Shown: positions 1 to 47,644 of the stretch, piece after piece
How the letters are laid out: each line of letters begins with the position of its first letter
Position numbering within the stretch: the first letter of the stretch is position 1
NCBI GenBank assembly: GCA_002716485.1
Contig: PBBE01000047.1
Coordinates: 1 to 47,644 of the forward strand
DNA length: 47,644 nucleotides
Direction: 5' to 3'
DNA from: Actinomycetota bacterium
GTDB lineage: Bacteria; Margulisbacteria; Marinamargulisbacteria; GCA-2716485
The notes under the pieces: generated by a model
The model's input: the letters and a program-made list of their open reading frames with translations, nothing else
The model's database searches: none
What the model was told of the DNA's origin: nothing
Program-made: the position numbers and the translations under genes

Positions 1-44
1 AATTTCGAGAAAATAATTTAAGTTAAGTTAAAGTGGGAGTTTAA

Positions 45-120
45 TGGAGCGGGATACCAGGTTCGAACTGGCGACCTTCTGCTCGGCAAGCAGACGCTCT
101 ACCAACTGAGCTAATCCCGC
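45..120 (-). tRNA. tRNA-Gly (GCC)
   Basis: Reverse complement GCGGGATTAGCTCAGTTGGTAGAGCGTCTGCTTGCCGAGCAGAAGGTCGCCAGTTCGAACCTGGTATCCCGCTCCA: 76 nt, cloverleaf, anticodon GCC, T-loop TTCGAA, U73 discriminator and encoded CCA. Confidence 0.97.
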
Positions 121-132
121 TTTGTTCTTGAA

Positions 133-162
133 ACTATATCATGTTGACTTGCTTTTTCTCAA
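133..162 (-). promoter_or_regulatory. Putative sigma70 promoter of tRNA-Gly
   Basis: TTGAGA-18 nt-TATAGT with an extended TG on the minus strand, about 12 nt upstream of the tRNA. Confidence 0.55.
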
Positions 163-300
163 GTCTGTGTTTGGATTCTAGTGTCTTAATCTATCGATAA
201 ATCTTCATACAAGTTCATTGGGTAGAAGTCCGATTATATAGGTGAAGTAATATTAAAGTGCCAAGAAAGCTGGTACAATACTAAAGAAAGGAGAAAAATC

Positions 301-597
301 ATGTCATATCCGAGTGGGGGTATAGGAGAATTTGGTGTAGGGGATATTGGAGGACAGTCCAATGTGCCATTTCATGGAACACCTGGGAAAGAAGGTGATT
401 TTGATGCCTTGCTTCATGAATTATTGGATGAAGATGCCATTGAGTTAGGTGGCCTGGCTGATGCGGCATTGAGGTCATCACCGGTTACATCGCTGAATCC
501 AGTGTTGTTATCAGGGCTAGAAAATTTGAAACATGCCAAAACAGATGATGTGTTTATTAAGAAACTAGCGCCGTTGATTCAGGATCTATTGGTTTAA
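301..597 (+). CDS. Small acidic hypothetical protein (98 aa)
   Basis: ORF with a good RBS (AAGGAG) upstream, filling the intergenic gap; no recognisable motif. Confidence 0.7.
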   Translation: MSYPSGGIGEFGVGDIGGQSNVPFHGTPGKEGDFDALLHELLDEDAIELGGLADAALRSSPVTSLNPVLLSGLENLKHAKTDDVFIKKLAPLIQDLLV

Positions 598-609
598 ATA
601 TCTAGGATC

Positions 610-2325
610 TTAAAATAGCTGTCCTAGACCAAAGTGTAGGATGGGGTCTGTTTGACTGAGACCTAAATCCAGTCTAATGGCACCGACTGGGGTAAATATT
701 CGAAACCCAATTCCTTTTCCTTGTGAGAAATCAGAAAAAGTGGGTATGGGGCCCTTGTCAAAGGCATGGCCGATATCAATAAAGAACACACTTTGAAGAT
801 TTTTTAATACTTGCCATCGCAGTTCTATATTATTCAGTACTTTTCGGGTCCCGGTAAGCTCATAGTGATTGTCTTTTAAGCCTCTTAGTGAATAAGCGCC
901 TCCGAGTCGGTATTGTTCAGTTTCGATGGTTTTGATATTGCCTTGATTGGGTTCAAAGACGCCAATAGTTGTATTGATTCCAAGGATGACGCTTTCATAG
1001 AGAGGGAGAAATAAACGGTTATTAAATGATAATTGGCTGAAGTTGAGACCTTGAAGCGTGGTGATGCCGATATCGCCTCCTTTTTCTAATTCAATTTGCC
1101 AGAAGTGGCCACGTTGAGGGTTGCTGATATATTGTGTGGACTGAAATGATAGTGTAGAACCAATGGCATTAATGATGTAAGGGCTTAATTCGGTGTTTTG
1201 GTATCCCGAAATACGATCATGGCGATATTTTAATTGTAGTGTTAAAGGTCGGTGAGTGGGGGGGATGGTCATTCGAAAGGAGGCGCCTTCGCGTTGGGTG
1301 TTAATGGGGGTGGATTCGGCCACGCCTGAATCACTACTCAAATATATTTCTTGTTGGATGCTTTTCCAAATATTAATTTGACTGGAGATGGGTAAGTAGT
1401 TGAATGTCCAGGGCTGGTAATAACTGGCTTGATATCGTGTGATTTGTAATTGATTATCTTCTTGTCCAATTTGGACTTTAGCACTACTCATATCACCGGG
1501 TGTGATGCGATGAGAGGAGCTGGTTTGTAAGAACCCTAAAAATTGTTCAGATTCAGTTTCCAGACCTAGGGATAACTGGGATCGTTTTTTTTCTTTGACT
1601 TGAAAGGTGGCCAAGACCCCGTCTCGGGTCTGGGATAATTTAGGGGGTGAGATATAAGAGAAATACCCGGTTTTTAATAAACGGTCTCGGTTTTTTAGGA
1701 GCTGTTGTGAATTGAATTTTTCATTGCTTTTACGAGGGAGGTAGCGCCTTAAGAATGTATCTGGTAGGTAGTGAAGTCCTTGGAATTGGATTTTTTTGAA
1801 ATTACCTTCTGAGAGGGTGATTTGTAAGATGTTTTCTTTATTGAGTTGCATTTTGGTTACTTGTGATAGCTCGTAGCCTTTTTGGTGATAGAATTGTTCG
1901 ATATTTTCTTTGTCAGATTTAAGAGTATTAATATTGAGTGGGTGTTGGCGTTTATTGGATAAGTATGTATTTAAGATATCATCAGAAAATAGGCTGTTTC
2001 CAATAAATTCGATATTAGAAATGACGGGATTTTCTTGTAAGAGAAATTGGAGTTGGATACCGTTAGGGACTTGCGTGCTTTTAAAAGACACTTCATGAAA
2101 ATAGCCACTTTGGTAGAGTGTGTGGATATCTTTATTGACTTTATTGAGGGATAGTTTTCGAAATTGCTGTGAAGATAGATTACTAGTGGGGGGAAGTTGC
2201 TCAAGGGGCGTGTGTTTTCGACCGATATAGTGGATACTGGTAATGAGCGTATTTTCATCGTCTCCATAAAGGCTCATGGGAATGATGAGTAGCAGAGATA
2301 AAATGAGATAATATTTAAAATTCAT
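610..2325 (-). CDS. Omp85 (BamA/TamA) family outer-membrane protein with about 3 POTRA domains
   Basis: Signal peptide from MNFKYY (start moved from 2361 to 2325). POTRA-like repeats (LYQSGYF, YHQKGY, LLKTGYF), GGAYSLRGL loop-6 motif, TPVGAIRLD and C-terminal FGLGQLF beta-signal. Confidence 0.9.
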   Translation of the reverse strand: MNFKYYLILSLLLIIPMSLYGDDENTLITSIHYIGRKHTPLEQLPPTSNLSSQQFRKLSLNKVNKDIHTLYQSGYFHEVSFKSTQVPNGIQLQFLLQENPVISNIEFIGNSLFSDDILNTYLSNKRQHPLNINTLKSDKENIEQFYHQKGYELSQVTKMQLNKENILQITLSEGNFKKIQFQGLHYLPDTFLRRYLPRKSNEKFNSQQLLKNRDRLLKTGYFSYISPPKLSQTRDGVLATFQVKEKKRSQLSLGLETESEQFLGFLQTSSSHRITPGDMSSAKVQIGQEDNQLQITRYQASYYQPWTFNYLPISSQINIWKSIQQEIYLSSDSGVAESTPINTQREGASFRMTIPPTHRPLTLQLKYRHDRISGYQNTELSPYIINAIGSTLSFQSTQYISNPQRGHFWQIELEKGGDIGITTLQGLNFSQLSFNNRLFLPLYESVILGINTTIGVFEPNQGNIKTIETEQYRLGGAYSLRGLKDNHYELTGTRKVLNNIELRWQVLKNLQSVFFIDIGHAFDKGPIPTFSDFSQGKGIGFRIFTPVGAIRLDLGLSQTDPILHFGLGQLF

Positions 2326-5300
2326 GGGAGTACCTGATGGCGACTTTGGGTTTAAATTCATCTTTGTTAAGTAAGTAGCGATAATTGGAGTAATTAATGG
2401 TTAAGTTGTTTAATAGGTAGTACGTTAGTTCAATTTCAGAGAGCTGGTCAATGAGTTTCTGGTTTTCTGACTGTAAATCAATATTGGTTTTGACATTTAT
2501 AAAAAGATTTTTGGTCAGTCGGTGGACGAGGTTTAAGCCTAAGAGGTTGCTTTCACGATCTTGATTAGTTAGTAAGGTATTGATGTTTTTCCCTAGGTTG
2601 TAGTTGATTTGGATGTCGTATAAGGGGGTGTTATTAATGATTTTTCTTTCCAATGGTCGAAGTATTTCTTTTCTAAATAAGAAGTTGATTTGATTTTCAC
2701 TGAATTCACTGACTAGTTTAATGGCATCTTCCTGGGAAAATTCGGATAAGTCAGACTTTAGAAAAACTTCAGGCATGAGTAGTTTCATAATATCTAGTGT
2801 GTCTGATGTGTTTTGTGATAGTGCTTGGCTATCTTGGATAAGTTGATATTGGCCGATATGGGTTAACTGGGAATTGTTGGGTTGATTGGAGGGGCTTTTA
2901 AACACGTCAATGGTGAGTTTGTTAATTTGGGTTAGGGGGCCGCTTAAGCTTAATAATAGATGTTTATATTGGGTGATATTGTTGGTGCTAACTTCACTTT
3001 CTGGATTGCTTTCAGTGATTATATTGAGGGCAGATAAGGTGATAATAGGGTTGGGGGCTTGATTGCTTGCAATTAAGATATTATCAAAGTTAAGTTGGTT
3101 ATTAATGCGTTCAGATTGGGTTTCTTGTCGATAGTTTTGTTGGTCTTGGGGCTGTAGTAATTGAAAATTTTGATTGAAGATGGATAAGTCCCCTTCTTTA
3201 AAGGTCATGGGGCTTAAAATGGATAAGGAATTAGGGTTACCTAAAAACTTGATTGGGGTTGTACTTGGTTCCATTTCAAGGTCGATGACCACGCCAGATA
3301 ATAGGTCGTTTCCGATTAATGAGTCATTAATAAAGATATTTTGATTGAGTTGCACATCTAAATCAAGATCAATGGGGATGAGTGGGCTTTGGGATGCTTG
3401 TCCTGGGTTGGTGTTGATGTTACCATTGTCGATTGCCAAGTGACCGGATAAGCTCATCGTAACATTAGGAGAGCCCGTTTGAGCAGTGCTCTTACTGGGT
3501 TTTCTTACACCATCTAATTGGAGGTTTTTTATTTGTAAATTGCCGCTATAATAGTTGCTTTGGATATCACTTAATTGGGCACTGGGAATATGGAATGATA
3601 GGGTGAGGTCACTGTCTTTAGGGGTGATTAAGTTTAGTGAATTGAGTTGGAGGGTTCCTTCAAAAGACAAATGATTGGGCGTGTTGTTATTGTCTTTCCA
3701 TTGGAAGGTGCTCAATGGAATAGAGAGTTGTTTTTGCCTGATACTGCTTTTAAGTGGTGGGATGTTGATAATAGTGGTCTTGAGGGGGCCTGTGAGGGCG
3801 ACTTTACTAGGCGTGTCAAGGTGAAGGTGACCTGATACACTTGCTTTTGTAAGGGGGCCTTTGAGGGTGGCGGATAGGTTCCCTGTACTGGTGATTTCTG
3901 TGATTTTGGGACTAAATAAACTGAGTAAATTCAGGTCTTTGTTTTGTAAGTGAACGGATAAGTCGATATTTCCACTGCTATTTTTTGGGTCCATTAGAAA
4001 TGAAACGGGGAAGTGGCCTTGGATCATGTTGTTTTGCTTGTGATCGTTTAATTGTGCGAATGATGATTGGATATGTACTTGTTGCTTTTCATCAATGTGC
4101 AAGTGACTTTTTAATGTGTCAAAGGGGGTTTGATTGAGTTGTCCTTTTTGGAGAAGAATATGGATGTTTTGGATGTTTTCACTGGGAGAAAGTTGTGCTT
4201 GAACGGTATTAATTTGATTGGATTTATATTCAAATTGAGAGATGTCGATATTGCCATCAAGTAATGGAGTGGCATCAGGTTTGCTTTGGATGCGCAGTTG
4301 GGTATTTAGTTGCCCTTTGATGAGTGATTGGTCTGGTATGGGGGTGATAATAGGTAATTCTTGAGTGCTTGATTTGGACAGAAAAAAGGCTAAGCTACTT
4401 TCGGTGGACTGGTGTTCAAATAAGGTGACGGGGTATTGGTTAAAATTGGGATCTTCAATTTTGAGTACTAAGGGAGTTTGGGGGCTTGTTGGGGTGTCTT
4501 CGATGGTATAAGTGAGTGGGGTTTTAGTGAACTCTGAAATGAAGGTGCTGATTAAGTGAATGGTTTTTTGGATATCTGCGTTTTGGGTGTTCATGGAGAG
4601 TAAATAGTTAGGAAGGGAGTTTTTTTGGAAAGGGCCGATATTTCCATCAATATGATAGTGGTTATTTTGGTTGTTAATGGATAGCGTGTTAAGGGTTAAG
4701 TGTCGATTTTTAAATAAGAATTTACTATTTACGTGGTCCAAATTCAGTGCGTTGCTTTTAATATTATTACCGTTGATCGTTAATTGAAGAGCCGGGTTTT
4801 CTCGTGTGCCTTGGATGTTTCCTGTTATTTGGATATCACCACTTAAGGCGCCATATAGGCCAGTTAGGGCTTGAAAGTTTTCTAAGGCAAGTTTGGATCC
4901 TGGTAATAGGGTGAGTGCAAATTTGTCTTTTTCAGTGGTGCCGTTCATTAGGAGATGGGATTTTTTCTCTTTGAGTTCAAGGGAATGGATTTGAAGGCCG
5001 TTAGTATTCCAAGTGCTATCAAAGCGCAATAGATCCAAGGGTTGGTTTCGGATGATGCCATTTTGAAGTTGGCCGGTATGACGGATCTGAAAATGTGGGG
5101 ATTGAACGGTTTTATTAGATGTATTGGTGTTTAAGTGACTATGAAGGCTAAGCTCACCTGATAAAGGAAGAAAAGGAGTGGGGACTTTACTGATTAAATA
5201 GTGAGAGTTTTCAATGGGAAGACGGTTAACAGAGACGGAGAAAGATTGCGGGATGTGGTGCTTAAAGTGGCCTTGAATGTCGATGCCACTGGCATCATTT

Positions 5301-7348
5301 TTTGCTGAAAACTGGTGAATATGAAGATCTTTATGGGTTTTGTTTAGTTTGATTTTACCAAGGTCAAAGTCAAAATTAATGATTGGAAAAGGACTTATTG
5401 TGGCAGACATGGTGACTGAATATGGCATCATGTTTTGATGGTAAGGGAAGGTGATTTTGGGGAGTGTTGCTTGGCTTGAAAGAGAGAACTTTCCTTGTTT
5501 TGCTACTTTATCTAGGGGTAGGAGGTCATTGAAAGGGATGTCGGTGCCGGTGATATTAATTTCTAAGTGCTGTGGATATTGTTTGCTTGAAATTTCGATG
5601 GGTTGAGGATTATTGTTAAGCCCTATTTTTCCAGATAGGTGTTGTAATTGATGATTGCTGATTTTAAATTGTGTATTAAATTGATGTATTGATTGGTTAA
5701 ATACGGTATAGTCGTTGGCACTGGCACTTAGGGCAACTTGAAGGGTTTTATTTTGTTGTTTAATTTCAATGGTGCTTTTCATAGTTCCCGAACTGGGGAG
5801 TTTGGGAAATAAAATGCTGGCTGGTGATAGATCTTGGCTATGTAGTGTCAGATGGGTGGATGCTGGCTTGGGTTTTAATCGGATATGTCCGCTTCCTGAG
5901 ACAGGGATACCAAATACAGTTGCTTGGGGGCTACTAAGGACGAGTTTTTCAGGAGAAAATTCATAATTTAAAAGAAGCTTATGGATGGGGATTTCACTTA
6001 GAGAGGTTGCCTGGCTTTTGGCATGCCCTTTGACGTTTGGAGACTTGAGGGGGCCGTTAATTTCAATATTTGTTTGAATATCACCATGAAGTTTAAGGGC
6101 GGGGAATTGGGGGATTAGATGCGCTAGTGCTTGGCTATTAAATGTATGCGTATTTCCATTTAATGATAGGGTTTTTTGAGATAAGTTGATAATACCATTA
6201 GCTTGGATAGGGATATTTTGGATATGGCCTTTAATTTTTTTGAGCTCTACATAGGCGTTGGGAGAATGGATTAAATGGCGAATAGGGCTATTCGTTAAAG
6301 GGTGTGTTGAATTAAGTAGGTGGCCTGAATAATTGATGCTTTGTGATTGGATGAGGTTTTGAACGATTGGGATAAAGTTTTCTTGATCATGGTTAGTCAG
6401 CTCGCTCTTAATTAGACCTTGGCTGAGAACAAAGTTGCTTATAAGAAGATGTCCTTCAAGGGATTCAAAAGGTGTCTTTAGAAAGGGGATCTGTAGGGTG
6501 TTTTGGTTTAGGTCGAATTTGAGTTGATAGCCAATTCGGGATTTGGTATGGATGGTTTTGGGGAGGGTTTGGAGTTGGATTTTGGTGCTGAGGCTGCCAT
6601 GACTTAATTGGTATTTAGGGAGAGGTAATAGGTAGCTTCCCCAATGGCTTAGTGGGAGTGAGGGGATATGAATGCTTAATTGGATATGGGGGTGTGTTTT
6701 TTGGATCATTCCAGAGATTGAAATGGGGCTTTTAGAGTGAACGAGATCACCTTTAAGGCTAATTCCTTTTTTGGACTTTGAGTATGTTTCAATACTGCCA
6801 TTAATGTTATTAATATGTTCTGATAGGGCCGTTTCGTTTTTCTTTGGGTACCATCCGTATGAATCTTTAATGTGGATTTGGCCATTGGTGATTTGTAATT
6901 TGCTTCGGATGGGTACACTTGTTTGTTTGGCTGATGATGGGGATGTAAGTGGAAATGAAAATGGAAATTGCCATTTTTTTTCTGTATTTCGGTAGAAATT
7001 TATGTTGGGACTGTGCAGGTGGATTCGTGATAACCGATTTAAGAGGGGGCGCCTGGGTGTCAATAGGAGGATAATGGGGTTGAAAGATACTTGAATTTGT
7101 TCACACTTAAAGAAGGCATCGTTGTTGCTTAGGTAAATATTATGTAAATTTAATCGGTTAAATAGATTGGTAGAGACATGACTTATTTGAACAGAAGTGC
7201 TCAGTTGACGGCTTAATTGTGACTCAATGACCTGTTTGAGTGTGTCCTGAATGACCTGACTTTGATATAAAAGTCCAATGACTGAAAATAAGATCAGGAT
7301 TAGACTGATCATGATGATACGTAGCCATTGGGTTGTTTTTTTGATCAT
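2315..7348 (-). CDS. tamB: TamB/AsmA-like translocation-assembly module protein (1677 aa)
   Basis: N-terminal membrane anchor, long beta-rich repeats (GPLKSPNVKG, GTRENPAL, GPLTKASVSG), C-terminal YSHEF; overlaps the Omp85 gene. Confidence 0.75.
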   Translation of the reverse strand: MIKKTTQWLRIIMISLILILFSVIGLLYQSQVIQDTLKQVIESQLSRQLSTSVQISHVSTNLFNRLNLHNIYLSNNDAFFKCEQIQVSFNPIILLLTPRRPLLNRLSRIHLHSPNINFYRNTEKKWQFPFSFPLTSPSSAKQTSVPIRSKLQITNGQIHIKDSYGWYPKKNETALSEHINNINGSIETYSKSKKGISLKGDLVHSKSPISISGMIQKTHPHIQLSIHIPSLPLSHWGSYLLPLPKYQLSHGSLSTKIQLQTLPKTIHTKSRIGYQLKFDLNQNTLQIPFLKTPFESLEGHLLISNFVLSQGLIKSELTNHDQENFIPIVQNLIQSQSINYSGHLLNSTHPLTNSPIRHLIHSPNAYVELKKIKGHIQNIPIQANGIINLSQKTLSLNGNTHTFNSQALAHLIPQFPALKLHGDIQTNIEINGPLKSPNVKGHAKSQATSLSEIPIHKLLLNYEFSPEKLVLSSPQATVFGIPVSGSGHIRLKPKPASTHLTLHSQDLSPASILFPKLPSSGTMKSTIEIKQQNKTLQVALSASANDYTVFNQSIHQFNTQFKISNHQLQHLSGKIGLNNNPQPIEISSKQYPQHLEINITGTDIPFNDLLPLDKVAKQGKFSLSSQATLPKITFPYHQNMMPYSVTMSATISPFPIINFDFDLGKIKLNKTHKDLHIHQFSAKNDASGIDIQGHFKHHIPQSFSVSVNRLPIENSHYLISKVPTPFLPLSGELSLHSHLNTNTSNKTVQSPHFQIRHTGQLQNGIIRNQPLDLLRFDSTWNTNGLQIHSLELKEKKSHLLMNGTTEKDKFALTLLPGSKLALENFQALTGLYGALSGDIQITGNIQGTRENPALQLTINGNNIKSNALNLDHVNSKFLFKNRHLTLNTLSINNQNNHYHIDGNIGPFQKNSLPNYLLSMNTQNADIQKTIHLISTFISEFTKTPLTYTIEDTPTSPQTPLVLKIEDPNFNQYPVTLFEHQSTESSLAFFLSKSSTQELPIITPIPDQSLIKGQLNTQLRIQSKPDATPLLDGNIDISQFEYKSNQINTVQAQLSPSENIQNIHILLQKGQLNQTPFDTLKSHLHIDEKQQVHIQSSFAQLNDHKQNNMIQGHFPVSFLMDPKNSSGNIDLSVHLQNKDLNLLSLFSPKITEITSTGNLSATLKGPLTKASVSGHLHLDTPSKVALTGPLKTTIINIPPLKSSIRQKQLSIPLSTFQWKDNNNTPNHLSFEGTLQLNSLNLITPKDSDLTLSFHIPSAQLSDIQSNYYSGNLQIKNLQLDGVRKPSKSTAQTGSPNVTMSLSGHLAIDNGNINTNPGQASQSPLIPIDLDLDVQLNQNIFINDSLIGNDLLSGVVIDLEMEPSTTPIKFLGNPNSLSILSPMTFKEGDLSIFNQNFQLLQPQDQQNYRQETQSERINNQLNFDNILIASNQAPNPIITLSALNIITESNPESEVSTNNITQYKHLLLSLSGPLTQINKLTIDVFKSPSNQPNNSQLTHIGQYQLIQDSQALSQNTSDTLDIMKLLMPEVFLKSDLSEFSQEDAIKLVSEFSENQINFLFRKEILRPLERKIINNTPLYDIQINYNLGKNINTLLTNQDRESNLLGLNLVHRLTKNLFINVKTNIDLQSENQKLIDQLSEIELTYYLLNNLTINYSNYRYLLNKDEFKPKVAIRYSHEF

Positions 7349-7496
7349 TTAGTGGCTTTAGGTTGCATAAGAAATCCTGACGTGGAAATTTATTTGGAAT
7401 AAGGTACTAATATGGCATGATAATATGATAGAATGCCTTACTATAATTGTACCAGAAAAGGGGCCTGGAATCCCCATTTTGAGAAGAGGTTTATGT

Positions 7497-8702
7497 TTAT
7501 TGACCCTGTTGTGGGGATTGGTTTAAAAAATGAGCCAGGAGTTCCCAGGGGCTTTTAAATTTAAGGGGACTATTTTGGGTGTCTTTTTCTGTATAATGTT
7601 GAATGGGATCCGCAGTAATGGTTGGGTGGTAAATTAAAAATGGAACAGGGTGATTGGTATGGGTTTTAAGGTGACAAGGGGTGGGATGATCCGGTAGGAC
7701 CATTACAACTGTGTCAGGTTGGGTTTTGATATACTCACAGATGGGGTTGATGATTTGTTGGTCAAAGTCTTCAATGGCTTTGGTTTTGAGAGCTTCATCG
7801 CCCATGTGACCGCATTCATCGGGCGCTTCGATATGAATATATACAAAATCATGGGTATCAAGGATCTTTAGGGCTGCGTTGACTTTGGCTTGATAATTAG
7901 TATCAATAAATCCTGTAGCACCTTGGATATGGGGCGTTTCAAGTCCACAGAGTTGTCCCAATCCTTTTAATAAATCTACGGCGGTAATGATCCCGCCACT
8001 GAGTTGATATTTCTCTTTAAACGGGGGCAGTTGAGGCATTTTTCCTTGGCTCCAAGGCCAAATGGCATTGGCGGGGGATAAGCCATTTTGGATGCGCTGT
8101 TGATTGATGGGATGTGCGCTTAATATGCGGTTTGCCCGTGTGATAAATTGGGTTAATATATCGGCATGGGTGCCGTGTGGAAGATGTGCTTCGATGGTTT
8201 GGTCTATAATATCATGGGGGGCACATGTCACAAGGTCGGTAAATTGGTCTGGTAAGAGTAGGATATGCCGGTAACTAACGCCTGGAAAGAATTGGCTGAA
8301 TTCATCTTGTAATTCATCATTTAAGGCTATGATAAGGGTATCTGCTTCTTCGGTGCTAATATGACCGGCGGTAAAGTCGGTCATAATACCTTGATTGATA
8401 TGGACCAAGTTACATCGGAAAACCACTTGATTACTGGCCACTTGAATATCCATACTGGCAGCTTCGATAGGGCCTCGCCCGGTATGATATTGCCTAGGGT
8501 CGTATCCTAATAGACCCATGTTGGCGATATCCGAACCTGGATGTAGGCCGTCTGGCACAGTGTGGACTTGACCACAGACTCCTTTTTTAGCTAAAAAGTC
8601 GATATGTGGAATGTGGGCTGCTTCCAGAGGGGTTTTATTGTTTAAAGAGGCCAGTGGCTCATCTGCCATTCCGTCCCCTAAACAAATAATATACTTGGTC
8701 AT
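7497..8702 (-). CDS. apgM: Cofactor-independent phosphoglycerate mutase (ApgM type)
   Basis: GDGMADEP, KTPLEAA, PGSDIAN, TGRGPIEAAS, HIEAPDECGH and PDHPTP motifs. Confidence 0.9.
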   Translation of the reverse strand: MTKYIICLGDGMADEPLASLNNKTPLEAAHIPHIDFLAKKGVCGQVHTVPDGLHPGSDIANMGLLGYDPRQYHTGRGPIEAASMDIQVASNQVVFRCNLVHINQGIMTDFTAGHISTEEADTLIIALNDELQDEFSQFFPGVSYRHILLLPDQFTDLVTCAPHDIIDQTIEAHLPHGTHADILTQFITRANRILSAHPINQQRIQNGLSPANAIWPWSQGKMPQLPPFKEKYQLSGGIITAVDLLKGLGQLCGLETPHIQGATGFIDTNYQAKVNAALKILDTHDFVYIHIEAPDECGHMGDEALKTKAIEDFDQQIINPICEYIKTQPDTVVMVLPDHPTPCHLKTHTNHPVPFLIYHPTITADPIQHYTEKDTQNSPLKFKSPWELLAHFLNQSPQQGQ

Positions 8703-8726
8703 TTTGCTCCTTTCAGAGGATACTAC

Positions 8727-9185
8727 TTAATTGGCAGGTTTTAGTTCTGATTGGATATCGCGGAACTCTTGAAATGATTTCCGAACTTCAGGGTCTTTTA
8801 ATGCCAATATTTGCATGGCTAAAATAGCTGCGTTTTTACTACCGTTAATGGCCACAGTGGCAACAGGGACTCCTGGGGGCATTTGGACAATGGCGAGTAA
8901 TGAATCTAATCCATTTACAGCTGCGTTAATGGGGACGCCAATGACGGGTTTGGTGACCAAGCTGGCCATTACCCCAGGTAAATGGGCAGCGAGTCCCGCA
9001 CCTGCAATAACAATGTCATAGTTGGCTTCAATATCTTGGGCAATATCGTGGACTTTTTGGGGGGTGCGATGGGCAGATGCCACAAAGACTTCATTTTGAA
9101 TTCCATGTTCGGTTAGAAATTGGGCGGCTTTTTGCATGATTTCAAGATCAGATTTAGATCCCATTATAATGGCGACTTTGTTCAT
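8727..9185 (-). CDS. purE: N5-carboxyaminoimidazole ribonucleotide mutase
   Basis: IIMGSKSD, SAHRTP, AGLAAHLPG and VQMPPGVPVATV motifs. Confidence 0.97.
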   Translation of the reverse strand: MNKVAIIMGSKSDLEIMQKAAQFLTEHGIQNEVFVASAHRTPQKVHDIAQDIEANYDIVIAGAGLAAHLPGVMASLVTKPVIGVPINAAVNGLDSLLAIVQMPPGVPVATVAINGSKNAAILAMQILALKDPEVRKSFQEFRDIQSELKPAN

Positions 9186-9271
9186 AGTAACTCCTTTGAT
9201 ACGTTTCCGGAGTTAACCGGAAGTTAGATTGGATATATTATATCATAGGCCTATGGATTTCGGGAGTCGTT

Positions 9272-10432
9272 CTAATGGGAGATATATGCTTGGGTAAATT
9301 TACCGATTTTGTCTAGAGCGGTTTTTAATGCGTTTATTTCTGTAGTAAAACAGATTCGAATAAACCCATCACGTTGCCCGAAGGCGGTGCCGGGAACCAC
9401 GGCAACTTGATAGTCTTGGAGTAACTTCATGGCAAATGTTTCAGAGTTTAGTCCAGTGGGGCGAATATCGGGAAAACAATAAAAGGCGCCACCAGGCATT
9501 TCAGTGGGTAACCCGATTTCATTGAGTGCGTTGATGGTTAAATCTCGTCTTTTTTGGTAGGAGGCTTTCATGGGGTTAATGGCCTTTGGGCCTTCTTTGA
9601 GGGCTTTAATGGCTGCAATTTGTCCCATAATAGGGGCGCAAAGTAGGGCGTATTGATGAATTTTGAGTGCTCGGTCTATAAGTGGGGCGGGCCCTGCGAT
9701 ATAGCCTACTCGCCAGCCGGTCATTGCGTAGGTTTTTGAAAACCCATTAAAAACAATACTTCGTTCTTTCATGTTGGGTAGACTGGCAATGGATGTATAA
9801 GTATCTTGGTAGGAAAGCTCTGCATAAATTTCATCACTGAGGACCCAAAGATCATGGGAGATGGCAAGTTCAGCAATTTGCTGAAGGGTCTGAGGGTCAA
9901 TGACGGCGCCGGTAGGATTATTGGGTGAACAGATAATAATGGCTTTGGTGTTTTTATTGATATGTGATTTAAGTGTATTGATATCGGGAATAAATTGATT
10001 GTCACAAGTGTCGATGGCAATGGGTGTTCCGCCAGCCAGGGTAATTAATGGGGCATAGCAGACATAGCATGGCTCAAAGATAATGACTTCATCGCCGGGA
10101 TTTAATAGGGCACGAAGGGTAATATCAATTCCTTGAGAGACGCCTGCAGAAATTAGTAGTTCGGTTTTGGGGTCATAGTTACAGTTAAAGTATTGGGATA
10201 AATAGTGGCTAATGGCCTCTCTGAGTTCAGGCATACCGGTATTAGAGGTATAGGAGGTAAGTCCTTGCTCGATACTTTCAATGGCTTCTTTTCGAATGAT
10301 TTCAGGGGTAGGGAAGTCGGGTTCTCCAACGCCTAATGAAATGATGCCTTTGGATTGTAGGACCAAGTCAAAAAAGGCCCTGATTCCGGATTTAGGAATA
10401 CGATCTAGAATTTCAGCGAATTGATGTTTCAT
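9272..10432 (-). CDS. Class I/II PLP-dependent aminotransferase (AspC/AlaT-like)
   Basis: SLGVGEPDF, PNNPTG, SDEIY and FSKTYAMTGWRVG (PLP lysine). Confidence 0.93.
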   Translation of the reverse strand: MKHQFAEILDRIPKSGIRAFFDLVLQSKGIISLGVGEPDFPTPEIIRKEAIESIEQGLTSYTSNTGMPELREAISHYLSQYFNCNYDPKTELLISAGVSQGIDITLRALLNPGDEVIIFEPCYVCYAPLITLAGGTPIAIDTCDNQFIPDINTLKSHINKNTKAIIICSPNNPTGAVIDPQTLQQIAELAISHDLWVLSDEIYAELSYQDTYTSIASLPNMKERSIVFNGFSKTYAMTGWRVGYIAGPAPLIDRALKIHQYALLCAPIMGQIAAIKALKEGPKAINPMKASYQKRRDLTINALNEIGLPTEMPGGAFYCFPDIRPTGLNSETFAMKLLQDYQVAVVPGTAFGQRDGFIRICFTTEINALKTALDKIGKFTQAYISH

Positions 10433-10520
10433 TGGTGATGTTTAGGGGGTTGCTTAGGTTTGTGCTCAGAGATTAGACCATGTGTTGGAAGCAATGTAAT
10501 GTTAGGCGTTAAAGATAGGC

Positions 10521-11510
10521 TCATAGCATGCTGACATGAATTAAGCCGATATTTTGGGGTGAGTCATCTAGTTCTTTGATGTAAATGGGGGCCTGGCAAA
10601 TGGTATGTTTGAGTTCTTTTTTGAGTGTTTCTGCGACATTCTTTTGTTGGGAGTGTGAAATTAAGACACGGTTTACATAGTTGCCTTGGGCTTGAAATTG
10701 GGTGTTAATAATTAGTAGTAATTCGGTTAGTGTGGTTTGAAAGTCGTCAATAATATGGTGGATAGATAAGTGTGGGTTTTTGGCATGAGCGCTATAAATA
10801 ATGTAGTGCTTTTCTAGCTTTTCGGTAATGGCTTCATCGAATGCCGATTGGCGTTTATGCTGAAGGACATAGGATTGATTTTGTTGGATGCCAGCTTGAA
10901 AGATGAGGGGGAGGTGTTTATTGAGTAGTAATTTAAACTCTGATTCTGTTCCATTTTCAAATAAGTATTCAGCTAGAATTTCAATAAGGAGTCCGGTTCC
11001 ACTATAAAATGATCCAGTATTAATGATATGTAGCTTAGATTTAAACTCGGGTGTTTTGGATAATTCTTTTAGTTCATTAAAGTGTGGTGAGTAATGTGGG
11101 GCAGGTAAAATGGCGTAGATCAGATCGACAGTATTGAGTAGTTGGGAAATGCGCTTTTTGATTTGAGTGGGGGTTTCGGGGTTTTTGAGTTGGTGAATTG
11201 GGAAGCGTTTAGGATGAAAAAATGAGAAGAGCACATCTGCTTCGGTTAAGATAGCAATGGTTTTTTCTTGGGGGTCTCTTTTAATGAGTAAGCGTTTGAT
11301 TTCATCTAAATTTAGTTTTTCTGAGGTTTGGTAATGACGAATTTTTTTGATGGTTTCAATATCATTGTCATCAAATAGTCGAACAGACCCTTCGCTTCGT
11401 TTGAGGTGGGGTAATAGTCCAAGTTGGTCATAGTAACGAATGGTTCGTTGGGTAATTCCTAATACTTTAGATAAGTGCCCGATTCGATATAATCCTTTTT
11501 CTTTGATCAT
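10521..11510 (-). CDS. MerR-family HTH regulator with a divergent DegV-like C-terminal region
   Basis: YRIGHLSKVLGITQRTIRYYDQLGLL is a MerR HTH. The C-terminal region has DegV-like segments (TIAILTEAD, LHIINTGSFYSGTGLLI, VLISHS). GGGAG RBS precedes MIKEKG. Confidence 0.8.
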   Translation of the reverse strand: MIKEKGLYRIGHLSKVLGITQRTIRYYDQLGLLPHLKRSEGSVRLFDDNDIETIKKIRHYQTSEKLNLDEIKRLLIKRDPQEKTIAILTEADVLFSFFHPKRFPIHQLKNPETPTQIKKRISQLLNTVDLIYAILPAPHYSPHFNELKELSKTPEFKSKLHIINTGSFYSGTGLLIEILAEYLFENGTESEFKLLLNKHLPLIFQAGIQQNQSYVLQHKRQSAFDEAITEKLEKHYIIYSAHAKNPHLSIHHIIDDFQTTLTELLLIINTQFQAQGNYVNRVLISHSQQKNVAETLKKELKHTICQAPIYIKELDDSPQNIGLIHVSML

Positions 11511-11590
11511 CATATACTCCCAATGAGTCAACGCGTTAGTTCAATATGACTCACTATTATGATATATCATAGTGGGTTTGTTGGAAATAT

Positions 11591-12763
11591 TCAAAGGTCA
11601 ATATAAATTTCGTTAAGGCTAGTATTCCCATAGGTGGCTTTTGCACTAATATGGAGTTGATGGGCATGTTTGTCTTGGGTATCAATTAAAATAAAGTGGG
11701 GGCCGGCTGGGAGTACTTCTTTAGAAATAATGGTTGAAATCAGGTTTTTTTGTTCATCTAATAGATTAATATTGATTTTTGAGGGCATACTTAAGTTAAA
11801 TTGAAGTTCATTTTGTGGGCGATCAGAGAGACTATTTTGGCGGTGGATACGAGCATGATTAATTTGCGTTTTTAAAGAAAAGTAGGCGCCTTTATGATGC
11901 TGATATAGGCCTAGAAGCCCAAATGAGGGGAGTAATATCATTTTTTTTACAGCAGTTAGATTGAATGAGTTTAGAGGGATTTCTTCTATGAGACTAAAGT
12001 GTTGGCTTCGAATGTCTAGTTGTTGTTTGGATGGGGAAAGTAAGTAGATTCCATGGTGGTAATTGTCTTGGATTTGGGTGTAGGGGATGGGTAGGGGATA
12101 GGATCTGATGGGGATTGAAAATTCATTGAGGTGATGAAAATGAGACTTGGTTAAGACGTATAGTTCATTATTTTCTAGGACGTTAAAGTCGATAATATTG
12201 GGAGACTTTCCTAAATAAAGACTGGTTTTTTGGGGCGGGTGTTGGGGAGCGCTGAGCTTGTATTTATATAAGTCAGGGCCATTGATAATATATAAGTGTT
12301 GATTATTAATTTCGCAAAGAGTTGGGTTTGGTAGGTGTTGACTGAATTGAAACTCAAGGCGATTTAAAAAAGGGCTGGCCTGAAAAATATGGATGATGCC
12401 AGTATCGATAATGGCGACTTGCCCCTGGGTTGATACGCATATTGTTACGGGGTTGTTCAGGGGGTGCTTAATGGGGGCGATTTTTGGTTTAGATAATGGG
12501 GACAGGTAGATAATAAAGGCTTGCTTTGATGTTTGATCGATGCCGGCGGTAAAGGGGATATGCTTTGGCCAAAAGAAAGGTCGTTTTTCTGCCACAATAT
12601 GTTGGGCGGATAAATGATGGATGGCTTGGATATGGTGGGGGAAAAAGTGGGAGTAGAAATCGTGGGCGCTAAATTCAGATTCCAATTCAATGGAGGCTGC
12701 CCATAGTGGTAGACATACAAAGAGCCAGATTAAGTAAATACTATATCTGACGCTTTGTATCAT
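11591..12763 (-). CDS. Secreted beta-propeller-like protein with a C-terminal FlgD-Ig/T9SS-CTD-like domain
   Basis: Signal peptide, propeller-like repeats (NNPVTICVSTQGQVAIIDT), C-terminus LQFNLSMPSKININLLDEQKNLISTI...LPAGPH. Confidence 0.55.
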   Translation of the reverse strand: MIQSVRYSIYLIWLFVCLPLWAASIELESEFSAHDFYSHFFPHHIQAIHHLSAQHIVAEKRPFFWPKHIPFTAGIDQTSKQAFIIYLSPLSKPKIAPIKHPLNNPVTICVSTQGQVAIIDTGIIHIFQASPFLNRLEFQFSQHLPNPTLCEINNQHLYIINGPDLYKYKLSAPQHPPQKTSLYLGKSPNIIDFNVLENNELYVLTKSHFHHLNEFSIPIRSYPLPIPYTQIQDNYHHGIYLLSPSKQQLDIRSQHFSLIEEIPLNSFNLTAVKKMILLPSFGLLGLYQHHKGAYFSLKTQINHARIHRQNSLSDRPQNELQFNLSMPSKININLLDEQKNLISTIISKEVLPAGPHFILIDTQDKHAHQLHISAKATYGNTSLNEIYIDL

Positions 12764-12781
12764 TGTTGGTTTATATACTAT

Positions 12782-13105
12782 TTAGATGTGTTTCTGTAGT
12801 TCTTCTTCAAAAGCACTTTCAGATTTGAATCCAACGATTCGAGTAACTTCTTCGCCATTTTTAAATAAGATGCAGCAAGGGATACTTGTGATTTGATAGT
12901 TTTGTGCGATATTGGCATTTTTGTCAGTATCTAGTTTGCAGACCTTGAGTTGACCTTGGAATTTATTACTCATGGCTTCGATGACAGGTGCAAGCATTCG
13001 GCAAGGGCCACACCATTCTGCCCAAAAGTCCACAAGAACGGGTGTTCCAGATTCGTTTTTGACTAGTTCATCGAAGTTGCTTTCAGAAATTTCAGTGACG
13101 CTCAT
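12782..13105 (-). CDS. trxA: Thioredoxin
   Basis: VLVDFWAEWCGPC active site; 107 aa. Confidence 0.97.
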   Translation of the reverse strand: MSVTEISESNFDELVKNESGTPVLVDFWAEWCGPCRMLAPVIEAMSNKFQGQLKVCKLDTDKNANIAQNYQITSIPCCILFKNGEEVTRIVGFKSESAFEEELQKHI

Positions 13106-13212
13106 AGTAGTTCCTCCATTATTAGGGTGTTGATTTAACCCCTTTGTTTCATGTAGATGATTAGTTTTATTTTAATGGGCCTAGACTACTGTGTCTAGTG
13201 TTAAAATATGTT

Positions 13213-14385
13213 TTAGTGCGTGTTAGGGAGATGCCAGCTTGGACTTAGGTGGGGATCTAGTAAGCTGATATATTCTTGTTGGACATAAGTGTCGGTCATT
13301 CCAGAGATATAATCAGCAATGAGTCTCATTTGTTTTTTAGGTTGGGTATTAATTTGGTGTTGGATCGATAATGGTAGGGTTTTGGTATCCTCATTAAATA
13401 AATGAAATAGATGTTGGATCAATTGTTGACCTTTTTTATTCATTCGGTAGATATGTGGATGTAAATAGAAGTGTTTGTAAAGATATTTTCGAAGTTTTTG
13501 GTTCTTTTTTTTCATATTGCTAGAAAACTCAATGATATTATTATTAACCGTTTGGATATCTTGAATAGAGTGGAGTTGGTGTTGTTTAATGCTCGCTTTT
13601 GATTGCTCACATACATCCATTACTTGGGCGGAAATAATATGGCTGTTAATGAGGTGTTGTTGTTCGTGGGTGGCAAGGTCTTGGTAGTCTTTTTGGATGC
13701 ATGCTTTGGCATCGTGCCATAATTCAATTTCATTATCGAGGTGGGACTCATTAAGGATTTGTGCATTTAAGCCATCGTCAAGATCACGGTTGTTATAAGC
13801 AATTTCATCGGCGATATTGACGACTTGGGCTTCTAGGGTGGTTATGCTATTGGAGGTGATTTCAGGAGGACTGTCCCAGGCCGTTTTATGTTTCATGAGT
13901 CCAAATAATGTTTCTTGAGATAGGTTAAGGCCAGGAAAATGGGGGTATTTCTTTTCTAATTTGGTTACAATTCGTAGTGACTGAATGTTATGTTCGTAGC
14001 CGCCATTGTCTGCCATTAGGGTATTCAGAATGGTTTCACCAGAGTGACCAAAAGGAGGGTGCCCTAGGTCATGGGATAGGGCGATGGCTTCACAAAGATC
14101 TTCGTTGAGCCCTAATAGTCGGGCAATGTGACGGGAGATTTGTGCGACCTCTAGGGAATGGGTGAGTCGGGATCGATAATGATCATTTTCGGTGGATAGA
14201 AAGACTTGGGTTTTGTGTTTGAGACGACGAAATGCTTTTGAATGAATAATTCGGTCACGGTCTCTTTGAAAACAAGTTCGTGTTGGCGATGCTGTATCTT
14301 TAAAGTATCGCCCTAAAGAGGATTTACTTTTCACCGCATATGGCTTAAGTAGTGTGTCTTCAATTGATTCGAAATATTCCCGCAT
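13213..14385 (-). CDS. dgt: Deoxyguanosinetriphosphate triphosphohydrolase (HD domain)
   Basis: FQRDRDRIIHSKAFRRLKHKTQVF, RSRLTHSLEV, HDLGHPPFGHSGE and DYISGMTD motifs. Confidence 0.95.
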   Translation of the reverse strand: MREYFESIEDTLLKPYAVKSKSSLGRYFKDTASPTRTCFQRDRDRIIHSKAFRRLKHKTQVFLSTENDHYRSRLTHSLEVAQISRHIARLLGLNEDLCEAIALSHDLGHPPFGHSGETILNTLMADNGGYEHNIQSLRIVTKLEKKYPHFPGLNLSQETLFGLMKHKTAWDSPPEITSNSITTLEAQVVNIADEIAYNNRDLDDGLNAQILNESHLDNEIELWHDAKACIQKDYQDLATHEQQHLINSHIISAQVMDVCEQSKASIKQHQLHSIQDIQTVNNNIIEFSSNMKKKNQKLRKYLYKHFYLHPHIYRMNKKGQQLIQHLFHLFNEDTKTLPLSIQHQINTQPKKQMRLIADYISGMTDTYVQQEYISLLDPHLSPSWHLPNTH

Positions 14386-14397
14386 TGCGGATCCCCT

Positions 14398-15207
14398 TTA
14401 GTTCAAATCGTATCGTAAAAATTGTTCAATGCTTGTGTTGGCAGGCAATACTTGCTTGATTTGTTTTTTATCGTCTTTAACAAAGGCTTGTTCCAAAAGA
14501 CAAGATTCTTTGTAAAATTTATTGATTCTTCCTTGTACAATTTTATCTAAGATTTGTTCCGGTTTCCCTTCATTTAGGGCCTGGGTTTTAATAATTTCTT
14601 TTTCGTTGTCCAGAATGGTGTTAGGGACTTCACTGGGGTCTAAGTAAGATGGGTTGCTAGCAGCGATGTGCATGGCAATATCTTTACTTGTTTCTTGGTC
14701 AATATCATTATTAAATTTTACTACTACGCCAATTTTTCCGTTCATATGAATATAGCTAGTAACGTGGGGGGTGTCTGTAATTACTTTGGTATTATTAACG
14801 GAGATATTTTCACCGAGCTTTAATACATATGAGGCCAAATAGTCTTTTAGTGGTTGGTTGTCGATACTAAGAGAGTTGATGGCGTCCTCAGAATCAATAT
14901 TGTGTTCAATAGCCGCTTTGGCAATGCGCTCTCCAAGTTGGATAAAAGCATCATTGTTGGCTACAAAATCGGTTTCACAGTTTAGTTCAAAGATAATGCT
15001 TCTTTGGGTTGATGTTTCAATAAAAATTCGACCTTGGTTGGCGGACCGGTCTGCTTTTTTATTGGCTTTGGCGAGTCCTCTTTCTCTAAGAATATTAATG
15101 GCTGAATCGATATCGCCATTGGATTCAGATAAGGCGCGTTTGCACTCCATTAATCCGACCCCTGTTTTTTCACGTAAGGATTTAACTTGTGATGCGGTGA
15201 TTTCCAT
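14398..15207 (-). CDS. tsf: Elongation factor Ts
   Basis: VKSLREKTGVGLMECKRAL, ELNCETDFVA and IAMHIAA motifs; directly downstream of rpsB. Confidence 0.98.
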   Translation of the reverse strand: MEITASQVKSLREKTGVGLMECKRALSESNGDIDSAINILRERGLAKANKKADRSANQGRIFIETSTQRSIIFELNCETDFVANNDAFIQLGERIAKAAIEHNIDSEDAINSLSIDNQPLKDYLASYVLKLGENISVNNTKVITDTPHVTSYIHMNGKIGVVVKFNNDIDQETSKDIAMHIAASNPSYLDPSEVPNTILDNEKEIIKTQALNEGKPEQILDKIVQGRINKFYKESCLLEQAFVKDDKKQIKQVLPANTSIEQFLRYDLN

Positions 15208-16280
15208 TATGACTTGTCTCCCTTTTCACTAGATTTTGATTCTGAGGTAGCTGCTTTTTTTACAGATGCTTCTTTTTTAGGTGCCTTTTCCTCTTTATTA
15301 GTGCTGGCTTTATCGGGTGCTATATTGGCGGTGGTTTCTTTTTCTTTGCTGGGGGCTGGTGTTGCTTTTTTGCTAGTGCTGGGGGTGTCATTTGTTTTTT
15401 TGTCAGGGCTAGTTTTAGAACCGTCTTTTTTGGTCTCGGCAGCGCTTGTTTTTTCGCTATCTTTTTTTTCAGTATCTTGGTTTTGTTGGTGAACAATTGG
15501 GTTTTCTTGTCCATTGGTGACGGCCTTTCTCATGACAGAGCATAATAACCGAATCGCTCTAATGGCGTCATCATTTGCCGGGATTGGGTAGGTGATGTTT
15601 TCTGGGTTGACATTAGTGTCGACTAAAGCAATTACAGGGATATTAAGTCGCTGAGCTTCTTTAAGAGCCAGGTGCTCTTTTTTGATATCTACAATAAATA
15701 CAGCAGAAGGGAGGCTACCCATGTGTTTGATTCCGTTGAGATAGTAGCTTAATCGCTCATATTTTTTAAGAATTTTAGCGGACTCTTTTTTACCCAAGGT
15801 TTCAAAGATGCCATCGTCTTTCATTTTTTCATATTTTTTTAGTTTTTGGACACTTTTTACTAAGGTTTGGTTATTGGTGAGTGTGCCACCTAACCAGCGA
15901 TGGTTAACATAGGGCATGCTGCATTTGGTTGCTTCGTCTTCAATGGCTTCTAAGGCTTGTTTTTTGGTTCCTACAAACATAATAGAGCCATTGTTTCGGC
16001 ATACATTATAAACAAAATAATAGGCGTTTTTGAGTAATTTGAGTGTTTGTTGAAGATCAATAACGTGAATGCCATTTCGAGAGGTGAAAATATAAGGTTT
16101 CATTTTGGGATTCCATCGTTTGGTCTGATGTCCAAAATGAACGCCACATTCAAGTAGGTCTCTCATGCTGACAATGCTATCAAATTGGGATCCTTTTTTA
16201 GGGGCAGTCTCGTTACTTGTCGTTGTGGTTTCACCTTTGTTAGTTTCTAACGTATTGGTTGTTTCTTTGGTTGTTGTCAT
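15207..16280 (-). CDS. rpsB: 30S ribosomal protein S2 with N- and C-terminal extensions
   Basis: LLECGVHFGHQTKRWNPKM, FVGTKKQA, RWLGGTLTN and IPANDDAIRAI motifs. Confidence 0.98.
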   Translation of the reverse strand: MTTTKETTNTLETNKGETTTTSNETAPKKGSQFDSIVSMRDLLECGVHFGHQTKRWNPKMKPYIFTSRNGIHVIDLQQTLKLLKNAYYFVYNVCRNNGSIMFVGTKKQALEAIEDEATKCSMPYVNHRWLGGTLTNNQTLVKSVQKLKKYEKMKDDGIFETLGKKESAKILKKYERLSYYLNGIKHMGSLPSAVFIVDIKKEHLALKEAQRLNIPVIALVDTNVNPENITYPIPANDDAIRAIRLLCSVMRKAVTNGQENPIVHQQNQDTEKKDSEKTSAAETKKDGSKTSPDKKTNDTPSTSKKATPAPSKEKETTANIAPDKASTNKEEKAPKKEASVKKAATSESKSSEKGDKS

Positions 16281-16350
16281 AATTCATTCTCAACTTTGTT
16301 TATTCTTGTGATTTATAACTTTTATTTACTACTTAACACAAGTAAGACAG

Positions 16351-16380
16351 ATTTTACTCTTATACTTACTTTATCGTCAA
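16351..16380 (-). promoter_or_regulatory. Putative sigma70 promoter of rpsB-tsf
   Basis: TTGACG-18 nt-TAAAAT on the minus strand, about 70 nt upstream of the start codon. Confidence 0.6.
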
Positions 16381-16542
16381 GGGTCGATGAGCCTAATGGT
16401 GTTGGTGTGCATTTGTAAAGGTCTAATTTTTAACTAGAGTGTTTTGAAGCAGCTATGTTACTATAAATATTTAGTGTTACGGTTTTGTTAACAATATATT
16501 GGGCATTTATAAGGTATAAGAGCTATAGTATGAAGGGGTTAT

Positions 16543-17790
16543 TTGATGGATAAGCCATTGGTATTGCTAATACATGGGGTAGACTCAGATTGTCAGGAGT
16601 TTGATCGGTATTTAACGTCTTATCAGCTGATGTCAGCAACGTCTTATCAAGAGGGTCGTCGGTTATTTGAGCAACATTTTTTTAATATTAGGGTAGTGGT
16701 TATTGATTTAGGGGTTGAGGATGGGCAAGGGGCTTCTATGGTTGAGGATTTACGTGCCATTAGTAGCCTTCCTGAAGTGATTGTTTGTTCGGAACAAAAA
16801 GATGTGAATGTGGCGGTTCATTGTATGAAGGTTGGGGCCTTTGATTATTTAGTCAGCCCATTTAGTTCAGAAATGATTCAACAGTCGGTGTTTTCAGCCT
16901 TGGACAATATGGACTATTTAAAGAAAATCCAAGAGTTTTCTCATTCTCAATTACTCTCCCAGGTTTCATTAGAAAAGCGGCTTCGTGAGTCGACCCAGCT
17001 ACGGGGTCAAAAGCTCAAAGACGATGCCTCTTTAGATGTGGCGGATTTATTGGATTTTTTTCCACATCCTGATTCAAGGGACCCCAAATTTGATGCCCAT
17101 CTTCAAGGGCTGGTGAAGCAGCGTTTAAAAGAAGAGCATGAAAAAAACGGAAAAGCCAAGATTTTATTGGTAGAAGATGAGCATGTGTATCGTGCCATGA
17201 TGAAGACGATGTTGACGGACCTTTATGATGTTTATGAAGCCGATACTCTGGATGGGGCGGTGGAGCAGTTGTCTTCGTCAGTTCAGTTTGATGTGGTGCT
17301 ATTGGATATTTTTTTACCGGATGGTTTAGGGACGGACCTGTTGCCTAAAATTGACGATTATCAGTCTGATGTCGAGGTTATTATTGTTACCGCCTTTGAT
17401 TTAATTGATAAGGCTGTTCAGTCGATTCGTGGGGGTGCATCGGATTACTTGAATAAACCAGTATTAAAAGAAGATATATTGAAGCGGGTTAAGGGGGCCT
17501 TGGATCGAAAATATTTGCGACAGATATTGCCTCAGATTCGAGATGATTTTGTTGAGAATAGGTTGACATCGGATGAGAAGTGTGGGATTCTTGATCGCCT
17601 ATCCGAGAGTCGAAGAGAGTCTGGTAAGACGATTTTAATGAAAGATATCTATGATATTTTTCGTAATTTACGACAGACCTTTATTCCGGATAGTGTTGCT
17701 GTTCCTGATAGTGTTTTAAAAAATGGCTTAAAGGGATTTGTGGATTCTTTAGAGCAACGGTTTTCGACCCCAGAGCTCACTGATTTATAA
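16543..17790 (+). CDS. Response regulator with two receiver domains and no recognisable DNA-binding output
   Basis: REC1: VVVIDLGVEDGQG...GAFDYLVSPF. REC2: ILLVEDE, VLLDIFLPDGLG, IIVTA, DYLNKPV. Confidence 0.88.
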   Translation: MMDKPLVLLIHGVDSDCQEFDRYLTSYQLMSATSYQEGRRLFEQHFFNIRVVVIDLGVEDGQGASMVEDLRAISSLPEVIVCSEQKDVNVAVHCMKVGAFDYLVSPFSSEMIQQSVFSALDNMDYLKKIQEFSHSQLLSQVSLEKRLRESTQLRGQKLKDDASLDVADLLDFFPHPDSRDPKFDAHLQGLVKQRLKEEHEKNGKAKILLVEDEHVYRAMMKTMLTDLYDVYEADTLDGAVEQLSSSVQFDVVLLDIFLPDGLGTDLLPKIDDYQSDVEVIIVTAFDLIDKAVQSIRGGASDYLNKPVLKEDILKRVKGALDRKYLRQILPQIRDDFVENRLTSDEKCGILDRLSESRRESGKTILMKDIYDIFRNLRQTFIPDSVAVPDSVLKNGLKGFVDSLEQRFSTPELTDL

Positions 17791-17844
17791 CTTTAGTTGC
17801 AGGTGGATTAGAACTTTAGCCCTATTTATATTTTAAATAAAGTG

Positions 17845-17873
17845 TTGACAGATGAATGGATTTGGTGTAAATT
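17845..17873 (+). promoter_or_regulatory. Putative sigma70 promoter
   Basis: TTGACA-17 nt-TAAATT upstream of ORF 17942, which has a GGGAGG RBS. Confidence 0.65.
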
Positions 17874-17941
17874 TGTTTTTTGTTACGTTTATGTTTGTTT
17901 TATGTGTTTTATAACAAAATTGAAAGGGAGGTTTTTAATAT

Positions 17942-18265
17942 ATGAACGTATATGGTAAAGTGCTCCGGTCAAGTAGTAGTGACTCTAAAGTAGGTTATGG
18001 AGCAATGGAAAGCCTTCGAAGTGCAGCCGATGTTGCGACGAAGCTTGTTTCTGATGATTTAGATGAACTTGCTTCTGATGATAAAGATAAAAAAGAATCC
18101 CCTGGAGGTAGCCCCGTTGCGGATATTTTGAATCAAATGCAACTAGAGCAAAGCTCAGTGGAACTTCGATCATATGACGATCAGTTATTTGAATTGCGAA
18201 TGGAGGAGGCACAAAAGATTTTTAGATCGAGTGAGATTTGGTTTGGTTCGAGTCCGTCTGAATAA
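17942..18265 (+). CDS. Small acidic Ser-rich hypothetical protein (107 aa)
   Basis: ORF with a strong RBS and promoter; no known motif. Confidence 0.7.
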   Translation: MNVYGKVLRSSSSDSKVGYGAMESLRSAADVATKLVSDDLDELASDDKDKKESPGGSPVADILNQMQLEQSSVELRSYDDQLFELRMEEAQKIFRSSEIWFGSSPSE

Positions 18266-18325
18266 TTAATACTGCATAATTTGGTTTTATTTTTAAAGAT
18301 TATTTGAATGCAAGGGGATCTCTAA

Positions 18326-21300
18326 ATGGGATTTAAGAAGATTGTTTCATCTGTTAGCAAAAAATCTGTTGACAAAAATGAGTCTTACATTCGTTTCTAT
18401 ATCGAAGTTATTGTAAAGTTAGATCAGATTCTTGGTCCATATTCAGATGTTACTTCAGGTAATGCTTTGGTTCCCCTTGTTCAGAACTATAAGGAGAGTT
18501 ATTACTTTTGGAAGATTTTAGTTCAAATGCCAAGAGCTAATTTAATTTCTGATAATGATAAGAAGGATGACTCTATTATTAGTTTTTTTCTTGAGGAATT
18601 ACAACGGGCAATTAACCTGCATTTTTCTGAAGATCAAAATAAAGAATTGTATTCAACTCCAGAAATCCGTATTCAGGTAGAATTTTTTATGCGAAACATA
18701 TTTGAAAGTTGGTTGAAGAATATTTATAAGCCTAAAGAGATTATTGAGTTTTTGAACGATGAAGAATTTAGAAGCTTTCGTGATAAGATTCGTGAGCATA
18801 CGAAAAATTCGATTGCTCGACCAGATGCGTTAACTTGGCGCGATTATTTGAAGAGGAGCTTTAATCATGGGATGATTTTTTTTCACGCAATGTACAGATC
18901 AGGTCCTTCATTAAGACTTATAAATTTATTTCAAGATTTAAATGAACTTGACCCTGAGCCTGATCTGAGTAACAGTGCCAAGTCGCTGTTTTTGTGGCAT
19001 TCTGCGAATCAAATGACGAAAATGGCTGGCGTTGTTCAGAGATATGCTTATCCTTATGTTGTTTTAGATGGTAAAATTATTGTTGCTTCTGGTGCTCTTT
19101 CACCTTTATTGCAAAAATTCTCTAAGAGTTTTACGCCAAAAATGTCACCGACGAAAACGGTGCTTCCTTATGCTAACTTTGATGTTGTTAAAGGGGCGCA
19201 TTGGAATGAGGAGAAACATGCGATGCATCTTCTTTTTGGTATTGGATCTAGTAAGTCGGTGTTTGATAAGTTTCATGTGCGTGAAGTGCTTTTAGAGATT
19301 TATAAAAGCAACAATAGCGATGATTCGGGAATAAAAAAAAAGGGTGAAGGAGCACCTGATTCAGGTGATACGAAAATAAATCCTGGTTTAAATATTGGGA
19401 AAAGAATAGCTGAAGAGTCAAGTCAGCTATTACAGTCGTTGTTAGCGCGAGATAAGAGAAAGGTTCGTTTTTGTCAAGAAATTGATCTTGTAGTCAAGCA
19501 CTTTGATGGCTCAATGATGACTAAGGAGAGTGAGACAATGCTTAGACTTTCTTTAGCTTTAAATGGGGTAACGACTCTTTATGCAAGAGACCAAGAAAAT
19601 ACGTTTAAAGACAAGTATGGATTGGACGTACAAGAGCAGGAGCTTAAACGTATGTTAAAGTTGGACTCTAAGGGTGCATTTCATGAGATATTTAATAAAG
19701 TGTTTGTTGATAAATCACTCAAATCAGATGTAGGAAAAGAAATAGTAACATATATTGCAAACTCTGCTGAAAAACGTCGTTGGGCACAGGTTACCTTATT
19801 ACCTGTAATGACTCATTTAGTTCGGTGTTGGTCAATATTTAAACTTTTGTTTGACATGGAGAAGATACTTAAAGATAATTCTAATGAAAACTCTGCTGAT
19901 AATGCGGTGAATTGTTTGTTTGCATTTTGTGATCAAGGTTCTTTGAAGTTTAGATATTCTGCTAAAGACTCCTCTATTCAGGACTATACCTTTGTAGGTC
20001 AGGCTTTAAAAACATTGAAAGATTTATACCCGGATAGTTTTAAATCAAACTTATTTCAAGATGCATCGATTATCAAGGCATTTAACAAAAAAAAAGATGA
20101 ATATGAGTGGAATAATTTTAAAGATGGTACTAAATACCTACAAAAGGTGTTTAATAGAATAGATACGTATCGATGTTTACCTGATGCATTGGTTCCGTCA
20201 AAGGCGGATAAAGGAAATGCGCGGGATTTTTTTCCGCAACGTATTGATTCCAAGGAAGAGGCTTTTTTGGAAGAGGATAGTAGTGTTACTTTTGATAAAG
20301 CAACTAAAAATAAATTATCAGATCTTTTAGATGTGTTTTTCTTTTTTGTTGTAGGAATGTTTTATTCCAAGAACGAGCCTGATAATGACATGCCTTCAGG
20401 TGATAAGGTGGATGTGCAAAAGATAGCAGTATATCGTAACAAGGTTGCGGCCTTTAAAAAAGATGTGCTTAATGAAGTATTGGGAAAAATGATGGGTGAT
20501 TTTTTTGATGGTTATGAAGAAGATGGGTGCAAACAATTTAGGGTTTTTGTTTTACATGTATTGTTTGAAAAGGTAATCGAGACAGGTGCAGTTGGACCGA
20601 TTGCATCTTTAACTTCACGAGTAGCAATACAGCAGTTGCTGATTTTTTTCATGGGGGACGCAAATAATTTGTTAGCAAGATTGGAGGTTAAAAAGGGTGA
20701 CGCTAGTCATATGTTTAAAAGATTATTTTTTACAAAATGGTTTAGTAAAGACTCCTTGCTTTCACGGAAGTCTAGAAAAATAATTGATTTTAAATCGTCA
20801 GAATTTAATGAGAATTTTAGTGATAAAAAAAATTATTTCGCTTTAATCCAAGCTTTTTTTATTTATTTTTGCCAGGAGTTTTGGAATATTGAATTTGAAC
20901 TAGAGGAATTTGAAGAAAAGTTTAATGATTTTGAGGCTTTTTTGGATAAGGTTAAGCAAGTTGAACAAACGGATCAGGATTCTAAAATGGTTATTCAGGC
21001 AAGGGTTCGACTTGAAAGATTGCGACTACTTATTCAGGAAGATTTAAAGATTACTAAAGGACTTGAGGGTCCTGAGAAAAAAGATAAAGTGTTTAAATAC
21101 CGTGTTGCTTTATTATCTGCAATTTATGATTATCTTTGGTTGGCTAATAAGAGCGATAAAAATTATGATGAAGACGATGCCCGTAATTCATTTATTGTAG
21201 GTGTTCTTATTGAATTGAACTTAGTATTTAAAGCAATTAATGACAGTAAACCTATAAAGGAGTTCGTTGGGCTTGGAAACTCGGATGCAATGGTGCATCT

Positions 21301-22699
21301 AGATGCTTTGTTAAGAGAATCACTTTGTCATGCGCCGCCATTAATAGGGCAATTGCATGGTGTAACCAGAGATGTAAATGACACTCTTTTGGAAGGGTGT
21401 TTACGTAGAGAAGGAGATTTGCTTAATAAAAGCATAAAACTTAAGTATTGTATTGCCGATTTATTAGTTCAGCATCAGGTGTTAATCAGCCTTGGTTCTG
21501 ATCAGTATTCTTTTGCGGATCATTTATCTAGATCAGAGTTGGTGTTAGTTTTTCAGCATTTTAATGATTATGCTTACTTATCAAAAGACGATGAAGAATA
21601 TAAACGTTTGGAGGCGTTTTTTAATGAAAAGTTAAAAAGTGATAAGAAAGAGCTGGACTTAAATGGCTATATTGATGTTTTGAAAAAGGAAATAGATGTA
21701 GATGCACCGATATGGGATCATTTAATTAAGAAAAAAGTGATATATGGTGGAGATAGATTGACAGCTCGATTGAAAGCCCCGTTTATTACAGGATCAAGAA
21801 TGGATATCCAAAAAAGACTCTCTTTTTTAGGTAAGTATTCTAACTTGGTTTCGGAATTAGTTTTGCAACATCGTAGTGGTCAACGTGTACGATTTTATAA
21901 AGGAGAAGATGCTGTTATTTCATTTGGGGCTCAAGTAGAGGTTAATCCTACTGGAACAAGACGACTTGGAAAAGAGGTGCCTGTGGATGAATTTTATCCA
22001 CAGCGTTGGATAGATTCATTGCGTTGGGGACTTCCTAGGCATACTATTGATCCTAATTCGAAGCTATTTATGTTTAGTGCGGGTAGTGGGAGTTGTCCTG
22101 CTGGTCCAAAGTTATTTTGGCCAAAGTTGTTAGCAGAGGCTGGTTATTTTTTAGAGCCTCTTGTTAAGCCTTTATATGACAAAATAGGTTTACCTATTTT
22201 GTGTATTTCCTCTAATGAAAAATTTATGAACCCTATTCGAATAAGATCATTGGTTTTTCAAAATAGGGATACTAAAGATAGTTCTCAAGGTAAGCTTGAA
22301 GGTGATGTTTCTTCAAAAGAGCATAAGTCGAAAGAGTCTAAAAGAGATTCTGGGGATCTATCAGGCACACCCTGCAGTGAGAGGCAAGACACTAAAATGA
22401 AAACTAGACATTCTTTTCATGATTTTCAAGTTTTAAGTCGCGATAAAGCCCCCAACTATAGAAAAAAAGAACCAGCTAAATCTCGCCAAAAACCTAAATC
22501 TTCCATAGAAGCTAAATTTCGCCAAAAAGATAAAGTTTCTGAAGATAAGGATGCTCGTGGAGTCTTTAACTATAATACAAAGTATAATGGTCTAACTAGT
22601 AATTTTAATTTTGGTTCTGTTGAGTTTTCTGTTCTTGCTGCTTTTGCTTTTGCTTTTGCTGCTGCTGCTGCTGTTGCTACTGTTACTGAAGAGAAGTGA
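18326..22699 (+). CDS. Large hypothetical protein (1457 aa), mostly helical, with a low-complexity C-terminus
   Basis: Long uninterrupted ORF; no recognisable family motif; its stop overlaps the kinase start (GTGA). Confidence 0.8.
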   Translation: MGFKKIVSSVSKKSVDKNESYIRFYIEVIVKLDQILGPYSDVTSGNALVPLVQNYKESYYFWKILVQMPRANLISDNDKKDDSIISFFLEELQRAINLHFSEDQNKELYSTPEIRIQVEFFMRNIFESWLKNIYKPKEIIEFLNDEEFRSFRDKIREHTKNSIARPDALTWRDYLKRSFNHGMIFFHAMYRSGPSLRLINLFQDLNELDPEPDLSNSAKSLFLWHSANQMTKMAGVVQRYAYPYVVLDGKIIVASGALSPLLQKFSKSFTPKMSPTKTVLPYANFDVVKGAHWNEEKHAMHLLFGIGSSKSVFDKFHVREVLLEIYKSNNSDDSGIKKKGEGAPDSGDTKINPGLNIGKRIAEESSQLLQSLLARDKRKVRFCQEIDLVVKHFDGSMMTKESETMLRLSLALNGVTTLYARDQENTFKDKYGLDVQEQELKRMLKLDSKGAFHEIFNKVFVDKSLKSDVGKEIVTYIANSAEKRRWAQVTLLPVMTHLVRCWSIFKLLFDMEKILKDNSNENSADNAVNCLFAFCDQGSLKFRYSAKDSSIQDYTFVGQALKTLKDLYPDSFKSNLFQDASIIKAFNKKKDEYEWNNFKDGTKYLQKVFNRIDTYRCLPDALVPSKADKGNARDFFPQRIDSKEEAFLEEDSSVTFDKATKNKLSDLLDVFFFFVVGMFYSKNEPDNDMPSGDKVDVQKIAVYRNKVAAFKKDVLNEVLGKMMGDFFDGYEEDGCKQFRVFVLHVLFEKVIETGAVGPIASLTSRVAIQQLLIFFMGDANNLLARLEVKKGDASHMFKRLFFTKWFSKDSLLSRKSRKIIDFKSSEFNENFSDKKNYFALIQAFFIYFCQEFWNIEFELEEFEEKFNDFEAFLDKVKQVEQTDQDSKMVIQARVRLERLRLLIQEDLKITKGLEGPEKKDKVFKYRVALLSAIYDYLWLANKSDKNYDEDDARNSFIVGVLIELNLVFKAINDSKPIKEFVGLGNSDAMVHLDALLRESLCHAPPLIGQLHGVTRDVNDTLLEGCLRREGDLLNKSIKLKYCIADLLVQHQVLISLGSDQYSFADHLSRSELVLVFQHFNDYAYLSKDDEEYKRLEAFFNEKLKSDKKELDLNGYIDVLKKEIDVDAPIWDHLIKKKVIYGGDRLTARLKAPFITGSRMDIQKRLSFLGKYSNLVSELVLQHRSGQRVRFYKGEDAVISFGAQVEVNPTGTRRLGKEVPVDEFYPQRWIDSLRWGLPRHTIDPNSKLFMFSAGSGSCPAGPKLFWPKLLAEAGYFLEPLVKPLYDKIGLPILCISSNEKFMNPIRIRSLVFQNRDTKDSSQGKLEGDVSSKEHKSKESKRDSGDLSGTPCSERQDTKMKTRHSFHDFQVLSRDKAPNYRKKEPAKSRQKPKSSIEAKFRQKDKVSEDKDARGVFNYNTKYNGLTSNFNFGSVEFSVLAAFAFAFAAAAAVATVTEEK
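22637..22687 (+). repeat. Microsatellite-like tract of GCTTTT and GCT units encoding AAFAFAFAAAAAVATVT
   Basis: gctgcttttgcttttgcttttgctgctgctgctgctgttgctactgttact read directly. Confidence 0.8.
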
Positions 22700-25600
22700 T
22701 TGTGGAGGAAAAGTTTTTAGAAGGAATCCATGAAAAATATGAGTTATTGTCTTATCAGGGACGCCGGGTTTTAGAGCGGCATTTTTTGTCGTCAGATGTG
22801 GCCCTTTTGCAACACTTTATGAAGGAATCGGGGGTGCTTAAAGCGTTGACGGAGCGTGTGGAAGGGGTGTTTTTGGAGCATTGCCCTACAGGTGGGTTTG
22901 ATAAAAAGATGATGTTTTATTTACCTGAAAAGGGACTTAGTTTGGGGCAATTGTTATCTAAAGGGCCGATGAGTATGTCGGACTTTTATGCGTTTATTTT
23001 ACCCTTATTATCCCGACTCAAAAAGGTATATGGGGCAGATTTTTTTCATGGGAACTTGAACCCGAATACCATTATTGTGGATTCAGAGAGCTTTGAAAGT
23101 TATTTCTTTTCAGTTTCATTTTATGCAGAATCTGAACAGGCGGTTCCGTTTTATATGGCCTTAGGGAAATCTATATTGGCTTATTGTGCGCCGGAACGGA
23201 CCCAGCGATTGACCTTGCCTTATGATCATCGCTCAGATTTTTATGCCTTGGGGTGCTTGATTTATGAGTGCTTAACGGGCACTTGTTTATTTGATTTTGA
23301 GAAGCCAGAAGAGATGGTTTTTGCCCATTTGACCCAATCGCCTCGGGAGTTGTTTGGATTGAAGGGGAAGGTGCCGGACTACTTTTCGCCAATGTTACTT
23401 AAAATTATTGAAAAGTTGTTGCATAAAGATCCTCATCAGCGGTATCAGGATATTGATAGTCTGATTTATGATATTTCTCAGACTCAGCGCTTGGCAAGTA
23501 CAGTAAGCTTTCCTTTGGATACCCAGGGGAAGTATCGGAATGTGGTTCTTTCTGATCAATATTATGGTCATCAAAAAGAAAAAGATCAGATGGTGAGTAT
23601 TTATAAGAATAGCTTAAAAAATTATCCGCAGTTGGTGTTAGTGGAAGGCGAGAAAGGGGCTGGAAAGACCCGGTTTGCACATTCTATATTACATGGGGCG
23701 TTTAAACCGTATCCATTTATTGTGTTGGTTTCATTGCAGCCAAAAAATCAAGAAGTGCCCTACTTTGGCTTAACTAAGTTGTTGGAGCAACTGGTATTTA
23801 AGTTGATTTCTCAGACCAACGAACAAGAAATAGAAGAGATTCGGCCGCAGTTACATTCGATTTCGGATGAGAATGTGGCTTTGTTGATGCAGTTGTGTAG
23901 TAGTTATTCGGCGTTATTGGAGTTTTTTGAGTTGGATACCAAAGTCACTCAGTCGACTCAAGTGGCTAATTTTGGCCATGCAGTGGTTCAGTTTTTATCC
24001 GTGGTGTCTTTAGTGAAGCCCTTGGTATTTATTTTTGATGGCTTAGAATTTGCAGATGAGGCCACGATTCGCTTTATTTCTCAAAGTTTAGTGGTTTTGA
24101 ATGATCGACCAGTAACGTTTGTTGGGACTATTGGGGATGAGGTGCTAGCGGAAGGGAATTTGGTATATTCAGTGTTGGTTCAGCCGTCTAAAACGATGTA
24201 TGACTATCATTTATTAAAGTTGTCGTTATTGACGGTAAGAGATATTAAGGCATTTATTAAAGATACATTTCACTATCGAGTGGAGCGATTGGATGAATTG
24301 GCGGCCATTATTATACAAAAGACTCATGGGAATCCGCACTATATCCGGCAAAGTGTATCCTTTTTATTAAAGGAAGGATACTTTAAGTATTTGACGGAAT
24401 CGTCGATTTGGAAGTGGAGTTCGGAGCAGGTGAAGTCCATTAAAGTGGCAGATTCAGCAGTTAATTTGCTTTTGGGTCAGTATCGGTCTTATTCAGATGA
24501 TATTCGCTTATTGGTTCAATATGCGGCATGCTTTAAAGATTCATTTACCATGCAGCAAATGGCGTCTTTATTGGGCTTTTCTAATGATGTTTTAATTCAA
24601 TATTTATTGACCTTAATTGACGATAATATTTTAGTCATGGTGAACCAATCGATTTATTTGCTTTCTTCTCGAACTTTAAGGGAGCAGTCGTACGTGCTAG
24701 AACAAGCTAGTTTTGATTTTTCGAATCCAAAGATTAGTGCCTTTATTTATGATCAAGTTGCGGCTCAGGAGCGATCTGAGGTGCATTTTCGGATTGGGAA
24801 GTTATTGTTGGGGCAGCAAGATCAATTGGATGAGATGTTTGCAGAATATAAGATTGTGAAGCATTTTAATTTATCTGACAGAGCGTATTTGGATAAATCT
24901 TTGGCGAGACAGTTGGTGAACTTGAATTTACTTGCGGGTCAAAAGTCGAAAGCAGCGGGGCATTATCAAAAGGCCTTGGTTTATTTTGATTTTGCCTTAA
25001 AGTTTTTAGATGCCTTGCATGATGAGTGGGATCAGCCGTTATGTTTTTCTATTTTATTGGAACGGGTGAGGTGTTTGTATTTTAGTGTGGGATATGAGGC
25101 GGCCTTAGATGCCATTTCCCAGGCATCTGAATATAGTATGTCGCGCTTGGATAAGGCCACCGTGTTGATGGAGCAATTATTTGTTGAAATTGAACAAAAT
25201 TACTTTAGGAAGGCGACGGAAACGGCTTATGAGATGTTGCGACATTGTGGGGTTTATTTACCCAAAATAAAGGCGGTTATTATTTTGTTTTTGATTTTGG
25301 AAGCGCAAAAGATTAAACGATTTATTCATTTGCCAATTGAGACGGATTTGGTTTTAGATCCCCAACAATCACGGCGATTAGAGTTGATGTTTCGGGGGTT
25401 TGAGCTATTAAATACAAGTGTGCATTTGGTGAATAATGAACTGTTTGCCTTATCGTCTCTTAAATTACTATCCGCGTCTTATCAGATGGGAGGCTCTGCT
25501 AATTCGGCCTCTGGTTTGACCATGTATTCATTTTGGTTAACTACCCAACATAAGTTAGATGAGGCATTTACTTTTTCTGAAAAGGCCATTGATATTAGTA

Positions 25601-27987
25601 ATCACTTTGGTGACCCGACGATGATTGGTCGGTCTTTGTTGGCTTATTATGGGTTGGTAGGGATTTGGAAGATTCCTTTAAGAGAGACAGCCCCTGGTTT
25701 GGAGAAGGCATTTCGTAATTTGATGTTTGCAGGGCAACCTAGTTACGCTGTTATATGCTTGATATTTTCATTTTTGAATCAATTTTTTGTGGGGGTCAAG
25801 GTGCCCTTGTTATCGCAGCATTTAGCGCGTATTTTTGGGTATTTGAAGGGGATGGGGGTTTCTCTTGAATCGACTTCAGAGGTTCCTGATGAGCCAATGT
25901 CGTCTAGTATGAGCTTGATTAAAGTAGATGGGACCTTAGTGGATGATTTAAATATGTATCACAAATTTGTTCAGGTTTTAGCGGGTGGTGGTGGCCATTT
26001 TGATGAAATAAATCAAATTGATTTTAAACAATTAGATGATCGTTTTGACGATGGGTCACCGGTAGGCGTCTTTATGATGGTTTTTTGCTTTTTTGATAGT
26101 CAATATGAAAAGGGGCTTGAGATTGGGGATCAGCTTTGGCGTATGATTAAAGATCGTCATTTGGCGGTTATTTATCCGTTGTATATCTATTATTATAGTT
26201 TATTGATTTATCAAGGCTTTCAGGGTGCAAGCCTAAGACGGAAATGGATTTATCGACGACGTTTGTCTTATATTGTGAAACTTTATGATGGGTTTCAAGA
26301 TCGCTGTCCCGAAAATTTTCGGACGATTTATTTGTTTTTGGATGCCAAGTTATCGCATTTGAGATCTCCTTCATTTAACACAGTTCGTTATTTTAATGAG
26401 GCCGTGAGTTTGGCCATTCAAGATCAGATGCCCCATGTGGCAGGCTTGTGTCATCAAGCATTAGCGGATATTTATGAAGAAGAAGGGGTGTACCATTTGG
26501 CGTATACTCATTTAAATGAGGCTGTTCATTATTATTCGAATTGGGGCTTGAGTTTGGGGGTTCAAGAGATGAAGCTTAAGGTTGAATCATTGTATGAAAA
26601 ATGTAATTTATCTAAAGGGTTTATGCTTAATTTTTCTCAAGGGCTGGATTTTAAACGTTTGATTAATGCGAGTCAGTCTTTATCTCAAGAGACGAATTGT
26701 AAGGCCTTATTAGAGCAATTATTGAAGGTGGCCATGGAAAGTGCGGGAGCACAAAAGGCGGTTATTATTCTAAAGAAAGGAACTGATTTTTTTGTGGAAG
26801 CATCCTTTGATCCGAAGGACAATCAGATGAAGGTGTTTCAATCGGTTCCGATTCAGTCGGCGGATATGTTACCGAAGTCTTTGATTCAGTATGTTATTTT
26901 TACTAAAACCAAATTGCTGATTCATAACGCGGAGGGGCATAAGTTATTTCGGACGGATCCGTATGTGATTCAGAATGAACCGAAGTCGGTCTTATGTTTG
27001 CCTATTTTTAAACAGGTGGCATTAACAGGAGTGTTGTATCTTGAAAATAACTTGGTTTTTGATGGGTTTTCTGAAGATTCCTTACAGGTGTTAGAGGTGA
27101 TTGTCTCTCAAGCCGCTATTTCTATTGAAAATGCAGTTTTACATGAGCAGAACCAAGATTTAATTCATAACTTAGAGGACCGGGTTTCGTCTCAAATTAA
27201 GCAAACGCAGATAGCTGAACAGGAAAAAAACCAGAGTTTGAAAATGGTGAAAAAAGTATCAGAGCATTCGGCTTATGCGACTTTGACTAGAGGAATAGCT
27301 CATGAGATTCGCAATCCGATGGGGCTTATTTTATCGGGAATGGAATTAATTTTGGATAATATTCATGATAAAGAGTTGGTTCAAACGTATGCTCAATCTG
27401 TGAAGCAGAGCATGTTGCAGTTGTCGAGTATTACAACGAATATGCTTAACTATGGGACCCCGGTTTCGGACAAACGAGTCAATATGTCGATTAATGAGTT
27501 GATCAAAGATGCGTTAATGATGGCACGAACAGAGTGTAAGAAACGACGAATTGTGGTGAAAACGATTTTTAGAGAGGTTCCTGATGTGTATGTGGATACG
27601 AATAGTATTAGTCAGGCGTTTTTAAATATACTATTAAATGCGATTGAGGCCATTGATATGAATGGTGAAATTCAAATAGAAACCTTTGAGAGTCAGTGGG
27701 TTAATGCGTCTGGTCAACAAGTGGAAGGGGTGAAAGTGTTGGTTCAAGATTCTGGAAAAGGGATTCCTCAAGATATCTTAGATGAGATCTATGACCCGTT
27801 TTTTACTACAAAACATCAAAATGTAGGATTAGGACTTTCTCTGGTATTAAAAACAATAAGAGAGCATGAGGGGTTAATTGATGTGATTTCAAATGATGCA
27901 GGCTTGACGTCGTTTATTTTGCATTTACCTAGACAAGGTATTATAGAAGGGCGACGTGAGGAGGCCCTTTCTCTTTCAGTTAAGTAG
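22696..27987 (+). CDS. Multidomain sensor: degenerate Ser/Thr kinase, AAA ATPase, TPR-like region, GAF and histidine kinase (HstK-like)
   Basis: YCAPERTQRL and RSDFYALG kinase subdomains; P-loop GEKGAGKT; KTHGNPHY; GAF region (PKSVLCLPI, GVLYLENN); H-box IAHEIRNPM; N-box NAIEA; DSGKGI; FFTTK; GLGL. Confidence 0.92.
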   Translation: MIVEEKFLEGIHEKYELLSYQGRRVLERHFLSSDVALLQHFMKESGVLKALTERVEGVFLEHCPTGGFDKKMMFYLPEKGLSLGQLLSKGPMSMSDFYAFILPLLSRLKKVYGADFFHGNLNPNTIIVDSESFESYFFSVSFYAESEQAVPFYMALGKSILAYCAPERTQRLTLPYDHRSDFYALGCLIYECLTGTCLFDFEKPEEMVFAHLTQSPRELFGLKGKVPDYFSPMLLKIIEKLLHKDPHQRYQDIDSLIYDISQTQRLASTVSFPLDTQGKYRNVVLSDQYYGHQKEKDQMVSIYKNSLKNYPQLVLVEGEKGAGKTRFAHSILHGAFKPYPFIVLVSLQPKNQEVPYFGLTKLLEQLVFKLISQTNEQEIEEIRPQLHSISDENVALLMQLCSSYSALLEFFELDTKVTQSTQVANFGHAVVQFLSVVSLVKPLVFIFDGLEFADEATIRFISQSLVVLNDRPVTFVGTIGDEVLAEGNLVYSVLVQPSKTMYDYHLLKLSLLTVRDIKAFIKDTFHYRVERLDELAAIIIQKTHGNPHYIRQSVSFLLKEGYFKYLTESSIWKWSSEQVKSIKVADSAVNLLLGQYRSYSDDIRLLVQYAACFKDSFTMQQMASLLGFSNDVLIQYLLTLIDDNILVMVNQSIYLLSSRTLREQSYVLEQASFDFSNPKISAFIYDQVAAQERSEVHFRIGKLLLGQQDQLDEMFAEYKIVKHFNLSDRAYLDKSLARQLVNLNLLAGQKSKAAGHYQKALVYFDFALKFLDALHDEWDQPLCFSILLERVRCLYFSVGYEAALDAISQASEYSMSRLDKATVLMEQLFVEIEQNYFRKATETAYEMLRHCGVYLPKIKAVIILFLILEAQKIKRFIHLPIETDLVLDPQQSRRLELMFRGFELLNTSVHLVNNELFALSSLKLLSASYQMGGSANSASGLTMYSFWLTTQHKLDEAFTFSEKAIDISNHFGDPTMIGRSLLAYYGLVGIWKIPLRETAPGLEKAFRNLMFAGQPSYAVICLIFSFLNQFFVGVKVPLLSQHLARIFGYLKGMGVSLESTSEVPDEPMSSSMSLIKVDGTLVDDLNMYHKFVQVLAGGGGHFDEINQIDFKQLDDRFDDGSPVGVFMMVFCFFDSQYEKGLEIGDQLWRMIKDRHLAVIYPLYIYYYSLLIYQGFQGASLRRKWIYRRRLSYIVKLYDGFQDRCPENFRTIYLFLDAKLSHLRSPSFNTVRYFNEAVSLAIQDQMPHVAGLCHQALADIYEEEGVYHLAYTHLNEAVHYYSNWGLSLGVQEMKLKVESLYEKCNLSKGFMLNFSQGLDFKRLINASQSLSQETNCKALLEQLLKVAMESAGAQKAVIILKKGTDFFVEASFDPKDNQMKVFQSVPIQSADMLPKSLIQYVIFTKTKLLIHNAEGHKLFRTDPYVIQNEPKSVLCLPIFKQVALTGVLYLENNLVFDGFSEDSLQVLEVIVSQAAISIENAVLHEQNQDLIHNLEDRVSSQIKQTQIAEQEKNQSLKMVKKVSEHSAYATLTRGIAHEIRNPMGLILSGMELILDNIHDKELVQTYAQSVKQSMLQLSSITTNMLNYGTPVSDKRVNMSINELIKDALMMARTECKKRRIVVKTIFREVPDVYVDTNSISQAFLNILLNAIEAIDMNGEIQIETFESQWVNASGQQVEGVKVLVQDSGKGIPQDILDEIYDPFFTTKHQNVGLGLSLVLKTIREHEGLIDVISNDAGLTSFILHLPRQGIIEGRREEALSLSVK

Positions 27988-27995
27988 GGGTAGGG

Positions 27996-29000
27996 TTATT
28001 TGATAAAGGCGTTAAGTTGTTCGGTTTGTTTGGGGTTTAAAATGGAGAATAGCGTATCGTTGATATGGACTTTGGTGCTTGCTTGGGGGGCGTAATTAAA
28101 ATCACCTGTTTGGTGATCTCTAATACCAATGATTTGGATGCCAATTTTTTTGCTTAAATTAATTTCTTTTAAGGTCTTACCTGCGATCCAGGAGTTTTCA
28201 GGGATGACGATTTCTTCAATTCGGTGATGGGTTTTGTCTCGGAGCATGGTATCTAGAAAACTGACCACGTTAGGGCGGACTAGTTCTGAGACAAAGCGAA
28301 GGGCGCCGATATGATTGGGCACCACTAGAGAGGTTGCGCCTGCGCGATGGAATTTTCGGTGGTTTTTGAGGGTGATTAATTTTGAAATAATAGTGCAGTT
28401 GGGGTTGGTGTGCTTGATGGTAAGCGTTAGAAATAGATTGTCTTTATCTAGTGGTAATGTGCATGCCACTGCTTGGGCATGTTCGATACCGGCTTCGATG
28501 AGGACGTCTTCTTCGCTGGCATCTCCTAGTAGTATTAAGATATTATCAAATTCTGCTTTTAATTTTTCAACTACCTCTTTATCTTGTTCAATGACAACGA
28601 ATGCTCGTTGTGTTTTGATAAGTTCTTGGATAATATAGTGGCCGTTGATTCCGGCGCCACAAATAATAAAATGATTTTTTAACTGATTTATCTTTTTTTT
28701 CACTCGTTGTGTCCAAAAAAAATGATTGATTTGTTCGCCTACTATCATAGCAGTAATGCTGGATAAAACAAACCCTAAATTTGCCATTCCTAGGATAATG
28801 ATTAGGGTTGTTAGAAAGATTGCAGGTGGATTTCCTGCTAGAGGGACGGTTTCTCCAAATCCCACGGTGCTAATGGTGATAATGGTCATAAAGAAACTGT
28901 CAAGAAATGAGACTGGGCTTAGTGATACGAGTGGGTATCCCAAGGTCCCTAATAAGATGGTAACGATAAGAATGCTGATGGGGATCAGAATGCGTCTCAT
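27996..29000 (-). CDS. Two-TM potassium channel with RCK (TrkA-N/C) domains
   Basis: Selectivity filter TVGFG, Rossmann motif IICGAGING, GDASEEDVL and a TrkA-C tail. Confidence 0.92.
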   Translation of the reverse strand: MRRILIPISILIVTILLGTLGYPLVSLSPVSFLDSFFMTIITISTVGFGETVPLAGNPPAIFLTTLIIILGMANLGFVLSSITAMIVGEQINHFFWTQRVKKKINQLKNHFIICGAGINGHYIIQELIKTQRAFVVIEQDKEVVEKLKAEFDNILILLGDASEEDVLIEAGIEHAQAVACTLPLDKDNLFLTLTIKHTNPNCTIISKLITLKNHRKFHRAGATSLVVPNHIGALRFVSELVRPNVVSFLDTMLRDKTHHRIEEIVIPENSWIAGKTLKEINLSKKIGIQIIGIRDHQTGDFNYAPQASTKVHINDTLFSILNPKQTEQLNAFIK

Positions 29001-29048
29001 GCTTGATATTATAGCATGCTTACTTTGGGAGTGCAGAGGATAGGGGGC

Positions 29049-30137
29049 TTAGTTGGGCTCGTTTAAGATCTGTTCACGAATTTGGGTAACGGTATTGATT
29101 AGGTATGCGATATTGTGGATACTTAATAAGGTGTGAGAGAGGAGTTCACCTGATTTAAATAAATGGTGAAGGTAGGCGATTGAGAAATGTTGGCAGGTAT
29201 AACATGGGCAGTGTTCATCAATTGGGTTGGGATTGGATTGGCAATCTTGGCGTTTGATATTTTGACGACCATTTGGAAAGAATACTTGACCATGTCGTGC
29301 TAATCGGGTGGGGATTACGCAATCAAACATGTCGGCTCCTTCGTGGATGGCATGAAGAAGGTTTTCGGGCAGGCCAACACCCATGACGTATCGGGGTTTG
29401 CTTGAGGGGAGTTTTGGAAGGCAGTATTCAAGGGTTTCTTTGAGGACCTTAGGGTCTTCTCCGACACTGACGCCACCAATGGCATAACCTGGAAAGTTTA
29501 AGTGGCTTAGATAATCAATGCTTTCCTGGCGTAACTGATGATATTGACCGCCTTGAATAATGCCAAAGAGCCATTGCTTGGTTTCTAAAGATTCCCAGTG
29601 TGAGTGGGCTTTTTTCGCCCATCGATGGGTTTTTATTAAGTCTTTAGCAATTTGGTCTTTACTATGGGTGCTAGGTGAGCAAATATCTAATGGCATCATG
29701 ATATCACTGTTATAGGCATATTGAAGATCAATGACATGTTCAGGTGTAAAGTTTAGGGGACGACCATCCAGGTGAGATTGGAAGGTGACGCCATTGTTGC
29801 TAATTTTGCAGTTTTGGGCCAATGAGAAGACCTGGTAGCCACCAGAGTCGGTTAGGATGGGTTTTTGCCAGTTCATGAATTGATGAAGGCCTTTAAAGTC
29901 TTGGATTAGCTTTGCACCGGGTCGGATGGATAGGTGATAGGTATTGGCTAAGATGATTTGGGTATTGAGGTCATGAAGTTGCTCAGGTGTAAGGGCTTTG
30001 ACACTTGCTTGGGTGCCAACGGGCATAAAGACGGGGGTCTTGATGATGCCATGGGGGGTGTATAATTCGCCGGCTCTCGCCTTGCTTTTGGAGGATGTTT
30101 TGATGATTTTGAACTTAAAATTTGGGGCTTTGTTCAC
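29049..30137 (-). CDS. tgt: Queuine tRNA-ribosyltransferase
   Basis: TPVFMPVGT, ILANTYHL, LTDSGGYQVFSL, GIIQGG, DMFDCVIPTR and the Zn site CPCYTC. Confidence 0.97.
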   Translation of the reverse strand: MNKAPNFKFKIIKTSSKSKARAGELYTPHGIIKTPVFMPVGTQASVKALTPEQLHDLNTQIILANTYHLSIRPGAKLIQDFKGLHQFMNWQKPILTDSGGYQVFSLAQNCKISNNGVTFQSHLDGRPLNFTPEHVIDLQYAYNSDIMMPLDICSPSTHSKDQIAKDLIKTHRWAKKAHSHWESLETKQWLFGIIQGGQYHQLRQESIDYLSHLNFPGYAIGGVSVGEDPKVLKETLEYCLPKLPSSKPRYVMGVGLPENLLHAIHEGADMFDCVIPTRLARHGQVFFPNGRQNIKRQDCQSNPNPIDEHCPCYTCQHFSIAYLHHLFKSGELLSHTLLSIHNIAYLINTVTQIREQILNEPN

Positions 30138-30348
30138 TGAGTATCTCGGTTGATTATGATATAATTATGATGGAAGACCTAGTATAAAATAACTTATTTT
30201 GAGTGGTGTTACTGTGTGTTGGTGATATATTTGGATGAGCATTGTTGTGGCGGCCTTATGTCGGATGGGTTTGATACCCCGATTACCCTTTATTGGGTGC
30301 GCGGGATTTTGAATTCTTCCTGGTCATATATTACATAGAGGAACTGTC

Positions 30349-31257
30349 TTGGGCAAGCTTTTTTCGTTAGGATTGCCGATTGACTGGGATCAATATTGTC
30401 TTAGGGTGTACGTTCGTTTGATGTTACTGGGATGCCTGATGGTCTTGGGTTTGCCATTGGAAGGCGTTGCTCAAGGGAAGCTTGATTTAATATTTTTGTC
30501 ACCAAAATCGGCTTGGTCTGAAACGACCCGAAGTAAGGTGTTGTTTAAGGGCCAAGCGACGAATATTATACGGCTTAAAATTGGGGACGATTGGGTTTCT
30601 TTGGATAAAGAGGGTAAGTTTTATAAGACGGTGACCTTGCCTGAAGAGCCAGGGCGATTCCAAGTGAAAGTGTTGGGAGTGGGCCGTTCAAAGCAGACCT
30701 TGTTAAAATTATTTGATATTGATCGGCTTTTATCATTAAAAGAACAGGAGTTTTTAATGTATGCCCAGGAACAAATTTTTAATCAAGTTGAATTAATGGG
30801 ATGGAAACCAGTGCCATTATTGCCATTATTTAGAGAGTATTTAACCACACAAGCGGTATCTTTTATTTTATCTTCGAATTTAAGAAGGGGCATTGAAGAG
30901 GAAGAGGTTCAGCTTCAGATTAGTAAAATGATGCAATATTTAAAGGTGTTTCGTTTGGGCACTTCGGCGATTTTTGCGATACCTTGGAGCAATAATTATA
31001 TACCGATTCAAGGGGTGGTTCCTTTTTTGGCACAAACTTTTTATGACTCACACTATGATGGTTTTACTGATTTTAGTGTGTTGATTTATAATCAGCCAAT
31101 GTCGGTACTTGAGGTTTTTTTTGCTAAAGTCAAAAAAAGGGGGGTGGTGCCTGTGTTATGGACCTTAGATGCGGGGCCTATCTCAAAACGTTTTGGGGGG
31201 CCTAGTGTGAAGAAATTAAAGCGATTTCAGCAGCAACGATTGGTGATTACTCAATAA
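30349..31257 (+). CDS. Hypothetical exported/membrane protein with an N-terminal Ig-like domain
   Basis: Hydrophobic N-terminus, then a beta-rich segment (LSPK..VLFKG..VSLDKEGKFYKTVTL); start uncertain; convergent on the motor operon with a 12-bp gap. Confidence 0.6.
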   Translation: MGKLFSLGLPIDWDQYCLRVYVRLMLLGCLMVLGLPLEGVAQGKLDLIFLSPKSAWSETTRSKVLFKGQATNIIRLKIGDDWVSLDKEGKFYKTVTLPEEPGRFQVKVLGVGRSKQTLLKLFDIDRLLSLKEQEFLMYAQEQIFNQVELMGWKPVPLLPLFREYLTTQAVSFILSSNLRRGIEEEEVQLQISKMMQYLKVFRLGTSAIFAIPWSNNYIPIQGVVPFLAQTFYDSHYDGFTDFSVLIYNQPMSVLEVFFAKVKKRGVVPVLWTLDAGPISKRFGGPSVKKLKRFQQQRLVITQ

Positions 31258-31269
31258 TAGTAATGGCTG

Positions 31270-32463
31270 TTACTTTGCTAATAGTTCTATTACTTCTTTG
31301 TTGTTTGGATCGATTTCAATGGCACGTTGCCAACTATCAAAGGCCAAGTCTTCCAGTCCTAATTCATAATAAATGGAGCCAAGCCGGATATATAGTAGTG
31401 GTTGGGTAGGGTCAATTTGGATGGCTTGATTTAACTTGTTAAGTGCCATTTGGTAGCGTTTTTGTGAATAGTATTTGAATGAGTCAGAATAAAGGGCCAT
31501 GACTTTGCCGCTTTGCTTAGGTGCGACTTCAAATGGGAGGTCATGTTTTTTTCTGGGCCTCATTTCTTCTATTTTACTGGCCAATTGGGTTTTAAATCCA
31601 TCTACATCTTTTAATAAAGTGAGCCGTAATTTTTCAAGTTCATCCAATTCACCTTGGTATTGGTGCCATAAGTCTTCGATTTTATTGCCTAGTTTTTGGT
31701 ATTTTTTTTCATAGGCTTCAATTTCAGCACGTTGGTTTGAATAGGCGGATTTCATGCTGTTTTTTAGGGTGAATCCTACCGTTAGGTATCGGGAGGGGGC
31801 GTTATTATATTCCTCGTTGGCATCGCCTGAATGAGAAAGCTCGGTGAGGGCGATATTAATTTCAGTTTCTTTAGACGCATGAAACCGGTATCCAAAGTTG
31901 AAATCTTTGGTGTCATGTTCGAATATAATGGCGCCATTAAAAATATTGATTTCAAAGGCATAATAGAGACCGTTGCTGGTACTGATGCTTTTGATGGAGC
32001 TGAATTCTCGTTTGCCAAACCCGATATGTAGCCTTGAAAAGGGCGGTCCGAAATAAGTGGTTAAATAGGGGGAATAAAAATTTTCTTTTCCGGGACTCAC
32101 ATCGATCTTATTAGAACGGCTTGAGAGTTGTTTTTGGTTGCTAATATTTGCAATTCCGCCGGAGGCACCCACTAATTTTTTCATAAAAAAGTTCCAATGG
32201 ATATTAGCTGCAAATTGTTGGGGGCTTAAAATGGTGATGCCCGCTTTTATTTTTTCAGTGAGGCAGTAATTGAGCATCAGGTCAAATTCATGGGAGTAAT
32301 CTCGACTTAGTGCAAAAATCGTGCTTAGTTCAATGTCTCCACTTTGATGGGCTTTAGTCCCTGGAACATTGATTAAACTGGATGGGTAATGAAAGGCAGT
32401 GCTATAAACGGGGGTGTTTAAAAGACTGATGATAAAAATAAAGGTTCCGAGAATAATTCTCAT
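31270..32463 (-). CDS. Putative outer-membrane beta-barrel (YjbH-like) + coiled coil + C-terminal TPR protein, paralog 2
   Basis: Signal peptide, SLINVPGT motif, amphipathic strands (EHDTKDFNFGYRF, YLTVGFTL), heptad-rich segment and TPR pair with RLGSIYYELG...WQRAIEIDPNN. Confidence 0.7.
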   Translation of the reverse strand: MRIILGTFIFIISLLNTPVYSTAFHYPSSLINVPGTKAHQSGDIELSTIFALSRDYSHEFDLMLNYCLTEKIKAGITILSPQQFAANIHWNFFMKKLVGASGGIANISNQKQLSSRSNKIDVSPGKENFYSPYLTTYFGPPFSRLHIGFGKREFSSIKSISTSNGLYYAFEINIFNGAIIFEHDTKDFNFGYRFHASKETEINIALTELSHSGDANEEYNNAPSRYLTVGFTLKNSMKSAYSNQRAEIEAYEKKYQKLGNKIEDLWHQYQGELDELEKLRLTLLKDVDGFKTQLASKIEEMRPRKKHDLPFEVAPKQSGKVMALYSDSFKYYSQKRYQMALNKLNQAIQIDPTQPLLYIRLGSIYYELGLEDLAFDSWQRAIEIDPNNKEVIELLAK

Positions 32464-32465
32464 GA

Positions 32466-33758
32466 TTAGTTGCTAATGGCTTTATTTGGGCTAATAGGGG
32501 CTTGTTGGGGGATTGTTTCTGTTTTGTTTTGTGGGGTATCTTTTTTTTCTTTGGTTTTTTTTTGGGTTTTTTTTGATTCTCTGATTAGTTCTTTTTTGAT
32601 TTGTTTGAGATAGTTTACGATGTCTTTGTTTTTGGGATCAATTCGTAGGGCCATTTTCCATGCTGCTTTTGCCTTCTTATAATCTTTAAGTTTGAAGTAA
32701 ATGGAGCCAAGTCGGGTAAAGCCAACTGCAGAATTGGGGACGATTTTGACCACATTTAAGTATTCTTTTAAGGCATTTTGGTAGTCTTCATCATAGTAAA
32801 ACTCAAGGCCTCGCTGCATATGGACAAAGGCCCGTTTACTTGGATAACTTTCTTTGGGAAGGCCATCTTTTTCAAATGCGTCGGATAGGGTTTCTTCTAG
32901 GTCTTTTAGAAAGCCGGTTTGTTTGATAAGTTGATGGGTTTTTTCCACATCTTCTAGATTGTTTAGTCGAGTGTCGATATTATCGTAAGTTGAATTGAAT
33001 TCTTGACGTCCTACTAATAGGTCAGTGAGGCTATCTAAGACATTGCTGGCATAACTGACGCCGAATGAAAATAATCGTATTTCATGGCTAGGGTCTAATA
33101 TTTTGGGTCTTGCCGCCGTCCATGTTAAATAAATACGGGCTTTTTTTAGGTTGTATTTAAGACCAAGATTCGGAGAAAACCCGTCATATTCGGCAATAAT
33201 GGTTCCAAAGAGCATGCTTTTTTCAAAACCGCCTACAACACGTGTGATATTGGGTCTAATTCGATCAGAGGCGATTCCAATATGATAATTAGAGTTAAAT
33301 TTTAGTGATGAAATGGAGTAGATTGCAAATAAGTTCATAATGGGAATATTAGGAGCAGAGTCAATTTGCGGGATACTTCCCCAGCCTAGGTTTTTGAGAC
33401 CAATTCCAATATTATGTTGGATGGTTTTTTTTCTGTTTTGTCTTACAAATGGGGCGAAGTGAAAGCTATGAAGGGTATTCATGGTGTCTTGGACATTAAG
33501 GTTATATTCAAAGCGATCGGATAGTGCCCAGCGTAAATAAAATAATGTTCTAAAATAGACGGTGGCAGAGTCCGGGGTTTTGGCTCGGTAATCAAACATG
33601 GCACCATATTCAGTAAACCCCATTTTTTCCATTTTGGCAGAGGGGACTGTGATGAGGTCGTTTGATCCGGAAAAGCCAAATAGAAGCCCGTTTGAAAAGC
33701 CCCAAAATAGACTTAATAAAATGATAAGTTGTGGCTTAATGCGCATGTTGATCATCAT
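32466..33758 (-). CDS. Putative outer-membrane beta-barrel (YjbH-like) + coiled coil + C-terminal TPR protein, paralog 1
   Basis: Signal peptide, DLITVPSA motif, strands (EYDGFSPNLGLKY, FSFGVSY), coiled coil (IDTRLNNLE) and TPR pair with RLGSIYFKLK...WKMALRIDPKN. Confidence 0.7.
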   Translation of the reverse strand: MMINMRIKPQLIILLSLFWGFSNGLLFGFSGSNDLITVPSAKMEKMGFTEYGAMFDYRAKTPDSATVYFRTLFYLRWALSDRFEYNLNVQDTMNTLHSFHFAPFVRQNRKKTIQHNIGIGLKNLGWGSIPQIDSAPNIPIMNLFAIYSISSLKFNSNYHIGIASDRIRPNITRVVGGFEKSMLFGTIIAEYDGFSPNLGLKYNLKKARIYLTWTAARPKILDPSHEIRLFSFGVSYASNVLDSLTDLLVGRQEFNSTYDNIDTRLNNLEDVEKTHQLIKQTGFLKDLEETLSDAFEKDGLPKESYPSKRAFVHMQRGLEFYYDEDYQNALKEYLNVVKIVPNSAVGFTRLGSIYFKLKDYKKAKAAWKMALRIDPKNKDIVNYLKQIKKELIRESKKTQKKTKEKKDTPQNKTETIPQQAPISPNKAISN

Positions 33759-34257
33759 TTAAGGGGTCAAACTTATGGCATATATGAATAAGGCCTAACT
33801 CTTTTTGGTTAAGGGTACATTGGATTTGAGCGACTTGTAGTTGTTGGTCAGGAAAAAAGCATTGGCATTGTTCTTTTTTGGTTTCGCAGCGAGTAAGCTC
33901 GACGGGCTTATTGAGCTTAAGATAGAGTTGTTTAGTATCTTGGGACAGTTGAGATGAGAACAGGGATTCACTTGATGTTAAAATGTGTTCGGGTCGTTTA
34001 GTTACAATGCCATCACCTCCTAACATTCGGTCTGCTAATGCATAGATAATAGGGAGGTCAAAATTAAATAGAATGGGTTGGTTGTTTTCTTCAAATAATA
34101 GGGTGAAATTAAAGTCAGGTAATTGCTCTAGGAGGACATTAAAGGGCTGGTGCTTAAATTCAATATGAGTCATTTGAATCGAAATTTTGAGCTGTGATGC
34201 GATATGATCAGATAAGTTGAGTGCAAGTTGTTTATAAAATGGCTCAAATTGTGTCAT
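33736..34257 (-). CDS. fliM: FliM-like protein, middle (CheC-like) domain only
   Basis: FDLPIIYALADRMLGGDG...LTSSE matches the FliM GGxG region. It is 173 aa, with no LSQxEIDxLL N-terminus and no SpoA tail. Confidence 0.7.
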   Translation of the reverse strand: MTQFEPFYKQLALNLSDHIASQLKISIQMTHIEFKHQPFNVLLEQLPDFNFTLLFEENNQPILFNFDLPIIYALADRMLGGDGIVTKRPEHILTSSESLFSSQLSQDTKQLYLKLNKPVELTRCETKKEQCQCFFPDQQLQVAQIQCTLNQKELGLIHICHKFDPLNDDQHAH

Positions 34258-34274
34258 TGGACGTCCTTCCTATG

Positions 34275-34928
34275 TTATTGTACCGTTTCTTTAACGAGAA
34301 TGCTAATACGGCGGTTATTGGCTCTGTTTTGTTTGGAGGTATTCGGTGCAATTGGTTTGGTATCTGCATACCCAGTTACACGAAGACGGTGTGAGTTAAT
34401 TTTAGATTGAATTAGTCGTCTGGCTACGGCAGATGCTCTGGCAGCAGATAGTTCCCAATTAGATGGATAGATATCGGATTGGATGGGAATATTATCGGTA
34501 TGACCTTCAATAATAATTTGGCCGTTACTTTGTTGAAGAAGATGGCTGATTTTAATTAATATTTTGGAGGTGTTTGTTTTTATGCTGGCTTTACCCGAGT
34601 CAAATAATATTTCTGAACCTAGATTAATACGGATATTTTGGGGGGTTTGGATGATTTCAATATCATTTTCAAGTTGGTTTTCTATAATATAGGCATTTAG
34701 TGTATCGCTAATGTCTTGGAGTTGTTTTTGCTGATTTAAAAGGTCATTGAATGGGGAGTCGTTATTGTTGCTGAATGTATTGCTTAATGACGCTTGTGAT
34801 TCAATATATTTTCCGATATCGATTTCAGAAATAGAGTATAAATAAATGAAAAAGACGAGTAATAGAGTTAATAAGTCTGCCCAGCAGACAATAAAATGAT
34901 TTTTAGGTTGCTCGTTTAATTCATTCAT
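34275..34928 (-). CDS. motB: Stator B subunit (MotB/PomB-like, OmpA-type peptidoglycan-binding domain)
   Basis: WADLLTLLLVFF TM with the conserved Asp; EGHTDNIP, SNWELSAARA, GYADTKP and NRRISI motifs. Confidence 0.93.
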   Translation of the reverse strand: MNELNEQPKNHFIVCWADLLTLLLVFFIYLYSISEIDIGKYIESQASLSNTFSNNNDSPFNDLLNQQKQLQDISDTLNAYIIENQLENDIEIIQTPQNIRINLGSEILFDSGKASIKTNTSKILIKISHLLQQSNGQIIIEGHTDNIPIQSDIYPSNWELSAARASAVARRLIQSKINSHRLRVTGYADTKPIAPNTSKQNRANNRRISILVKETVQ

Positions 34929-35695
34929 TTGTTTGGTTTGAGCTTTTTACGCTCTTTTTCGGGTAGGCACATGGACATTTTTTCATAGATCATATAATTG
35001 GTCTCTTTTTGGGCAATGCAGATGATGCCTTCTAAGAGCATTTTCTTTTGGATTAGTTCTTCATTACTTGCAATTCGTAGACGACCTGATAGGGGTTGAA
35101 AAATGAGGTTCGCCAATAGGATGCCATAGAATGTTGTAATCAATGCGATGGCCATGTTAGGACCAATCGTCTCAGGGCTTTCTAGTTCTGACAGTAAGTT
35201 AATCAGTCCAATTAATGTGCCAATAAATCCGAATCCTGGAGCATATTGGGCCATTTGCTCAAAAAAATGGATACCTTGGTTATGTCGAGACTGGATAAAG
35301 TCAATATTTTTTTCTAAGATGGGAACTAATTCTTTGACGGGGATATTATCAATGAGTAGTTGAAGACCATGTTTTAAATAATGGTCTTGGGTTTTTTTGA
35401 CGGTTTTTTCGAGAGATAAGCGGCCATTTTTTTTGTAGTTAGTGGCGATTTCGCTCATGTGTTTGATGTCTTGTAAGTAGTCTCTGCCTCGTGGCGAGAA
35501 AATAACTTTTAACCGGCCACCAATTCGAAATAGCTGGGTTAATGGGAAATGGACGAGGGTGGCACCGAAAGTGCCGCCCATGACAATTAGAAATGAGGTT
35601 GGATGTACAAATAAATGGATTCCTTTTTCGATGCCAATGGCTTGAATAATGAGCCCGCAACCTAATAATACGCCTAAAAATGCGGTGATGTCCAT
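34925..35695 (-). CDS. motA: Stator A subunit (MotA/PomA-like)
   Basis: SFLIVMGGTFGA, GRLSLE, APGFGFIGTLIGLI and IGPNMAIALITTFYG motifs; AGGGAG RBS. Confidence 0.95.
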   Translation of the reverse strand: MDITAFLGVLLGCGLIIQAIGIEKGIHLFVHPTSFLIVMGGTFGATLVHFPLTQLFRIGGRLKVIFSPRGRDYLQDIKHMSEIATNYKKNGRLSLEKTVKKTQDHYLKHGLQLLIDNIPVKELVPILEKNIDFIQSRHNQGIHFFEQMAQYAPGFGFIGTLIGLINLLSELESPETIGPNMAIALITTFYGILLANLIFQPLSGRLRIASNEELIQKKMLLEGIICIAQKETNYMIYEKMSMCLPEKERKKLKPNK

Positions 35696-35699
35696 GTGC

Positions 35700-36698
35700 T
35701 TACTCCCTTTTTTCGATTAGTTCTGATAATGGGTTGACTTTGTTGTTTCGTTCGAGTTCACGTGCTGTTTGAATAATATTTTTTTGGGCGATTTTGGCAT
35801 CATTTTCATTGAGCTCTTTGGGCAAGTTACTGATTTCTTCTTCTAACATGAACTTAAGTCGTTCGGAGAGGTTTTCTAGAATTCTATTTTTCACGTTGAT
35901 ATTAGAAATACTAAGGGCTGCTGCTAAGGTGCTTAATGGATCAATAGCGTATAGTAGACTTTGAAGATCTTTATCAGATAGATTGATTAAGTCTCCAAAT
36001 TCAAGCATATAGGATTTGATTTTTTGACTGGCTTCTTGGTCGCTTTGTTCAAAGTGGGTCATAATTGCACTCATATGTTCAGGGTTCATCACTTCGAGAC
36101 TTAAGGATAATTTGAGGTATGGATCTGTGCTTTCTTTGCTCACTTTTTCTTTTAATAATTGGTCTTTGAGGTGATGATGGATCTTCCAAGCCAAGCTAAT
36201 ATTGGGGATGTCTATTTTGAGTAGTTTTGAGGTGATGAGAATACTGATGTCTTTTTCAAATTGGGATAATAGTTGGGCCATTTTGTCTTCCGGTAAAAAA
36301 GAGCAAATAAGGGCGCTTAGTTGCGGTGGTTCATTTAATAAAAATTGGGTGAGCTTTTCATTATCAACTTGGTTAAGAAAGTGGAATAATTGGTCACTTT
36401 TTTCAAATAATGACGCATGGGAAATATCTGGAAATGATTGTTCAAAGAGATGGCTGGGGAGTAGTTCACCACCAAAGTGGGATCGCTTTCCGTTTAATAG
36501 GGTATGAAATTCTTCGATAATTGGTGAGGAGATATCTTCTTTAATATGTCCTAACTTTGACATGCTTTGTAGGAGTTGGGTGCTTTGTGTTTTTCCCAGT
36601 TTATTGAGTACTTCATGGGTTACCCCTGGGGACTCGACCTCTAAAGATAAGAGCAAGATGGCTGCTTTTTGGATAGGGGTATAGGTATCATCATTCAT
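35700..36698 (-). CDS. fliG: Rotor protein FliG (divergent)
   Basis: QKAAILLLSL, the GG linker, EPPQ (EHPQ-like), MLEFGDL (MFxFEDL-like) and torque helix NLSERLKFMLEEE. Start set at 36698 after an AGGAG RBS. Confidence 0.9.
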   Translation of the reverse strand: MNDDTYTPIQKAAILLLSLEVESPGVTHEVLNKLGKTQSTQLLQSMSKLGHIKEDISSPIIEEFHTLLNGKRSHFGGELLPSHLFEQSFPDISHASLFEKSDQLFHFLNQVDNEKLTQFLLNEPPQLSALICSFLPEDKMAQLLSQFEKDISILITSKLLKIDIPNISLAWKIHHHLKDQLLKEKVSKESTDPYLKLSLSLEVMNPEHMSAIMTHFEQSDQEASQKIKSYMLEFGDLINLSDKDLQSLLYAIDPLSTLAAALSISNINVKNRILENLSERLKFMLEEEISNLPKELNENDAKIAQKNIIQTARELERNNKVNPLSELIEKRE

Positions 36699-37788
36699 TA
36701 TTGATGTCTCCTTCTTGTTCTTGGTCTTTAATCCAGCCCATAATGGTGTGGGCAACTGCTTCTGGTTTTTTTAATGAGATATTGGCCAGTTCTTTTCGTT
36801 TCTGTTTAAAAAGTCGTAGTTGTCGTTTTGCTTCTAGAGCTGCTTTTTTTTGAGCGTCTTCTTGTTTTTTTAAAATGGCTGCTTTTTTTTCTTTGATTTG
36901 ACGTCGAAGAAATAGTCCTAGTTTTGTTAGAAAGTAGAGAAGTAAGAGTAATATGCTAGTAATAAATAATTTGAAGTCTTGAGCGGCAATAAAAGATTTA
37001 GTGGTATCAAAAAAGGGTTTATGTCGGGCAAGAAAGCGTTGGATAATAAATAAGGGGCCTTGAAATGGGGTGTATTGGATGTCGAGTTGGTCTTGTCGTG
37101 TAGGGTTAAATCCTGAGATTGATTGGATAAGTGATTTTAAAGTGTCGGTGTCAATGGGGATTAGTTGTGTGGAAGCGCTATCAAGTAAAATTTGGATTTG
37201 CATTTGTTGGATTATGTTTTTGGGGCTGGAAATAGTTTCATTGGTTTCATTGTAGTAAATGGATTCAATCTTTTCGGAGATACTGGTATTTACCTTTTGT
37301 ATTTTTTCTTTGGGGATGCTTGGTTTAATACTTTCGACGACGACGCCAGGAAAGCCTGGTAGTGCGGATTCATTACTTTGACGTTGGGTAATGAGCCCAG
37401 GAAGTTTAAGTCCGTCTTTATAGAGCTGTTGTAACATTTGAGCAGATTGTCTAAGCGGGACCTGGGGAATGATATCACCATTTAGTTTTTGTTGGCGTTG
37501 GGTAATGATTCGATTTGGGGTTAGTTCTTTAGATTTTTGGATACGATGTTCGGGGATATCTAAGTTAACGGCGATGATAAAGGCAGTTTCAGGATAGAAT
37601 TTTTTGAGTAGTAGATGGATGTCTCCTTTAATTTTAAGGCTTTGTCGTTCTGGAAATGATAGGGATTGATGGGGGCGACGCTCAGATAGCCAGTTAGTGA
37701 TTTTATTGGGGGTTCTGAATAGAAAAAAGGTCCCCAAGAGGATGGCGATAATCAGGATGGGTAAATAAGGTGATTTATGTGTCGTCAT
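36691..37788 (-). CDS. fliF: FliF-like MS-ring protein, RBM3/C-terminal half only
   Basis: TM1, then RBM3-like segments (LLLKKFYPETAFIIAVNLDI; IIQQMQIQILLD; LIQSISGFNPTRQDQLDIQYTPF), TM2 and a FliG-binding tail KPEAVAHTIMGWI. Start set at MTTHK (37788). Confidence 0.75.
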   Translation of the reverse strand: MTTHKSPYLPILIIAILLGTFFLFRTPNKITNWLSERRPHQSLSFPERQSLKIKGDIHLLLKKFYPETAFIIAVNLDIPEHRIQKSKELTPNRIITQRQQKLNGDIIPQVPLRQSAQMLQQLYKDGLKLPGLITQRQSNESALPGFPGVVVESIKPSIPKEKIQKVNTSISEKIESIYYNETNETISSPKNIIQQMQIQILLDSASTQLIPIDTDTLKSLIQSISGFNPTRQDQLDIQYTPFQGPLFIIQRFLARHKPFFDTTKSFIAAQDFKLFITSILLLLLYFLTKLGLFLRRQIKEKKAAILKKQEDAQKKAALEAKRQLRLFKQKRKELANISLKKPEAVAHTIMGWIKDQEQEGDINNE

Positions 37789-39073
37789 TAGTTTTAAAAA
37801 TTTGGATTCGGTTATTACCAGAATCAACGACATATAAGGTGCGGGCACTACTATCATAGTGTAATTGACGAGGGAATTTAAACTCACCTGTATCGCTGCC
37901 TTCTTGGCCCCAGTTGGCAACGTGAAGGCCGGTTCTTATATCAAATATTTGGATACGATGATTAAACGTGTCTGAAACGTATAGATGGTGGTTGGCGCTA
38001 TCTATGGCCATGCCTTCTGGGCTTTTGATATTGCCTGTACTGGTACCATATTTAATTGTATTAAATTGGGTGAGCTCATTATTGCTTAATCGTTGTACAA
38101 TACTTAATTCTTTGTTGACGATGTAGACATCGTTATCATAATGGGCCAGATCATAGGCAAATAAGGTGGCGTTACTGTCTTGGAATGAGCTTGTGGGGCC
38201 AGTGTGGATCCGGTGGTCATCGAGGCTGCTATAGACCACCGATGTGAGATTGCTTGGGTTGGCTCTGACGGCAATGGGGTTATCTAGATTGTTGATCGGG
38301 ATAAAGGGATCTCCACTTTCTCCCCAATTATCAGGGTCAAATTTGATGATACGGTTATTACCAGAATCAGCGACCCAGATTCTGCTCCCGTCATAGGTGA
38401 GTCCTCGGGGATATCTAAATTGAAACTCGCCAGACCCTGCAGTGCCATAGGTGGCCATTAAGCTGCCAGAGGGGGCATATTTTTGGATTCGAGAGTTTAG
38501 GGTGTCTGATACATAAATATTTTTGTTGCTATCTAGGGTAATGCCCGTGGGATGGATGAGTGCGTCATTGGGGGTAATATTGAGTTGATGGGACATAAAT
38601 CCGGTATATTTGAGTGCTTTGGGTGAGGATGATGAAAATGTGTAATTTCTAGTTGAAATGGCTTGTAAAATAAAATTATAAGTAGTAAAGCCTTCACTTA
38701 ACTTTTGCTCAAGGATATATTGGTATATGATGGCATTGTTAATGGAAATATTTTCAGTGATAATTAGTAGGTCTTGGTTGTTTTTATTAGGTTCAACAGG
38801 GAATTGTTGGATGTATTGGTAGGGCTGGGTGCTTCCTTCGGTTTTGAAAGCCAATTTGTAATGGTCTACATTTTCGGGGTTATTGATAATCCATTTGATG
38901 GTAATAAATTGGGTGGCTTTATCGAGTTCGATTGATGAGATCATTGGAATGCTTTGAAAATCGTCAAATTTAACAGTGGCGGTTAAATTATCGATGGGGC
39001 TGGATGTGCAGCCGATAATCAGGCCTAAGCAAAGAAGGATTGTACTGACTTCGATATGCAGCCTTTTGATCAT
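37775..39073 (-). CDS. Lipoprotein with an FN3-like domain and an NHL-repeat beta-propeller
   Basis: Lipobox LIIG-C; NHL repeats (PTGITLDSNKNIYVSDTLNSRIQK, PRGL..WVADSGNNRI, PEGMAID..YVSDTFNHRIQ, YVVDSGNNRIQ). Confidence 0.88.
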   Translation of the reverse strand: MIKRLHIEVSTILLCLGLIIGCTSSPIDNLTATVKFDDFQSIPMISSIELDKATQFITIKWIINNPENVDHYKLAFKTEGSTQPYQYIQQFPVEPNKNNQDLLIITENISINNAIIYQYILEQKLSEGFTTYNFILQAISTRNYTFSSSSPKALKYTGFMSHQLNITPNDALIHPTGITLDSNKNIYVSDTLNSRIQKYAPSGSLMATYGTAGSGEFQFRYPRGLTYDGSRIWVADSGNNRIIKFDPDNWGESGDPFIPINNLDNPIAVRANPSNLTSVVYSSLDDHRIHTGPTSSFQDSNATLFAYDLAHYDNDVYIVNKELSIVQRLSNNELTQFNTIKYGTSTGNIKSPEGMAIDSANHHLYVSDTFNHRIQIFDIRTGLHVANWGQEGSDTGEFKFPRQLHYDSSARTLYVVDSGNNRIQIFKTNDDT

Positions 39074-40917
39074 CGACTTAGCCTTTCTAGTTCATTTTTT
39101 AAGGCAATATTCTCTGATTTAAGGGCATTAATTTCGCTTTGTTGGGCTTTAATAGATTCAATGATAAGACCGATTAATGGCGTCATGTTCAATGTTTTAT
39201 ATCCGCTGGGATCGGTGCCTACTAGGTTTGGGTAAATATCTTCGACATTTTGGGCGATTAAACCGATTTGGCTGCCCTCTGGAAAGGACCGTTCGGGAAA
39301 CTCGTCTTGACGCCATTCATAAGTGACCCCATTGAGTTCAGAAAGGGAAGCTATGGGAGTTGAAATGGCCTTGATCTCTTTTTTTAAGCGCCGATCAGAT
39401 GGTGTGCTGAGTGCCATTCCGGGGGTTCCTGCCATAAAGGTGGTGCCAGTGACATGTAAGTCGCCGGTGATCTTAATGCCGGCACCGTAGTCATTGATTT
39501 TTCCTAATTCTAAATTGGTTCTGGCTGCTTCTGCAGTGGTGCCGCCGGTACCTCCCTTGCTTATGGCAATGATGGGGAGACGGTTGGCAGGGACCTCTTG
39601 GGCGTAGGTGGTGGTGATATTGGTATTGCTTAAATTGGTCATGGTGGCTGTTCCTGTAATATCACCAGTAAGTGTAATAACGGGATCATTGACATCAAAG
39701 CTTAGTGTTTTATTGGGATGGCTGCCAGCGCCATCTATAGAAATGCCATTCTCTGTATTGTCATTGACCATTTTGATTACTTCGTCTCTTACTTCATTTC
39801 CATTTAATCCGCCACCAGCCCCGGCGGGAACGTTAGATAGCCAGTTGTAGTGGATTCGACCGGCGCCTGTTGGCTCATCATCAAGGTCAACTTTTTTATA
39901 AAACGTATTTTCAGTATAGCTTGTAATGGCTTTTTCAGTAGGAATTGCGCTATCACTATTTCCTGTAAAGGTGGCATCACTACTGAACTCGTTGACTGGA
40001 ACCCCTGAGTTAAGGAGAAGTGTGCCTTTGACTTCAAGGGTTTCACTGGGATTGGTGGTATTAATACCGACATTGCCTTTATTATAGAAAATTTCATTGG
40101 CTTCACTGCCGTCTTCCCAGCGCCCTGCATTTTCGTCCACATAGGTTTTGATGGCTTTTTCAGTGGGAATACTGTTGTCACTATTGCCAGCAAGGGAGGT
40201 ATCGGTACTAAAGTTGTTAATCGCGGTTCCAGAATTTAAAAGAAGGGACCCGTTCTTGATATGAAGTTTCTCGGTTGGGTTGGTGATGCCAACGCCTACA
40301 TTGCCAGAGAGATAATAAATTTCATCGCTGTCATCACGCTCTTTCCATTTTCCACCGTTTTCTTTGATGTATTCGACAATGGCCAATTGGGATGCAATTT
40401 TATTATCACTTGGATTGGTAAAGGTGATGTCGGTACTTAGTGCTTGGATTTCGTTACCATTGTTAATTGTAATGCTTTTAACCTTAATGGATTGCTCGTT
40501 ACCAAATAATGATGGGACTAGGTCAATTGCATAGGGGGCGGCTGTGAGTGAGTGGGTTAGGGGGATGGTTACTTGGTCAATGGTATAGGACTCCGCCCCT
40601 TCGATGCTAAATTGCAAGTTTGGGGTGGGGATATCAAGTAGGTTTGGGGTTAAAGGGGTGCTATGTCCCAAGGTAAGATCAGCATGGCCATCCACAAAAG
40701 AGACCCCAATTAATGTTTCACTCCAAGCGGTTGCGGTGGTATCTGAAAATAGTGCGATTTTCACTCGCTTGTAGCCGTTAATAGGGCCGTTTTGGTCAGA
40801 AAGGTTTAATGTGATGGGGATGACTTTGGATGCCGCTATGATAGGGCTGCTATTTTTAATTAATAGGCCGGAGATAAGGGCGCTCCAAATAAGTATTTGA
40901 AAGAAATAGCGTTTCAT
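39070..40917 (-). CDS. Secreted trimeric fibre/adhesin with a C-terminal peptidase S74 intramolecular chaperone
   Basis: Signal peptide; GNVGVGITNP and GNVGINTTNP repeats; tail-fibre motifs (ITLTGDITG, KGGTGGTTAEAARTNL); SDRRLKKEI...GVTYEW...IGLIAQNVE and a terminal coiled coil. Confidence 0.88.
   Translation of the reverse strand: MKRYFFQILIWSALISGLLIKNSSPIIAASKVIPITLNLSDQNGPINGYKRVKIALFSDTTATAWSETLIGVSFVDGHADLTLGHSTPLTPNLLDIPTPNLQFSIEGAESYTIDQVTIPLTHSLTAAPYAIDLVPSLFGNEQSIKVKSITINNGNEIQALSTDITFTNPSDNKIASQLAIVEYIKENGGKWKERDDSDEIYYLSGNVGVGITNPTEKLHIKNGSLLLNSGTAINNFSTDTSLAGNSDNSIPTEKAIKTYVDENAGRWEDGSEANEIFYNKGNVGINTTNPSETLEVKGTLLLNSGVPVNEFSSDATFTGNSDSAIPTEKAITSYTENTFYKKVDLDDEPTGAGRIHYNWLSNVPAGAGGGLNGNEVRDEVIKMVNDNTENGISIDGAGSHPNKTLSFDVNDPVITLTGDITGTATMTNLSNTNITTTYAQEVPANRLPIIAISKGGTGGTTAEAARTNLELGKINDYGAGIKITGDLHVTGTTFMAGTPGMALSTPSDRRLKKEIKAISTPIASLSELNGVTYEWRQDEFPERSFPEGSQIGLIAQNVEDIYPNLVGTDPSGYKTLNMTPLIGLIIESIKAQQSEINALKSENIALKNELERLSR
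39907..40443 (-). repeat. Internal protein repeat of about 76 aa (about 2.3 copies) in the fibre gene
   Basis: LSTDITFTNPSDNKIASQLAIVEYI / FSTDTSLAGNSDNSIPTEKAIKTYV / FSSDATFTGNSDSAIPTEKAITSYT; the first two are followed by W..EI.Y..GNVG....P...L...LLLNSG. Confidence 0.8.
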
Positions 40918-41010
40918 TGAAGTTGGGTCCTAAATACTTGTGATTTTGATATAGACGGGCTCCTTTATTCTATCCTTTTTATGGCCTGGAGTCCAATTTT
41001 TAAGCGACTA

Positions 41011-41937
41011 CTAGGTCTTTTTTTTAAGTGACCAATGTAATGAAAACAGGTGGGACTGGGGGACTTGAGGATGGCTGTTGGGTAAGAATGCGTATTGGAG
41101 TTGGAGTTGATTTAGATTAAGACTTAGCCCGGTACTTGCTTGTATGAGGTCTAGGTTATGGTGTTGGGAATATCCAAAATATATCGATAGGAGCGAGACT
41201 TGTGTGGGATGTAAAATGATGCCTAGTGCGCTGATCATGGCGTTTCGGGTGGGGTGGCTTTTGGTTTGGCTTCTGATGCTAAAGTGTCTGGATTGGAATT
41301 GATGGCTGATGATGATTTGGGTGGGGTAGTGGGCGCTGATGCGTTGGTTTTGGTAGTTTTGATGGAAAGGGTGCTTTATCAGGTGATTAATAATCAGGGA
41401 ATAGTGATGGGCGGATTGGGTCCAATATGCGCCGATGCCAGCATTGATATTATTGAATATATTCTGGTCGATTTCAGTGCGAATCCAAGATGTTTTGAGA
41501 CCGAGGTAAGCATGGGGAGATAGGCGGGTAGCGATGATATGGTTGAGTTCTAGGTGTTGATAATGAAAGCTGTGGTGAATGATTGGGTAGTCATTGATCA
41601 GGGTGCTGTGGTGTAACTGCGAGACACTGGTTTTCATTAGGCCGATTCCCATGGGGATGTTTTTGAATGGGAACGTGCTCGCGAATTGTTGGTACTGGAT
41701 TTCGTTTAGGATACGGGTGTTAAATAAGGAAAAGGATGGCGATTTGATACGCCCAATTGTGGCTGGGTTTCCGAAGACGCTGCTGGCATGATCTGAAAAG
41801 CCTTGGATGTTGCCGCTGCCGATCATTTTGGCACTATTGCCCAAGTGACTGGCTAAAAATGATTGGCTTTGCTTGCCCCAACTGGGGCTGCTTAGGAGTA
41901 GGAGTATTATAGCGAAGGTAGGGCGTTTATTGATCAT
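41011..41937 (-). CDS. PorV/PorQ (FadL-fold)-like outer-membrane beta-barrel
   Basis: Signal peptide; N-terminal plug motif GNSAKMIGSGN...DHASSVFGNPATI (similar to GARaxgMG...NPAgL); C-terminal LQYAF...HLFSLHW. Confidence 0.65.
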   Translation of the reverse strand: MINKRPTFAIILLLLSSPSWGKQSQSFLASHLGNSAKMIGSGNIQGFSDHASSVFGNPATIGRIKSPSFSLFNTRILNEIQYQQFASTFPFKNIPMGIGLMKTSVSQLHHSTLINDYPIIHHSFHYQHLELNHIIATRLSPHAYLGLKTSWIRTEIDQNIFNNINAGIGAYWTQSAHHYSLIINHLIKHPFHQNYQNQRISAHYPTQIIISHQFQSRHFSIRSQTKSHPTRNAMISALGIILHPTQVSLLSIYFGYSQHHNLDLIQASTGLSLNLNQLQLQYAFLPNSHPQVPQSHLFSLHWSLKKKT

Positions 41938-42545
41938 GGGAGGCTTACCATTTTACCTTTACCAAGGATGGTTTTTTTAGTTGAAATTAGATAAAAATAA
42001 ATGGCGCTACTTAACGCGCTATTGGGGAGTGATTTTTTGGAAAAAGAAAAGGTATTGATCCCAGATTTTCCGCCGCTTTCTCCTGATGAGAACTGGGCCT
42101 GGTAGACCCGCTGGCCACTCATATCATAAATGTCGATGTTAATATCTGCGTTTTGGTTTAAGTGATAGTAGAGGGTGGTGCCAGAATTGATTCGGAATGG
42201 GTTGGGGTAATTTAAGGGGGCTTTTTCAAGTTGGATGGGGGCAATATCTTCATGAATCACTTCATCACTGCTGCTGTGTTGGTTGGCAGGGGGCTTGGCT
42301 TGTGAGTGTGGCATGTTAAAGGTATTGGGATGACTGGTGATGGTTCCGTAGATGGGTGTATCCATGAGGGTGTGTTGGCTTTGGTGTTGGCGTTTAAAAA
42401 GGGGTTCTTTTGCGGTGGTGTTGGTGATGGGGCTACATAAGCAAAGGATTAGTATCCCTTGGAAGAGTCGGGTTGATCGTTTAATTAGGAAGAGGTTTTG
42501 TTTCATTCTAGTTTTATTATTGACGATTAGGATAGGGAAATACAA
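41934..42545 (-). CDS. Small exported protein consisting mainly of a T9SS type-A-CTD/FlgD-Ig-like domain
   Basis: NYPNPF...TTLYYHL...INIDIYDMSGQRV...LSSAIYFYLI...GKGKMV. The true start may be 42506 (MKQNL). ATGA overlap with the next gene. Confidence 0.75.
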   Translation of the reverse strand: MYFPILIVNNKTRMKQNLFLIKRSTRLFQGILILCLCSPITNTTAKEPLFKRQHQSQHTLMDTPIYGTITSHPNTFNMPHSQAKPPANQHSSSDEVIHEDIAPIQLEKAPLNYPNPFRINSGTTLYYHLNQNADINIDIYDMSGQRVYQAQFSSGESGGKSGINTFSFSKKSLPNSALSSAIYFYLISTKKTILGKGKMVSLP

Positions 42546-42651
42546 GTCTGAATTTAGGTGTTTAAGTGGAGTGAAGAATTGATTGTTGAGCCTGGATGGG
42601 GTATACTGGTGGTATATTTATTTTCAAGTAGTTTTTATAAGGAGGTGGCTT

Positions 42652-43008
42652 ATGACACAATTTTCAGTGACTCAGTCTTATAATGAGGCCTTTTCTTCGG
42701 ATGTTCTTCAGATTCAAGGGGAGCTTGATGTTCATACTTGTCCGATGGTGAAAGAGAAAGCAGAAGTTATTTTAGATGCTTCGCCTAGTAAGTTGGTGTT
42801 GGATTTGGATCAGACCAGTTATATTGATTCTACAGGGTTAGGTGTGATTGTATATATGGCCAAGCAGATGGCGGATCAATCAGGCACTGTATATGTCTTG
42901 ACGTCGCAGCCTCAAATACGTAAAGTGTATGAAGTGTCTGGGATAGGTCGGCAGAATATTCATTTAGTGGCAGACCAAGAGGAGCTGCTTCGTGTTAGCA
43001 CCGTCTAA
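42652..43008 (+). CDS. rsbV: Anti-sigma factor antagonist (STAS domain)
   Basis: GELDVHTCP and YIDSTGLG phospho-Ser motif; AAGGAGGT RBS sets the start at 42652. Confidence 0.9.
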   Translation: MTQFSVTQSYNEAFSSDVLQIQGELDVHTCPMVKEKAEVILDASPSKLVLDLDQTSYIDSTGLGVIVYMAKQMADQSGTVYVLTSQPQIRKVYEVSGIGRQNIHLVADQEELLRVSTV

Positions 43009-43030
43009 AAAAAGCCAAAAAGGAGATCTT

Positions 43031-43498
43031 ATGGATACCGAAAATTTACCCCTTCAGATATCAATGAAAGTTCCCTCAGTTCCAGAGTTAGTCAGTGTTG
43101 TTCGCTTGGCGGTGTCCGGTTTGGCCAATCGGTTGAATTTTACAGTGGAAGAAATTGAAGATATTAAGATTTGTGTTTCAGAAGCGTGTACCAATGTGGT
43201 TCAGCATGCCTATGCTAAAAGTACTCGTCCTCAAGATAATATGATTGATGTTGTGTTTACCGTATCGGATGAGTCATTGGGGATTCAGGTACAAGACTTT
43301 GGTGAGGGCTTTGATGTTTCGGTATTAGAGACGATGAAGACGGGGGTATTGCGTGAGGATTCATTGAACTTGGGGTTGGGCCTGACGTTTGTACGAAATT
43401 TAATGGATGAATGTGATGTTCATTCTGAGCCTGGGAAAGGGACCGTGGTGAGTATGAAGAAACGGGTTCCTCAGCAAACGCTTCAGACGACTTCTTAG
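43031..43498 (+). CDS. rsbW: Anti-sigma factor / Ser kinase
   Basis: VVRLAVSGLA, EDIKICVSEACTNVVQHAY, DFGEGFD and GLGLTFVRNLMD motifs; AGGAG RBS before 43031. Confidence 0.92.
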   Translation: MDTENLPLQISMKVPSVPELVSVVRLAVSGLANRLNFTVEEIEDIKICVSEACTNVVQHAYAKSTRPQDNMIDVVFTVSDESLGIQVQDFGEGFDVSVLETMKTGVLREDSLNLGLGLTFVRNLMDECDVHSEPGKGTVVSMKKRVPQQTLQTTS

Positions 43499-43505
43499 TT
43501 TTCTG

Positions 43506-43781
43506 ATGTTGTTACCGCTGGTTCATATTGGGGTTTCGGCGCTAAGTATAGTGTTTATTCTTCAAGACTCTTATCGTCGTGGGCGTTTGGGTTATGGAAT
43601 AATTTTTAGTGCTTTAAGTTTGATTAGTCCTTTTTTTCTGGCCGTTTATATGTTTTTTCGACCCAAACATGTGGGTAATATTAGTCAGCAGTTTTGTCCC
43701 AAGTGTGGGGAAGTGAGTCGAGGGAAACCGGTATGTCCGAAATGTGGGAATCACTTGGAATTGGATGTCTCGTCTCGTTAG
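43506..43781 (+). CDS. Small 2-TM membrane protein with a C-terminal zinc ribbon
   Basis: Two hydrophobic segments, then FFRP and CPKC...CPKC. Confidence 0.75.
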   Translation: MLLPLVHIGVSALSIVFILQDSYRRGRLGYGIIFSALSLISPFFLAVYMFFRPKHVGNISQQFCPKCGEVSRGKPVCPKCGNHLELDVSSR

Positions 43782-43785
43782 AGGC

Positions 43786-44943
43786 ATGATTGAAGGGCCT
43801 AATTCGAGGTTGCTTTCCCAGCTGCCGTCATCCATATGTTTGTATATTCATGTTCCCTTTTGTTCACATTTTTGTCCGTATTGTGCCTTTAGTAAGGCGA
43901 CGTGGCGTGAAGATTTAGAGTTGGCTTATGTCACTGCTTTATGTGAGGAATTGAGTGGTTTTGAGCGGCTAGGGCTAGGGGTGAAGACCGTGTTTTTTGG
44001 TGGTGGGACGCCAAGTATGTTATCTCCAGCTTCTATTTTGGCTATTATGGGGCAGGTGCGACGTTGTTTTGATGATTCGGAATTAACGGAGATTACGTTT
44101 GAGGCGAACCCTGAAAGTGTGAGTCGACCTTTTTTGGATGCTGTTTCTGAAGCTGGGGTGCATCGGCTGAGTTTGGGGGTGCAATCATTTGTGCCAGAGG
44201 AGTTAAGTGTTTTGGGGCGGGTTCATTCGGTGGATACGGTGCTTGAGGCGTTGGCATTGTTGGGCCAATACCCTGCATTGGCGATTAACATTGATTTGAT
44301 GTTTGGTATTCAAGGGGCGAGTATTAAGGCCATTCAATATTCTTTGGATCAATTGGCTTCTTATGATCCCGGGCATGTGTCTGTGTATGGATTATCTATA
44401 GAGCCCAATACCGTATTTGCCCAGCGGTCTGAACCGGTGGCCAGTGAACAGGTGTCTTTTGAGATATATGAGCGGGTTATTCAGGTGCTGACTGGGGCCG
44501 GGTATCGGCATTATGAGGTTTCGGCGTTTGCTAAGCCAGGTCAAGAGTGTCGTCATAATTTGGCGTATTGGCATTTTGATTCTTTTTTGGGGGTGGGTCC
44601 GTCGGCGGATAGTTTTTTGTTGGGGGCGCGATTTTCTCAGTGTTCTTCGTTAAAAACTTACCTTAAAGACCCTACATCGCCTTTTTTCTTGACCCCTTTA
44701 ACGCCATTGTCAGATACTCATTATCGGACAGAGTACTTGCTGGCTAATTTACGGGTTTTAGAAGGGTTTTCTTTGGATCAATACCAACATCGGTTTGGAC
44801 ATTCTCTTCAGGATGATTATCCTCATGTGTCGGATCGTTTGGTTTTAGAAGGGTTAATAGAGTATGATTCAAGGCGGTTGCGGTTTACTAAGAAAGGGAT
44901 TTATTTGCATAATGAAGTGCTAATGGCCTTTATTGAGGCTTGA
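43786..44943 (+). CDS. hemW: Radical SAM heme chaperone HemW (HemN-like)
   Basis: LYIHVPFCSHFCPYC, FGGGTPS, EITFEANP, RLSLGVQSF, HYEVSAFA and HNLAYW motifs; start approximate. Confidence 0.9.
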   Translation: MIEGPNSRLLSQLPSSICLYIHVPFCSHFCPYCAFSKATWREDLELAYVTALCEELSGFERLGLGVKTVFFGGGTPSMLSPASILAIMGQVRRCFDDSELTEITFEANPESVSRPFLDAVSEAGVHRLSLGVQSFVPEELSVLGRVHSVDTVLEALALLGQYPALAINIDLMFGIQGASIKAIQYSLDQLASYDPGHVSVYGLSIEPNTVFAQRSEPVASEQVSFEIYERVIQVLTGAGYRHYEVSAFAKPGQECRHNLAYWHFDSFLGVGPSADSFLLGARFSQCSSLKTYLKDPTSPFFLTPLTPLSDTHYRTEYLLANLRVLEGFSLDQYQHRFGHSLQDDYPHVSDRLVLEGLIEYDSRRLRFTKKGIYLHNEVLMAFIEA

Positions 44944-44971
44944 GCTTTGGATTTGTATTTTATAGGGCTTA

Positions 44972-45000
44972 TTGACAGGGAAAATAAAGTAAGATACCCT
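44972..45000 (+). promoter_or_regulatory. Putative sigma70 promoter of rpmE-prfA-prmC
   Basis: TTGACA-17 nt-TACCCT, 50 nt upstream of rpmE. Confidence 0.6.
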
Positions 45001-45050
45001 AGATGTACTTAAAAATTTACCAAGCTAAGTCTTGGAAGTAGGACGTTAAT

Positions 45051-45290
45051 ATGGCAAAGAAAGAAAGTAAACGGAAGAATCAAGTTGATATCTCTAAAAT
45101 TGAGGCGCGACAGATTGTGGCTTCTTGTGTGTGTGGGGCCACATTTGATGTGATGACGACATTAAAGGAGCTACGTGTTGATATTTGTTCCGCTTGTCAT
45201 CCATTTTTTACTGGTGAGAGCCGGATCTTGGATGCAGAGGGTCGGATTGAGAAGTTTCGTAAGAAGTATCAGCTGGCGGATAAGAAATAG
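45051..45290 (+). CDS. rpmE: 50S ribosomal protein L31 (Zn-binding type)
   Basis: CVCG...[13 protein letters not shown]...[13 protein letters not shown]; upstream of prfA. Confidence 0.95.
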
Positions 45291-45391
45291 GGATTGCCTA
45301 AATGTGGCACTTATTGGCTAATCTATTTGGGTGACTGCGTTGTCATTCACTGATTATAGTGTTCATAATCGGTCTTTATAATAGGGAGTGA

Positions 45392-46453
45392 GTGGTGTTA
45401 GATCAATTTCAGGAACTTGAACAGAGATTTGAGGACCTTGAGCTGAAGATGAGTGATCCGGAAGTGATTTCGGATCAAAAGAAGTATCAGGAATTGGTTT
45501 ATGCTCATAGTGAGTTAAAGCAGGGGGTGGAACAGTTTCGGGAGTATCAGACGTGTGTGAGGGACTTGGCGGAGGCCCGTGCTATGTTATCAGATCCTGA
45601 GATGGCGGAGCTGGCTCAGGAAGAGATTAATGGGCTTGAGGAGTCTCATGCGCGTTTGGAGATGTCTTTGAAGCGGTTTCTTGTTCCAGCGGATCCTAAC
45701 GATCATCGGAATGCGATTGTGGAGATTCGGGCTGGGACCGGTGGTGAAGAAGCGTCTTTATTTTGTGCAGAGTTATATCGGATGTATCAGAAGTATTCGG
45801 ATACGAAGCAGTGGAAAGTGGAGGTCATGTCACAGAGCTTGACCGGTTTAGGTGGGGTGAAAGAGATTTGCTTTTTGGTTGCTGGGAAACAGGTCTTTAG
45901 TCGTTTGAAATTTGAGAGTGGGACCCATCGTGTTCAACGGGTGCCGGAAACGGAAGCGTCCGGTCGGGTTCATACGTCTGCGGCTACTGTGGCGATTTTG
46001 CCGGAAGTGGAAGCGGTGGATGTGGATATTGAGACTAAAGATTTGCGTATTGATACCTATCGTGCCAGTGGGGCCGGTGGTCAGCATGTGAATAAGACGG
46101 ATTCAGCGGTGCGGATTACTCATATTCCCACAGGGTTGGTGGTGGCTTGTCAAGATGAACGCTCTCAGTTCCAAAATAAGGACCGGTGTATGCGATTGTT
46201 GCGGGCAAAGTTATATGAGAAGCAAGTTGAAGATCAGGCTCAAGCGTCTGCTCAGGCGCGAAAGATTCAAGTGGGTAGTGGGGACCGGTCTCAAAAGATT
46301 CGGACCTATAATTATCCTCAGCGGCGGGTGACAGATCATCGGATTAATATGACCTTATATACCTTGGAAGCGTTTTTGCAAGGGGATATGGAAGGTATGA
46401 TTGATGCGTTGATTGCTGCTGATTGTATGGAGAAATTGCAAGGAAGCCAATGA
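45392..46453 (+). CDS. prfA: Peptide chain release factor 1
   Basis: EIRAGTGGEEA, HRVQRVPETE (PxT motif) and GAGGQHVNKTDSA. Confidence 0.98.
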   Translation: MVLDQFQELEQRFEDLELKMSDPEVISDQKKYQELVYAHSELKQGVEQFREYQTCVRDLAEARAMLSDPEMAELAQEEINGLEESHARLEMSLKRFLVPADPNDHRNAIVEIRAGTGGEEASLFCAELYRMYQKYSDTKQWKVEVMSQSLTGLGGVKEICFLVAGKQVFSRLKFESGTHRVQRVPETEASGRVHTSAATVAILPEVEAVDVDIETKDLRIDTYRASGAGGQHVNKTDSAVRITHIPTGLVVACQDERSQFQNKDRCMRLLRAKLYEKQVEDQAQASAQARKIQVGSGDRSQKIRTYNYPQRRVTDHRINMTLYTLEAFLQGDMEGMIDALIAADCMEKLQGSQ

Positions 46454-47319
46454 CCCTTTCATTGGTACTGAAGACGGCTTCTCGTCGCTTGAGCGCTATT
46501 ACTGATCTGCCGGATCAAGAGGCACAATGGATCTTGGCTCGGTGTATGTCGGTTTCCCATTCTCAGTTAATGGCCTCTTTGTCAGAGGTATTGTCAGAGC
46601 CGGTTCTGTCTGCTTTTGAGGCGATGATTTCGCGGCGCTTGGATGGTGAGCCCTTGGGCTTGGTCTTAGGTGATATTGAGTTTATGGGGCATGTCTATGA
46701 TGTTGAACCCGGGGTGCTCTTGCCTCGGCCTGAGACAGAGCTCTTGCTTCAGGCGGCCTTAGAGTTGGTGTCTGAGATTCAAGGGCCTTTTTACTGTCTA
46801 GAACTGGGTTTTGGGGCTGGTGTACTTAGTATTGAAATGGCGATTCGGTGTCCCAATGCTACGGTTATTGCTTGGGATATTAATCCCATTGCCCACGAGT
46901 TGGCGTTGCGTAATGCGGCCCGATTTCAAGTGACGGGAATTGAATGGATCTTAGATGACTTTTTTTCCTATCAACATCGCTTTGATTCGATGATGGCAAC
47001 GCCACACCCTATCTTGGTTTTGTCTAATCCTCCTTATATCTCAGCAGATCAATATCAGACCCTTGATCCCTCTGTTCGTGACTATGAGCCTCAAAACGCC
47101 TTGCTTGCTCATGAAAATGGGCTTAGTTATTATCGTCGTTTATGTGACTCTTTTCCTGCGGATCGCGTTATGATGGCCTGTGAATTTGGGATTGGTCAAG
47201 AAAAGTCATTGCAGCGTTGCTTGTTGGCGTGGGGGGCGCGGGGAGTGGTGTTTGGTGTTGATCACAAGGATATCCCCCGCCTCTTCACCTCTACCCCTAG
47301 TCACACGTTCTTGGGCTGA
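46450..47319 (+). CDS. prmC: Release factor glutamine methyltransferase
   Basis: RRLDGEPL, VLLPRPETE, ELGFGAG, SNPPYI and YEPQNAL motifs; ATGA overlap with prfA. Confidence 0.95.
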   Translation: MTLSLVLKTASRRLSAITDLPDQEAQWILARCMSVSHSQLMASLSEVLSEPVLSAFEAMISRRLDGEPLGLVLGDIEFMGHVYDVEPGVLLPRPETELLLQAALELVSEIQGPFYCLELGFGAGVLSIEMAIRCPNATVIAWDINPIAHELALRNAARFQVTGIEWILDDFFSYQHRFDSMMATPHPILVLSNPPYISADQYQTLDPSVRDYEPQNALLAHENGLSYYRRLCDSFPADRVMMACEFGIGQEKSLQRCLLAWGARGVVFGVDHKDIPRLFTSTPSHTFLG

Positions 47320-47404
47320 TCAGCGGCGCCATGAGTTCGGTCGTTTAGGGTTACTAAACTTCCCTCTCTCCTGACACCACTGCTCAGCCCAATAACGCGT
47401 GACT
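47299..47404 (-). other. 106-nt imperfect inverted repeat / rod-like hairpin (candidate structured RNA or palindromic element)
   Basis: 33-nt arms at 47299-47331 and 47372-47404, with 27/33 Watson-Crick pairs; 4 of the 6 mismatches become G-U on the minus strand. Inner stem GTTTAG/CTAAAC. Confidence 0.7.
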
Positions 47405-47413
47405 TATTTTTGG

Positions 47414-47644
47414 TTTTGGACATCGCGTTGCTCGTCGTTTTGTTTTGGACATCGCGTTGCTCGTCGTTTTTGGACATCGCGTTGCTCGTCGTTTTTTTTG
47501 GACATCGCGTTGCTTGTCGTTTTGTTTTGGATATCGCGTTGCTTGTCGTTTTGTTTTGGATATCGCGTTGTTCGTCGTTTTGTTTTGGACATCGCGTTTC
47601 TTGTCGTTTTTTGGACATCGCGTTGCTTGTCGTTTTGTTTTGGA
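47414..47644. repeat. Tandem repeat: 20-bp core GGAYATCGCGTTKYTYGTCG plus a 5-9 nt T-rich linker, at least 8 copies, running off the window end
   Basis: Cores start at 47418, 47447, 47472, 47500, 47529, 47558, 47587, 47613 and 47642 (partial); periods are 25-29 bp. Confidence 0.95.

Follow-up and report, generated by a model that had tools for sequence, protein, structure and literature searches.

Eleven co-directional minus-strand ORFs occupy positions 31270-42545 of the window, the 47,644-nucleotide stretch of DNA analyzed here, in the order given in the original prediction: CTD protein, PorV-like barrel, S74 fibre, NHL lipoprotein, FliF-like, FliG, MotA, MotB, FliM-like and two barrel-coiled-coil-TPR proteins (bTPR1 and bTPR2). 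The arrangement is real and the genes had for the most part been correctly named. Overlaps join CTD to PorV-like (4 bp), S74 to NHL (4 bp), NHL to FliF-like (14 bp with the FliF-like ATG at 37788, which is the start position of its relatives in alignment A1), FliF-like to FliG (8 bp with the FliG start at 36698), MotA to MotB (4 bp) and FliM-like to bTPR1; gaps of 4 bp, 17 bp and 2 bp lie between FliG and MotA, MotB and FliM-like, and bTPR1 and bTPR2, respectively. The sole exception to this tight spacing is, as had been described, a 93-bp gap between the PorV-like and S74 genes.

The FliF-like gene (36691-37920, minus strand; probable start ATG 37788) encodes a short FliF paralogue that matches YscJ_FliF_C with 34.1 bits (cut-off 23.8). 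Its architecture consists of a first transmembrane helix, a ring domain of the RBM3/collar type, which lies in the periplasm and has an invariant LPGFP motif in a loop, a second transmembrane helix, a charged linker and a C-terminal helix of the FliG-binding type; RBM1 and RBM2 are missing, and the only match in the genome to the FliF RBM1/2 family (PF01514) is a long FliF on contig C5. The FliF-like profile (A1) matches residues 231-558 of Salmonella FliF (6scn_A, E 3e-13), which is the protein from the RBM3/S-ring onward, and the fold points to the same span, as the top 18 Foldseek matches of the AF2 model are all FliF RBM3/S-ring chains (next match E 0.07). The C-terminal helix, KPxxxAxxLxxWV, aligns with the FliG-binding tail of Salmonella FliF. 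Members of one subfamily carry an SLH (cell-wall-binding) domain in the periplasmic loop (33 bits in L056, 41 bits in P0064), and a ring anchored to the wall in this possible manner would be unable to rotate freely.

The adjoining FliG paralogue (35700-36755, minus strand; probable start 36698) is full-length, with FliG_N (47.5 bits), FliG_M (37 bits) and FliG_C (80 bits) all above cut-off, and scores 104 bits against TIGR00207, below the cut-off of 226.7. Across the FliGs of this gene set (module A, below), the torque-helix region, which in E. coli FliG holds R281 and D288/D289 (PMC12505986), shows no variation at S297, R299 and E306, and neither does the EHPQ-type motif at Q145 and A148. Short FliF and FliG are fused as one protein in three genomes (674 aa in G038, 669 aa at a second locus of G032, and 824 aa in G019), and 5 of the 150 listed matches to the FliF-like profile are 663-676 aa long, the length of FliF-FliG fusions. 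The tree of FliG that the original prediction had proposed (FastTree, M+C domains, 42 sequences of one phylum, an HMM built from module-A sequences, unrooted) sets module-A FliG apart: 18 module-A FliGs and one other sequence split from the canonical FliGs and the other FliG paralogues with SH-like support of 0.972, the module-A side itself having low support (0.55).

MotA (34925-35695, minus strand), a MotA/PomA-type stator A subunit, matches MotA_ExbB with 87.4 bits, above the curated cut-off; its best NCBIfam scores are to MotP (196 bits), MotA (183 bits) and PomA (179 bits), and it is 62% identical to the copy in the closest relative. MotB (34275-34928, minus strand), the stator B subunit, matches MotB_plug (42.2 bits) and the peptidoglycan-binding OmpA domain (76.5 bits), again above the curated cut-offs, and its transmembrane Asp, D18, is invariant in 10 sequences. 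FliG, MotA and MotB all score under the NCBIfam equivalog cut-offs. The FliM-like protein (33736-34257, minus strand, 173 aa) comprises the middle domain only, without the N-terminal extension or the FliN-like C-terminal domain; it scores 26.0 bits against Pfam FliM, just below the cut-off of 27, and its profile (A5, 10 sequences) matches the middle domains of H. pylori FliM (5x0z_E/4fq0_B) with E ~3e-8 over positions 4-167/172. The LGGxG motif is kept, with G80, G81 and G83 conserved. At the level of sequence the features of a working motor are retained, namely the MotB Asp, plug and OmpA domain, FliG R299 and E306, and LGGxG of the FliM-like protein.

The operon ends with bTPR1 (32466-33758, minus strand) and its paralogue bTPR2 (31270-32463, minus strand), both of which match TPR Pfam families above the curated cut-offs. 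In the AF2 model of bTPR1 (pLDDT 78.6), which has a signal peptide, strands at 48-239 are followed by a long helix at 240-280 and TPRs at 306-406, and residues 25-238 align with 12-strand outer-membrane barrels at VIA-align Z of 14-16.5 (EstA 16.5, NalP 15.8, FapF 15.1, NanC 14.6). A joint alignment (A4, 18 sequences) gives bTPR2 the same architecture with a longer coiled coil. The earlier description of these proteins as barrel, coiled coil and TPR is thus backed by the predicted structure and its barrel alignment.

The conserved unit is the seven genes from FliF-like to bTPR2 (31270-37920), which we call module A. The FliF-like, FliG, FliM-like and two bTPR genes lie at one locus in all 16 other genomes fetched, which come from three classes; bTPR1 is syntenic in every case and bTPR2 always adjoins it, while MotAB is within the locus in 9 of the 16 and missing from 7. 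G005, the closest of the relatives fetched, has exactly the gene order of the window, as do three genomes of other classes (G068, G063 and G057), and in G032, G022, G016 and G002 the genes are linked in a different order. The proposal of a motor operon wired to outer-membrane barrels therefore stands for the rotor genes and the bTPR barrels (16/16) and in part for the stator (9/16), but the synteny it envisaged does not extend to the fibre and T9SS-like genes. The short FliM that serves as marker of the module is present in 30 of 146 genomes of the phylum Margulisbacteria and in 24 of 55 of the class, and was not found in the other 116, among them G004 and G025, which are 95% and 97% complete. 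Module A is conserved and specific to this phylum; since FlhA is found in 74 of the 76 phylum genomes that are at least 90% complete, it is found only among bacteria almost all of which have a flagellar-type export apparatus, and its distribution cannot show that it is independent of that apparatus. The flagellin-carrying module-A genomes that were checked (G057, G063, G065 and G068) each have a canonical FliG as well (337-342 aa, 131-140 bits).

Upstream of the module, also on the minus strand, lie an NHL-repeat beta-propeller with a lipobox (LIIGC; 37775-39073; 96.7 bits), a fibre protein with a Sec signal and a C-terminal S74 intramolecular-chaperone domain (39070-40917; Peptidase_S74 51.7 bits), both above curated cut-offs, a putative PorV/PorQ-like outer-membrane barrel (41011-41937) that scores 33.6 bits against PorV_fam NF033709, far below the cut-off of 90, and a small protein of 203 aa (41934-42545) that ends in a T9SS-type C-terminal sorting domain (TIGR04183 37.1 bits, cut-off 23; PF18962 27.7 bits, cut-off 27) and is one of 3 such matches in this genome. 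By BLASTP with the window proteins, an S74 homologue adjoins the module in none of the 16 other loci, and NHL and CTD homologues in one each; a weak PorV-family barrel lies upstream in two, both of one family. These four genes are lineage-specific neighbours of the module. The NHL gene is probably co-transcribed with it, and all four may either serve the module as local clients or simply lie next to it.

The genome, which is 56% complete, carries fliOPQR, flhAB, rod and L/P-ring genes on other contigs, together with a long FliF followed by a FliG that has N and M domains only (225 aa; C5), FliM-FliN and FliN (C58), MotA-MotA-MotB (C56) and a TPR/FliG-like/MotA/MotB set that parallels the module (C35); flagellin was not found in it at this completeness. 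The reported absence of flagellar export and axial genes is therefore true of the window, where a Pfam scan of 29 other ORFs detected no further flagellar, export or che genes, but as a picture of the genome it was misleading and wrong. Since C35, C56, C5 and C58 hold further sets, the motor genes of the window are not the genome's only ones, as they would be in a complete flagellum that relied on them.

We consider it an even chance that module A is an accessory ring-and-stator paralogue of the flagellar motor core, one that has no export-gate socket and reaches the outer membrane. The short FliF, reduced to the S-ring/collar part between two membrane helices, would form an inner-membrane ring without the RBM1/RBM2 socket for a type III export gate, and its C-terminal helix would recruit the module's own full-length FliG. 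The FliM middle-domain protein would sit beneath FliG through a GGxG/EHPQ-type contact, and since FliN and a CheY-binding peptide are both missing, the resulting ring would be thin and non-switching. Flagellar-type MotA/MotB stators would use the ion gradient to push the FliG C-domain, and the two paralogous 12-strand barrels, from each of which a coiled coil with a TPR arm would reach down into the periplasm, would provide the outer-membrane end of the assembly; docking by the TPRs is part of this proposal. Rather than build a filament, the assembly would then probably put mechanical work or energy into the outer membrane or the cell surface.

It is improbable, in our estimate, that the motor instead works through the PorV-like barrel to power T9SS-like export, surface display or movement of the S74 fibre and of CTD adhesins. 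The upstream genes do run in the same direction as the motor genes and overlap them in the window, the CTD domain is above cut-off, and in G063, of another class, the gene immediately upstream of FliF-like, in the same orientation, encodes a PKD/PMP protein of 1571 aa with a C-terminal domain of T9SS type (CHU_C 26.2 bits, just below the cut-off of 27); a weak PorV-family barrel (22.7 bits) comes after it, and G068 has a homologue of that barrel; in G002 and G032 a protein of 803/877 aa, weakly similar to outer-membrane ushers, adjoins the module. Against this, in four genomes (G001, G009, G011 and G012) housekeeping genes (TGT, HemN) directly border the module, and PorV-family barrels, both PorV-like scores being far below the cut-off of 90, occur in all 146 phylum genomes (1-17 matches each, 6 in this one), so that a barrel beside the module says little and chance adjacency is plausible. 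GldM/PorM matches reach only E 0.002-0.03 and are confined to the coiled-coil/TPR region, and the sparse synteny given above also counts against the earlier reading, whose T9SS-like part is weak. SprA was matched in 0 of 5 genomes, a blank that carries no information because the control of that search gave no match in any of 14.

A doubtful, though by no means negligible, alternative is that module A is no separate machine but belongs to the flagellin-less basal body that is universal in the phylum (long FliF, rod, L/P rings, FliPQR/FlhAB), to which it would add a further sub-structure. This could be, for instance, one more ring plus a stator scaffold anchored in the outer membrane, with the bTPR proteins in the role that other motors give to PflA/PflB, MotX/MotY/FlgT or FlcA, a TPR protein of the spirochaete collar. 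TPR proteins are repeatedly seen next to motAB, bTPR2 matches the FlcA model weakly (E 5e-5, TPR part only), C35 holds its parallel set, and all module-A genomes checked belong to this phylum with its near-universal FlhA; moreover, because the long FliF of C5 is partnered by FliG N and M domains only, the torque-bearing C-domain must come from elsewhere. However, most genomes with the basal body are without the module's marker, the universal FliG_C-bearing partner is a FliG-like protein of ~480-500 aa, which is the sole FliG_C match in G004 and G025, and the FliF ring domain and the FliG N-domain that the module itself supplies, fused in three genomes, argue for a separate ring. It is very improbable that the ex-motor parts do not rotate and serve only as a scaffold or tether across the envelope, in which barrels bearing TPR arms in the outer membrane are combined with an inner-membrane ring and a loop that binds the wall. 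The SLH insertion, a FliM-like protein stripped of all switching parts and the seven loci that lack MotAB would fit it: G038 (92% complete) yielded no MotA-size gene, and in G001 (92% complete) the single one lies beside the other FliG-like gene. The FliG torque-helix charges and the MotB channel Asp are nevertheless invariant across classes, and MotAB lies inside the operon in a gene order common to three classes, which points to a link that is ancestral and was retained.

Among the known systems closest to module A is the flagellar motor core (FliF MS-ring, FliG/FliM C-ring, MotA5B2 stator): each of the module's five cytoplasmic and inner-membrane components has its homologue there, with the FliF C-tail/FliG_N pairing among the features kept. 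The module differs in its truncated FliF and FliM, in lacking genes for FliN, an export gate, a rod, a hook or a filament, in its two constant outer-membrane partners, and in co-existing with other FliF/FliG/MotAB sets. PflA/PflB, MotX/MotY/FlgT and FlcA are periplasmic stator scaffolds of elaborated motors, periplasmic or inner-membrane-anchored and decorating a complete flagellum; like them, the bTPR proteins are TPR envelope proteins encoded beside motAB and plausible docking partners of stator or ring, but their TPR arm would hang from a 12-strand outer-membrane barrel, and the FlcA match is the sole link in sequence. With the T9SS/gliding motor (GldLM/PorLM, PorKN, SprA, PorV) the module shares the idea of a 5:2-type motor, driven by ions, that works for a process at the outer membrane, and in this window a CTD-type domain and a PorV-family-like barrel beside it, whereas its motor is of the MotAB/FliG and not the GldLM type. 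As module A would, Tol-Pal and TonB-ExbBD send ion-motive energy toward the outer membrane through a MotAB-family stator; module A has no TolA- or TonB-like arm, and its stator is of the flagellar kind, has a plug and would act on a predicted ring of FliG. The bTPR N-domain, which has no sequence family match, is predicted to share the fold of the autotransporter, FapF and NanC barrels, and the overall layout is that of OmpA, with the barrel at the N-terminus and the C-terminal domain in the periplasm; in the bTPR proteins the latter is a coiled coil and TPR, which also resemble the layout of CpoB/YbgF (weak match, E 0.074).

A trimmed FliF/FliG/FliM set, with its own stator and two outer-membrane partners, is retained in three classes of a little-known phylum beside other flagellar-type sets, and the minus strand of the window carries one copy of it. 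Eleven ORFs lie in 31270-42545, with junctions that overlap or nearly abut and a single 93-bp gap; the seven at 31270-37920, here called module A, encode a short FliF-like protein, FliG, MotA, MotB, a FliM-like protein and two barrel, coiled-coil and TPR proteins (bTPR1 and bTPR2). Most of the gene names in the original prediction were confirmed by family scans. Matches above cut-off were obtained for FliG (PF14842, PF14841 and PF01706, i.e. the N, M and C domains, at 47.5, 37 and 80 bits), MotA (MotA_ExbB, 87 bits, above the Pfam cut-off), MotB (plug 42.2 and OmpA 76.5 bits) and the FliF-like protein (YscJ_FliF_C, PF08345, 34.1 bits, its sole family match), and, upstream of the module, for an NHL propeller with a lipobox (96.7 bits), a fibre with a Peptidase_S74 domain at residues 507-566 of 615 (51.7 bits; cut-off 22) and a small CTD protein (TIGR04183, 37.1 bits; cut-off 23). 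The FliM-like protein falls just below its cut-off (Pfam FliM, 26.0 bits vs 27) and the PorV-like barrel far below (NF033709, 33.6 bits vs 90; PorQ, 21 bits vs 220). Family scans of the remaining ORFs in the window found housekeeping, signalling and envelope genes and no flagellar genes; a promoter and terminator scan of 31000-42800 gave a number of sites not above that in shuffled sequence.

The short FliF is the S-ring portion of a FliF. A profile built from its alignment matches Salmonella FliF (6scn_A) over residues 231-558 (E 3e-13), the stretch that comprises RBM3 and the collar, the second membrane helix and the FliG-binding tail, and the best 18 Foldseek matches of its AlphaFold2 model (pLDDT 62 overall, 80-89 in the core) are all FliF RBM3/S-ring chains. 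In flagella, RBM1 and RBM2 are the part of FliF that surrounds the export gate; this part (PF01514) was not found in the short FliF, which has no N-terminal Pfam match and whose profile begins at FliF residue 231, and across the whole genome PF01514 matches contig C5 only. The motif LPGFP, located in a disordered loop of the protein, is invariant. Three genomes have FliF-like and FliG joined in a single protein, and there are five fusion-length proteins among the 150 FliF-like profile matches listed. In one subfamily an S-layer-homology (SLH) domain is inserted in the periplasmic loop, as seen in the fusion proteins at L056 10509-12983 (33 bits) and P0064 (41 bits); in the fusion protein P0043 it reaches 19.8 bits and narrowly misses the cut-off.

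The FliM-like protein is likewise reduced, being a bare middle (CheC-like) domain of 173 aa with a conserved LGGxG motif. Its alignment profile matches solved FliM middle domains (E 3e-8), unlike the single sequence, with which a PDB search returned no match. Both the FliN-like C-terminal domain (PF01052) and the N-terminal CheY-binding segment are absent from it; PF01052 is found on contig C58 instead.

Module-A FliG has all three domains and does not reach the canonical FliG equivalog (TIGR00207, 104.3 bits vs a cut-off of 226.7). An EHPQ-type motif and a charged torque helix are kept; the helix shows the pattern S-x-R-x6-E-E, with R299 and E306 identical in all 8 sequences compared. Matched by eye rather than by alignment, these two residues correspond to R281 and D288/D289, which PMC12505986 gives as the E. 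coli torque-helix charges facing MotA. In a FastTree phylogeny of the M and C domains of 42 sequences, all from this phylum and aligned to an HMM made from module-A sequences, 18 module-A FliGs and one other sequence split from canonical FliG and the other paralogues with support of 0.972, the module-A side itself being weakly supported (0.55); within this phylum-only tree, module-A FliG stands apart from the clade formed by the canonical FliGs of flagellated relatives. For MotA the best NCBIfam models are MotP, MotA and PomA at 196-179 bits, all below their own cut-offs, while TolQ scores 18 bits and MotA_N 21 bits vs 27.3. PMC12505986 defines the flagellar-type ('FIT') stator by a B subunit with a plug, an OmpA-like peptidoglycan-binding domain and a channel Asp, and by an A subunit that has a square fold and an expanded cytoplasmic interface for generating torque. 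As read from its sequence, with the plug and OmpA domains kept and the channel aspartate D18 invariant, module-A MotB is a B subunit of the flagellar type by the criteria of that text.

The outer-membrane partners are paralogues of each other. In the AlphaFold2 model of bTPR1 (pLDDT 78.6), a 12-strand barrel leads through a long helix to a TPR unit, and the barrel resembles autotransporter, FapF, NanC and KdgM-type barrels (Z 14-16.5). A word-based homologue search with residues 30-245 recovered the protein itself alone, which is no proof that the barrel is unique; weak GldM matches in the TPR/coiled-coil region (E 0.0016-0.033) came up incidentally in the family scans.

We compared the loci around FliF-like or FliM-like matches in 16 other genomes, using BLASTP and HMMs from our own alignments. 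Every one of them holds FliF-like, FliG, FliM-like and two bTPR genes in one locus, and nine of the 16 also have MotA/MotB within it. G005, the closest relative among the 16, has exactly the window's order of FliF-like, FliG, MotA, MotB, FliM-like, bTPR, bTPR, as do three genomes from other classes (G068, G063 and G057); four more (G032, G022, G016 and G002) keep the genes linked in a rearranged order. A protein of 803 or 877 aa with weak likeness to outer-membrane ushers (E 1e-6) adjoins the module in G002 and G032, accompanied by one of 268 or 314 aa (L057 4085-7299; L030 10727-14267), and the two pairs are mutually homologous. At 30349-31257 of the window, convergent to bTPR2, lies a gene for a 302-aa protein without family match, homologues of which adjoin the module in five other loci, where they lie towards HemN.

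The picture of a genome free of flagellar genes was overturned when the rest of the assembly (1.4 Mb in 59 contigs, of which the window is C47; estimated completeness 56%) was searched, as contigs C58, C5, C35 and C56 carry flagellar-type genes. C58 (L003) encodes a FliM-FliN fusion, a MinD/FlhG-like ATPase, FliN, FliO, FliP, FlhA and a sigma factor, together with putative FliQ, FliR and FlhB ORFs named from their size. On C5 (L010) are FliK-like, FlgF-like, FlgG, FlgA, FlgH, FlgI, FlgC-like and FliE genes, a 601-aa FliF that has RBM1/2 and a FliG of 225 aa limited to the N and M domains. C35 (L011 8749-12691) carries a 338-aa TPR protein, a 487-aa FliG-like protein, MotA and MotB, and a third stator locus at C56:1737-4021 has two tandem MotA genes followed by one MotB. 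The C35-type set is conserved (also L037 and L038), and its FliG-like protein has M and C domains after some 280 unassigned residues. No flagellin was found in this 56% complete genome. That the module genes are the only motor genes of a flagellum is ruled out by these other FliF, FliG and MotAB sets and by the canonical FliG of relatives.

Nearly the whole phylum seems to possess a basal body and export apparatus of flagellar type with no flagellin detected. FlhA is present in 38 of the 41 relatives searched and, among phylum genomes that are at least 90% complete, in 74 of 76. Flagellin_N has a match in one of those relatives, where it lies on a 2-kb contig, and in 15 of the 146 genomes of the phylum; nearly all of the 15 belong to four families with two FlhA genes apiece. 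No axial protein of hook, junction or FlgK size was seen in five high-quality genomes from the window's class, whose rod-type C-terminal domains all lie in ORFs of at most 293 aa; in two of these genomes (G004 and G025) the sole FliG_C protein is the FliG-like type of C35, at about 480-500 aa. The phylum has also expanded its FliG/MotAB pairs: five genomes from three of the flagellin-bearing families (G057, G058, G063, G065 and G068) have 4-7 FliG_C proteins each, all five with a canonical FliG of 337-342 aa and four with a module-A FliG as well. The FliG_C ORFs of these five come as tandem pairs of about 500 and 270 aa and as single ORFs of 545-855 aa.

What, then, does module A do beside these sets? 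We see an even chance that it serves as an accessory module of ring and stator, lacking an export-gate socket and having its own outer-membrane partners. Alternatively, it may be one more component of the phylum's universal flagellin-less basal body, which we regard as unlikely. Within the window's class the short FliM marker is found in 24 of 55 genomes, and phylum-wide in 30 of 146. It is possible, if doubtful, that module A is an autonomous flagellum-derived rotary machine without an export gate, whose output lies at the outer membrane or cell surface and not in a filament; an S-ring-only FliF ring would then be turned by MotAB via its own FliG and be coupled across the periplasm to the two outer-membrane barrels, and a machine of this sort would add a new type to the motors that span the envelope. 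Against free rotation stand the SLH insertion in the FliF-like loop of one subfamily, the lack of MotAB at seven of the 16 loci, and the count of MotA-size genes in two genomes (one in G001, zero in G038). These points would suit a module that is a static tether, a reading that we consider very improbable for a set with a MotB channel aspartate and a charged FliG torque helix.

The original prediction had the motor power a T9SS-like display of CTD proteins and fibres. Conservation of the neighbourhood extends to the motor genes with the bTPR genes and stops at the genes upstream: with the window proteins as BLASTP queries, S74 is absent from all 16 other loci, and NHL and the CTD protein are each present in one. 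Four genomes of the same order have the module directly bordered by housekeeping genes (TGT, HemN, STAS/anti-sigma). In support, the gene just before FliF-like in G063, in the same orientation, encodes a 1571-aa PKD/PMP protein that has a T9SS-type C-terminal domain, and a weak PorV-family barrel with a homologue in G068 follows it; pairwise BLASTP of this barrel with the PorV-like barrel of the window was not significant (E 0.049). PorV/PorQ-family barrels (NF033709) occur in 146 of 146 phylum genomes, with 1-17 matches each, six in the window's genome and a match above the curated cut-off in 102 genomes, so that adjacency of such a barrel is weak evidence. SprA (PF14349) matched none of five genomes, in a search whose control also matched 0 of 14. 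Of the T9SS-like parts, the CTD domain stands and PorV does not, and we judge it improbable that module A drives such a display.

FliF, FliG and FliM are, to our knowledge, almost always taken as flagellum markers. Most Margulisbacteria genomes have export and basal-body genes and no detectable flagellin, which bears on the inference of motility from metagenome-assembled genomes. If the module works alone, the FliG/MotAB torque couple would have been reused for another envelope task, like GldLM and TolQR, and would offer a naturally minimal rotor in which to study how rings assemble in the absence of a secretion core. In the literature we found no account of such a module or of Margulisbacteria flagellar genes, which supplementary gene tables could list; the word stem 'flagell' is absent from PMC6349859 and PMC6784892, and 'Margulis' from PMC13277936.

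Elsewhere in the window, large ORFs occupy 610-7348, 18326-22699 and 22696-27987; they encode a POTRA-domain (BamA/TamA-like) protein followed by a 1677-aa ORF without Pfam match, a 1457-aa ORF also without one, and a 1763-aa protein with kinase, AAA, GAF and histidine-kinase domains. GC skew on the plus strand is strongly positive in all 2-kb bins of 1-46000 (0.14-0.44), regardless of gene strand.

Follow-up and report, generated by a model that had tools for sequence, protein, structure and literature searches.

YjbH and GfcD, which are encoded in polysaccharide export operons, carry an N-terminal barrel that is called FapF-like in two papers, one of which assigns it to a 12-strand class and to a '12-12' two-barrel family. 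The proteins are described as about 700 aa long; a middle domain that binds peptidoglycan follows the first barrel, and another barrel forms the C-terminus. FapF of Pseudomonas is a trimer of gated barrels with a helical plug (PMC5557850). Flagellar motors in turn possess periplasmic accessories that lie between the membranes and hold and position the stators, namely the T-ring (MotX/MotY), the H-ring (FlgO/FlgP/FlgT), PflA/PflB and the spirochaete collar with FlcA and the TPR protein BB0236; TPR repeat proteins are among these scaffolds, as are proteins that associate with the outer membrane (PMC7693769). OmpA-type proteins have a barrel first and a periplasmic module second, and the module binds peptidoglycan. 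CpoB (YbgF) of the Tol-Pal system has a periplasmic coiled coil and TPRs without a barrel, and is encoded by the last gene of an operon that opens with the MotAB-type genes for TolQR.

Here we analyse two adjacent genes, A and B, in a 47.6-kb stretch of DNA (47,644 nucleotides; hereafter the window), and set them beside these systems. A and B share with YjbH and GfcD a homologous N-terminal domain, predicted to be a barrel, but at 397 and 430 aa, respectively, they finish with a linker followed by a TPR head and are encoded in a motor operon rather than one for polysaccharide export; no family of the Wza/Wzc type is found in the window. With FapF they share, as far as sequence tells, the same kind of outer-membrane barrel and a long periplasmic coiled coil, but the coiled coil of FapF comes before the barrel, while the putative one of A and B comes after it and leads into TPRs, and there is no fap operon here. 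Although the order of barrel and periplasmic module is that of OmpA-type proteins, the barrel belongs to another family, and in place of a peptidoglycan-binding module A and B carry TPRs of the protein-binding type. The likeness to CpoB lies in a coiled coil and TPRs at the end of an operon with MotAB-type motor genes; the Tol-Pal motor is TolQRA, however, while the motor here is of the FliG/FliF type, and the CpoB family gave no match in the NCBIfam or Pfam lists. The known motor scaffolds surround a flagellum that has a rod; no genes for a rod, rings or export lie near A and B. Against models of MotX/Y, FlgO/P/T, PflA/B and FlcA, the TPR region of A gave the only match, a generic TPR one to FlcA_CTERM (21.9 bits; cut-off 300), and neither A nor B matched a flagellar rod, hook or L/P-ring family in Pfam or NCBIfam.

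The cassette and its motor genes

The earlier note had linked the pair to motor genes, and gene order bears this out. Five related loci (L001-L005) were found with a single B-type peptide pattern (17-row B-type alignment), and all five, like the window, keep the order FliG, FliM-like, B, A, these genes overlapping or being separated by gaps of at most 8 nt in six of six sources, save that in the window the coordinates place MotA and MotB between FliG and the FliM-like gene (Table 1). Truncated FliF precedes FliG in all four loci that have upstream sequence, while MotAB lie within the cassette only in the window and L001, and outside it in four of the five loci. Each source has exactly two barrel-TPR genes (12 hits in six sources), and the upstream copy is B-type and the downstream copy A-type in every one (6/6 for both). 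Homologs found mostly away from motor genes would have spoken against the note; every close homolog with visible context adjoins them.

Table 1. Features of the A/B locus, with positions counted from the first letter of the window
Feature	Position	Strand	Length	Basis
Paralog B, upstream copy, B-type clade	32466..33758	-	430 aa	ORF; clade tree
B signal peptide, about residues 1-29 (end approximate)	33672..33758	-		hydrophobic h-region
B N-terminal domain, about residues 30-240: LITVP and 12 amphipathic strands, predicted YjbH-N/FapF-type outer-membrane barrel	33039..33671	-		
B linker, about residues 241-307: heptad periodicity, putative coiled coil or long helix	32838..33038	-		z=2.9
B TPR head, about residues 308-385: B-type-specific HMQRGLE.YY, and RLGSIY..W..A..IDP.N	32604..32837	-		Pfam TPR_1/TPR_2/TPR_11; alignment
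B C-terminal tail, residues 386-430, Lys/Thr/Pro-rich	32466..32603	-		sequence
Paralog A, downstream copy, A-type clade	31270..32463	-	397 aa	ORF; clade tree
A signal peptide, about residues 1-21	32401..32463	-		sequence
A N-terminal domain, about residues 22-238: LINVP and 12 amphipathic strands, predicted YjbH-N/FapF-type barrel	31750..32400	-		
A linker, about residues 239-320: heptad periodicity	31504..31749	-		z=3.5
A TPR head, about residues 321-397	31270..31503	-		Pfam TPR_11, TPR_1
FliM-like, middle domain only, GG.G kept, without FliN-type C-terminal domain	33736..34257	-	173 aa	PF02154
MotB, plug and OmpA-like peptidoglycan-binding domain	34275..34928	-		Pfam, NCBIfam
MotA stator subunit	34925..35695	-		E about 1e-40 to solved MotA/PomA chains
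FliG, N, M and C domains; likely true start an internal ATG near 36698	35700..36755	-		Pfam; PDB match
Truncated FliF-like; likely true start near 37788	36691..37920	-		PF08345 only
NHL-repeat beta-propeller lipoprotein, co-operonic	37775..39073	-		Pfam; lipobox-like LIIGC
Secreted tail-fibre-like protein ending in an S74 intramolecular chaperone domain; part of the operon only in the window	39070..40917	-		Pfam; PHROGs tail-fibre families

B orthologs are 27-43% identical to the B of the window, so the adjacency of B and the motor genes has outlived deep divergence, and the order of the cassette is intact even though, relative to the shared flanking gene TGT, it faces one way in the window and the other way in L003-L005. 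We note that two of the locus records are named Marinamargulisbacteria and that the remaining contexts are syntenic with them; with one lineage and a single search pattern, shared ancestry may inflate the apparent linkage. The cassette resides in marine Margulisbacteria-like genomes. Its hosts are uncultured Margulisbacteria, marine and host-associated, from a sister group of Cyanobacteria about whose cell biology very little is known.

The motor looks functional, MotA matching solved stators, MotB having the plug and an OmpA domain, and the torque residues of FliG and the GG.G of FliM being kept. In the FliG torque helix the basic residue is R in five of the six loci and K in one, and the acidic pair is present in all six (the E. 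coli counterparts are named in PMC12505986). FliG, at 104 bits, stays below its equivalog cut-off (226.7), and the FliM-like protein scores 26.0 bits against the PF02154 cut-off of 27, its profile aligning collinearly with the middle domain of H. pylori FliM (E=0.02). The FliF-like protein consists of a TM helix, about 250 periplasmic residues, a second TM helix and a FliG-binding tail, and aligns to residues 311-558 of Salmonella FliF. The N-terminal YscJ_FliF domain (PF01514) is found in none of the five FliF-like copies, so that the usual export gate and the base of the rod would have nowhere to sit; the export gate sits inside the FliF MS ring (PMC7693769). No rod, hook, ring or export genes occur in the window or within about 10 kb at the five loci, and it is at that scale that the missing rod of which the earlier note spoke can be said to be missing. 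Nor did we find further flagellar families among the 34 window ORFs or the 63 locus ORFs, or a FliN gene in the window or the related loci.

The NHL-repeat lipoprotein gene also stands before FliF in L001 and is absent in L003-L005. In the window the operon has, besides, genes for a PorV/Q-like barrel and a CTD protein; these two and the fibre gene are all missing from L003-L005 and, as far as its sequence reaches, from L002. A promoter and terminator scan did no better than on shuffled sequence, and Rfam returned tRNA only.

The barrel-TPR family

That A and B are paralogs, as the earlier note had it, is clear from their profiles. BLASTP aligned the two over the C-terminal 60% only (E=1e-8, 24% identity), and hhalign of the A-type and B-type profiles starts at the signal peptide and extends through the TPRs (probability 100%, E=8.5e-51, 365 columns). 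Other features that had been read from the sequence hold up as well. A hydrophobic h-region is present at both N-termini, in keeping with a signal peptide; a strict h-region test was passed by 56 of 65 aligned family members, and two of the 65 have a lipobox-like string. The LI(T/N)VP motif, LITVP in B and LINVP in A, is matched in 56 of the rows of the 65-row alignment, and its proline is near-invariant. B does start within the end of the FliM-like gene, its first ATG giving an overlap of 23 nt with the FliM-like stop (11 nt if B starts at the third ATG, which is the start of the database copy P0001), and exactly 2 nt separate the TAA of B from the ATG of A.

The barrel-TPR family comprises 116 representatives at E<=1e-3 (50% identity representatives). 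A word-based homolog search had found one true relative for B and TPR proteins only for A, and matches to a full-length family profile were dominated by TPR proteins. The A and B clades separate with support of 99 and 98 in two trees, and the duplication that gave rise to them is, on this sequence evidence, clearly ancient. Between L004 and L005 dN/dS is about 0.14-0.16 for A and B and about 0.10 to 0.20 across three motor genes, values at which the genes of the cassette evidently evolve under purifying selection.

Family-averaged hydrophobic alternation gives 12 candidate amphipathic strands in each paralog, at residues 46-238 of B and 41-237 of A, as expected from the strands noted earlier. 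The N-domains of A and B themselves match no Pfam family even at E<=10 and fall short of the gathering cut-off of PF06082 (YjbH), 24 bits; their profiles gave chance matches only (E of at least 0.8) against all PDB sequences, with no match to FapF, and plasmid sequences contained no tblastn match to the N-domain of B. Relatives of the domain were more informative. Family N-domains aligned by hhalign with five weak hits at a probability of 99.7% (E=2.2e-25, 197 columns), the five having been collected with the N-domains' own profile; four of these five pass the PF06082 cut-off and the other, P0098, scores 23.4 bits. Among 33 weak hits of the N-domain profile four pass PF06082, at profile positions 1-194 of 658. 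Structural neighbours in the Atlas fall in YjbH clusters for B (25 of 30) and A (23 of 30), with TM scores of 0.73-0.84 for models of modest confidence (pLDDT 0.61 and 0.69), and the N-domains and YjbH relatives have in common a (G)LI.xP.A start and an E.DG...N.G motif, the conserved LI.xP.A segment lying ahead of strand 1 in the family N-domains. Taken on these comparisons, the N-domain of A and B is a distant relative of the YjbH/GfcD N-terminal barrel, and homology and the Atlas models together suggest that it would form an outer-membrane barrel, the opposite of the outcome that the earlier note took as speaking against it. An even number of strands would leave both ends of the barrel, and hence the TPRs, in the periplasm. 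The barrel is N-terminal, as the note pointed out in setting this apart from a C-terminal placement, but the position is not unusual in itself, since relatives of the barrel precede OmpA, LysM, CarboxypepD_reg and TPR modules in other proteins (OmpA-domain fusions include P0113 and P0123).

The linker is 66-70 aa long in B and 79-89 aa in A across the six loci, and would span roughly 10-13 nm if helical. The coiled coil proposed earlier fares well in A and B, both of which show a heptad signal (Table 1; a crude score, from 30 shuffles), but is not universal, since z reaches at least 2 in 33 of 63 family linkers; eight of the 63 linkers are proline-rich (Pro >=10%). The TPR pair with its common RLGSIY..W..A..IDP.N is confirmed by the alignment of A and B and by Pfam, in which B matches TPR_1 (45.9 bits) and TPR_2 (43.5 bits) and A matches TPR_11 (48.5 bits) and TPR_1 (42.9 bits), all above curated cut-offs. 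The best PDB matches of the TPR head are consensus TPR proteins only, so the head gives no clue to its partner. The C-terminal tail has a median of 27 aa in B-type and 13 aa in A-type proteins.

Candidate roles of the pair

The explanation that we favour, and to which we would give an even chance of being right, is that A and B form an outer-membrane-anchored hetero-complex that serves as a static scaffold or tether docked on an apparently axle-less motor. The cassette would provide a truncated FliF, FliG and the middle domain of FliM, with MotA and MotB supplied from within it or, presumably, by genes located elsewhere. A and B would be exported by Sec, and their N-terminal 12-strand barrels, of the YjbH-N/FapF type, would insert into the outer membrane; from there linkers of constant length, about 68 residues for B and about 80-89 for A, would reach into the periplasm and end, in both proteins, in a two-repeat TPR head. 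The paralogs would most likely pair through their linkers and heads, and the heads would dock at the periplasmic face of the motor, on either the FliF ring or the peptidoglycan-binding domain of MotB, tying the inner-membrane motor to the outer membrane, much as periplasmic scaffolds serve other flagellar motors. The domain make-up, the paralogy and ancient duplication, the strict gene order with motor genes, the purifying selection and the intact torque residues can be read directly from the sequences; the outer-membrane location, the hetero-oligomer, the partner on which the heads dock and the static nature of the role are inferred. Because MotAB lie outside the cassette in most of the related loci, a role as a stator scaffold is not favoured by gene order.

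It is possible, though we think it rather unlikely, that the cassette is an envelope-spanning rotary machine without export gate, rod, hook or filament, in which A and B couple the flagellar-type rotor and stator to the outer membrane, where the motor would power a task other than that of a propeller, such as gating of FapF-like pores or movement of surface fibres of the kind of the co-encoded tail-fibre-like protein. More specific readings in which the motor acts through A and B seem less probable still. A and B could be FapF-like pores that are opened, via linker and TPRs, by rotation of the motor or by movement driven by the proton-motive force, with a logic akin to that of TonB-ExbBD acting on a plugged barrel; the tail-fibre-like or the CTD-tagged protein, both encoded upstream in the window, could then be the cargo. 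The barrel is of the appropriate YjbH-N/FapF kind, the conserved LI.xP.A segment before strand 1 could serve as a plug, genes for the secreted fibre, the CTD protein and the PorV/Q-like barrel share the operon in the window, and FapF is a gated barrel for secretion, with a plug joined to a coiled coil that spans the periplasm (PMC5557850). Such a motor-gated channel is nevertheless improbable in our estimation, as the absence of the fibre, CTD and PorV-like genes from L003-L005, and from L002 as far as it extends, means that there is no conserved cargo, and the N-domain profiles gave no sequence match to FapF.

The earlier note had seen in A and B a possible shaft or output of the motor, with stalks that reach toward the FliF ring and stand in for the rod. 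On this reading the stalks would bind the rotating ring and carry its rotation to the outer membrane or surface, where it could drive surface fibres, as in gliding. Integral outer-membrane barrels are not expected to rotate together with an inner-membrane rotor, and nothing rod-like was found, Pfam bringing out no rod or hook similarity in either protein; a rotating shaft in place of the rod is therefore unlikely, and the proline-rich, flexible linkers of some family members could not carry torque. This is so even though A and B are linked more tightly to FliF, FliG and FliM than to MotAB (in the cassette in one of five loci and in the window), linker length is fixed, and the FliF-like protein keeps its C-terminal ring-building part while lacking the N-terminal YscJ_FliF domain (domain scheme in PMC7693769).

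Two further readings would make A and B less remarkable. They may be ordinary envelope proteins that lie near motor genes, tethers of the OmpA or Pal/CpoB kind whose synteny has been kept by descent: proteins with no known motor context join the barrel to generic periplasmic modules (OmpA, LysM, CarboxypepD_reg, TPR), all observed contexts come from one lineage, and the TPR head is generic. We regard this as unlikely, given that the order, the overlaps and the two-copy rule persist in all six sources despite B identity as low as 27% and rearranged flanks, and that A and B evolve at rates similar to those of the motor genes. Alternatively, A and B could form a lineage-specific scaffold, akin to an H-ring or collar, in a normal flagellar motor whose rod, hook, filament and export genes lie elsewhere in the genome. 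The evidence covers the window and at most 10 kb of flank at five loci, and lineage-specific periplasmic scaffolds are common in flagellar motors (PMC7693769); against this, all five FliF-like copies lack the N-terminal YscJ_FliF domain, and the export gate normally lies within the MS ring of FliF (PMC7693769). The FliM-like protein moreover lacks a FliN-type domain where no FliN gene is seen, FliG scores below half of its equivalog cut-off, no other flagellar family appears among the ORFs of the window or the loci, and the strings flagell, FliG and MotA are absent from the main text of two Margulisbacteria genome papers; an accessory ring of this kind thus has little probability in our view.

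Two other candidates were rejected. PADLOC matched ZorB by MotB only, with no match for MotA, A, B or the other operon proteins, which does not fit a Zorya-type defence system; it gave in addition a single weak TPR match of A to an unrelated model. A decaying flagellar remnant is at odds with dN/dS of about 0.10-0.20 for five cassette genes and with the retention of key motor residues.

Implications of the cassette

We found no description of the cassette or of the A/B family in full-text literature searches, and to our knowledge FliF, FliG and FliM are known almost solely as flagellar parts. Here a conserved cassette keeps the torque-generating parts, omits the export gate and axial parts at the locus, and always has two proteins predicted to reside in the outer membrane. 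A and B define an uncharacterised protein family with two ancient clades, and through them the widespread short 'YjbH-domain' barrels gain a first functional context. The cassette hints at an undescribed way to link a rotary motor to the cell surface. Were whole genomes to lack axial genes, the rotor-stator core would prove to be reusable for another envelope function, and the cassette would offer a small and simple system in which to study how rotation at the inner membrane is passed on to the outer one. If it is the envelope-spanning rotary machine considered above, it would represent a third route, in addition to the flagellum and to the type IX motor of the Gld/Por kind, by which proton-motive energy is carried to the cell surface.

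A and B as members of a two-clade protein family

The motor operon of the window is read from the minus strand and runs from genes for a tail-fibre-like protein (S74) and an NHL lipoprotein, through those for FliF-like, FliG, MotA, MotB and FliM-like proteins, to the paralogs B (upstream) and A (downstream). An earlier note had described the pair as following the FliM-like gene with an overlap and then a 2-bp gap, and as sharing a signal peptide, an LI(T/N)VP motif and TPRs. We find that the start of B overlaps the end of the FliM-like ORF by 23 nt (first ATG) or 11 nt (third ATG, where the database copy P0001 begins), and that two bases separate the TAA of B from the ATG of A. Read directly in the sequences, both N-termini consist of a hydrophobic signal-type segment followed by LITVP (B) or LINVP (A), and the sole Pfam matches are C-terminal TPRs (B: TPR_1, 45.9 bits; A: TPR_11, 48.5 bits). 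BLASTP of A against B (E=1e-8, 24% identity) is confined to the C-terminal 60%; profiles of the A-type and B-type subfamilies align over their whole length (hhalign probability 100%, E=8.5e-51, 365 columns), which bears out paralogy. The sequence description in the earlier note is therefore correct.

Coordinates of the paired genes and of other features of the window and the related loci
Feature	Location	Strand	Description
B	32466-33758	minus	ORF, 430 aa
A	31270-32463	minus	ORF, 397 aa
ORF convergent with A	30349-31257	plus	302 aa
Same-position homolog of that ORF	L001:7595-8434	minus	
Tail-fibre-like and NHL lipoprotein genes	37775-40917		
PorV/Q-like and type IX CTD protein genes	41011-42545		
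Very large genes	610-7348; 18326-27987		
Leucine-rich-repeat and F-box-like protein genes	L003:13014-14096; L003:14797-15462		

Word-indexed homolog searches with A and B gave almost no matches. An exhaustive HMMER search with the N-terminal-domain profile returned 116 cluster representatives at E<=1e-3 (58 at <=1e-10, 8 at <=1e-30), 77 of which are at least 330 aa long; 57 of these 77 carry an LGSIY-type C-terminal TPR signature by a simple pattern. Two clades are separated both by FastTree (65 rows, 28 vs 37, support 99) and by a quick IQ-TREE run (75 rows, SH-aLRT 98), with four proteins (P0053, P0072, P0093 and P0099) placed on different sides in the two trees. By HMM scoring the 116 representatives divide into 60 A-like, 41 B-like, 10 YjbH-like and 5 ambiguous proteins. 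Specific to the B-type is the motif HMQ[RK]G[LM]E.YY ahead of the TPR, and the tail after the TPR has a median length of 27 aa in B-type vs 13 aa in A-type proteins, tails of at least 30 aa occurring in 15/33 and 3/31, respectively.

A putative outer-membrane barrel with a linker and TPR head

The N-domains of A and B matched no Pfam model, even at E<=10, and a PDB sequence search with them gave no match. Their apparent link to YjbH is transitive, through weak matches of the N-domain profile: 4 of 33 such matches pass the gathering cut-off of PF06082 (YjbH), namely P0100 and P0127 (71.9 bits each), P0109 (33.9 bits) and P0111 (29.0 bits), all within positions 1-194 of the 658 in that profile. 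The family N-domain profile aligns with a five-protein YjbH-type profile (hhalign probability 99.7%, E=2.2e-25, 197 columns), four of whose five members pass the PF06082 cut-off and all of which were found by the query's own N-domain profile. YjbH clusters make up 25 of the 30 nearest sequence-feature neighbours of B in the ESM Atlas and 23 of the 30 of A (cosine 0.93-0.94). The Atlas models of the two proteins, with a modest pLDDT of 0.61 and 0.69, have structural neighbours at TM 0.73-0.84; among these are proteins with a YjbH domain, the DUF5777 beta-barrel family and proteins that carry OmpA, HEAT or TPR modules after the fold of A and B. YjbH and GfcD are described, in parts of two reports, as two-barrel proteins with a FapF-like N-terminal barrel (bioRxiv 10.1101/2021.02.17.431615; PMC9603273), and the former names their family '12-12'. 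From these comparisons we infer that the N-domain forms a barrel in the outer membrane, of the YjbH-N/FapF kind. When hydrophobic alternation is averaged over the family, B and A each show 12 candidate strands, an even number that would place the linker and TPR, which follow the barrel, on the periplasmic side.

We note that YjbH-N-like barrels are also fused to OmpA, LysM, CarboxypepD_reg/PEGA or longer TPR modules (P0091, P0102, P0113, P0123 and others among the database proteins), and that Atlas clusters of Fibrobacterota, WOR-3 and Fidelibacterota combine the same barrel with HEAT-repeat and TPR fusions. These fusions point to a broad, unstudied outer-membrane class built as 'barrel first, periplasmic adaptor second'.

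The linkers exceed shuffled sequences in a crude heptad score (z=2.9 for B, z=3.5 for A); in the family, 33/63 linkers reach z>=2 and 8/63 are proline-rich, that of P0002 being mostly Pro, Thr, Ser and Ala. Across the window and five related loci linker length is near-constant while the sequence varies (66-70 residues in B, 79-89 in A). A helix rises 1.5 Å per residue, so the linkers, if helical, would span about 10-13 nm. A search with the TPR head matched only designed-type consensus TPRs and other generic TPR proteins.

The motor cassette and its surroundings

A genome scan with one B-type peptide pattern matched 11 stretches, 5 of which encode relatives (L001-L005). All five keep FliG, FliM-like, B-type and A-type in this order, and a FliF-like gene precedes FliG in the four with upstream sequence (L002 starts inside FliG); L001 and the window are alone in having MotA-MotB between FliG and FliM-like. 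Neighbouring cassette genes overlap or lie <=8 nt apart. By local HMM searches, each of the six sources has two barrel-TPR genes and no more, the upstream copy being B-type and the downstream copy A-type in 6/6. The shared flanks are TGT at one end and RsbV/RsbW/HemN-like genes at the opposite end, and TGT faces the A end in the window and the FliF end in L003-L005, so the cassette moves as one block. Between L004 and L005 dN/dS is ~0.10-0.20, alike for FliF, FliG, FliM, B and A (dS near saturation); given this and the state of the motor proteins described below, the genes are being maintained and are not in decay.

Two of the five locus records carry the name Candidatus Marinamargulisbacteria, and one, despite its label Actinomycetota, is syntenic with the other loci. 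This last, L005, has the order TGT, FliF-like, FliG, FliM-like, B, A, HemN, RsbW/V as in L003 and L004, and its cassette proteins share 71-76% identity with their L004 counterparts; its label is probably wrong. The window genome looks like Margulisbacteria.

MotA is similar to MotA/PomA stators of solved structure (E about 1e-40), and MotB combines a plug with an OmpA-like domain. All three domains are present in FliG, but it is divergent (104 bits vs an equivalog cut-off of 226.7); its torque helix keeps a basic residue (R in 5/6 sources, K in 1/6) and the acidic pair (6/6), the E. coli residues being given as R281 and D288/D289 in a passage of PMC12505986. The FliM-like protein consists of the middle domain only (PF02154, 26.0 bits vs a cut-off of 27), lacks a FliN-type domain, has an invariant GG.G motif and aligns collinearly, as a profile, with the H. 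pylori FliM middle domain (E=0.02). The FliF-like protein has two TM helices, ~250 periplasmic residues and PF08345 only, and aligns with Salmonella FliF residues 311-558 (E=5e-7); an N-terminal YscJ_FliF domain was found in 0/5 copies even at E<=1. As outlined in the review PMC7693769, FliF is built from RBM1, RBM2, RBM3a/b, a beta-collar and a FliG-binding domain at its C-terminus, with the export gate lying inside the MS ring; the part missing here would be RBM1/RBM2.

Several neighbouring features deserve mention. The ORF convergent with A matches no family of Pfam, NCBIfam, PADLOC or PHROGs but has a homolog at the same position in L001 (BLASTP E=3e-12), and may be a further conserved neighbour in the window/L001 sub-lineage. 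The genes for the secreted tail-fibre-like protein and the NHL beta-propeller lipoprotein overlap each other by 4 nt and share the operon of the motor genes. The former protein bears an S74 intramolecular chaperone domain and matches PHROGs tail-fibre families down to E=4e-24; NHL also precedes FliF in L001, and both genes are absent from L003-L005. Directly upstream of the motor operon lie genes for a type IX CTD protein (TIGR04183, 37.1 bits vs a cut-off of 23) and a PorV/PorQ-like protein, the latter a weak match (33.6 bits vs 90) for which a PDB sequence search gave none. To our knowledge, Margulisbacteria lie outside the phyla in which type IX secretion is usually described.

Among the very large genes of the window, one for a 1677-aa protein, with no family or PDB match, adjoins an Omp85/BamA-like gene, possibly as a TamA/TamB-like pair; a 1457-aa protein has no family, and a 1763-aa Ser/Thr kinase + AAA + GAF + histidine kinase follows a double-receiver response regulator. 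Strand asymmetry over window 1-47644 is extreme (GC skew +0.275, 0.14-0.44 per 2 kb; AT skew -0.137). At third codon positions, 13 minus-strand genes have GC skews of -0.44 to -0.69 and 5 plus-strand genes of +0.48 to +0.72, so the bias goes with the DNA strand and not with transcription direction; GC skew is +0.15 to +0.22 in L002-L005 and only +0.03 in L001. In L003, a Marinamargulisbacteria single-cell genome, leucine-rich-repeat and F-box-like proteins with eukaryote-type domains are encoded directly after the cassette, which is suggestive of host association.

What A and B may do

Best supported is the reading of A and B as the outer-membrane module of the motor cassette. We give about even chances to a static, outer-membrane-anchored hetero-complex with its TPR heads on the motor's periplasmic face, where they would dock on the FliF ring or MotB from the periplasmic side. 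That the two pair with each other we infer from their ancient, always-adjacent duplication only. We favour a static complex because integral barrels are unlikely to rotate and because periplasmic accessory scaffolds recur in flagellar motors, parts of PMC7693769 listing MotX/Y, FlgO/P/T, PflA/B, FlcA and the TPR protein BB0236. The earlier note had instead proposed that A and B may be a trans-periplasmic shaft or output of the motor in place of the missing rod, and this torque-output idea is one of the rival readings.

Other explanations compete with the static complex. A and B might be a motor-gated pore resembling FapF (described in part of PMC5557850), or an accessory ring for a normal flagellum whose genes lie elsewhere; further flagellar families were absent from the 34 window ORFs of >=100 aa and the 63 locus ORFs. 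They might also be unrelated envelope proteins whose adjacency is kept by descent, and the genomic context comes from six sources of one lineage, L001-L005 all having been reached through one peptide pattern. The bolder idea, in which the cassette would encode a rotary machine that has no axle and is coupled to the outer membrane, has in our view a fairly low probability.

Full-text literature searches found no description of the cassette or of the A/B family, and the strings flagell, FliG and MotA are absent from the main text of the Margulisbacteria genome papers PMC6349859 and PMC6784892. We rate the A/B pair as a putative outer-membrane barrel with a periplasmic adaptor that would serve a flagellar-type motor.

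What the first reader, a model, noticed from the sequence alone, without database searches (positions are those of the whole stretch)
33736..34257. FliM reduced to its FliG-binding middle domain: a rotor without a CheY switch or FliN
Seen: 173 aa, retaining MLGGDG but lacking the N-terminal LSQxEIDxLL peptide and the C-terminal SpoA domain. Known: these bind CheY-P and FliN/FliH respectively. The ORF has an RBS (AGGAAGGA) and is coupled on both sides, which argues against decay. Inference: a unidirectional or differently regulated C-ring that is uncoupled from chemotaxis and T3SS sorting.
Basis: partly seen in the sequence, partly recalled or inferred. Interest (0 to 1): 0.7.

Follow-up and report, generated by a model that had tools for sequence, protein, structure and literature searches.

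The report
Short FliM in accessory rotor module
This small gene encodes only the FliG-binding core of the flagellar switch protein FliM and sits in a conserved second set of rotor and stator genes in marine Margulisbacteria, which points to a stripped-down flagellar-type motor that has no export or chemotaxis parts and whose job is unknown.

Summary
The 173-aa ORF (33736-34257, minus strand) is real and intact. Orthologue pairs in two relatives' genera show purifying selection. It is a FliM middle domain and nothing else (Pfam, profile against PDB, AlphaFold plus Foldseek).

It is not the cell's only FliM cut down. The same genome, a 56%-complete Marinamargulisbacteria MAG, has a full-length FliM with a SpoA domain and a FliN on another contig.

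The short protein is an old, separate paralogue (tree split 100/96). It occurs in 30 of 146 genomes of the phylum. At 22 of 23 places it has a FliG_C hit on the same contig.

It lies in a conserved seven-gene operon: FliF lacking RBM1-2, FliG, MotA, MotB, short FliM, and two outer-membrane-barrel/TPR proteins. The module lacks every domain that ties a flagellar rotor to export or to CheY.

In another class the module coexists with flagellin and a canonical FliG. In the window's class flagellin and CheW were found in only 1 of 41 genomes each, and no hook-length frame in 5 searched. The FliG beside FliF there lacks its torque domain, yet the module persists.

Best reading: it is the FliG-binding subunit of an accessory flagellar-type rotor-stator machine without export or switch parts, output unknown. 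Binding and rotation are inferred, not shown.

The parts
33736..34257 (-). Short FliM paralogue ('FliMmid'), 173 aa: FliM middle domain only, with the LGGDG (GGXG) loop at residues 79-83.
34258..34274 (-). 17-nt spacer between the motB stop and the short-fliM start. It holds the RBS AGGAAGGA (34264-34271), 6 nt before the ATG.
   Evidence: (read directly).
34275..34928 (-). MotB paralogue, 217 aa: MotB plug plus OmpA-type peptidoglycan-binding domain.
   Evidence: PF13677 E 6.2e-11; PF00691 E 2.1e-21. Two further MotB-like genes lie on C56 and C35.
34925..35695 (-). MotA paralogue, 256 aa, flagellar type.
   Evidence: PF01618 E 8.5e-25. In one search all 10 PDB hits are flagellar MotA/PomA; the best is 8ucs_C at E 9.5e-41.
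35700..36755 (-). Full-length FliG paralogue ('A-type') with N, M and C domains. The likely start is the ATG at 36698 (332 aa) rather than the TTG at 36755.
   Evidence: FliG_N, FliG_M, FliG_C; the profile aligns end to end with PDB FliG (1lkv E 9.4e-43; 3hjl residues 4-326). E-x-x-Q motif and torque-helix R; tree.
36691..37788 (-). FliF-like protein, 365 aa from the ATG at 37788. It has TM1, an RBM3/beta-collar-like periplasmic domain, TM2 and a conserved C-terminal KPxxxAxxIxxW tail. It has no RBM1-RBM2 (no PF01514).
   Evidence: PF08345 only. (alignment; P342 invariant). (profile aligns to Salmonella FliF 230-558, E 2.1e-15). (AF2 pLDDT 67.6). (all 18 Foldseek hits with E<=1e-3 are FliF RBM3/S-ring).
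32466..33758 (-). 'TPR1', 430 aa: signal peptide, N-terminal domain resembling YjbH/DUF5777 outer-membrane barrels, coiled coil, C-terminal TPR.
   Evidence: TPR_1 E 3.8e-12. (atlas: score 0.95, TM 0.67-0.74; a lead only). Conserved next to the short fliM in 18 of 18 relatives' loci.
31270..32463 (-). 'TPR2', 397 aa, paralogue of TPR1 (phmmer E 1.9e-9).
37775..42545 (-). Upstream genes in the same strand run. Membership in the module is uncertain. NHL-repeat lipoprotein (37775-39073); 615-aa protein ending in a Peptidase_S74 chaperone domain (39070-40917); PorV/PorQ-like barrel (41011-41937); small protein with a Por_Secre_tail domain (41934-42545).
   Evidence: Only the closest relative keeps the NHL gene there.

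Best explanation
The ORF encodes the FliG-binding subunit of an accessory flagellar-type rotor-stator module. This module is separate from, and paralogous to, the flagellar switch complex.

Shown:
- The protein is a FliM middle domain only.
- It is an old paralogue of the canonical FliM.
- It travels with a paralogous full-length FliG, a FliF that keeps only RBM3/collar plus the FliG-binding tail, flagellar-type MotA/MotB, and two barrel/TPR envelope proteins.

Inferred:
- The FliF-like protein forms an S-ring-like ring in the inner membrane.
- Its C-terminal tail holds FliG_N. The two proteins are naturally fused in some relatives.
- The GGXG loop of the short FliM docks on the E-x-x-Q patch of FliG_M, as in the flagellar C-ring. 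This would give a shallow FliG/FliM_M ring that stiffens and orients FliG_C.
- MotAB stators push on the conserved torque helix.
- With no FliM N-peptide there is no CheY input. With no SpoA/FliN base there is no FliH/FliI docking and probably no cooperative switching. With no FliF RBM1-2 there is no socket for an export gate.
- So the module would be a one-way, export-less motor. Its output is unknown; it may be passed to the two barrel/TPR proteins or to surface proteins.
For: Identity and fold.

Canonical FliM and FliN elsewhere in the genome.

Separate paralogue. Scores against the short-family HMM are bimodal: 89-198 bits for 19 short forms and 24.6-50.6 bits for 19 canonical FliMs of the phylum. 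The tree splits the two sets at 100/96, with the window's class and other classes on both sides.

Partnership with FliG. 22 of 23 short-FliM places have a FliG_C hit on the same contig; the exception, G031:C51, lies near a contig end. In 18 of 18 relatives' loci the gene lies in one cluster with an A-type FliG and a TPR1-like gene. Six relatives have exactly the window's seven-gene order.

Motif co-variation. In 16 of 19 loci the short FliM has GG(x)G, and all 16 partner FliGs keep the Q of E-x-x-Q. The 3 loci without GG all lack that Q.

FliF-like and FliG. They are fused in 3 of 3 long orthologues, each with YscJ_FliF_C plus FliG_N, M and C. The FliF-like protein equals FliF 230-558 with a conserved tail.

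Torque and stators. The torque-helix R is kept in 17 of 19 FliGs. MotA is of the flagellar type.

Independence from the flagellum. Five genomes of other classes, all at least 90% complete, have flagellin, a canonical 334-aa FliG and the module. In the window's class flagellin was found in 1 of 41 genomes and CheW in 1 of 41, and the FliG beside FliF has no FliG_C. The module is still kept under purifying selection.
Against: - No physical evidence of binding, ring formation or rotation exists.
- The co-variation rests on few events. There is 1 independent pair on well-supported branches and 2 on all branches, which cannot reach significance.
- Three lineages have lost the GG motif, so the canonical interface is not universal in the family.
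- One fused orthologue (G019) carries an SLH domain in its periplasmic part. That would tether the supposed rotor to the wall.
- Several loci have no motAB inside the cluster (L028, L029, L032, L033, L037, L052).
- The trees have no outgroup, so the order of duplication is not fixed.
- The genome is 56% complete.
- The window protein alone scores 1 bit under Pfam's FliM cut-off.
Confidence: 0.68

Rival explanations
1. One machine, not two. The FliF-like protein, A-type FliG and short FliM co-assemble with FliF, the short FliG_N/M, FliM and FliN into a single heteromeric basal body. They would supply the torque domain that the FliG next to FliF lacks in this class, and the TPR proteins would be stator scaffolds.
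For: - In the window's class the FliG after FliF has only N and part of M (own genome). Relatives have a homologous short ORF of 191-240 aa in 5 of 6 loci and a 174-aa ORF without a phmmer hit in the sixth.
- FliG_C there occurs only in the accessory gene sets.
- The FliF-like RBM3 is homologous to the ring-forming part of FliF.
- TPR scaffolds for stators are known in Campylobacterota (recalled, not checked here).
Against: - In five flagellin-bearing genomes of other classes a complete canonical FliG (334 aa) exists beside the module, so the module is not needed to complete the rotor there.
- Genomes at least 95% complete have FliF and the short FliG but no A-type module (G025, G027).
- Some genomes have two copies of the module (G005, G009, G011, G032).
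- The FliF-like protein has its own FliG-binding tail and is fused 1:1 to its FliG in some lineages.
Confidence: 0.18
2. A CheC/CheX-like regulator or phosphatase that only shares the fold with FliM and acts on a response regulator.
For: The fold family includes CheC, CheX and FliY, which appear among the Foldseek hits (ranks 18-37). S96 and E97 are nearly invariant.
Against: - FliM middle domains outrank CheC/CheX in both sequence and fold.
- The phosphatase motif as I recall it (D/S-x3-E-x2-N-x22-P) is not there. No conserved N follows E97 at +3 in the alignment.
- CheW was found in 1 of 41 genomes.
- The gene is tied to fliG, not to che genes.
Confidence: 0.04
3. One reading: the organism's flagellar FliM has itself been reduced, giving a flagellar C-ring without FliN and CheY input.
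For: The ORF has neither terminal domain. Chemotaxis genes were not found.
Against: A full-length FliM with a SpoA domain and a FliN are encoded on C58. Short and canonical forms are separate clades that coexist in many genomes.
Confidence: 0.03
4. A decaying remnant or mis-assembled fragment of fliM.
For: The window protein is just under Pfam's cut-off. The word-indexed search found only a 103-aa fragment identical to it.
Against: - Length and motifs are conserved in 30 of 146 genomes of the phylum.
- dN/dS is 0.12-0.20.
- The AlphaFold model is confident.
- An independent contig carries the intact ORF.
Confidence: 0.01

Closest known systems
FliM, flagellar switch protein (middle domain as in T. 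maritima 2HP7/4FHR, H. pylori 4GC8/4FQ0, Salmonella C-ring 8UMD)
   Same: Same fold and homologous sequence over the whole 173 aa. It has a GGXG loop and is encoded with a FliG that keeps an EHPQ-like patch.
   Different: - No N-terminal CheY-binding peptide and no C-terminal SpoA/FliN-like domain.
- It forms a clade apart from the canonical FliMs of its own phylum.
- It is encoded after motB or fliG in a non-export gene set, not with fliN and fliOPQR.
CheC / CheX / FliY family of CheY-P phosphatases
   Same: Same alpha/beta/alpha fold superfamily. CheX is also a small single-domain protein.
   Different: These score lower in sequence and fold matches. The recalled phosphatase motif is not conserved. 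There is no chemotaxis context.
Non-flagellar FliF::FliG fusion + MotAB + outer-membrane barrel + TPR lipoprotein modules. These are noted repeatedly by earlier agents of this scan in several phyla (unchecked AI notes; they report no publication).
   Same: Same parts list: a FliF ring domain without RBM1-2, FliG, its own MotAB, a barrel and a TPR protein. The window's genome also has such a fused module on C35.
   Different: - Here FliF-like and FliG are mostly separate genes, and FliG keeps its N domain and an E-x-x-Q patch.
- The module has a FliM-derived third rotor protein. The retrieved notes mention no FliM subunit, and two say the EHPQ motif is lost.
- Barrel and TPR are fused in one chain, present twice.
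Diversified C-rings with extra switch paralogues (Campylobacter jejuni FliY/FliM/FliN; PMC6946799, abstract seen in the search listing only)
   Same: Extra paralogues of switch proteins exist in one organism.
   Different: Those paralogues join the one flagellar C-ring and keep SpoA domains. Here the paralogue has lost both terminal domains and has its own FliF, FliG and stator genes.
Flagellin-less flagellar type III systems (Lysobacter enzymogenes OH11, PMC7688988, abstract seen in the listing; Buchnera, recalled)
   Same: This is context only. The window's class keeps basal-body and export genes, while flagellin was found in only 1 of 41 genomes.
   Different: Those systems are not reported to have separate rotor-stator modules with a FliM-core subunit. 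This rests on what I saw in the listings, not on full texts.

Membership tests
FliM middle-domain family (Pfam PF02154; CheC-like fold) | Significant match to the FliM profile over the whole domain | tested here: met
   The window protein scores E 9.8e-6, 26.0 bits, 1 bit under the gathering score of 27. 29 of 33 family members hit PF02154, best E 1.8e-21. The family profile hits PDB FliM at E 3.6e-11.
FliM middle-domain family (Pfam PF02154; CheC-like fold) | FliM_M three-dimensional fold | tested here: met
   pLDDT 93.1. The first 16 listed Foldseek ranks are FliM_M, TMq 0.73-0.81.
FliM middle-domain family (Pfam PF02154; CheC-like fold) | GGXG loop that contacts FliG_M (the role of the motif is recalled from the FliG-FliM crystal structures) | tested here: met
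   LGGDG at 79-83. G80 is invariant and G81 nearly invariant in 33 sequences. The motif is present in 16 of 19 loci and absent in 3.
Full-length flagellar switch protein FliM | N-terminal CheY-P-binding peptide (LSQxEIDxLL type) | tested here: not met
   The protein starts at profile position 16 and aligns from Salmonella residue 59. 8 canonical FliMs from other families of the phylum carry ILSQEEINALL-type N-termini.
Full-length flagellar switch protein FliM | C-terminal SpoA (FliMN_C) domain that binds FliN | tested here: not met
   No PF01052 hit; the protein ends 12 residues after the matched part of the domain. PF01052 is found only on contig C58.
Full-length flagellar switch protein FliM | Encoded within the flagellar export/switch gene cluster (fliN, fliOPQR) | tested here: not met
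   It is flanked by motB and a TPR gene. The fliM-fliN-fliOPQR-flhBA cluster is on C58.
CheC/CheX/FliY phosphatases | Active-site motif D/S-x3-E-x2-N-x22-P (recalled) | tested here: not met
   E97 is nearly invariant, but no conserved N lies at +3 (alignment).
Non-flagellar FliF-FliG-MotAB rotor-stator modules (as described in earlier notes of this scan) | FliF ring domain without RBM1-2, linked to FliG | tested here: met
   The FliF-like profile aligns to Salmonella FliF 230-558. It has no PF01514. It is fused to FliG in 3 of 3 long orthologues.
Non-flagellar FliF-FliG-MotAB rotor-stator modules (as described in earlier notes of this scan) | Own flagellar-type MotA/MotB plus an outer-membrane barrel and a TPR protein in the operon | tested here: met
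   (MotAB). (TPR; the barrel is a lead only). Operon conserved.
Non-flagellar FliF-FliG-MotAB rotor-stator modules (as described in earlier notes of this scan) | Occurs without any other flagellar genes in the genome | tested here: not met
   The genome has basal-body and export genes. Relatives in other classes also have flagellin.

The most novel reading that the evidence does not exclude
Margulisbacteria carry a free-standing, flagellum-derived rotary motor built from FliF(RBM3), FliG, a FliM core and MotAB, which spans the envelope through barrel/TPR proteins. In the marine class the ancestral flagellum has been split into two kinds of machine:
- a filament-less, torque-less export basal body (FliF, a FliG without its C domain, FliM/FliN without the CheY peptide, export gate, rod, L/P rings);
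- one to three export-less rotor-stator modules that drive something else, perhaps surface proteins held by PorV-like barrels.

The three-protein rotor of this module would be the intermediate between the flagellar C-ring and the fused FliF::FliG mini-motors seen in other phyla.
Probability: 0.3. Interest if true: 0.85.

Novelty: new variant of a known kind. Interest (0 to 1): 0.7.

Why it matters
FliM is known as a three-part adaptor: a CheY peptide, a FliG-binding core and a FliN-like base. This is a natural, conserved protein that keeps only the core. It is encoded with a FliF that keeps only the ring and FliG-tail parts, and with a complete FliG and stator.

Nature has thus removed exactly the domains that link a flagellar rotor to secretion and to chemotaxis, and kept those that link it to torque. 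That gives three openings:
- A minimal system to ask what FliM_M alone does for a FliG ring (assembly, stiffness, fixed rotation sense).
- A testable case for modular evolution of the flagellar motor: rotor-stator and export apparatus as separable units.
- A lead to an undescribed envelope machine in an abundant, uncultured marine lineage sister to Cyanobacteria.

It also bears on annotation. Such genes are labelled 'flagellar motor switch protein FliM' (one source name), and the genomes would be scored as motile, although flagellin was found in only 1 of 41 genomes of the class.

Tried and rejected
- Word-indexed protein search with the single protein found only a 103-aa fragment identical to the window. 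With the alignment it found 5 proteins. Neither gave much information.
- The search for related loci with the 33-sequence alignment failed for lack of a conserved stretch. A 6-sequence alignment gave 2 named loci, both Candidatus Marinamargulisbacteria.
No fold was made and there is no verdict.
- Sequencing runs: no RNA holder was listed, so nothing can be said on expression.
- Earlier findings by place and by sequence returned nothing.
- SprA_N (T9SS translocon) gave 0 of 5, but the control rang nowhere, so the result is uninformative.
- Literature: seven searches found no paper on a FliM-middle-only paralogue, on this operon or on flagellar genes of Marinamargulisbacteria. I read passages of PMC12505986 (MotAB evolution; it says nothing on such modules) and of PMC8382752 (nothing relevant). 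Subscription journals are not covered.
- Pseudogene, CheC-like phosphatase and 'the only FliM, reduced' were considered and rejected (see the rival explanations).
- Statistical support for the GG/Q co-variation was sought and not obtained, because there are too few independent events.
Full report
**1.

The ORF at 33736-34257 on the minus strand starts with ATG, is 173 aa long and contains DRMLGGDG at residues 76-83.
- The motif AGGAAGGA lies 6 nt upstream of the ATG, as the complement of 34264-34271.
- The motB stop is 17 nt upstream of the ATG.
- The next gene's ATG (33758) overlaps the last 23 nt of the ORF.

Pfam finds only the FliM family: E 9.8e-6 and 26.0 bits against a cut-off of 27, with residues 3-161 on profile positions 16-180 of 192. 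There is no FliMN_C domain.

**2. It is a conserved short family, not a broken gene**

- A full HMMER scan of 1.84 billion representatives gave 40 proteins at E <= 0.001, and 34 of the 40 are 156-240 aa.
- An alignment of 33 of them keeps G80 invariant and G81, S96, E97 and F134 nearly invariant.
- 29 of the 33 hit PF02154.
- The profile hits nine PDB FliM sequences, best 5x0z_E at 3.6e-11. It aligns to Salmonella FliM residues 59-224 of 334.
- AlphaFold2 gives pLDDT 93.1. The first 16 listed Foldseek ranks in the PDB are FliM middle domains, ahead of FliY, CheC and CheX.
- Two within-genus orthologue pairs from relatives give dN/dS of 0.12 and 0.20; a third pair is saturated.
- A contig from a different run and study covers 33630-34600 with one change and no indel. 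By my reading the change is synonymous.

**3. The organism and its canonical flagellar genes**

The two named relatives' loci are Candidatus Marinamargulisbacteria. The window's genome is a MAG of 1.40 Mb in 59 contigs, 56% complete.

It has canonical flagellar genes on two other contigs.
- Contig C58 carries a 625-aa FliM (FliM domain 46-171, FliMN_C 248-316, then a long acidic tail). It also carries a ParA/FlhG-like ATPase, a 146-aa FliN, FliO, FliP, FliQ, FliR, FlhB, FlhA and a sigma factor.
- Contig C5 carries a FliK-like protein, FlgF/G, FlgA, FlgH, FlgI, FlgC, FliE and a 601-aa FliF with PF01514. Directly after FliF lies a 225-aa protein with FliG_N and part of FliG_M but no FliG_C.

**4. 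The short FliM belongs to a second gene set**

In the window the order is FliF-like, FliG, MotA, MotB, short FliM, TPR1, TPR2. Junctions run from -23 to +17 nt.

I examined 18 distinct loci from relatives. Thirteen came from the window's class (L025 and L027 are one record). Five came from other classes of the phylum.
- In all 18 the short fliM lies in one cluster with an A-type fliG and a TPR1-like gene.
- Six have exactly the window's order.
- Ten have the short fliM directly after fliG, with motAB elsewhere in the cluster or absent from it.
- One (L038) has the window's order but no detected FliF-like or TPR2 gene.
- One (L036) has motA-motB-short fliM 2 kb from the rest.

I compared the 23 short-FliM places with the FliG_C hits by hand, leaving out the weak hit in an 870-aa frame of G004. 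22 of the 23 have a FliG_C hit on the same contig. The exception, G031:C51, lies near a contig end.

**5. What the partner proteins are**

- FliG. It has N, M and C domains. Its family profile aligns end to end with solved FliGs (1lkv 9.4e-43; 3hjl 4-326; Salmonella 8umd). The EHPQ patch is matched by E-x-x-Q, and the torque helix (T. maritima SKRAAALLKDELE) is matched by nlseRlkeileeeie. The passage of PMC12505986 seen names FliG R281 and D288-D289 as the MotA contacts in E. coli. I did not map the numbering.
- FliF-like protein. It has two TM helices. Its family profile aligns to Salmonella FliF 230-558 (2.1e-15), including the C-terminal tail (PRVVALVIRQWMSND against kkPeafaklilgWveld). It lacks PF01514, that is RBM1-2. 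The model is of moderate confidence (pLDDT 67.6). Even so, all 18 Foldseek hits at E <= 0.001 are FliF RBM3/S-ring chains.
- Fusions. In three relatives the FliF-like protein and FliG form one chain with YscJ_FliF_C, FliG_N, FliG_M and FliG_C.
- Stators. All 10 PDB hits of MotA are flagellar MotA/PomA, best 9.5e-41. MotB has the plug and an OmpA domain.
- TPR1 and TPR2. Each has a signal peptide, an N-terminal domain that the protein atlas places near YjbH/DUF5777 outer-membrane barrels (a lead only) and C-terminal TPRs.

**6. Pattern of what is missing**

Three parts of the canonical rotor proteins are absent from the module:
- RBM1-2 of FliF.
- The N-peptide of FliM.
- The SpoA domain of FliM, and with it any FliN.

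By established knowledge of the flagellar motor (recalled), RBM1-2 surround the export gate, the N-peptide binds CheY-P and the SpoA base binds FliN and docks FliH-FliI.

Three parts are kept:
- The ring-forming RBM3/collar and the FliG-binding tail of FliF.
- All of FliG.
- The FliG-binding core of FliM, together with the stator.

**7. An old paralogue, and an accessory one**

Distribution of the short form:
- The short-FliM profile finds strong hits (at least 78 bits) in frames of 159-261 aa at 34 places in 30 of 146 genomes of the phylum.
- It finds weaker hits (53 bits or less) in frames of mostly 320-556 aa, often in the same genomes.
- On extracted proteins the scores are bimodal: 89-198 bits for 19 short forms and 24.6-50.6 bits for 19 canonical forms.

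Trees:
- A maximum-likelihood tree separates the two sets at 100/96, and both sides hold the window's class and other classes. It has no outgroup, and three short forms sit on long branches.
- A quick FliG tree puts the 19 A-type FliGs on one side of a branch (SH-aLRT 91). They sit next to five canonical 334-aa FliGs of other classes and apart from the membrane-anchored ~490-545-aa forms at 98.

Five genomes of other classes, all at least 90% complete:
- They have flagellin (5 of 5).
- They have 4-7 FliG_C genes each, including a canonical one.
- They have the seven-gene module.

In the window's class:

| Feature searched | Result |
|---|---|
| Flagellin | 1 of 41 genomes; 0 of 18 at least 90% complete |
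| CheW | 1 of 41 genomes; 0 of 18 at least 90% complete |
| MCPsignal | 0 of 5 genomes |
| Flg_bbr_C | only frames of 149-299 aa in 5 genomes, so no hook-length protein seen |
| FliF | 37 of 41 genomes |
| T3SS ATPase | 5 of 5 genomes |

- The ORF after fliF is a homologous short FliG (191-240 aa) in 5 of 6 relatives. In the sixth it is a 174-aa ORF without a phmmer hit.
- The canonical FliM lacks the ILSQEEINALL-type N-terminus in 11 of 11 sequences (8 from the window's class, 3 from family f37). 8 of 8 sequences from other families of the phylum have it.

So the module predates the loss of filament and chemotaxis genes in the window's class and survives it.

**8. Evidence for a direct FliG-short FliM contact**

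This evidence is indirect. In 16 of 19 loci the short FliM has GG(x)G, and all 16 partner FliGs keep the Q of E-x-x-Q; 15 also keep the E. The three loci without GG (G019, G002, G039) all lack the Q. On the tree this amounts to 1 independent pair on well-supported branches and 2 on all branches, which cannot be significant.

**9. Evidence against a freely rotating ring**

- One fused orthologue (G019) has an SLH domain in its periplasmic part.
- Six loci have no motAB within the cluster.
- Nothing physical is known.

**10. Relation to earlier notes of this scan**

Earlier agents recorded many 'non-flagellar FliF::FliG fusion + MotAB + barrel + TPR lipoprotein' modules in several phyla and found no publication. 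These are unchecked AI notes and I use them as leads only.

The window's genome has such a fused module on C35: a TPR protein, a 487-aa protein with signal peptide, TM helix, FliG_M and FliG_C, then MotA and MotB. It also has a MotA-MotA-MotB set on C56.

The module with the short FliM differs from those modules in three ways:
- FliF-like and FliG are mostly unfused.
- FliG keeps its N domain and an E-x-x-Q patch.
- It has a FliM-derived third rotor protein, which none of the retrieved notes mentions.

One note (e1-4938599) links such a motor to CTD-tagged surface proteins and a PorV-like barrel. In this window the same strand run upstream holds several comparable genes:
- a small Por_Secre_tail protein (27.7 bits against a cut-off of 27);
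- a PorV/PorQ-like barrel (atlas TM 0.81-0.88);
- a protein ending in a Peptidase_S74 chaperone domain;
- an NHL lipoprotein.

Two distant loci have large PKD or PMP-repeat proteins with sub-threshold CHU_C tails upstream. This is a lead on the output, no more.

**11. Verdict**

The gene is a new, conserved variant of FliM: the core only.

It most likely serves as the FliG-binding subunit of an accessory flagellar-type rotor-stator module without export or switch parts (confidence 0.68). The main rival is co-assembly of these parts into the one basal body (0.18).

I found no description of this in seven literature searches, which do not cover subscription journals. Interest is 0.7.

Noticed in passing
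G000 contigs C5 (about 12750-23774) and C58; relatives G001-G040: The window's class keeps flagellar basal-body and export genes: FliF, FliE, FlgB/C/F/G, FlgA/H/I, FliM/N, FliOPQR, FlhAB, FliI and a FliK-like protein. Flagellin was found in only 1 of 41 genomes and CheW in only 1 of 41, and no hook-length Flg_bbr_C frame in 5 genomes. The FliG after FliF (own genome 225 aa; 191-240 aa in 5 of 6 relatives) has only N and part of M, with no torque domain. It looks like a filament-less, non-rotating export apparatus.
   Followed up: partly
G000 contig C58:3117-4994 (L049) and 10 canonical FliMs of relatives: The canonical FliM of this group lacks the LSQEEI-type CheY-binding N-terminus. Most instead carry a conserved motif of the type L-x-P-A-I-G-D-W-T near residue 15-25. 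The window genome's copy also has a roughly 300-aa acidic tail with EEEADELEDDT-like repeats.
   Followed up: partly
G000 contig C35:18748-22690 and C56:1734-3988: C35 holds a second rotor-stator set: a TPR protein, a 487-aa protein (signal peptide, periplasmic domain, TM helix, FliG_M and FliG_C), MotA and MotB. FliG_C frames of this length class (~475-509 aa) are the most widespread in the class, and the C35-type cluster was confirmed in two relatives. C56 holds a MotA-MotA-MotB set with two tandem motA genes.
   Followed up: partly
window 37775-42545 (-): Directly upstream, on the same strand and with overlapping junctions, lie an NHL-repeat lipoprotein, a 615-aa protein ending in a Peptidase_S74 intramolecular chaperone domain (fibre-like), a PorV/PorQ-like outer-membrane barrel and a 203-aa protein with a T9SS-type C-terminal sorting domain. 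Two distant relatives have large PKD or PMP-repeat proteins with weak CHU_C tails upstream of the module (L053, L056). These may be cargo or output of the motor.
   Followed up: partly
L032:9509-11983 (G019:C10), residues 240-276 of the 824-aa FliF-like::FliG fusion: An S-layer-homology (SLH) domain (E 5.7e-8) sits in the periplasmic part of a protein that otherwise looks like a rotor. The partner short FliM of this lineage has lost the GG motif, and its FliG has lost the Q of E-x-x-Q.
   Followed up: no
G002:C1:39789-41973 and G008:C40:21962-24378: A third, more divergent pairing of a weak FliG_C hit (frames of 334 and 411 aa) with a short FliM-like frame (168 and 178 aa) on the same contig. 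This suggests further diverged copies of the module.
   Followed up: no
G000 contig C5:6691-9809 (L047): Two LPP20-family lipoproteins (440 and 163 aa) and a DUF6175 protein lie a few kb upstream of the flagellar rod/ring genes. LPP20 is the family of the flagellar disk protein FlgP (recalled).
   Followed up: no
window 16543-27987 (+): A 415-aa protein with two receiver domains is followed by a 107-aa ORF and a 1457-aa ORF without Pfam hits. After these comes a 1763-aa protein that combines a Ser/Thr kinase domain, AAA_16, GAF, HisKA and HATPase_c.
   Followed up: no
window 610-7348 (-): A 1677-aa ORF with no Pfam hit at E <= 1e-5 overlaps by 47 nt the start of a 583-aa POTRA-domain protein.
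   Followed up: no

What the first reader, a model, noticed from the sequence alone, without database searches (positions are those of the whole stretch)
36691..37788. FliF lacking RBM1-RBM2: an MS-ring with no housing for an export gate
Seen: about 365 aa. Only about 25 residues separate TM1 from the RBM3-like region, followed by a beta-collar-like insert, the SGFNPTRQDQL...PF motif, TM2 and the FliG-binding helix. Known: in FliF (about 550 aa), RBM1-2 (YscJ-like) surround the FliPQR-FlhB gate and RBM3 forms the S-ring. Inference: the ring has lost T3SS coupling and could be a pure rotor or an open conduit. This is the strongest internal evidence that the system is non-flagellar.
Basis: partly seen in the sequence, partly recalled or inferred. 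Interest (0 to 1): 0.8.

Follow-up and report, generated by a model that had tools for sequence, protein, structure and literature searches.

The report
Flagellar rotor ring without export housing
A shortened copy of the flagellar base-ring protein sits in one operon with its own motor parts, in marine bacteria where no flagellin gene was found, and it looks like the rotor of a motor that no longer secretes anything.

Summary
Window 36691-37788 (-) encodes a 365-aa protein with this layout: TM1, about 20 residues, an RBM3 domain with beta-collar, TM2, and a FliG-binding helix. No RBM1-2 is detectable by Pfam, by profile alignment to Salmonella FliF, or in an AlphaFold model whose best PDB matches are all FliF S-rings.

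It is not a truncation. It belongs to a conserved family: 53 hits among 1.84 billion representatives, and about 30 of 146 genomes of its phylum. 0 of 27 aligned members carry PF01514. The gene order is nearly always short-FliF, FliG, (MotA, MotB), a FliM middle domain only, then two paralogous outer-membrane-barrel/long-helix/TPR proteins. Some lineages fuse short-FliF to FliG.

No export-gate gene lies in the module. No flagellin was found in 19 near-complete genomes of the window's class. However, the same genome encodes a canonical RBM1-2 FliF and a full flagellar export and basal-body set elsewhere, and that FliG lacks the torque domain.

Best reading (about 0.5): the rotor of an export-less, MotAB-driven, flagellum-derived envelope-spanning motor. 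Main rival: an accessory ring of the canonical basal body. I found no description of it in the papers searched.

The parts
36691..37788 (-). Short FliF paralogue, 365 aa: TM1, RBM3 with beta-collar, TM2, FliG-binding helix. No RBM1-2.
37717..37773 (-). TM1 (residues 6-24)
   Evidence: Hydropathy; helix 8-25 in the model
37063..37656 (-). RBM3 plus beta-collar (residues 45-242). The two long strands 83-103 and 167-187 flank a disordered loop 104-166.
   Evidence: Model; Foldseek and VIA-align matches to FliF S-rings; PF08345
37348..37362 (-). LPGFP motif (residues 143-147) in the collar loop. P144, G145 and P147 are invariant in 27 relatives. A PG(F/Y/I/L)P form is kept in the fused forms and in the related 480-492-aa fusions. 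The motif is absent from 11 long FliFs checked.
36919..36993 (-). TM2 (about residues 266-290)
   Evidence: Hydropathy 266-284; helix from 272
36697..36765 (-). C-terminal helix (residues 342-364). It aligns with the C-terminal end of Salmonella FliF (about 527-558), which a paper passage places within the FliG-binding region 520-560.
   Evidence: alignment; PMC4768692 passage; natural fusions to FliG
35700..36755 (-). FliG paralogue with N, M and C domains. The likely start is the ATG at 36698, which overlaps the stop of the short fliF by 8 nt.
   Evidence: PF14842, PF14841, PF01706; sequence; conserved Arg and Glu in the C-terminal helix
34925..35695 (-). MotA-type stator subunit
   Evidence: PF01618. 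Best NCBIfam matches are MotP, MotA and PomA at 179-196 bits, below their cut-offs. Two Pro residues are conserved.
34275..34928 (-). MotB-type stator subunit with plug, TM Asp and OmpA-type peptidoglycan-binding domain
   Evidence: PF13677 and PF00691; conserved Asp
33736..34257 (-). FliM middle-domain-only protein, 173 aa. No N-terminal peptide and no FliN-type C domain.
   Evidence: PF02154 at 26 bits against a cut-off of 27. A family profile hits FliM middle-domain structures at E about 1e-6 over its whole length. 14 of 20 members hit PF02154.
32466..33758 (-). TPR1: signal peptide, beta-rich domain, long helix, C-terminal TPR. Paralogue of TPR2.
31270..32463 (-). TPR2: signal peptide, 12-strand beta-barrel (43-236), 65-residue helix (237-301), three-repeat TPR domain (315-396)
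   Evidence: Model at pLDDT 83.1. Foldseek matches NanC (TMt 0.59-0.60), a designed 12-strand barrel (0.63), FapF, and co-chaperone-type TPRs.
37775..39073 (-). NHL-repeat beta-propeller protein with a lipoprotein-like N-terminus. It overlaps the short fliF start by 14 nt. A neighbour of this kind was seen in only 1 of 20 related loci.
39070..40917 (-). 615-aa fibre-like protein with a C-terminal Peptidase_S74 intramolecular chaperone domain. Same strand, 4-nt overlap with the next gene. Its link to the module is not conserved.
41011..42545 (-). PorV/PorQ-like barrel protein (41011-41937) and a small protein with a T9SS-type C-terminal sorting domain (41934-42545), at the head of the same-strand gene run
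   Evidence: Similar genes lie near the module in 1 of 20 loci (G030), and a 2169-aa CTD protein in another (G063).

Best explanation
The gene encodes the membrane rotor ring of a flagellum-derived rotary module that has no secretion function.

Shown: the protein is an MS-ring subunit reduced to TM1, RBM3/beta-collar, TM2 and the FliG-binding helix. It sits in a tightly packed same-strand gene run with a full three-domain FliG, a MotA/MotB stator, a FliM middle domain, and two secreted barrel-helix-TPR proteins. This gene set is conserved across about 30 genomes. In some lineages the ring protein and FliG are one polypeptide.

Inferred mechanism:
1. Many copies form an S-ring with a collar just above the inner membrane, as FliF RBM3 does.
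2. The C-terminal helices carry a FliG ring, lined by the FliM-middle protein.
3. Peptidoglycan-anchored MotAB units use ion flow to push on the FliG C-domains and turn the ring.
4. Without RBM1-2 there is no inner ring to hold FliPQR/FlhB. Without a FliN domain there is no docking site for an export ATPase. So nothing is exported through the ring.
5. The output would therefore be periplasmic. The collar tip presents a disordered loop with an invariant LPGFP motif. The two outer-membrane barrel proteins reach inward on helices about 10 nm long (65 residues) that end in peptide-binding-type TPR domains. These could grip that loop or hold the stators.

What the rotation achieves (surface movement, envelope work) is unknown.
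For: Domain architecture and fold:
-. The family-wide lack of PF01514 is 0 of 27.

Family size and specificity:
- 53 hits at E<=1e-3 among 1.84 billion representatives. Most are 340-430 aa and match end to end; four are 663-676 aa.
- By my reading of the table, 30 clear and 3 doubtful carriers among 146 genomes of the phylum.
- 0 of 33 unrelated named genomes gave a full-length match. They gave only C-terminal matches, in 512-584-aa ORFs.

Synteny in 20 related loci from 19 genomes:
- FliG adjacent or fused: 18 of 20.
- FliM-middle: 19 of 20.
- TPR1-type: 20 of 20.
- TPR2-type: 16 of 20.
- MotAB within the fetched stretch: 11 of 20.
- Ring-FliG fusions of 669-824 aa: 4 of 20.

Functional residues kept at 90% or more:
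- FliG C-helix Arg and Glu (16 sequences).
- MotB TM Asp (11 sequences).
- Two MotA Pro residues (12 sequences).
- Passages of PMC12505986 name charged FliG and MotA residues as the rotor-stator contact. I did not map the numbering.

Other points:
- FliM-middle identity.
- TPR2 model.
- The window's FliG and the 15 related unfused ones, plus four fused forms, lie on one side of a 100/98-supported split from two true flagellar FliGs and the 480-492-aa fusion type.
- No flagellin in 0 of 19 near-complete genomes of the class.
- The canonical fliF is followed by a FliG of only 154-236 aa without a C domain in 8 of 8 loci sampled. No FliG_C coding lies downstream in any frame in this genome. So in this class, torque-domain FliGs are found with RBM3-only ring proteins.
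Against: - No experiment, no expression data and no image exist for any member.
- Ring formation, rotation, and the link to the TPR proteins are inferences from homology.
- Every carrier genome examined for it also has FlhA and a long FliF. Independence from the canonical basal body therefore cannot be shown by phyletic pattern.
- MotAB is missing from the fetched stretch in 9 of 20 loci.
- The FliM-like protein of the window scores 26 bits, just under Pfam's cut-off of 27.
- MotA and MotB score below all NCBIfam equivalog cut-offs.
- The genome is only 56% complete.
- No load or output structure has been identified.
Confidence: 0.5

Rival explanations
1. The short FliF is an accessory ring of the canonical basal body. 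It would co-assemble with, or form a concentric ring around, the long RBM1-2-3 FliF. This would supply the torque-generating FliG that the canonical locus lacks. The module would then be part of one flagellum-like machine rather than a separate one.
For: - The FliG next to the canonical fliF is 154-236 aa with N and M domains only, in 8 of 8 loci.
- All carriers examined also hold FlhA and a long FliF.
- The genome encodes rod, L-ring and P-ring proteins that would need a drive if they turn.
Against: - The module has its own complete FliG with an N domain, and its own FliM-middle. It needs nothing from the canonical C-ring.
- Profile comparison of the family with this genome's long FliF finds only a weak C-terminal match (probability 27%). 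BLASTP finds nothing. A mixed ring is therefore unlikely.
- The canonical set exists without any FliG_C in much of the phylum: 44 of 76 near-complete genomes have no FliG_C match at E<=1e-6, while FlhA is in 70 of 72.
- In families f31 and f33 the module coexists with a true flagellum that has its own full-length FliG.
Confidence: 0.22
2. The complex does not rotate continuously. It would be a static or stepping envelope-spanning anchor. MotAB and FliG would serve as an ion-motive-force transducer, in the manner of Tol or Ton systems (recalled comparison), acting on the two outer-membrane barrel-TPR proteins.
For: - The two invariably linked partners are predicted outer-membrane barrels with a long periplasmic helix and a TPR tip.
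- No axial or filament component is encoded in the conserved core.
Against: - The stator is of the flagellar MotA/PomA type by best NCBIfam match, not the ExbB/TolQ type (TolQ E 0.0019 against MotP 4.6e-58).
- FliG keeps all three domains and the conserved charged helix. The only known role of these is in a turning rotor (established knowledge).
Confidence: 0.12
3. An open conduit. With RBM1-2 gone, the ring would leave a wide pore through the inner membrane.
For: Only the absence of the gate-holding domains.
Against: - The subunit is bounded by two ordinary TM helices and has no pore-lining element in the model.
- A ring of TM helices encloses lipid (established knowledge of MS-rings, recalled).
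- A leak of that size would defeat the ion gradient that the adjacent MotAB needs.
Confidence: 0.03
4. A decaying remnant of a lost flagellum with no present function.
For: - The class has no detectable flagellin.
- A few copies carry in-frame stops: G010, G020, G030 and G044.
Against: - Intact ORFs in about 30 genomes across two classes.
- Conserved gene order.
- Invariant motifs and functional residues despite 17-31% identity.
- Coexistence with a true flagellum in f31 and f33.
Confidence: 0.03

Closest known systems
FliF, the flagellar MS-ring protein (Salmonella, Vibrio; PDB 6scn, 8z5v, 8zdt)
   Same: - Two TM helices.
- RBM3 with beta-collar: Foldseek E 3.6e-8, VIA Z 12.8-13.1, profile E 6.2e-20.
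- RGD...PF end of RBM3.
- C-terminal helix aligned to the FliG-binding end.
- The gene lies directly upstream of fliG.

   Different: - No RBM1 or RBM2 (PF01514), so there is no inner ring for the export gate.
- About 365 aa against about 560.
- An invariant LPGFP motif in the collar loop that 11 long FliFs lack.
- Linked to no export gene.
- No NCBIfam match at all at E<=0.01.
Chlamydiaceae short FliF-FliG fusion (Bergeron 2016, PMC4768692; passages read)
   Same: A shortened FliF of about 330 aa with two TM helices, in bacteria described there as not thought to be flagellated. It is fused to a FliG-like region, as some members of this family are.
   Different: The truncation is the opposite one. 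The paper reports similarity to SctJ covering RBM2 and loss of the SpoIIIAG-like (RBM3) domain. Here RBM3 is kept and the SctJ-like part is gone. The chlamydial protein carries only a FliG middle-like region. No MotAB, FliM or TPR partners are described for it in the passages I read.
The 480-492-aa RBM3-FliG(M/C) fusion of the same genome (G000 contig C35, 20195-21658) and its relatives
   Same: - Signal or TM segment, short RBM3 with an LPGYP motif, a TM helix, then FliG M and C domains.
- hhalign probability 95.6%, E 1.3e-8 over the whole RBM3.
- Flanked by a TPR paralogue and MotAB.
   Different: - Much shorter collar, no FliG N domain, always fused.
- More widespread: by my count, ORFs of 473-510 aa ending in FliG_C occur in about 39 of 55 genomes of the class. 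I inspected five: four have this architecture (G000, G039, G028, G099) and one (G006) does not.
- Its FliG part groups with true flagellar FliG, not with the module's FliG.
SpoIIIAG of the sporulation channel (PDB 5wc3)
   Same: An RBM3-like fold with a beta insertion that forms a ring (Foldseek rank 19; VIA Z 7.3).
   Different: The match is weak (E 0.11; Z 7.3 is within the background range). There is no FliG-binding tail and no sequence match.
Periplasmic TPR scaffolds of high-torque flagellar motors (PflA/PflB of Campylobacter, FlcA of spirochaetes; roles recalled)
   Same: TPR proteins encoded with, or acting on, stator and rotor. TPR2 gives a weak match to NCBIfam FlcA_CTERM (E 5.2e-5, 21.9 bits against a cut-off of 300).
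   Different: Here the TPR is the tip of a predicted 12-strand outer-membrane barrel plus a 65-residue helix. The FlcA match is far below cut-off, so membership is not shown.

Membership tests
FliF / flagellar M-ring protein | Two TM helices flanking a large periplasmic region | tested here: met
   Hydropathy segments 6-24 and 266-284; helices in the model
FliF / flagellar M-ring protein | RBM1-RBM2 (SctJ-like, PF01514), which form the inner ring around the export gate | tested here: not met
   No PF01514 hit. 0 of 27 relatives hit it at E<=0.01. Alignment to Salmonella FliF starts at residue 231. Only about 20 residues lie between TM1 and the first RBM3 helix.
FliF / flagellar M-ring protein | RBM3 with beta-collar (PF08345) | tested here: met
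   PF08345 at 34.3 bits against a cut-off of 23.8. 26 of 27 relatives hit it. The top 18 Foldseek matches are FliF S-rings. VIA Z 11.6-13.1.
FliF / flagellar M-ring protein | C-terminal cytoplasmic helix that binds the FliG N domain | tested here: inconclusive
   The sequence aligns to the C-terminal end of Salmonella FliF. The gene lies next to a FliG with an N domain, and natural fusions exist. Binding itself was not tested.
FliF / flagellar M-ring protein | Curated equivalog model match (NCBIfam fliF) | tested here: not met
   No NCBIfam family at E<=0.01
FliF / flagellar M-ring protein | Works with the flagellar export gate and a flagellin filament | tested here: inconclusive
   No export gene in the module. 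No flagellin in 0 of 19 near-complete genomes of the class. However, a full export set lies elsewhere in the genome.
SctJ/YscJ inner-membrane ring lipoprotein | PF01514 domain pair | tested here: not met
Flagellar-type MotAB stator (the neighbouring genes) | MotA with conserved TM prolines; MotB with plug, TM Asp and OmpA-type domain; best match to flagellar rather than Exb/Tol models | tested here: met
   PF01618, PF13677, PF00691. MotP, MotA and PomA score 179-196 bits against TolQ at 18 bits, but all are below equivalog cut-offs. Residues conserved.
Zorya anti-phage system (ZorAB) | ZorA and ZorB models with the further Zor genes | tested here: not met
   MotA has no PADLOC hit. MotB hits ZorB at 72 bits against 181 bits for flagellar MotD. 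No other defence model hits the module except one weak TPR match.
Type IX secretion / gliding motor (GldLM, SprA) | GldM/PorM and the SprA translocon in the genome | tested here: inconclusive
   GldM matched in 0 of 28 genomes, but the control genomes did not ring either. SprA matched over cut-off in 0 of 28, with only short local matches.

The most novel reading that the evidence does not exclude
The flagellar rotor has been detached from the flagellar secretion system and made into a machine of its own. It would consist of a ring of RBM3-only FliF, a FliG ring, a FliM-middle lining and MotAB stators. Two outer-membrane barrel proteins would tie it to the outer membrane, with TPR tips that grip the invariant LPGFP loop of the collar. 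This would be a FliG-based rotary motor whose output is not a secreted axial filament, in a lineage whose canonical basal body has given up the torque domain.
Probability: 0.4. Interest if true: 0.92.

Novelty: new variant of a known kind. Interest (0 to 1): 0.8.

Why it matters
As far as I know, every FliG/MotAB rotor described so far sits on an MS-ring that also houses the type III export gate, so rotation and secretion look inseparable in the flagellum. This family is a conserved, naturally occurring MS-ring that keeps only the rotor-side parts and has its own FliG, FliM-middle and stator. It would show that the rotor can exist as a module.

It would also offer a minimal system for studying MS-ring assembly and FliF-FliG stoichiometry without the gate. 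And it bears on whether rotor and secretion core had separate histories.

The host phylum adds a second puzzle. It has a near-universal basal-body gene set with a FliG that lacks the torque domain, and mostly no flagellin.

Tried and rejected
- **Locus scans.** With the single protein it found no relative.
- **A type IX secretion motor.** This idea was prompted by the PorV-like and sorting-domain genes upstream. SprA matched over cut-off in 0 of 28 genomes. GldM matched in 0 of 28, but its control rang nowhere. The upstream genes accompany the module in only 1-3 of 20 loci. I dropped it as unsupported; it is not disproved.
- **Zorya or another defence system.** Rejected.
- **Expression.** No RNA holder was listed for the stretch.
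- **Promoter and terminator scan.** The counts were near or below shuffled expectation, so it was uninformative.
- **Complex prediction.** The job never ran because the queue was full at every attempt. I first tried a four-copy periplasmic domain, then the TPR2 tip with the collar loop.
- **Single-sequence searches against solved structures.** Searches with the short FliF and with the FliM-like protein found nothing. Profiles did.
- **ESM Atlas.** The nearest clusters are 208-268-aa PF08345-only proteins, commonest in Bacillota and Planctomycetota, at score 0.89. That is below the 0.9 line. They may be gene fragments; I did not follow them.
- **Literature.** Searches, and passages, turned up no description of an RBM3-only FliF or of this module. 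Two Margulisbacteria papers have no occurrence of 'flagell' in their main text. Supplements were closed and could hold gene tables that I did not see.
Full report
**The gene.** The finding lies on the minus strand. The longest ORF runs 36691-37920 from a TTG, but that start overlaps the upstream gene. All relatives begin near the Met at 37788, which gives 365 aa. Contigs of three public marine runs from two studies cover the whole stretch at 99% or more. They bridge both ends of the gene with no insertions or deletions, so the short N-terminal part is not an assembly fault. One of these runs may be the source of the window.

**Architecture.**
- Pfam finds only PF08345 (YscJ_FliF_C, E 3.8e-8, residues 134-242) and not PF01514. 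NCBIfam finds nothing.
- Hydropathy gives two membrane segments, 6-24 and 266-284.
- A single-sequence search of solved structures is blank.
- A profile of 27 relatives hits Salmonella FliF at E 6.2e-20. Profile positions 40-94 lie on FliF 231-285 and positions 159-374 on FliF 332-558, through TM2 to the C-terminal end.
- By the domain limits I recall for Salmonella FliF (RBM1-2 before about residue 225, RBM3 and collar about 228-438), this is RBM3 onward and nothing before.
- The AlphaFold2 model (pLDDT 78.4) has the alpha-beta-beta/alpha-beta RBM pattern, with two long strands (83-103, 167-187) that flank a 60-residue disordered loop. That is a collar hairpin.
- Foldseek puts 18 FliF RBM3/collar chains first (E down to 3.6e-8) and SpoIIIAG next at E 0.11.
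- VIA-align, run without Foldseek, puts Vibrio and Salmonella FliF first (Z 13.1, 12.8, 11.6; model 43-243 on Salmonella 235-438), with the next row at Z 8.0.

**A family, not an accident.**
- An exhaustive HMMER scan of 1.84 billion representatives gives 53 hits at E<=1e-3. 22 are at E<=1e-10. Most are 340-430 aa and match end to end. Four are 663-676 aa. The tail is made of 515-560-aa proteins matched only in their C-terminal part.
- In an alignment of 27, identity to the window protein is 15-31%. Even so, L61, P91, P144, G145 and P147 are invariant. The last three lie in an LPGFP motif in the collar loop.
- 26 of 27 members hit PF08345 and 0 of 27 hit PF01514.
- Where sources name them, they are called FliF/YscJ, and a fused form is called FliG.
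- In the 146 species genomes of the window's phylum, the profile matches 90. By my reading of the table, 30 clearly and 3 doubtfully carry a short or fused form. Matches in the remaining genomes fall in long ORFs of about 470-600 aa and cover only the RBM3 and C-terminal part.
- In 33 named genomes of other phyla, 0 gave a full-length match.

**Gene context.** In the window the minus strand carries a tightly spaced run. Overlaps are 4-23 nt and gaps at most 17 nt, with one 93-nt gap. The order is:
1. sorting-domain protein
2. PorV/Q-like barrel
3. S74-chaperone fibre-like protein
4. NHL lipoprotein-like propeller
5. short FliF
6. FliG (N, M and C domains)
7. MotA
8. MotB (plug and OmpA domain)
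9. a 173-aa FliM-like protein
10. and 11. two TPR proteins

I fetched 20 related loci from 19 genomes and searched their ORFs with the window's proteins:
- FliG is adjacent or fused in 18 of 20.
- The FliM-like gene is present in 19 of 20.
- A TPR1-type gene is present in 20 of 20.
- A TPR2-type gene is present in 16 of 20.
- MotAB lies within the fetched stretch in 11 of 20.
- Four loci have one 669-824-aa ring-FliG polypeptide.
- The four genes upstream of the short fliF are not conserved with it. NHL appears in 1 locus, and the S74, sorting-domain and PorV-like genes appear near the module in 1.

**The partners.**
- *FliM-like protein.* The family profile matches FliM middle-domain crystal structures over its whole length (E about 1e-6). 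14 of 20 members hit PF02154. It has no N-terminal peptide and no FliN-type domain.
- *Conserved residues across the related loci*: the FliG C-terminal helix keeps an Arg and a Glu, MotB keeps its TM Asp, and MotA keeps two prolines, each in 90% or more of 11-16 sequences. The FliM-like protein keeps the first Gly of its GGxG motif in 90% or more of 20 sequences and the other two Gly in 60% or more. Passages of PMC12505986 name charged FliG and MotA residues as the rotor-stator contact.
- *TPR1 and TPR2.* They are paralogues (24% identity, E 1e-11).
- *TPR2 model* (pLDDT 83.1): a signal peptide, twelve strands (43-236), one 65-residue helix (237-301) and a three-repeat TPR domain. Foldseek matches the strands to 12-strand outer-membrane barrels (NanC TMt 0.59-0.60, a designed barrel 0.63, FapF). 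It matches the tip to peptide-binding TPR domains of Hsp90 co-chaperones.

**The rest of the genome changes the picture.**
- The assembly (1.4 Mb, 59 contigs, 56% complete) also encodes FlhA, FlhB, FliP and FliR.
- It encodes a 625-aa FliM with a FliN-type domain, FliN, and a MinD/FlhG-like ATPase.
- It encodes FlgB, FlgC, FliE, two FlgF/G-type rod proteins, FlgA, FlgH, FlgI and a FliK-like protein.
- It encodes a 601-aa FliF with PF01514.
- The FliG after that fliF is 225 aa with N and M domains only. No FliG_C coding lies downstream in any frame.
- The same arrangement, FlgC, FliE, FliF (477-540 aa), FliG (154-236 aa), holds in 8 of 8 further loci, three of them outside the class.

Across the phylum:
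- FlhA is in 135 of 146 genomes, and in 70 of 72 high-quality ones.
- FliG_C is in only 32 of 76 genomes that are at least 90% complete.
- Flagellin is in only 11 of those 76. That is 10 of 10 in families f31-f34, which also have two or more FlhA matches and a normal 333-343-aa FliG beside a second fliF. It is 0 of 19 in the window's class.

**A third, related component.** The genome has a 487-aa protein on contig C35. It has a signal or TM segment, a short RBM3 with LPGYP, a TM helix, a Gly-rich linker, then FliG M and C domains. A TPR paralogue and MotAB flank it. hhalign ties its periplasmic part to the whole RBM3 of the family (probability 95.6%, E 1.3e-8). ORFs of 473-510 aa that end in FliG_C occur in about 39 of 55 genomes of the class by my count. 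I inspected five: four have this architecture (G000, G039, G028, G099) and G006 does not. None of 11 long FliFs has the PG-x-P motif. All RBM3-only forms inspected keep it in some form.

**FliG tree.** I built an unrooted tree of the last 230 residues of 27 FliG-type sequences. A 100/98-supported split separates the two true flagellar FliGs, the 480-492-aa fusions and the G006 protein from the window's FliG, the 15 unfused FliGs of the related loci and the four fused ones. Only two true flagellar sequences were included and there is no outgroup, so the tree gives no direction.

**Taxon.** The best named match of the neighbouring TGT gene is a MAG titled Candidatus Marinamargulisbacteria (52% identity). 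That MAG's genome gives the same hits at the same coordinates as handle G056, which the tool lists as 'same class'. I infer that the window comes from that class of Margulisbacteria. This rests on one submitter's label.

**Reading.**
- *Shown:* the domain loss; the conserved module; the lack of export genes in it; the lack of flagellin in the class; and the torque-less FliG of the canonical locus.
- *Inferred:* that the protein forms a ring; that MotAB turns it through FliG; and that the barrel-helix-TPR proteins connect it or its stators to the outer membrane.
- *Cannot be excluded:* that it works inside or around the canonical basal body, since every carrier examined has one.

I give the stand-alone export-less rotor about 0.5, the accessory-ring reading about 0.2, and a non-rotating transducer about 0.1. 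The open conduit and the relic each get about 0.03.

**Comparison with what is known.** The nearest published oddity I found is the chlamydial short FliF-FliG fusion. According to the passages read, it keeps RBM2-like sequence and lacks the RBM3-type domain, which is the reverse truncation (PMC4768692). Five full-text searches and the passages read gave no description of an RBM3-only FliF or of this module. Supplements were closed. I file it as a new variant of a known kind. It fails one defining FliF feature (RBM1-2) and the curated model, while it keeps the rotor-side features.

Noticed in passing
G000 contigs C5:12751-23774 and C58:3117-12444; related loci L148-L155: The phylum carries a near-universal flagellar basal-body and export gene set. 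Its FliG is only 154-236 aa (N and M domains, no torque domain) in 8 of 8 further loci sampled (225 aa in this genome), and flagellin was found in only 11 of 76 near-complete genomes. This suggests a flagellum-like apparatus that may neither turn by itself nor carry a flagellin filament.
   Followed up: partly
G000 contig C35:18748-22690 (L004, L147): A second RBM3-only ring protein is fused to FliG M and C domains (487 aa, LPGYP motif). A TPR paralogue and a second MotAB pair flank it. By my count, ORFs of this size that end in FliG_C occur in about 39 of 55 genomes of the class.
   Followed up: partly
window 31270-33758: TPR1 and TPR2 are paralogues. The TPR2 model shows a 12-strand outer-membrane-type barrel, a 65-residue helix and a small peptide-binding-type TPR domain. 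I have not seen this architecture described for a motor accessory.
   Followed up: partly
window 42583-43498: A STAS anti-sigma antagonist and a SpoIIAB-like anti-sigma kinase are transcribed divergently from the head of the gene run. A similar pair lies 2.5-3 kb from the module in G012 and G015. This may be a partner-switching regulator.
   Followed up: no
window 39070-42545: A fibre-like protein with a Peptidase_S74 intramolecular chaperone domain, a PorV/Q-like barrel and a protein with a T9SS-type sorting domain occur here. No SprA over cut-off and no GldM were found in 28 genomes of the class, although the GldM control did not ring.
   Followed up: partly
window 1-46000: GC skew is strongly positive along the whole window (+0.14 to +0.44 in 2-kb windows), whichever strand the genes lie on.
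   Followed up: no
window 18326-27987: Two very large ORFs lie side by side: one of 1457 aa with no Pfam match, and one of 1763 aa that combines a protein kinase, an AAA_16 domain, GAF and a histidine kinase. A response regulator with two receiver stretches precedes them (16543-17790).
   Followed up: no
G000 contig C58:7210-8193: A 327-aa ORF with no Pfam match sits between fliP and fliR, where fliQ would be expected. No fliQ-sized gene was looked for.
   Followed up: no
phylum families f31-f34 (for example G063, G065, G068, G069): These flagellin-bearing genomes hold 4-7 FliG_C-containing ORFs each, some of 850-917 aa, and two or more FlhA matches. This is an unusual multiplicity of rotor-type proteins.
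   Followed up: no

Follow-up and report, generated by a model that had tools for sequence, protein, structure and literature searches.

A MAT-like S74 fibre of a marine Marinamargulisbacteria-like bacterium is encoded in a recurrent gene triad with a PorV/PorQ-like barrel and a CTD protein

Cell-encoded fibres with an S74 domain are already known as the superfamily of mosaic adhesive trimers (MATs), described in Bdellovibrio bacteriovorus (e.g. Bd3182; Caulton et al. 2024, PMC10769870). According to the available part of that paper, all 21 Bdellovibrio MATs possess a beta-rich domain of ~130 aa directly past the signal peptide, 13 of them carry a terminal S74 that contains SDxxxK, the Ser of Bd3182 is a site of self-cleavage, and the MATs are located on the cell surface. 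The same part of the paper reports no solved structural relative of the MAT N-domain and leaves the surface partner of this conserved domain open. The attachment of proteins to the surface by outer-membrane barrels has been described for the T9SS of Bacteroidota, in which PorZ-PorQ and PorU-PorV are the surface attachment pairs, known PorV/PorQ/PorP-type barrels serve as shuttles or anchors, and type-B CTD adhesins have SprF/PorP-like carriers, each gene for a large adhesin being accompanied by that for its cognate barrel (PMC12365241, in the part available).

In this study, we analyzed a fibre gene (its product is called P0001 here) and its surroundings in the window, which is the whole stretch of DNA of 47,644 nt (47 kb). 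The phylum to which this DNA belongs is a sibling to Cyanobacteria; its placement was obtained with EF-Ts, RF1 having given only matches of 49-58% spread over many phyla. No RNA data set was listed as carrying this DNA. Given that such fibres have been described before as MATs, P0001 taken alone would be no more than a new member from a little-studied phylum. The new point is a recurrent gene context, namely a triad of genes for a small CTD protein, a barrel and an N-domain protein. The features of the locus are as follows.

41934..42545, minus strand: small secreted CTD protein, first of the triad; listed as 203 aa, with Met14 (nt 42506) as the probable start
41011..41937, minus strand: PorV/PorQ-like outer-membrane beta-barrel, second of the triad; 308 aa, with signal peptide
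39070..40917, minus strand: fibre gene P0001, third of the triad; ATG start, 615 aa
40828..40917, minus strand: signal-peptide-like N-terminus, residues 1-~30 (hydropathy, modelled helix, 19/19 relatives)
40558..40827, minus strand: N-domain beta-sandwich, residues ~31-120, proposed cell-proximal anchor (model, family profile)
40183..40410, minus strand: shaft repeat 1, residues 170-245 (self-alignment score 206)
39958..40182, minus strand: shaft repeat 2, residues 246-320 (self-alignment to repeat 1)
39892..39957, minus strand: partial shaft repeat 3, residues 321-~342 (read off the translation)
39400..39891, minus strand: distal region, residues ~343-506, exposed C-terminal tip after the predicted cleavage
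39073..39399, minus strand: Peptidase_S74 intramolecular chaperone, residues 507-615 (Pfam, motif, fold)
37775..39073, minus strand: NHL-repeat beta-propeller lipoprotein, 432 aa (lipobox LIIGC; Pfam NHL, E 3.4e-28)
31270..37788, minus strand: FliF-like, FliG, MotA, MotB, short FliM-like and two signal-peptide TPR proteins (Pfam, spacing)

A preliminary description of this DNA had proposed a protein encoded by the cell, exported and similar to a phage tail fibre, with an N-terminal beta domain, a repetitive shaft and an intact S74 chaperone, all of which was borne out. First, the N-terminus of P0001 consists of MKR, a 17-residue hydrophobic stretch and then ...IAAS/K, has a peak 9-residue mean hydropathy of 2.27, forms a helix in AF2 models (residues 2-17 or 2-23) and begins in the same way as all 19 aligned N-domain proteins; from these features we infer a probable Sec signal peptide. 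Second, the N-domain of ~90 aa was modelled as seven strands across residues ~31-117 (pLDDT 80-88 within the whole protein and 84-93 for the domain by itself). Third, the shaft, for which repeats of about 76 aa had been claimed, comprises two 76-aa repeats, which give a BLOSUM62 local score of 206 and no large gaps when aligned to each other, and an incomplete third one. The orthologues P0128 (399 aa) and P0169 (510 aa), for which a cluster look-up returned no names, have P0001-like ends and no shaft repeats; thus, shaft length is modular. The shaft module reaches 23 copies in giant proteins. The distal region showed 41-47% identity in P0128 and in the orthologue of the closest relative (G005), and its model confidence was low as a monomer.

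Finally, PF13884 (cut-off 22 bits) matched P0001 over residues 507-566 with an E of 1.1e-13 and 51.7 bits, or 56.1 bits when the genome was scanned, and the first position of the profile falls on Ser507. The SDRRLK motif runs from Ser507 to Lys512, the predicted cleavage/nucleophile residue and the predicted base, respectively. SDxxxK was found in 59 of the 72 aligned homologues, the remaining 13 being shaft-only proteins without an S74 domain. The domain model (pLDDT 89-97) contains a terminal coiled-coil helix (residues 579-614), and its best solved fold match was the MyRF ICA domain (7dc3, E 5e-5, TM 0.69 by target), followed by the K1F endosialidase chaperone (3gw6, 3gud) and the T5 fibre (4uw8). 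The top PDB sequence match was phage S16 gp37 (6f45, E 1e-9), whose SDRR aligned with Ser507. Like P0001, the phage S74 chaperones of K1F, T5 pb1 (4uw8) and S16 gp37 are C-terminal and have the Ser-Lys dyad and a terminal helix. Unlike these phage fibres, P0001 lacks a virion context and has a signal peptide and a cell-type N-domain where they have a tail/baseplate adaptor. MyRF, a membrane-bound transcription factor of eukaryotes whose role is unrelated to that of P0001, shares with it a VGI.T..P...L loop motif just upstream of the S74 part; the GNVGI.TTNP...L.V motif of shaft repeat 2 also aligned weakly to MyRF.

The architecture of P0001 is that of a MAT fibre in the sense of a likeness of plan, the N-domains being compared by description with the available part of PMC10769870. 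Both are cell-encoded and follow the same domain order, i.e. signal peptide, beta-rich N-domain, modular shaft and S74 with SDxxxK. In both families, the N-domain is common to many paralogues, S74 is present in part of them, and other paralogues carry other tips (Table S1 of that paper). Both N-domains are also without a clear solved relative, the best hit here having a Z of 6.7. P0001 differs in being shorter (615 aa vs ~1,000 aa for MATs), in belonging to a marine Marinamargulisbacteria-like host, a group absent among the rows of Table S3 of PMC10769870 that were examined, and in having the genes for a PorV/PorQ-like barrel and for a CTD protein ahead of its own; the surface partner of MATs is left open in the available text. 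The preliminary description had also read the fibre as a hint of a predatory or epibiotic lifestyle. We did not retain this suggestion: the S74 and shaft modules matched 43,035 cluster representatives, including proteins of Nostoc, Moorea, Desulfobacterales and Bacteroidales, and the MAT table, as far as available, includes members without a predator note (PMC10769870).

The N-domain family is phylum-wide. Its profile was found in 80 of the 101 sampled genomes of the phylum, usually in 1-11 copies. A count of paralogues, suggested earlier as a check, gave four N-domain ORFs in the genome of the fibre (G000, 56% complete), of which one has S74; paralogues share the N-domain but differ in the tip. 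With regard to structure, the best match of the N-domain in a wide structure search (Z 6.7, C2-/Ig-like sandwiches) was within the stated background of the tool, and no match at E<=1e-3 was found among the viral structures of BFVD. Its look-alikes in the Atlas, which labels this region PF30789, were the N-termini of S74- and fibrinogen-C-tipped clusters, with TM values of only 0.51-0.59. A word search for the N-domain in longer proteins returned none at E<=0.01.

The two genes upstream of the fibre gene code for T9SS-type parts. The 203-aa protein carries a T9SS type-A C-terminal sorting domain, matched by both PF18962 (E 3.3e-6, 27.7 bits, cut-off 27) and TIGR04183 (37.1 bits, cut-off 23), and its gene overlaps the barrel gene by 4 nt. 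The barrel matched NF033709 (PorV/PorQ) with an E of 3e-8, but its 33.6 bits are far under the cut-off of 90 for this family. Its Atlas model (pTM 0.79) gave TM values of 0.81-0.88 to PorV/PorQ, UPF0164 and DUF5723 clusters, and the motif GSSA..G.GN.EGF...F.NPA is conserved across an alignment of 20 barrel sequences.

Gene order among relatives revealed that the gene link that recurs is that of the fibre with the upstream barrel and the small CTD protein. When 40 relatives were searched, 19 of 54 N-domain matches (matches in 13 genomes) lay within 1 kb downstream of a PorV-like match on the same strand, compared with 0.05 expected by chance. In a profile search, 24 of the 82 N-domain matches listed were likewise within 1 kb downstream of a PorV-like match on the same strand, and 8 more were downstream of one within 20 kb, again on the same strand. 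Fifty of these 82 listed matches had no PorV-like match on their strand in the 20 kb upstream; thus, the barrel is not an obligate neighbour of the N-domain. In all 18 fetched loci, the barrel ORF was followed by an ORF with signal peptide and N-domain, and sometimes two N-domain giant genes in tandem follow one barrel gene. A small gene was present upstream of the PorV-like barrel gene in 19 of 20 relatives' loci, the C-terminal motif of the encoded proteins being judged CTD-like by eye. The genome of the fibre itself contains three triads, on contigs C47, C53 and C25.

This arrangement resembles the T9SS pairs PorQ-PorZ and PorV-PorU, in which, as here, a FadL/PorV-type barrel gene stands beside a gene for a T9SS-type CTD protein (PMC12365241, in the part available). 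In contrast with the T9SS of Bacteroidota, the locus belongs to another phylum, the fibre has no CTD and its conserved module is N-terminal. P0001 does not look like T9SS cargo: it showed no C-terminal sorting domain, PF13884 being the only match at E<=0.01. SprA and GldM, in contrast with the T9SS, were not found either: the SprA/GldM-type profiles TIGR04189, PF14349 and TIGR03517 gave no hit over cut-off in any of five genomes, and none in the control genomes either. The type-A CTD and the PorV-like barrel are thus T9SS-type parts outside Bacteroidota, with SprA/GldM undetected in the five genomes and in the controls alike. In the literature searched, no paper was found that unites S74 fibre, barrel and CTD protein, and among the papers listed none mentioned Margulisbacteria.

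Based on these observations, we consider it fairly probable that P0001 is a MAT-type cell-surface fibre and the cargo of a three-gene cassette, with its N-domain docked on the barrel/CTD pair. P0001 would be exported by Sec, and three chains would fold into the fibre, guided by the C-terminal S74 intramolecular chaperone. The chaperone would then cut itself off at Ser507 by means of the Ser507/Lys512 dyad, and this cleavage would expose the distal tip (residues ~343-506) as the putative binding end, the N-terminal beta-sandwich remaining next to the cell. The small CTD protein and the PorV/PorQ-like barrel might form a surface-exposed pair, as do PorZ-PorQ and PorU-PorV in Bacteroidota, onto which the N-domain of the fibre would dock. 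Many N-domain genes lie directly downstream of those for a barrel and a CTD protein, which makes the triad a concrete candidate for the way in which MAT-like fibres may be retained on the outer membrane or may cross it.

The second of these two roles corresponds to an alternative that we regard as possible but considerably less probable, namely that N-domain proteins use the barrel and the CTD protein as a device for export or assembly (an usher or translocon) rather than as a lasting anchor, the fibre then being released or held otherwise. The recurrent gene linkage is equally consistent with both readings, and a device of this kind might fit the occurrence of one barrel gene before two tandem N-domain giant genes, as well as the finding of no SprA-type translocon over cut-off in the five genomes, in which regard the controls were silent too. 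However, a FadL/PorV-type barrel of ~300 aa is small for the passage of a folded trimer, and known PorV/PorQ/PorP-type barrels are shuttles or anchors (PMC12365241, in the part available).

The genes downstream of the fibre gene raise another alternative. The preliminary description had suggested that the fibre was displayed or moved by the adjacent motor, i.e. that it belongs to the rotary machine of FliF-like, FliG, MotA, MotB, FliM-like, NHL and two TPR proteins. SprB adhesins, which are driven by the GldLM motor, offer an analogue. Consistent with this, eleven genes are closely packed on the minus strand between 42545 and 31270, with 4-nt overlaps (CTD/barrel, MotA/MotB and fibre/NHL, where the NHL gene start overlaps the fibre stop) and no convincing terminator between them. 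The FliF-like protein of the cluster has YscJ_FliF_C only, and the canonical basal-body genes, including that for a 601-aa FliF, are elsewhere in the genome; thus, the genes described here make up a second rotor/stator set of reduced content. A matching fibre-motor arrangement was found in only one genome, that of the closest relative (G005, of another family of the order), where it is split over two contigs with ends that fit each other: one bears the barrel, the fibre and the start of a lipoprotein after the fibre gene, in the same position as in the genome studied here, and the other NHL, FliF-like and further genes through to TPR. In addition, T9SS PorQ/PorV barrels have been proposed to ride a motor-driven ring (PMC12365241, in the part available).

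However, the motor cluster is kept across the order without the fibre. Among ten motor loci of relatives, TGT directly adjoins the FliF-like gene in five and the NHL gene is present in only one, and the S74 matches of those relatives are on contigs other than that of the motor cluster. Triads C53 and C25 have no motor genes adjoining upstream, and both reach the contig end downstream. Thus, the link of the fibre to the motor appeared weak, and we regard it as rather unlikely that the fibre is part of the rotary machine; membership of the FliF-like, FliG, MotAB, FliM-like and TPR genes in the fibre system is uncertain. The two TPR proteins were also considered as PorV-like barrels and rejected (hhalign against the barrel alignment, E 0.06 and 0.098).

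A broader variant, in which the triad, the NHL protein, the reduced FliF-like/FliG/MotAB/FliM-like set and the two exported TPR proteins are all parts of a single machine spanning the envelope, seems improbable to us. If true, outer-membrane barrels with adhesive fibres on them would be driven or positioned by a rotor/stator of flagellar origin, which would amount to a functional analogue of T9SS/gliding built of flagellar parts.

The reading of P0001 as a leftover or domesticated tail fibre of a phage or tailocin, without a cellular role of its own, is highly improbable: although P0001 matched 16 PHROG tail families and is 30-38% identical to the S74 ends of myovirus long tail fibres, these phage matches span only 20-24% of it (residues ~470-615), none of 286 phage records reached a coverage of at least 80%, an IMG/VR pattern scan found no relative, and the gene, with its signal peptide and cell-specific N-domain family, is surrounded by housekeeping genes of the window. 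The earlier remark that no phage genes lie nearby also held: of 13 other window proteins, none matched a PHROG of known phage function, 10 had no match and 3 matched families of unknown function only, via TPR or zinc-ribbon stretches, so that, going by its neighbours, P0001 is not in a tail module.

Two minor observations concern variation of the fibre gene. The G005 orthologue has an in-frame TAA directly past the signal peptide, which we counted against the cassette reading. With regard to the variability of this slot across strains, which had been suggested as a check, a fourth metagenome run, of low depth, showed 10 single-base differences over the 8 bins out of 30 that it covered; in contigs of three other marine metagenome runs (two studies), the stretch was matched at an identity of at least 99% with zero indels.

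The fibre gene encodes a protein (P0001) of five parts and lies downstream of two further genes, as follows.

41934-42545, minus strand: small secreted protein bearing a C-terminal domain (CTD) of T9SS type A (TIGR04183, 37.1 bits against a cut-off of 23)
41011-41937, minus strand: PorV/PorQ-like barrel, 308 aa, upstream of the fibre gene
39070-40917, minus strand: fibre ORF, P0001, 615 aa
P0001, N-terminus: signal-peptide-like stretch, MKR, 17 hydrophobic residues, then ...IAAS before K (hydropathy; helix in models)
P0001, residues ~31-117: N-domain, predicted seven-strand beta-sandwich (pLDDT 80-93)
P0001, residues 170-245 and 246-320, then a partial third: shaft repeats (self-alignment, local score 206)
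P0001, residues ~343-506: distal region
P0001, residues 507-615: Peptidase_S74 intramolecular chaperone (Pfam, 51.7 bits against a cut-off of 22)

The preliminary description had reported a signal peptide, an N-terminal beta domain, shaft repeats of about 76 aa and an SDRRLK motif retaining the Ser/Lys dyad, and this observation of a fibre was confirmed as a whole. First, hydropathy, a modelled helix and a start of the same type in all 19 aligned relatives suggested a putative signal peptide. Second, the repeats aligned with each other behind a poorly modelled linker that separates them from the predicted N-domain. Finally, the S74 domain looks intact from its sequence: the Pfam match starts exactly at Ser507 of SDRRLK, Lys512 lies five residues further, and SDxxxK was present in 59 of 72 aligned homologues, the other 13 being shaft-only proteins devoid of an S74 domain. 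The model of this part (pLDDT 89-97) resembled the ICA domain of MyRF (7dc3; E 5e-5, TM 0.69 by target), the K1F chaperone (3gw6, 3gud) and the T5 fibre (4uw8), and the best hit in a PDB sequence search was phage S16 gp37 (6f45, E 1e-9).

P0001 matched 20 PHROG families (16 tail, one head and packaging, three of unknown function). Of the 13 other window proteins, ten had no PHROG match and three matched only families of unknown function, through TPR or zinc-ribbon stretches; none matched a family of known phage function, which agreed with the earlier claim that no phage genes lie nearby. The remainder of the window is occupied by housekeeping genes, among them rpsB, tsf, tgt, prfA and thioredoxin. 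Matches among 50,697 phage records were restricted to P0001 residues ~470-615, covering 20-24% of the query at 30-38% identity, none of the 286 matching records covered at least 80% of the protein, and an IMG/VR pattern scan found no relative. On these searches, the P0001 gene is not a phage gene.

The modules of P0001 are very common (43,035 cluster representatives at E<=1e-3, 46 at E<=1e-30, some being giants in which as many as 23 stretches matched), and orthologues with the full plan are few. Two orthologues, P0128 (399 aa) and P0169 (510 aa), have the same signal peptide, N-domain, distal region and S74 domain and lack the 76-aa repeats; therefore, shaft length is modular. The copy in the closest relative (G005) shared 47% identity with P0001 over residues 352-612 and 40% over 23-138. 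In its gene, on contig G005:C148, an in-frame TAA directly follows the signal-peptide region (L116 ~1270-1290, before the N-domain), which may mean that the gene is a pseudogene, starts later or was misassembled.

The same plan of signal peptide, N-domain, shaft and S74 is found in the mosaic adhesive trimer (MAT) fibres of Bdellovibrio, which are located at the cell surface: a beta-rich domain of ~130 aa directly follows the signal peptide in 21 of 21 MATs, 13 of 21 end in S74 with SDxxxK, and Bd3182 cleaves itself at its Ser (PMC10769870). For the MAT N-domain, neither a solved structural relative nor a surface partner is known (PMC10769870); that of P0001 likewise had no clear structural relative among 48,161 chains (best Z 6.7). 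By its architecture, P0001 is a candidate member of the MAT superfamily, and the fibre is a fresh member of an already known kind. Among the rows listed in Table S3 of PMC10769870 are Oligoflexia, the PVC group, Alphaproteobacteria, Deltaproteobacteria, the FCB group and Omnitrophica, some examples carrying no predator note; Margulisbacteria are absent from those rows. The earlier interpretation was partly supported. A cell-encoded S74 fibre stood, whereas the hint at a predatory or epibiotic lifestyle was not borne out: the only finding that points towards predation or epibiosis is an adhesive fibre family, and families of this type also occur in non-predators.

A profile built from an alignment of 19 N-domains was used to scan 101 sampled genomes of the phylum, and the N-domain occurred in 80 of them (56 of the 67 high-quality ones), usually in 1-11 copies and in ORFs of <200 to >5,000 aa. 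A check for S74 paralogues sharing this domain found four N-domain ORFs in the present genome (contigs C47, C53, C25 and C21), S74 being confined to the fibre on C47. A BFVD search gave no N-domain match at E<=0.001, and look-alikes in the Atlas, at TM of only 0.51-0.59, were N-termini of clusters ending in S74 or fibrinogen-C. Relatives' genomes measuring only 1-2.5 Mb also encode N-domain giants of 2,000-5,500 aa, often as tandem pairs behind one PorV-like barrel gene.

The barrel matched the PorV/PorQ family at E 3e-8 with a score below the cut-off, and its Atlas model matched PorV/PorQ, UPF0164 and DUF5723 clusters at TM 0.81-0.88. In 40 relatives, 19 of 54 N-domain matches (13 genomes) lay within 1 kb downstream of a barrel match on the same strand; the chance expectation from genome sizes and hit numbers was 0.05, a Poisson figure that overstates significance because kin are not independent. 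With the 19-sequence profile, 24 of the 82 matches listed were adjacent to a barrel, a further 8, from tandem giant genes, were on the same strand and at most 20 kb downstream, and the other 50 lacked such a neighbour. All 18 fetched loci showed a barrel ORF of 303-317 aa, a short gap and an ORF with signal peptide and N-domain. The small CTD-protein gene precedes the barrel gene, overlapping it by 4 nt, and in 19 of 20 loci of relatives an equivalent (173-212 aa) likewise stood before the barrel gene, the products ending, as read by eye, in ...G(V/I)YF(Y/F)......GKGK..V.P. TIGR04183 independently matched four of these, three above cut-off, one of them only after its score was added to those of neighbouring hits, and that of G001:C5 below. 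Three complete triads (CTD protein, barrel, N-domain protein) occur in the present genome. SprA and GldM were above cut-off in none of five genomes, in searches without a positive control. As far as these searches show, the recurrent cassette of CTD-protein, PorV-like barrel and N-domain genes is an undescribed variant and provides a candidate outer-membrane partner for MAT-type fibres. On contig C8, a 1,132-aa protein bearing a T9SS-type CTD is followed by one of 772 aa (L142 4108-6426) that combines a PorV-like barrel (weak match) with Glucodextran_B and an SLH domain.

By analogy with the established behavior of S74 domains (PMC10769870), P0001 would be exported through Sec, fold as a trimer on its S74 domain as template, and cleave itself at Ser507, exposing the distal region as tip. 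In the T9SS, PorV and PorQ hold PorU and PorZ on the outer membrane and cognate PorP-like carriers hold type-B CTD proteins (PMC12365241); on this precedent, the small CTD protein and its barrel could form a surface platform, on which gene linkage suggests that the fibre N-domain may dock. That the barrel exports N-domain proteins rather than anchoring them is a live alternative to this docking.

The preliminary description also had the fibre displayed or moved by the adjacent motor, and a functional link is possible. The fibre stop codon and the start of an NHL-propeller lipoprotein gene overlap, and further on, in tight packing, come FliF-like (YscJ_FliF_C part only), FliG, MotA, MotB, a FliM-like protein of 173 aa and two exported TPR proteins. 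In the one related genome in favor, G005, the triad with the fibre and the following lipoprotein start share one short contig that might connect to the motor contig, and G005 alone among 10 relatives' loci has the NHL gene beside the FliF-like gene. However, conservation of the motor cluster across the order does not extend to the fibre, and 5 of the 10 loci have TGT directly beside the FliF-like gene. The cluster is a second, reduced set; canonical basal-body genes (FliM/N, FliO, FliP, FliQ, FliR, FlhB, FlhA, FliK, FlgF/G, FlgA, FlgH, FlgI, FliE and a FliF of 601 aa) lie on other contigs. C58 (L118) and C5 (L119) carry a full flagellar export gate and basal body, L- and P-ring genes included; fliG does not follow the true FliF gene, and Flagellin_N (PF00669) was found in none of five genomes, of which three are 92-95% complete. 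MotA/MotB occur as three sets in this small genome: that of the window (31270-37788, minus strand) with two TPR proteins; one on C35 (L163) with, in this order, a TPR protein, a 487-aa protein whose FliG_C (residues 373-480) is the sole Pfam match, MotA and MotB; and one on C56 (L164) with two MotA genes and MotB. A FliG_C protein of ~480-500 aa was matched in most of 40 relatives.

The assembly (1.4 Mb, 59 contigs) is 56% complete, its nearest named EF-Ts proteins belong to Candidatus Marinamargulisbacteria (54-57% identity), and contigs from two studies (three marine metagenome runs) carry the stretch with at least 99% identity and no indels. Oceanic members are predicted to be aerobic heterotrophs (PMC6349859); the group is known from sequence only, with draft genomes of 0.5-2.0 Mb, and one member lives as a symbiont inside the cells of a placozoan (PMC6784892). 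The main texts of both papers contain no flagell* or adhes* wording.

Elsewhere in the window, a POTRA protein (583 aa) adjoins a 1,677-aa protein with no Pfam family (610-7348, minus strand), the two looking like a candidate TamA/TamB-type pair. At 18326-27987 (plus strand), a family-less 1,457-aa protein is followed by a 1,763-aa fusion of Ser/Thr kinase, AAA_16, GAF and histidine-kinase domains. GC skew of the plus strand is strongly positive throughout (0.14-0.44 per 2 kb), yet most genes are on the minus strand.
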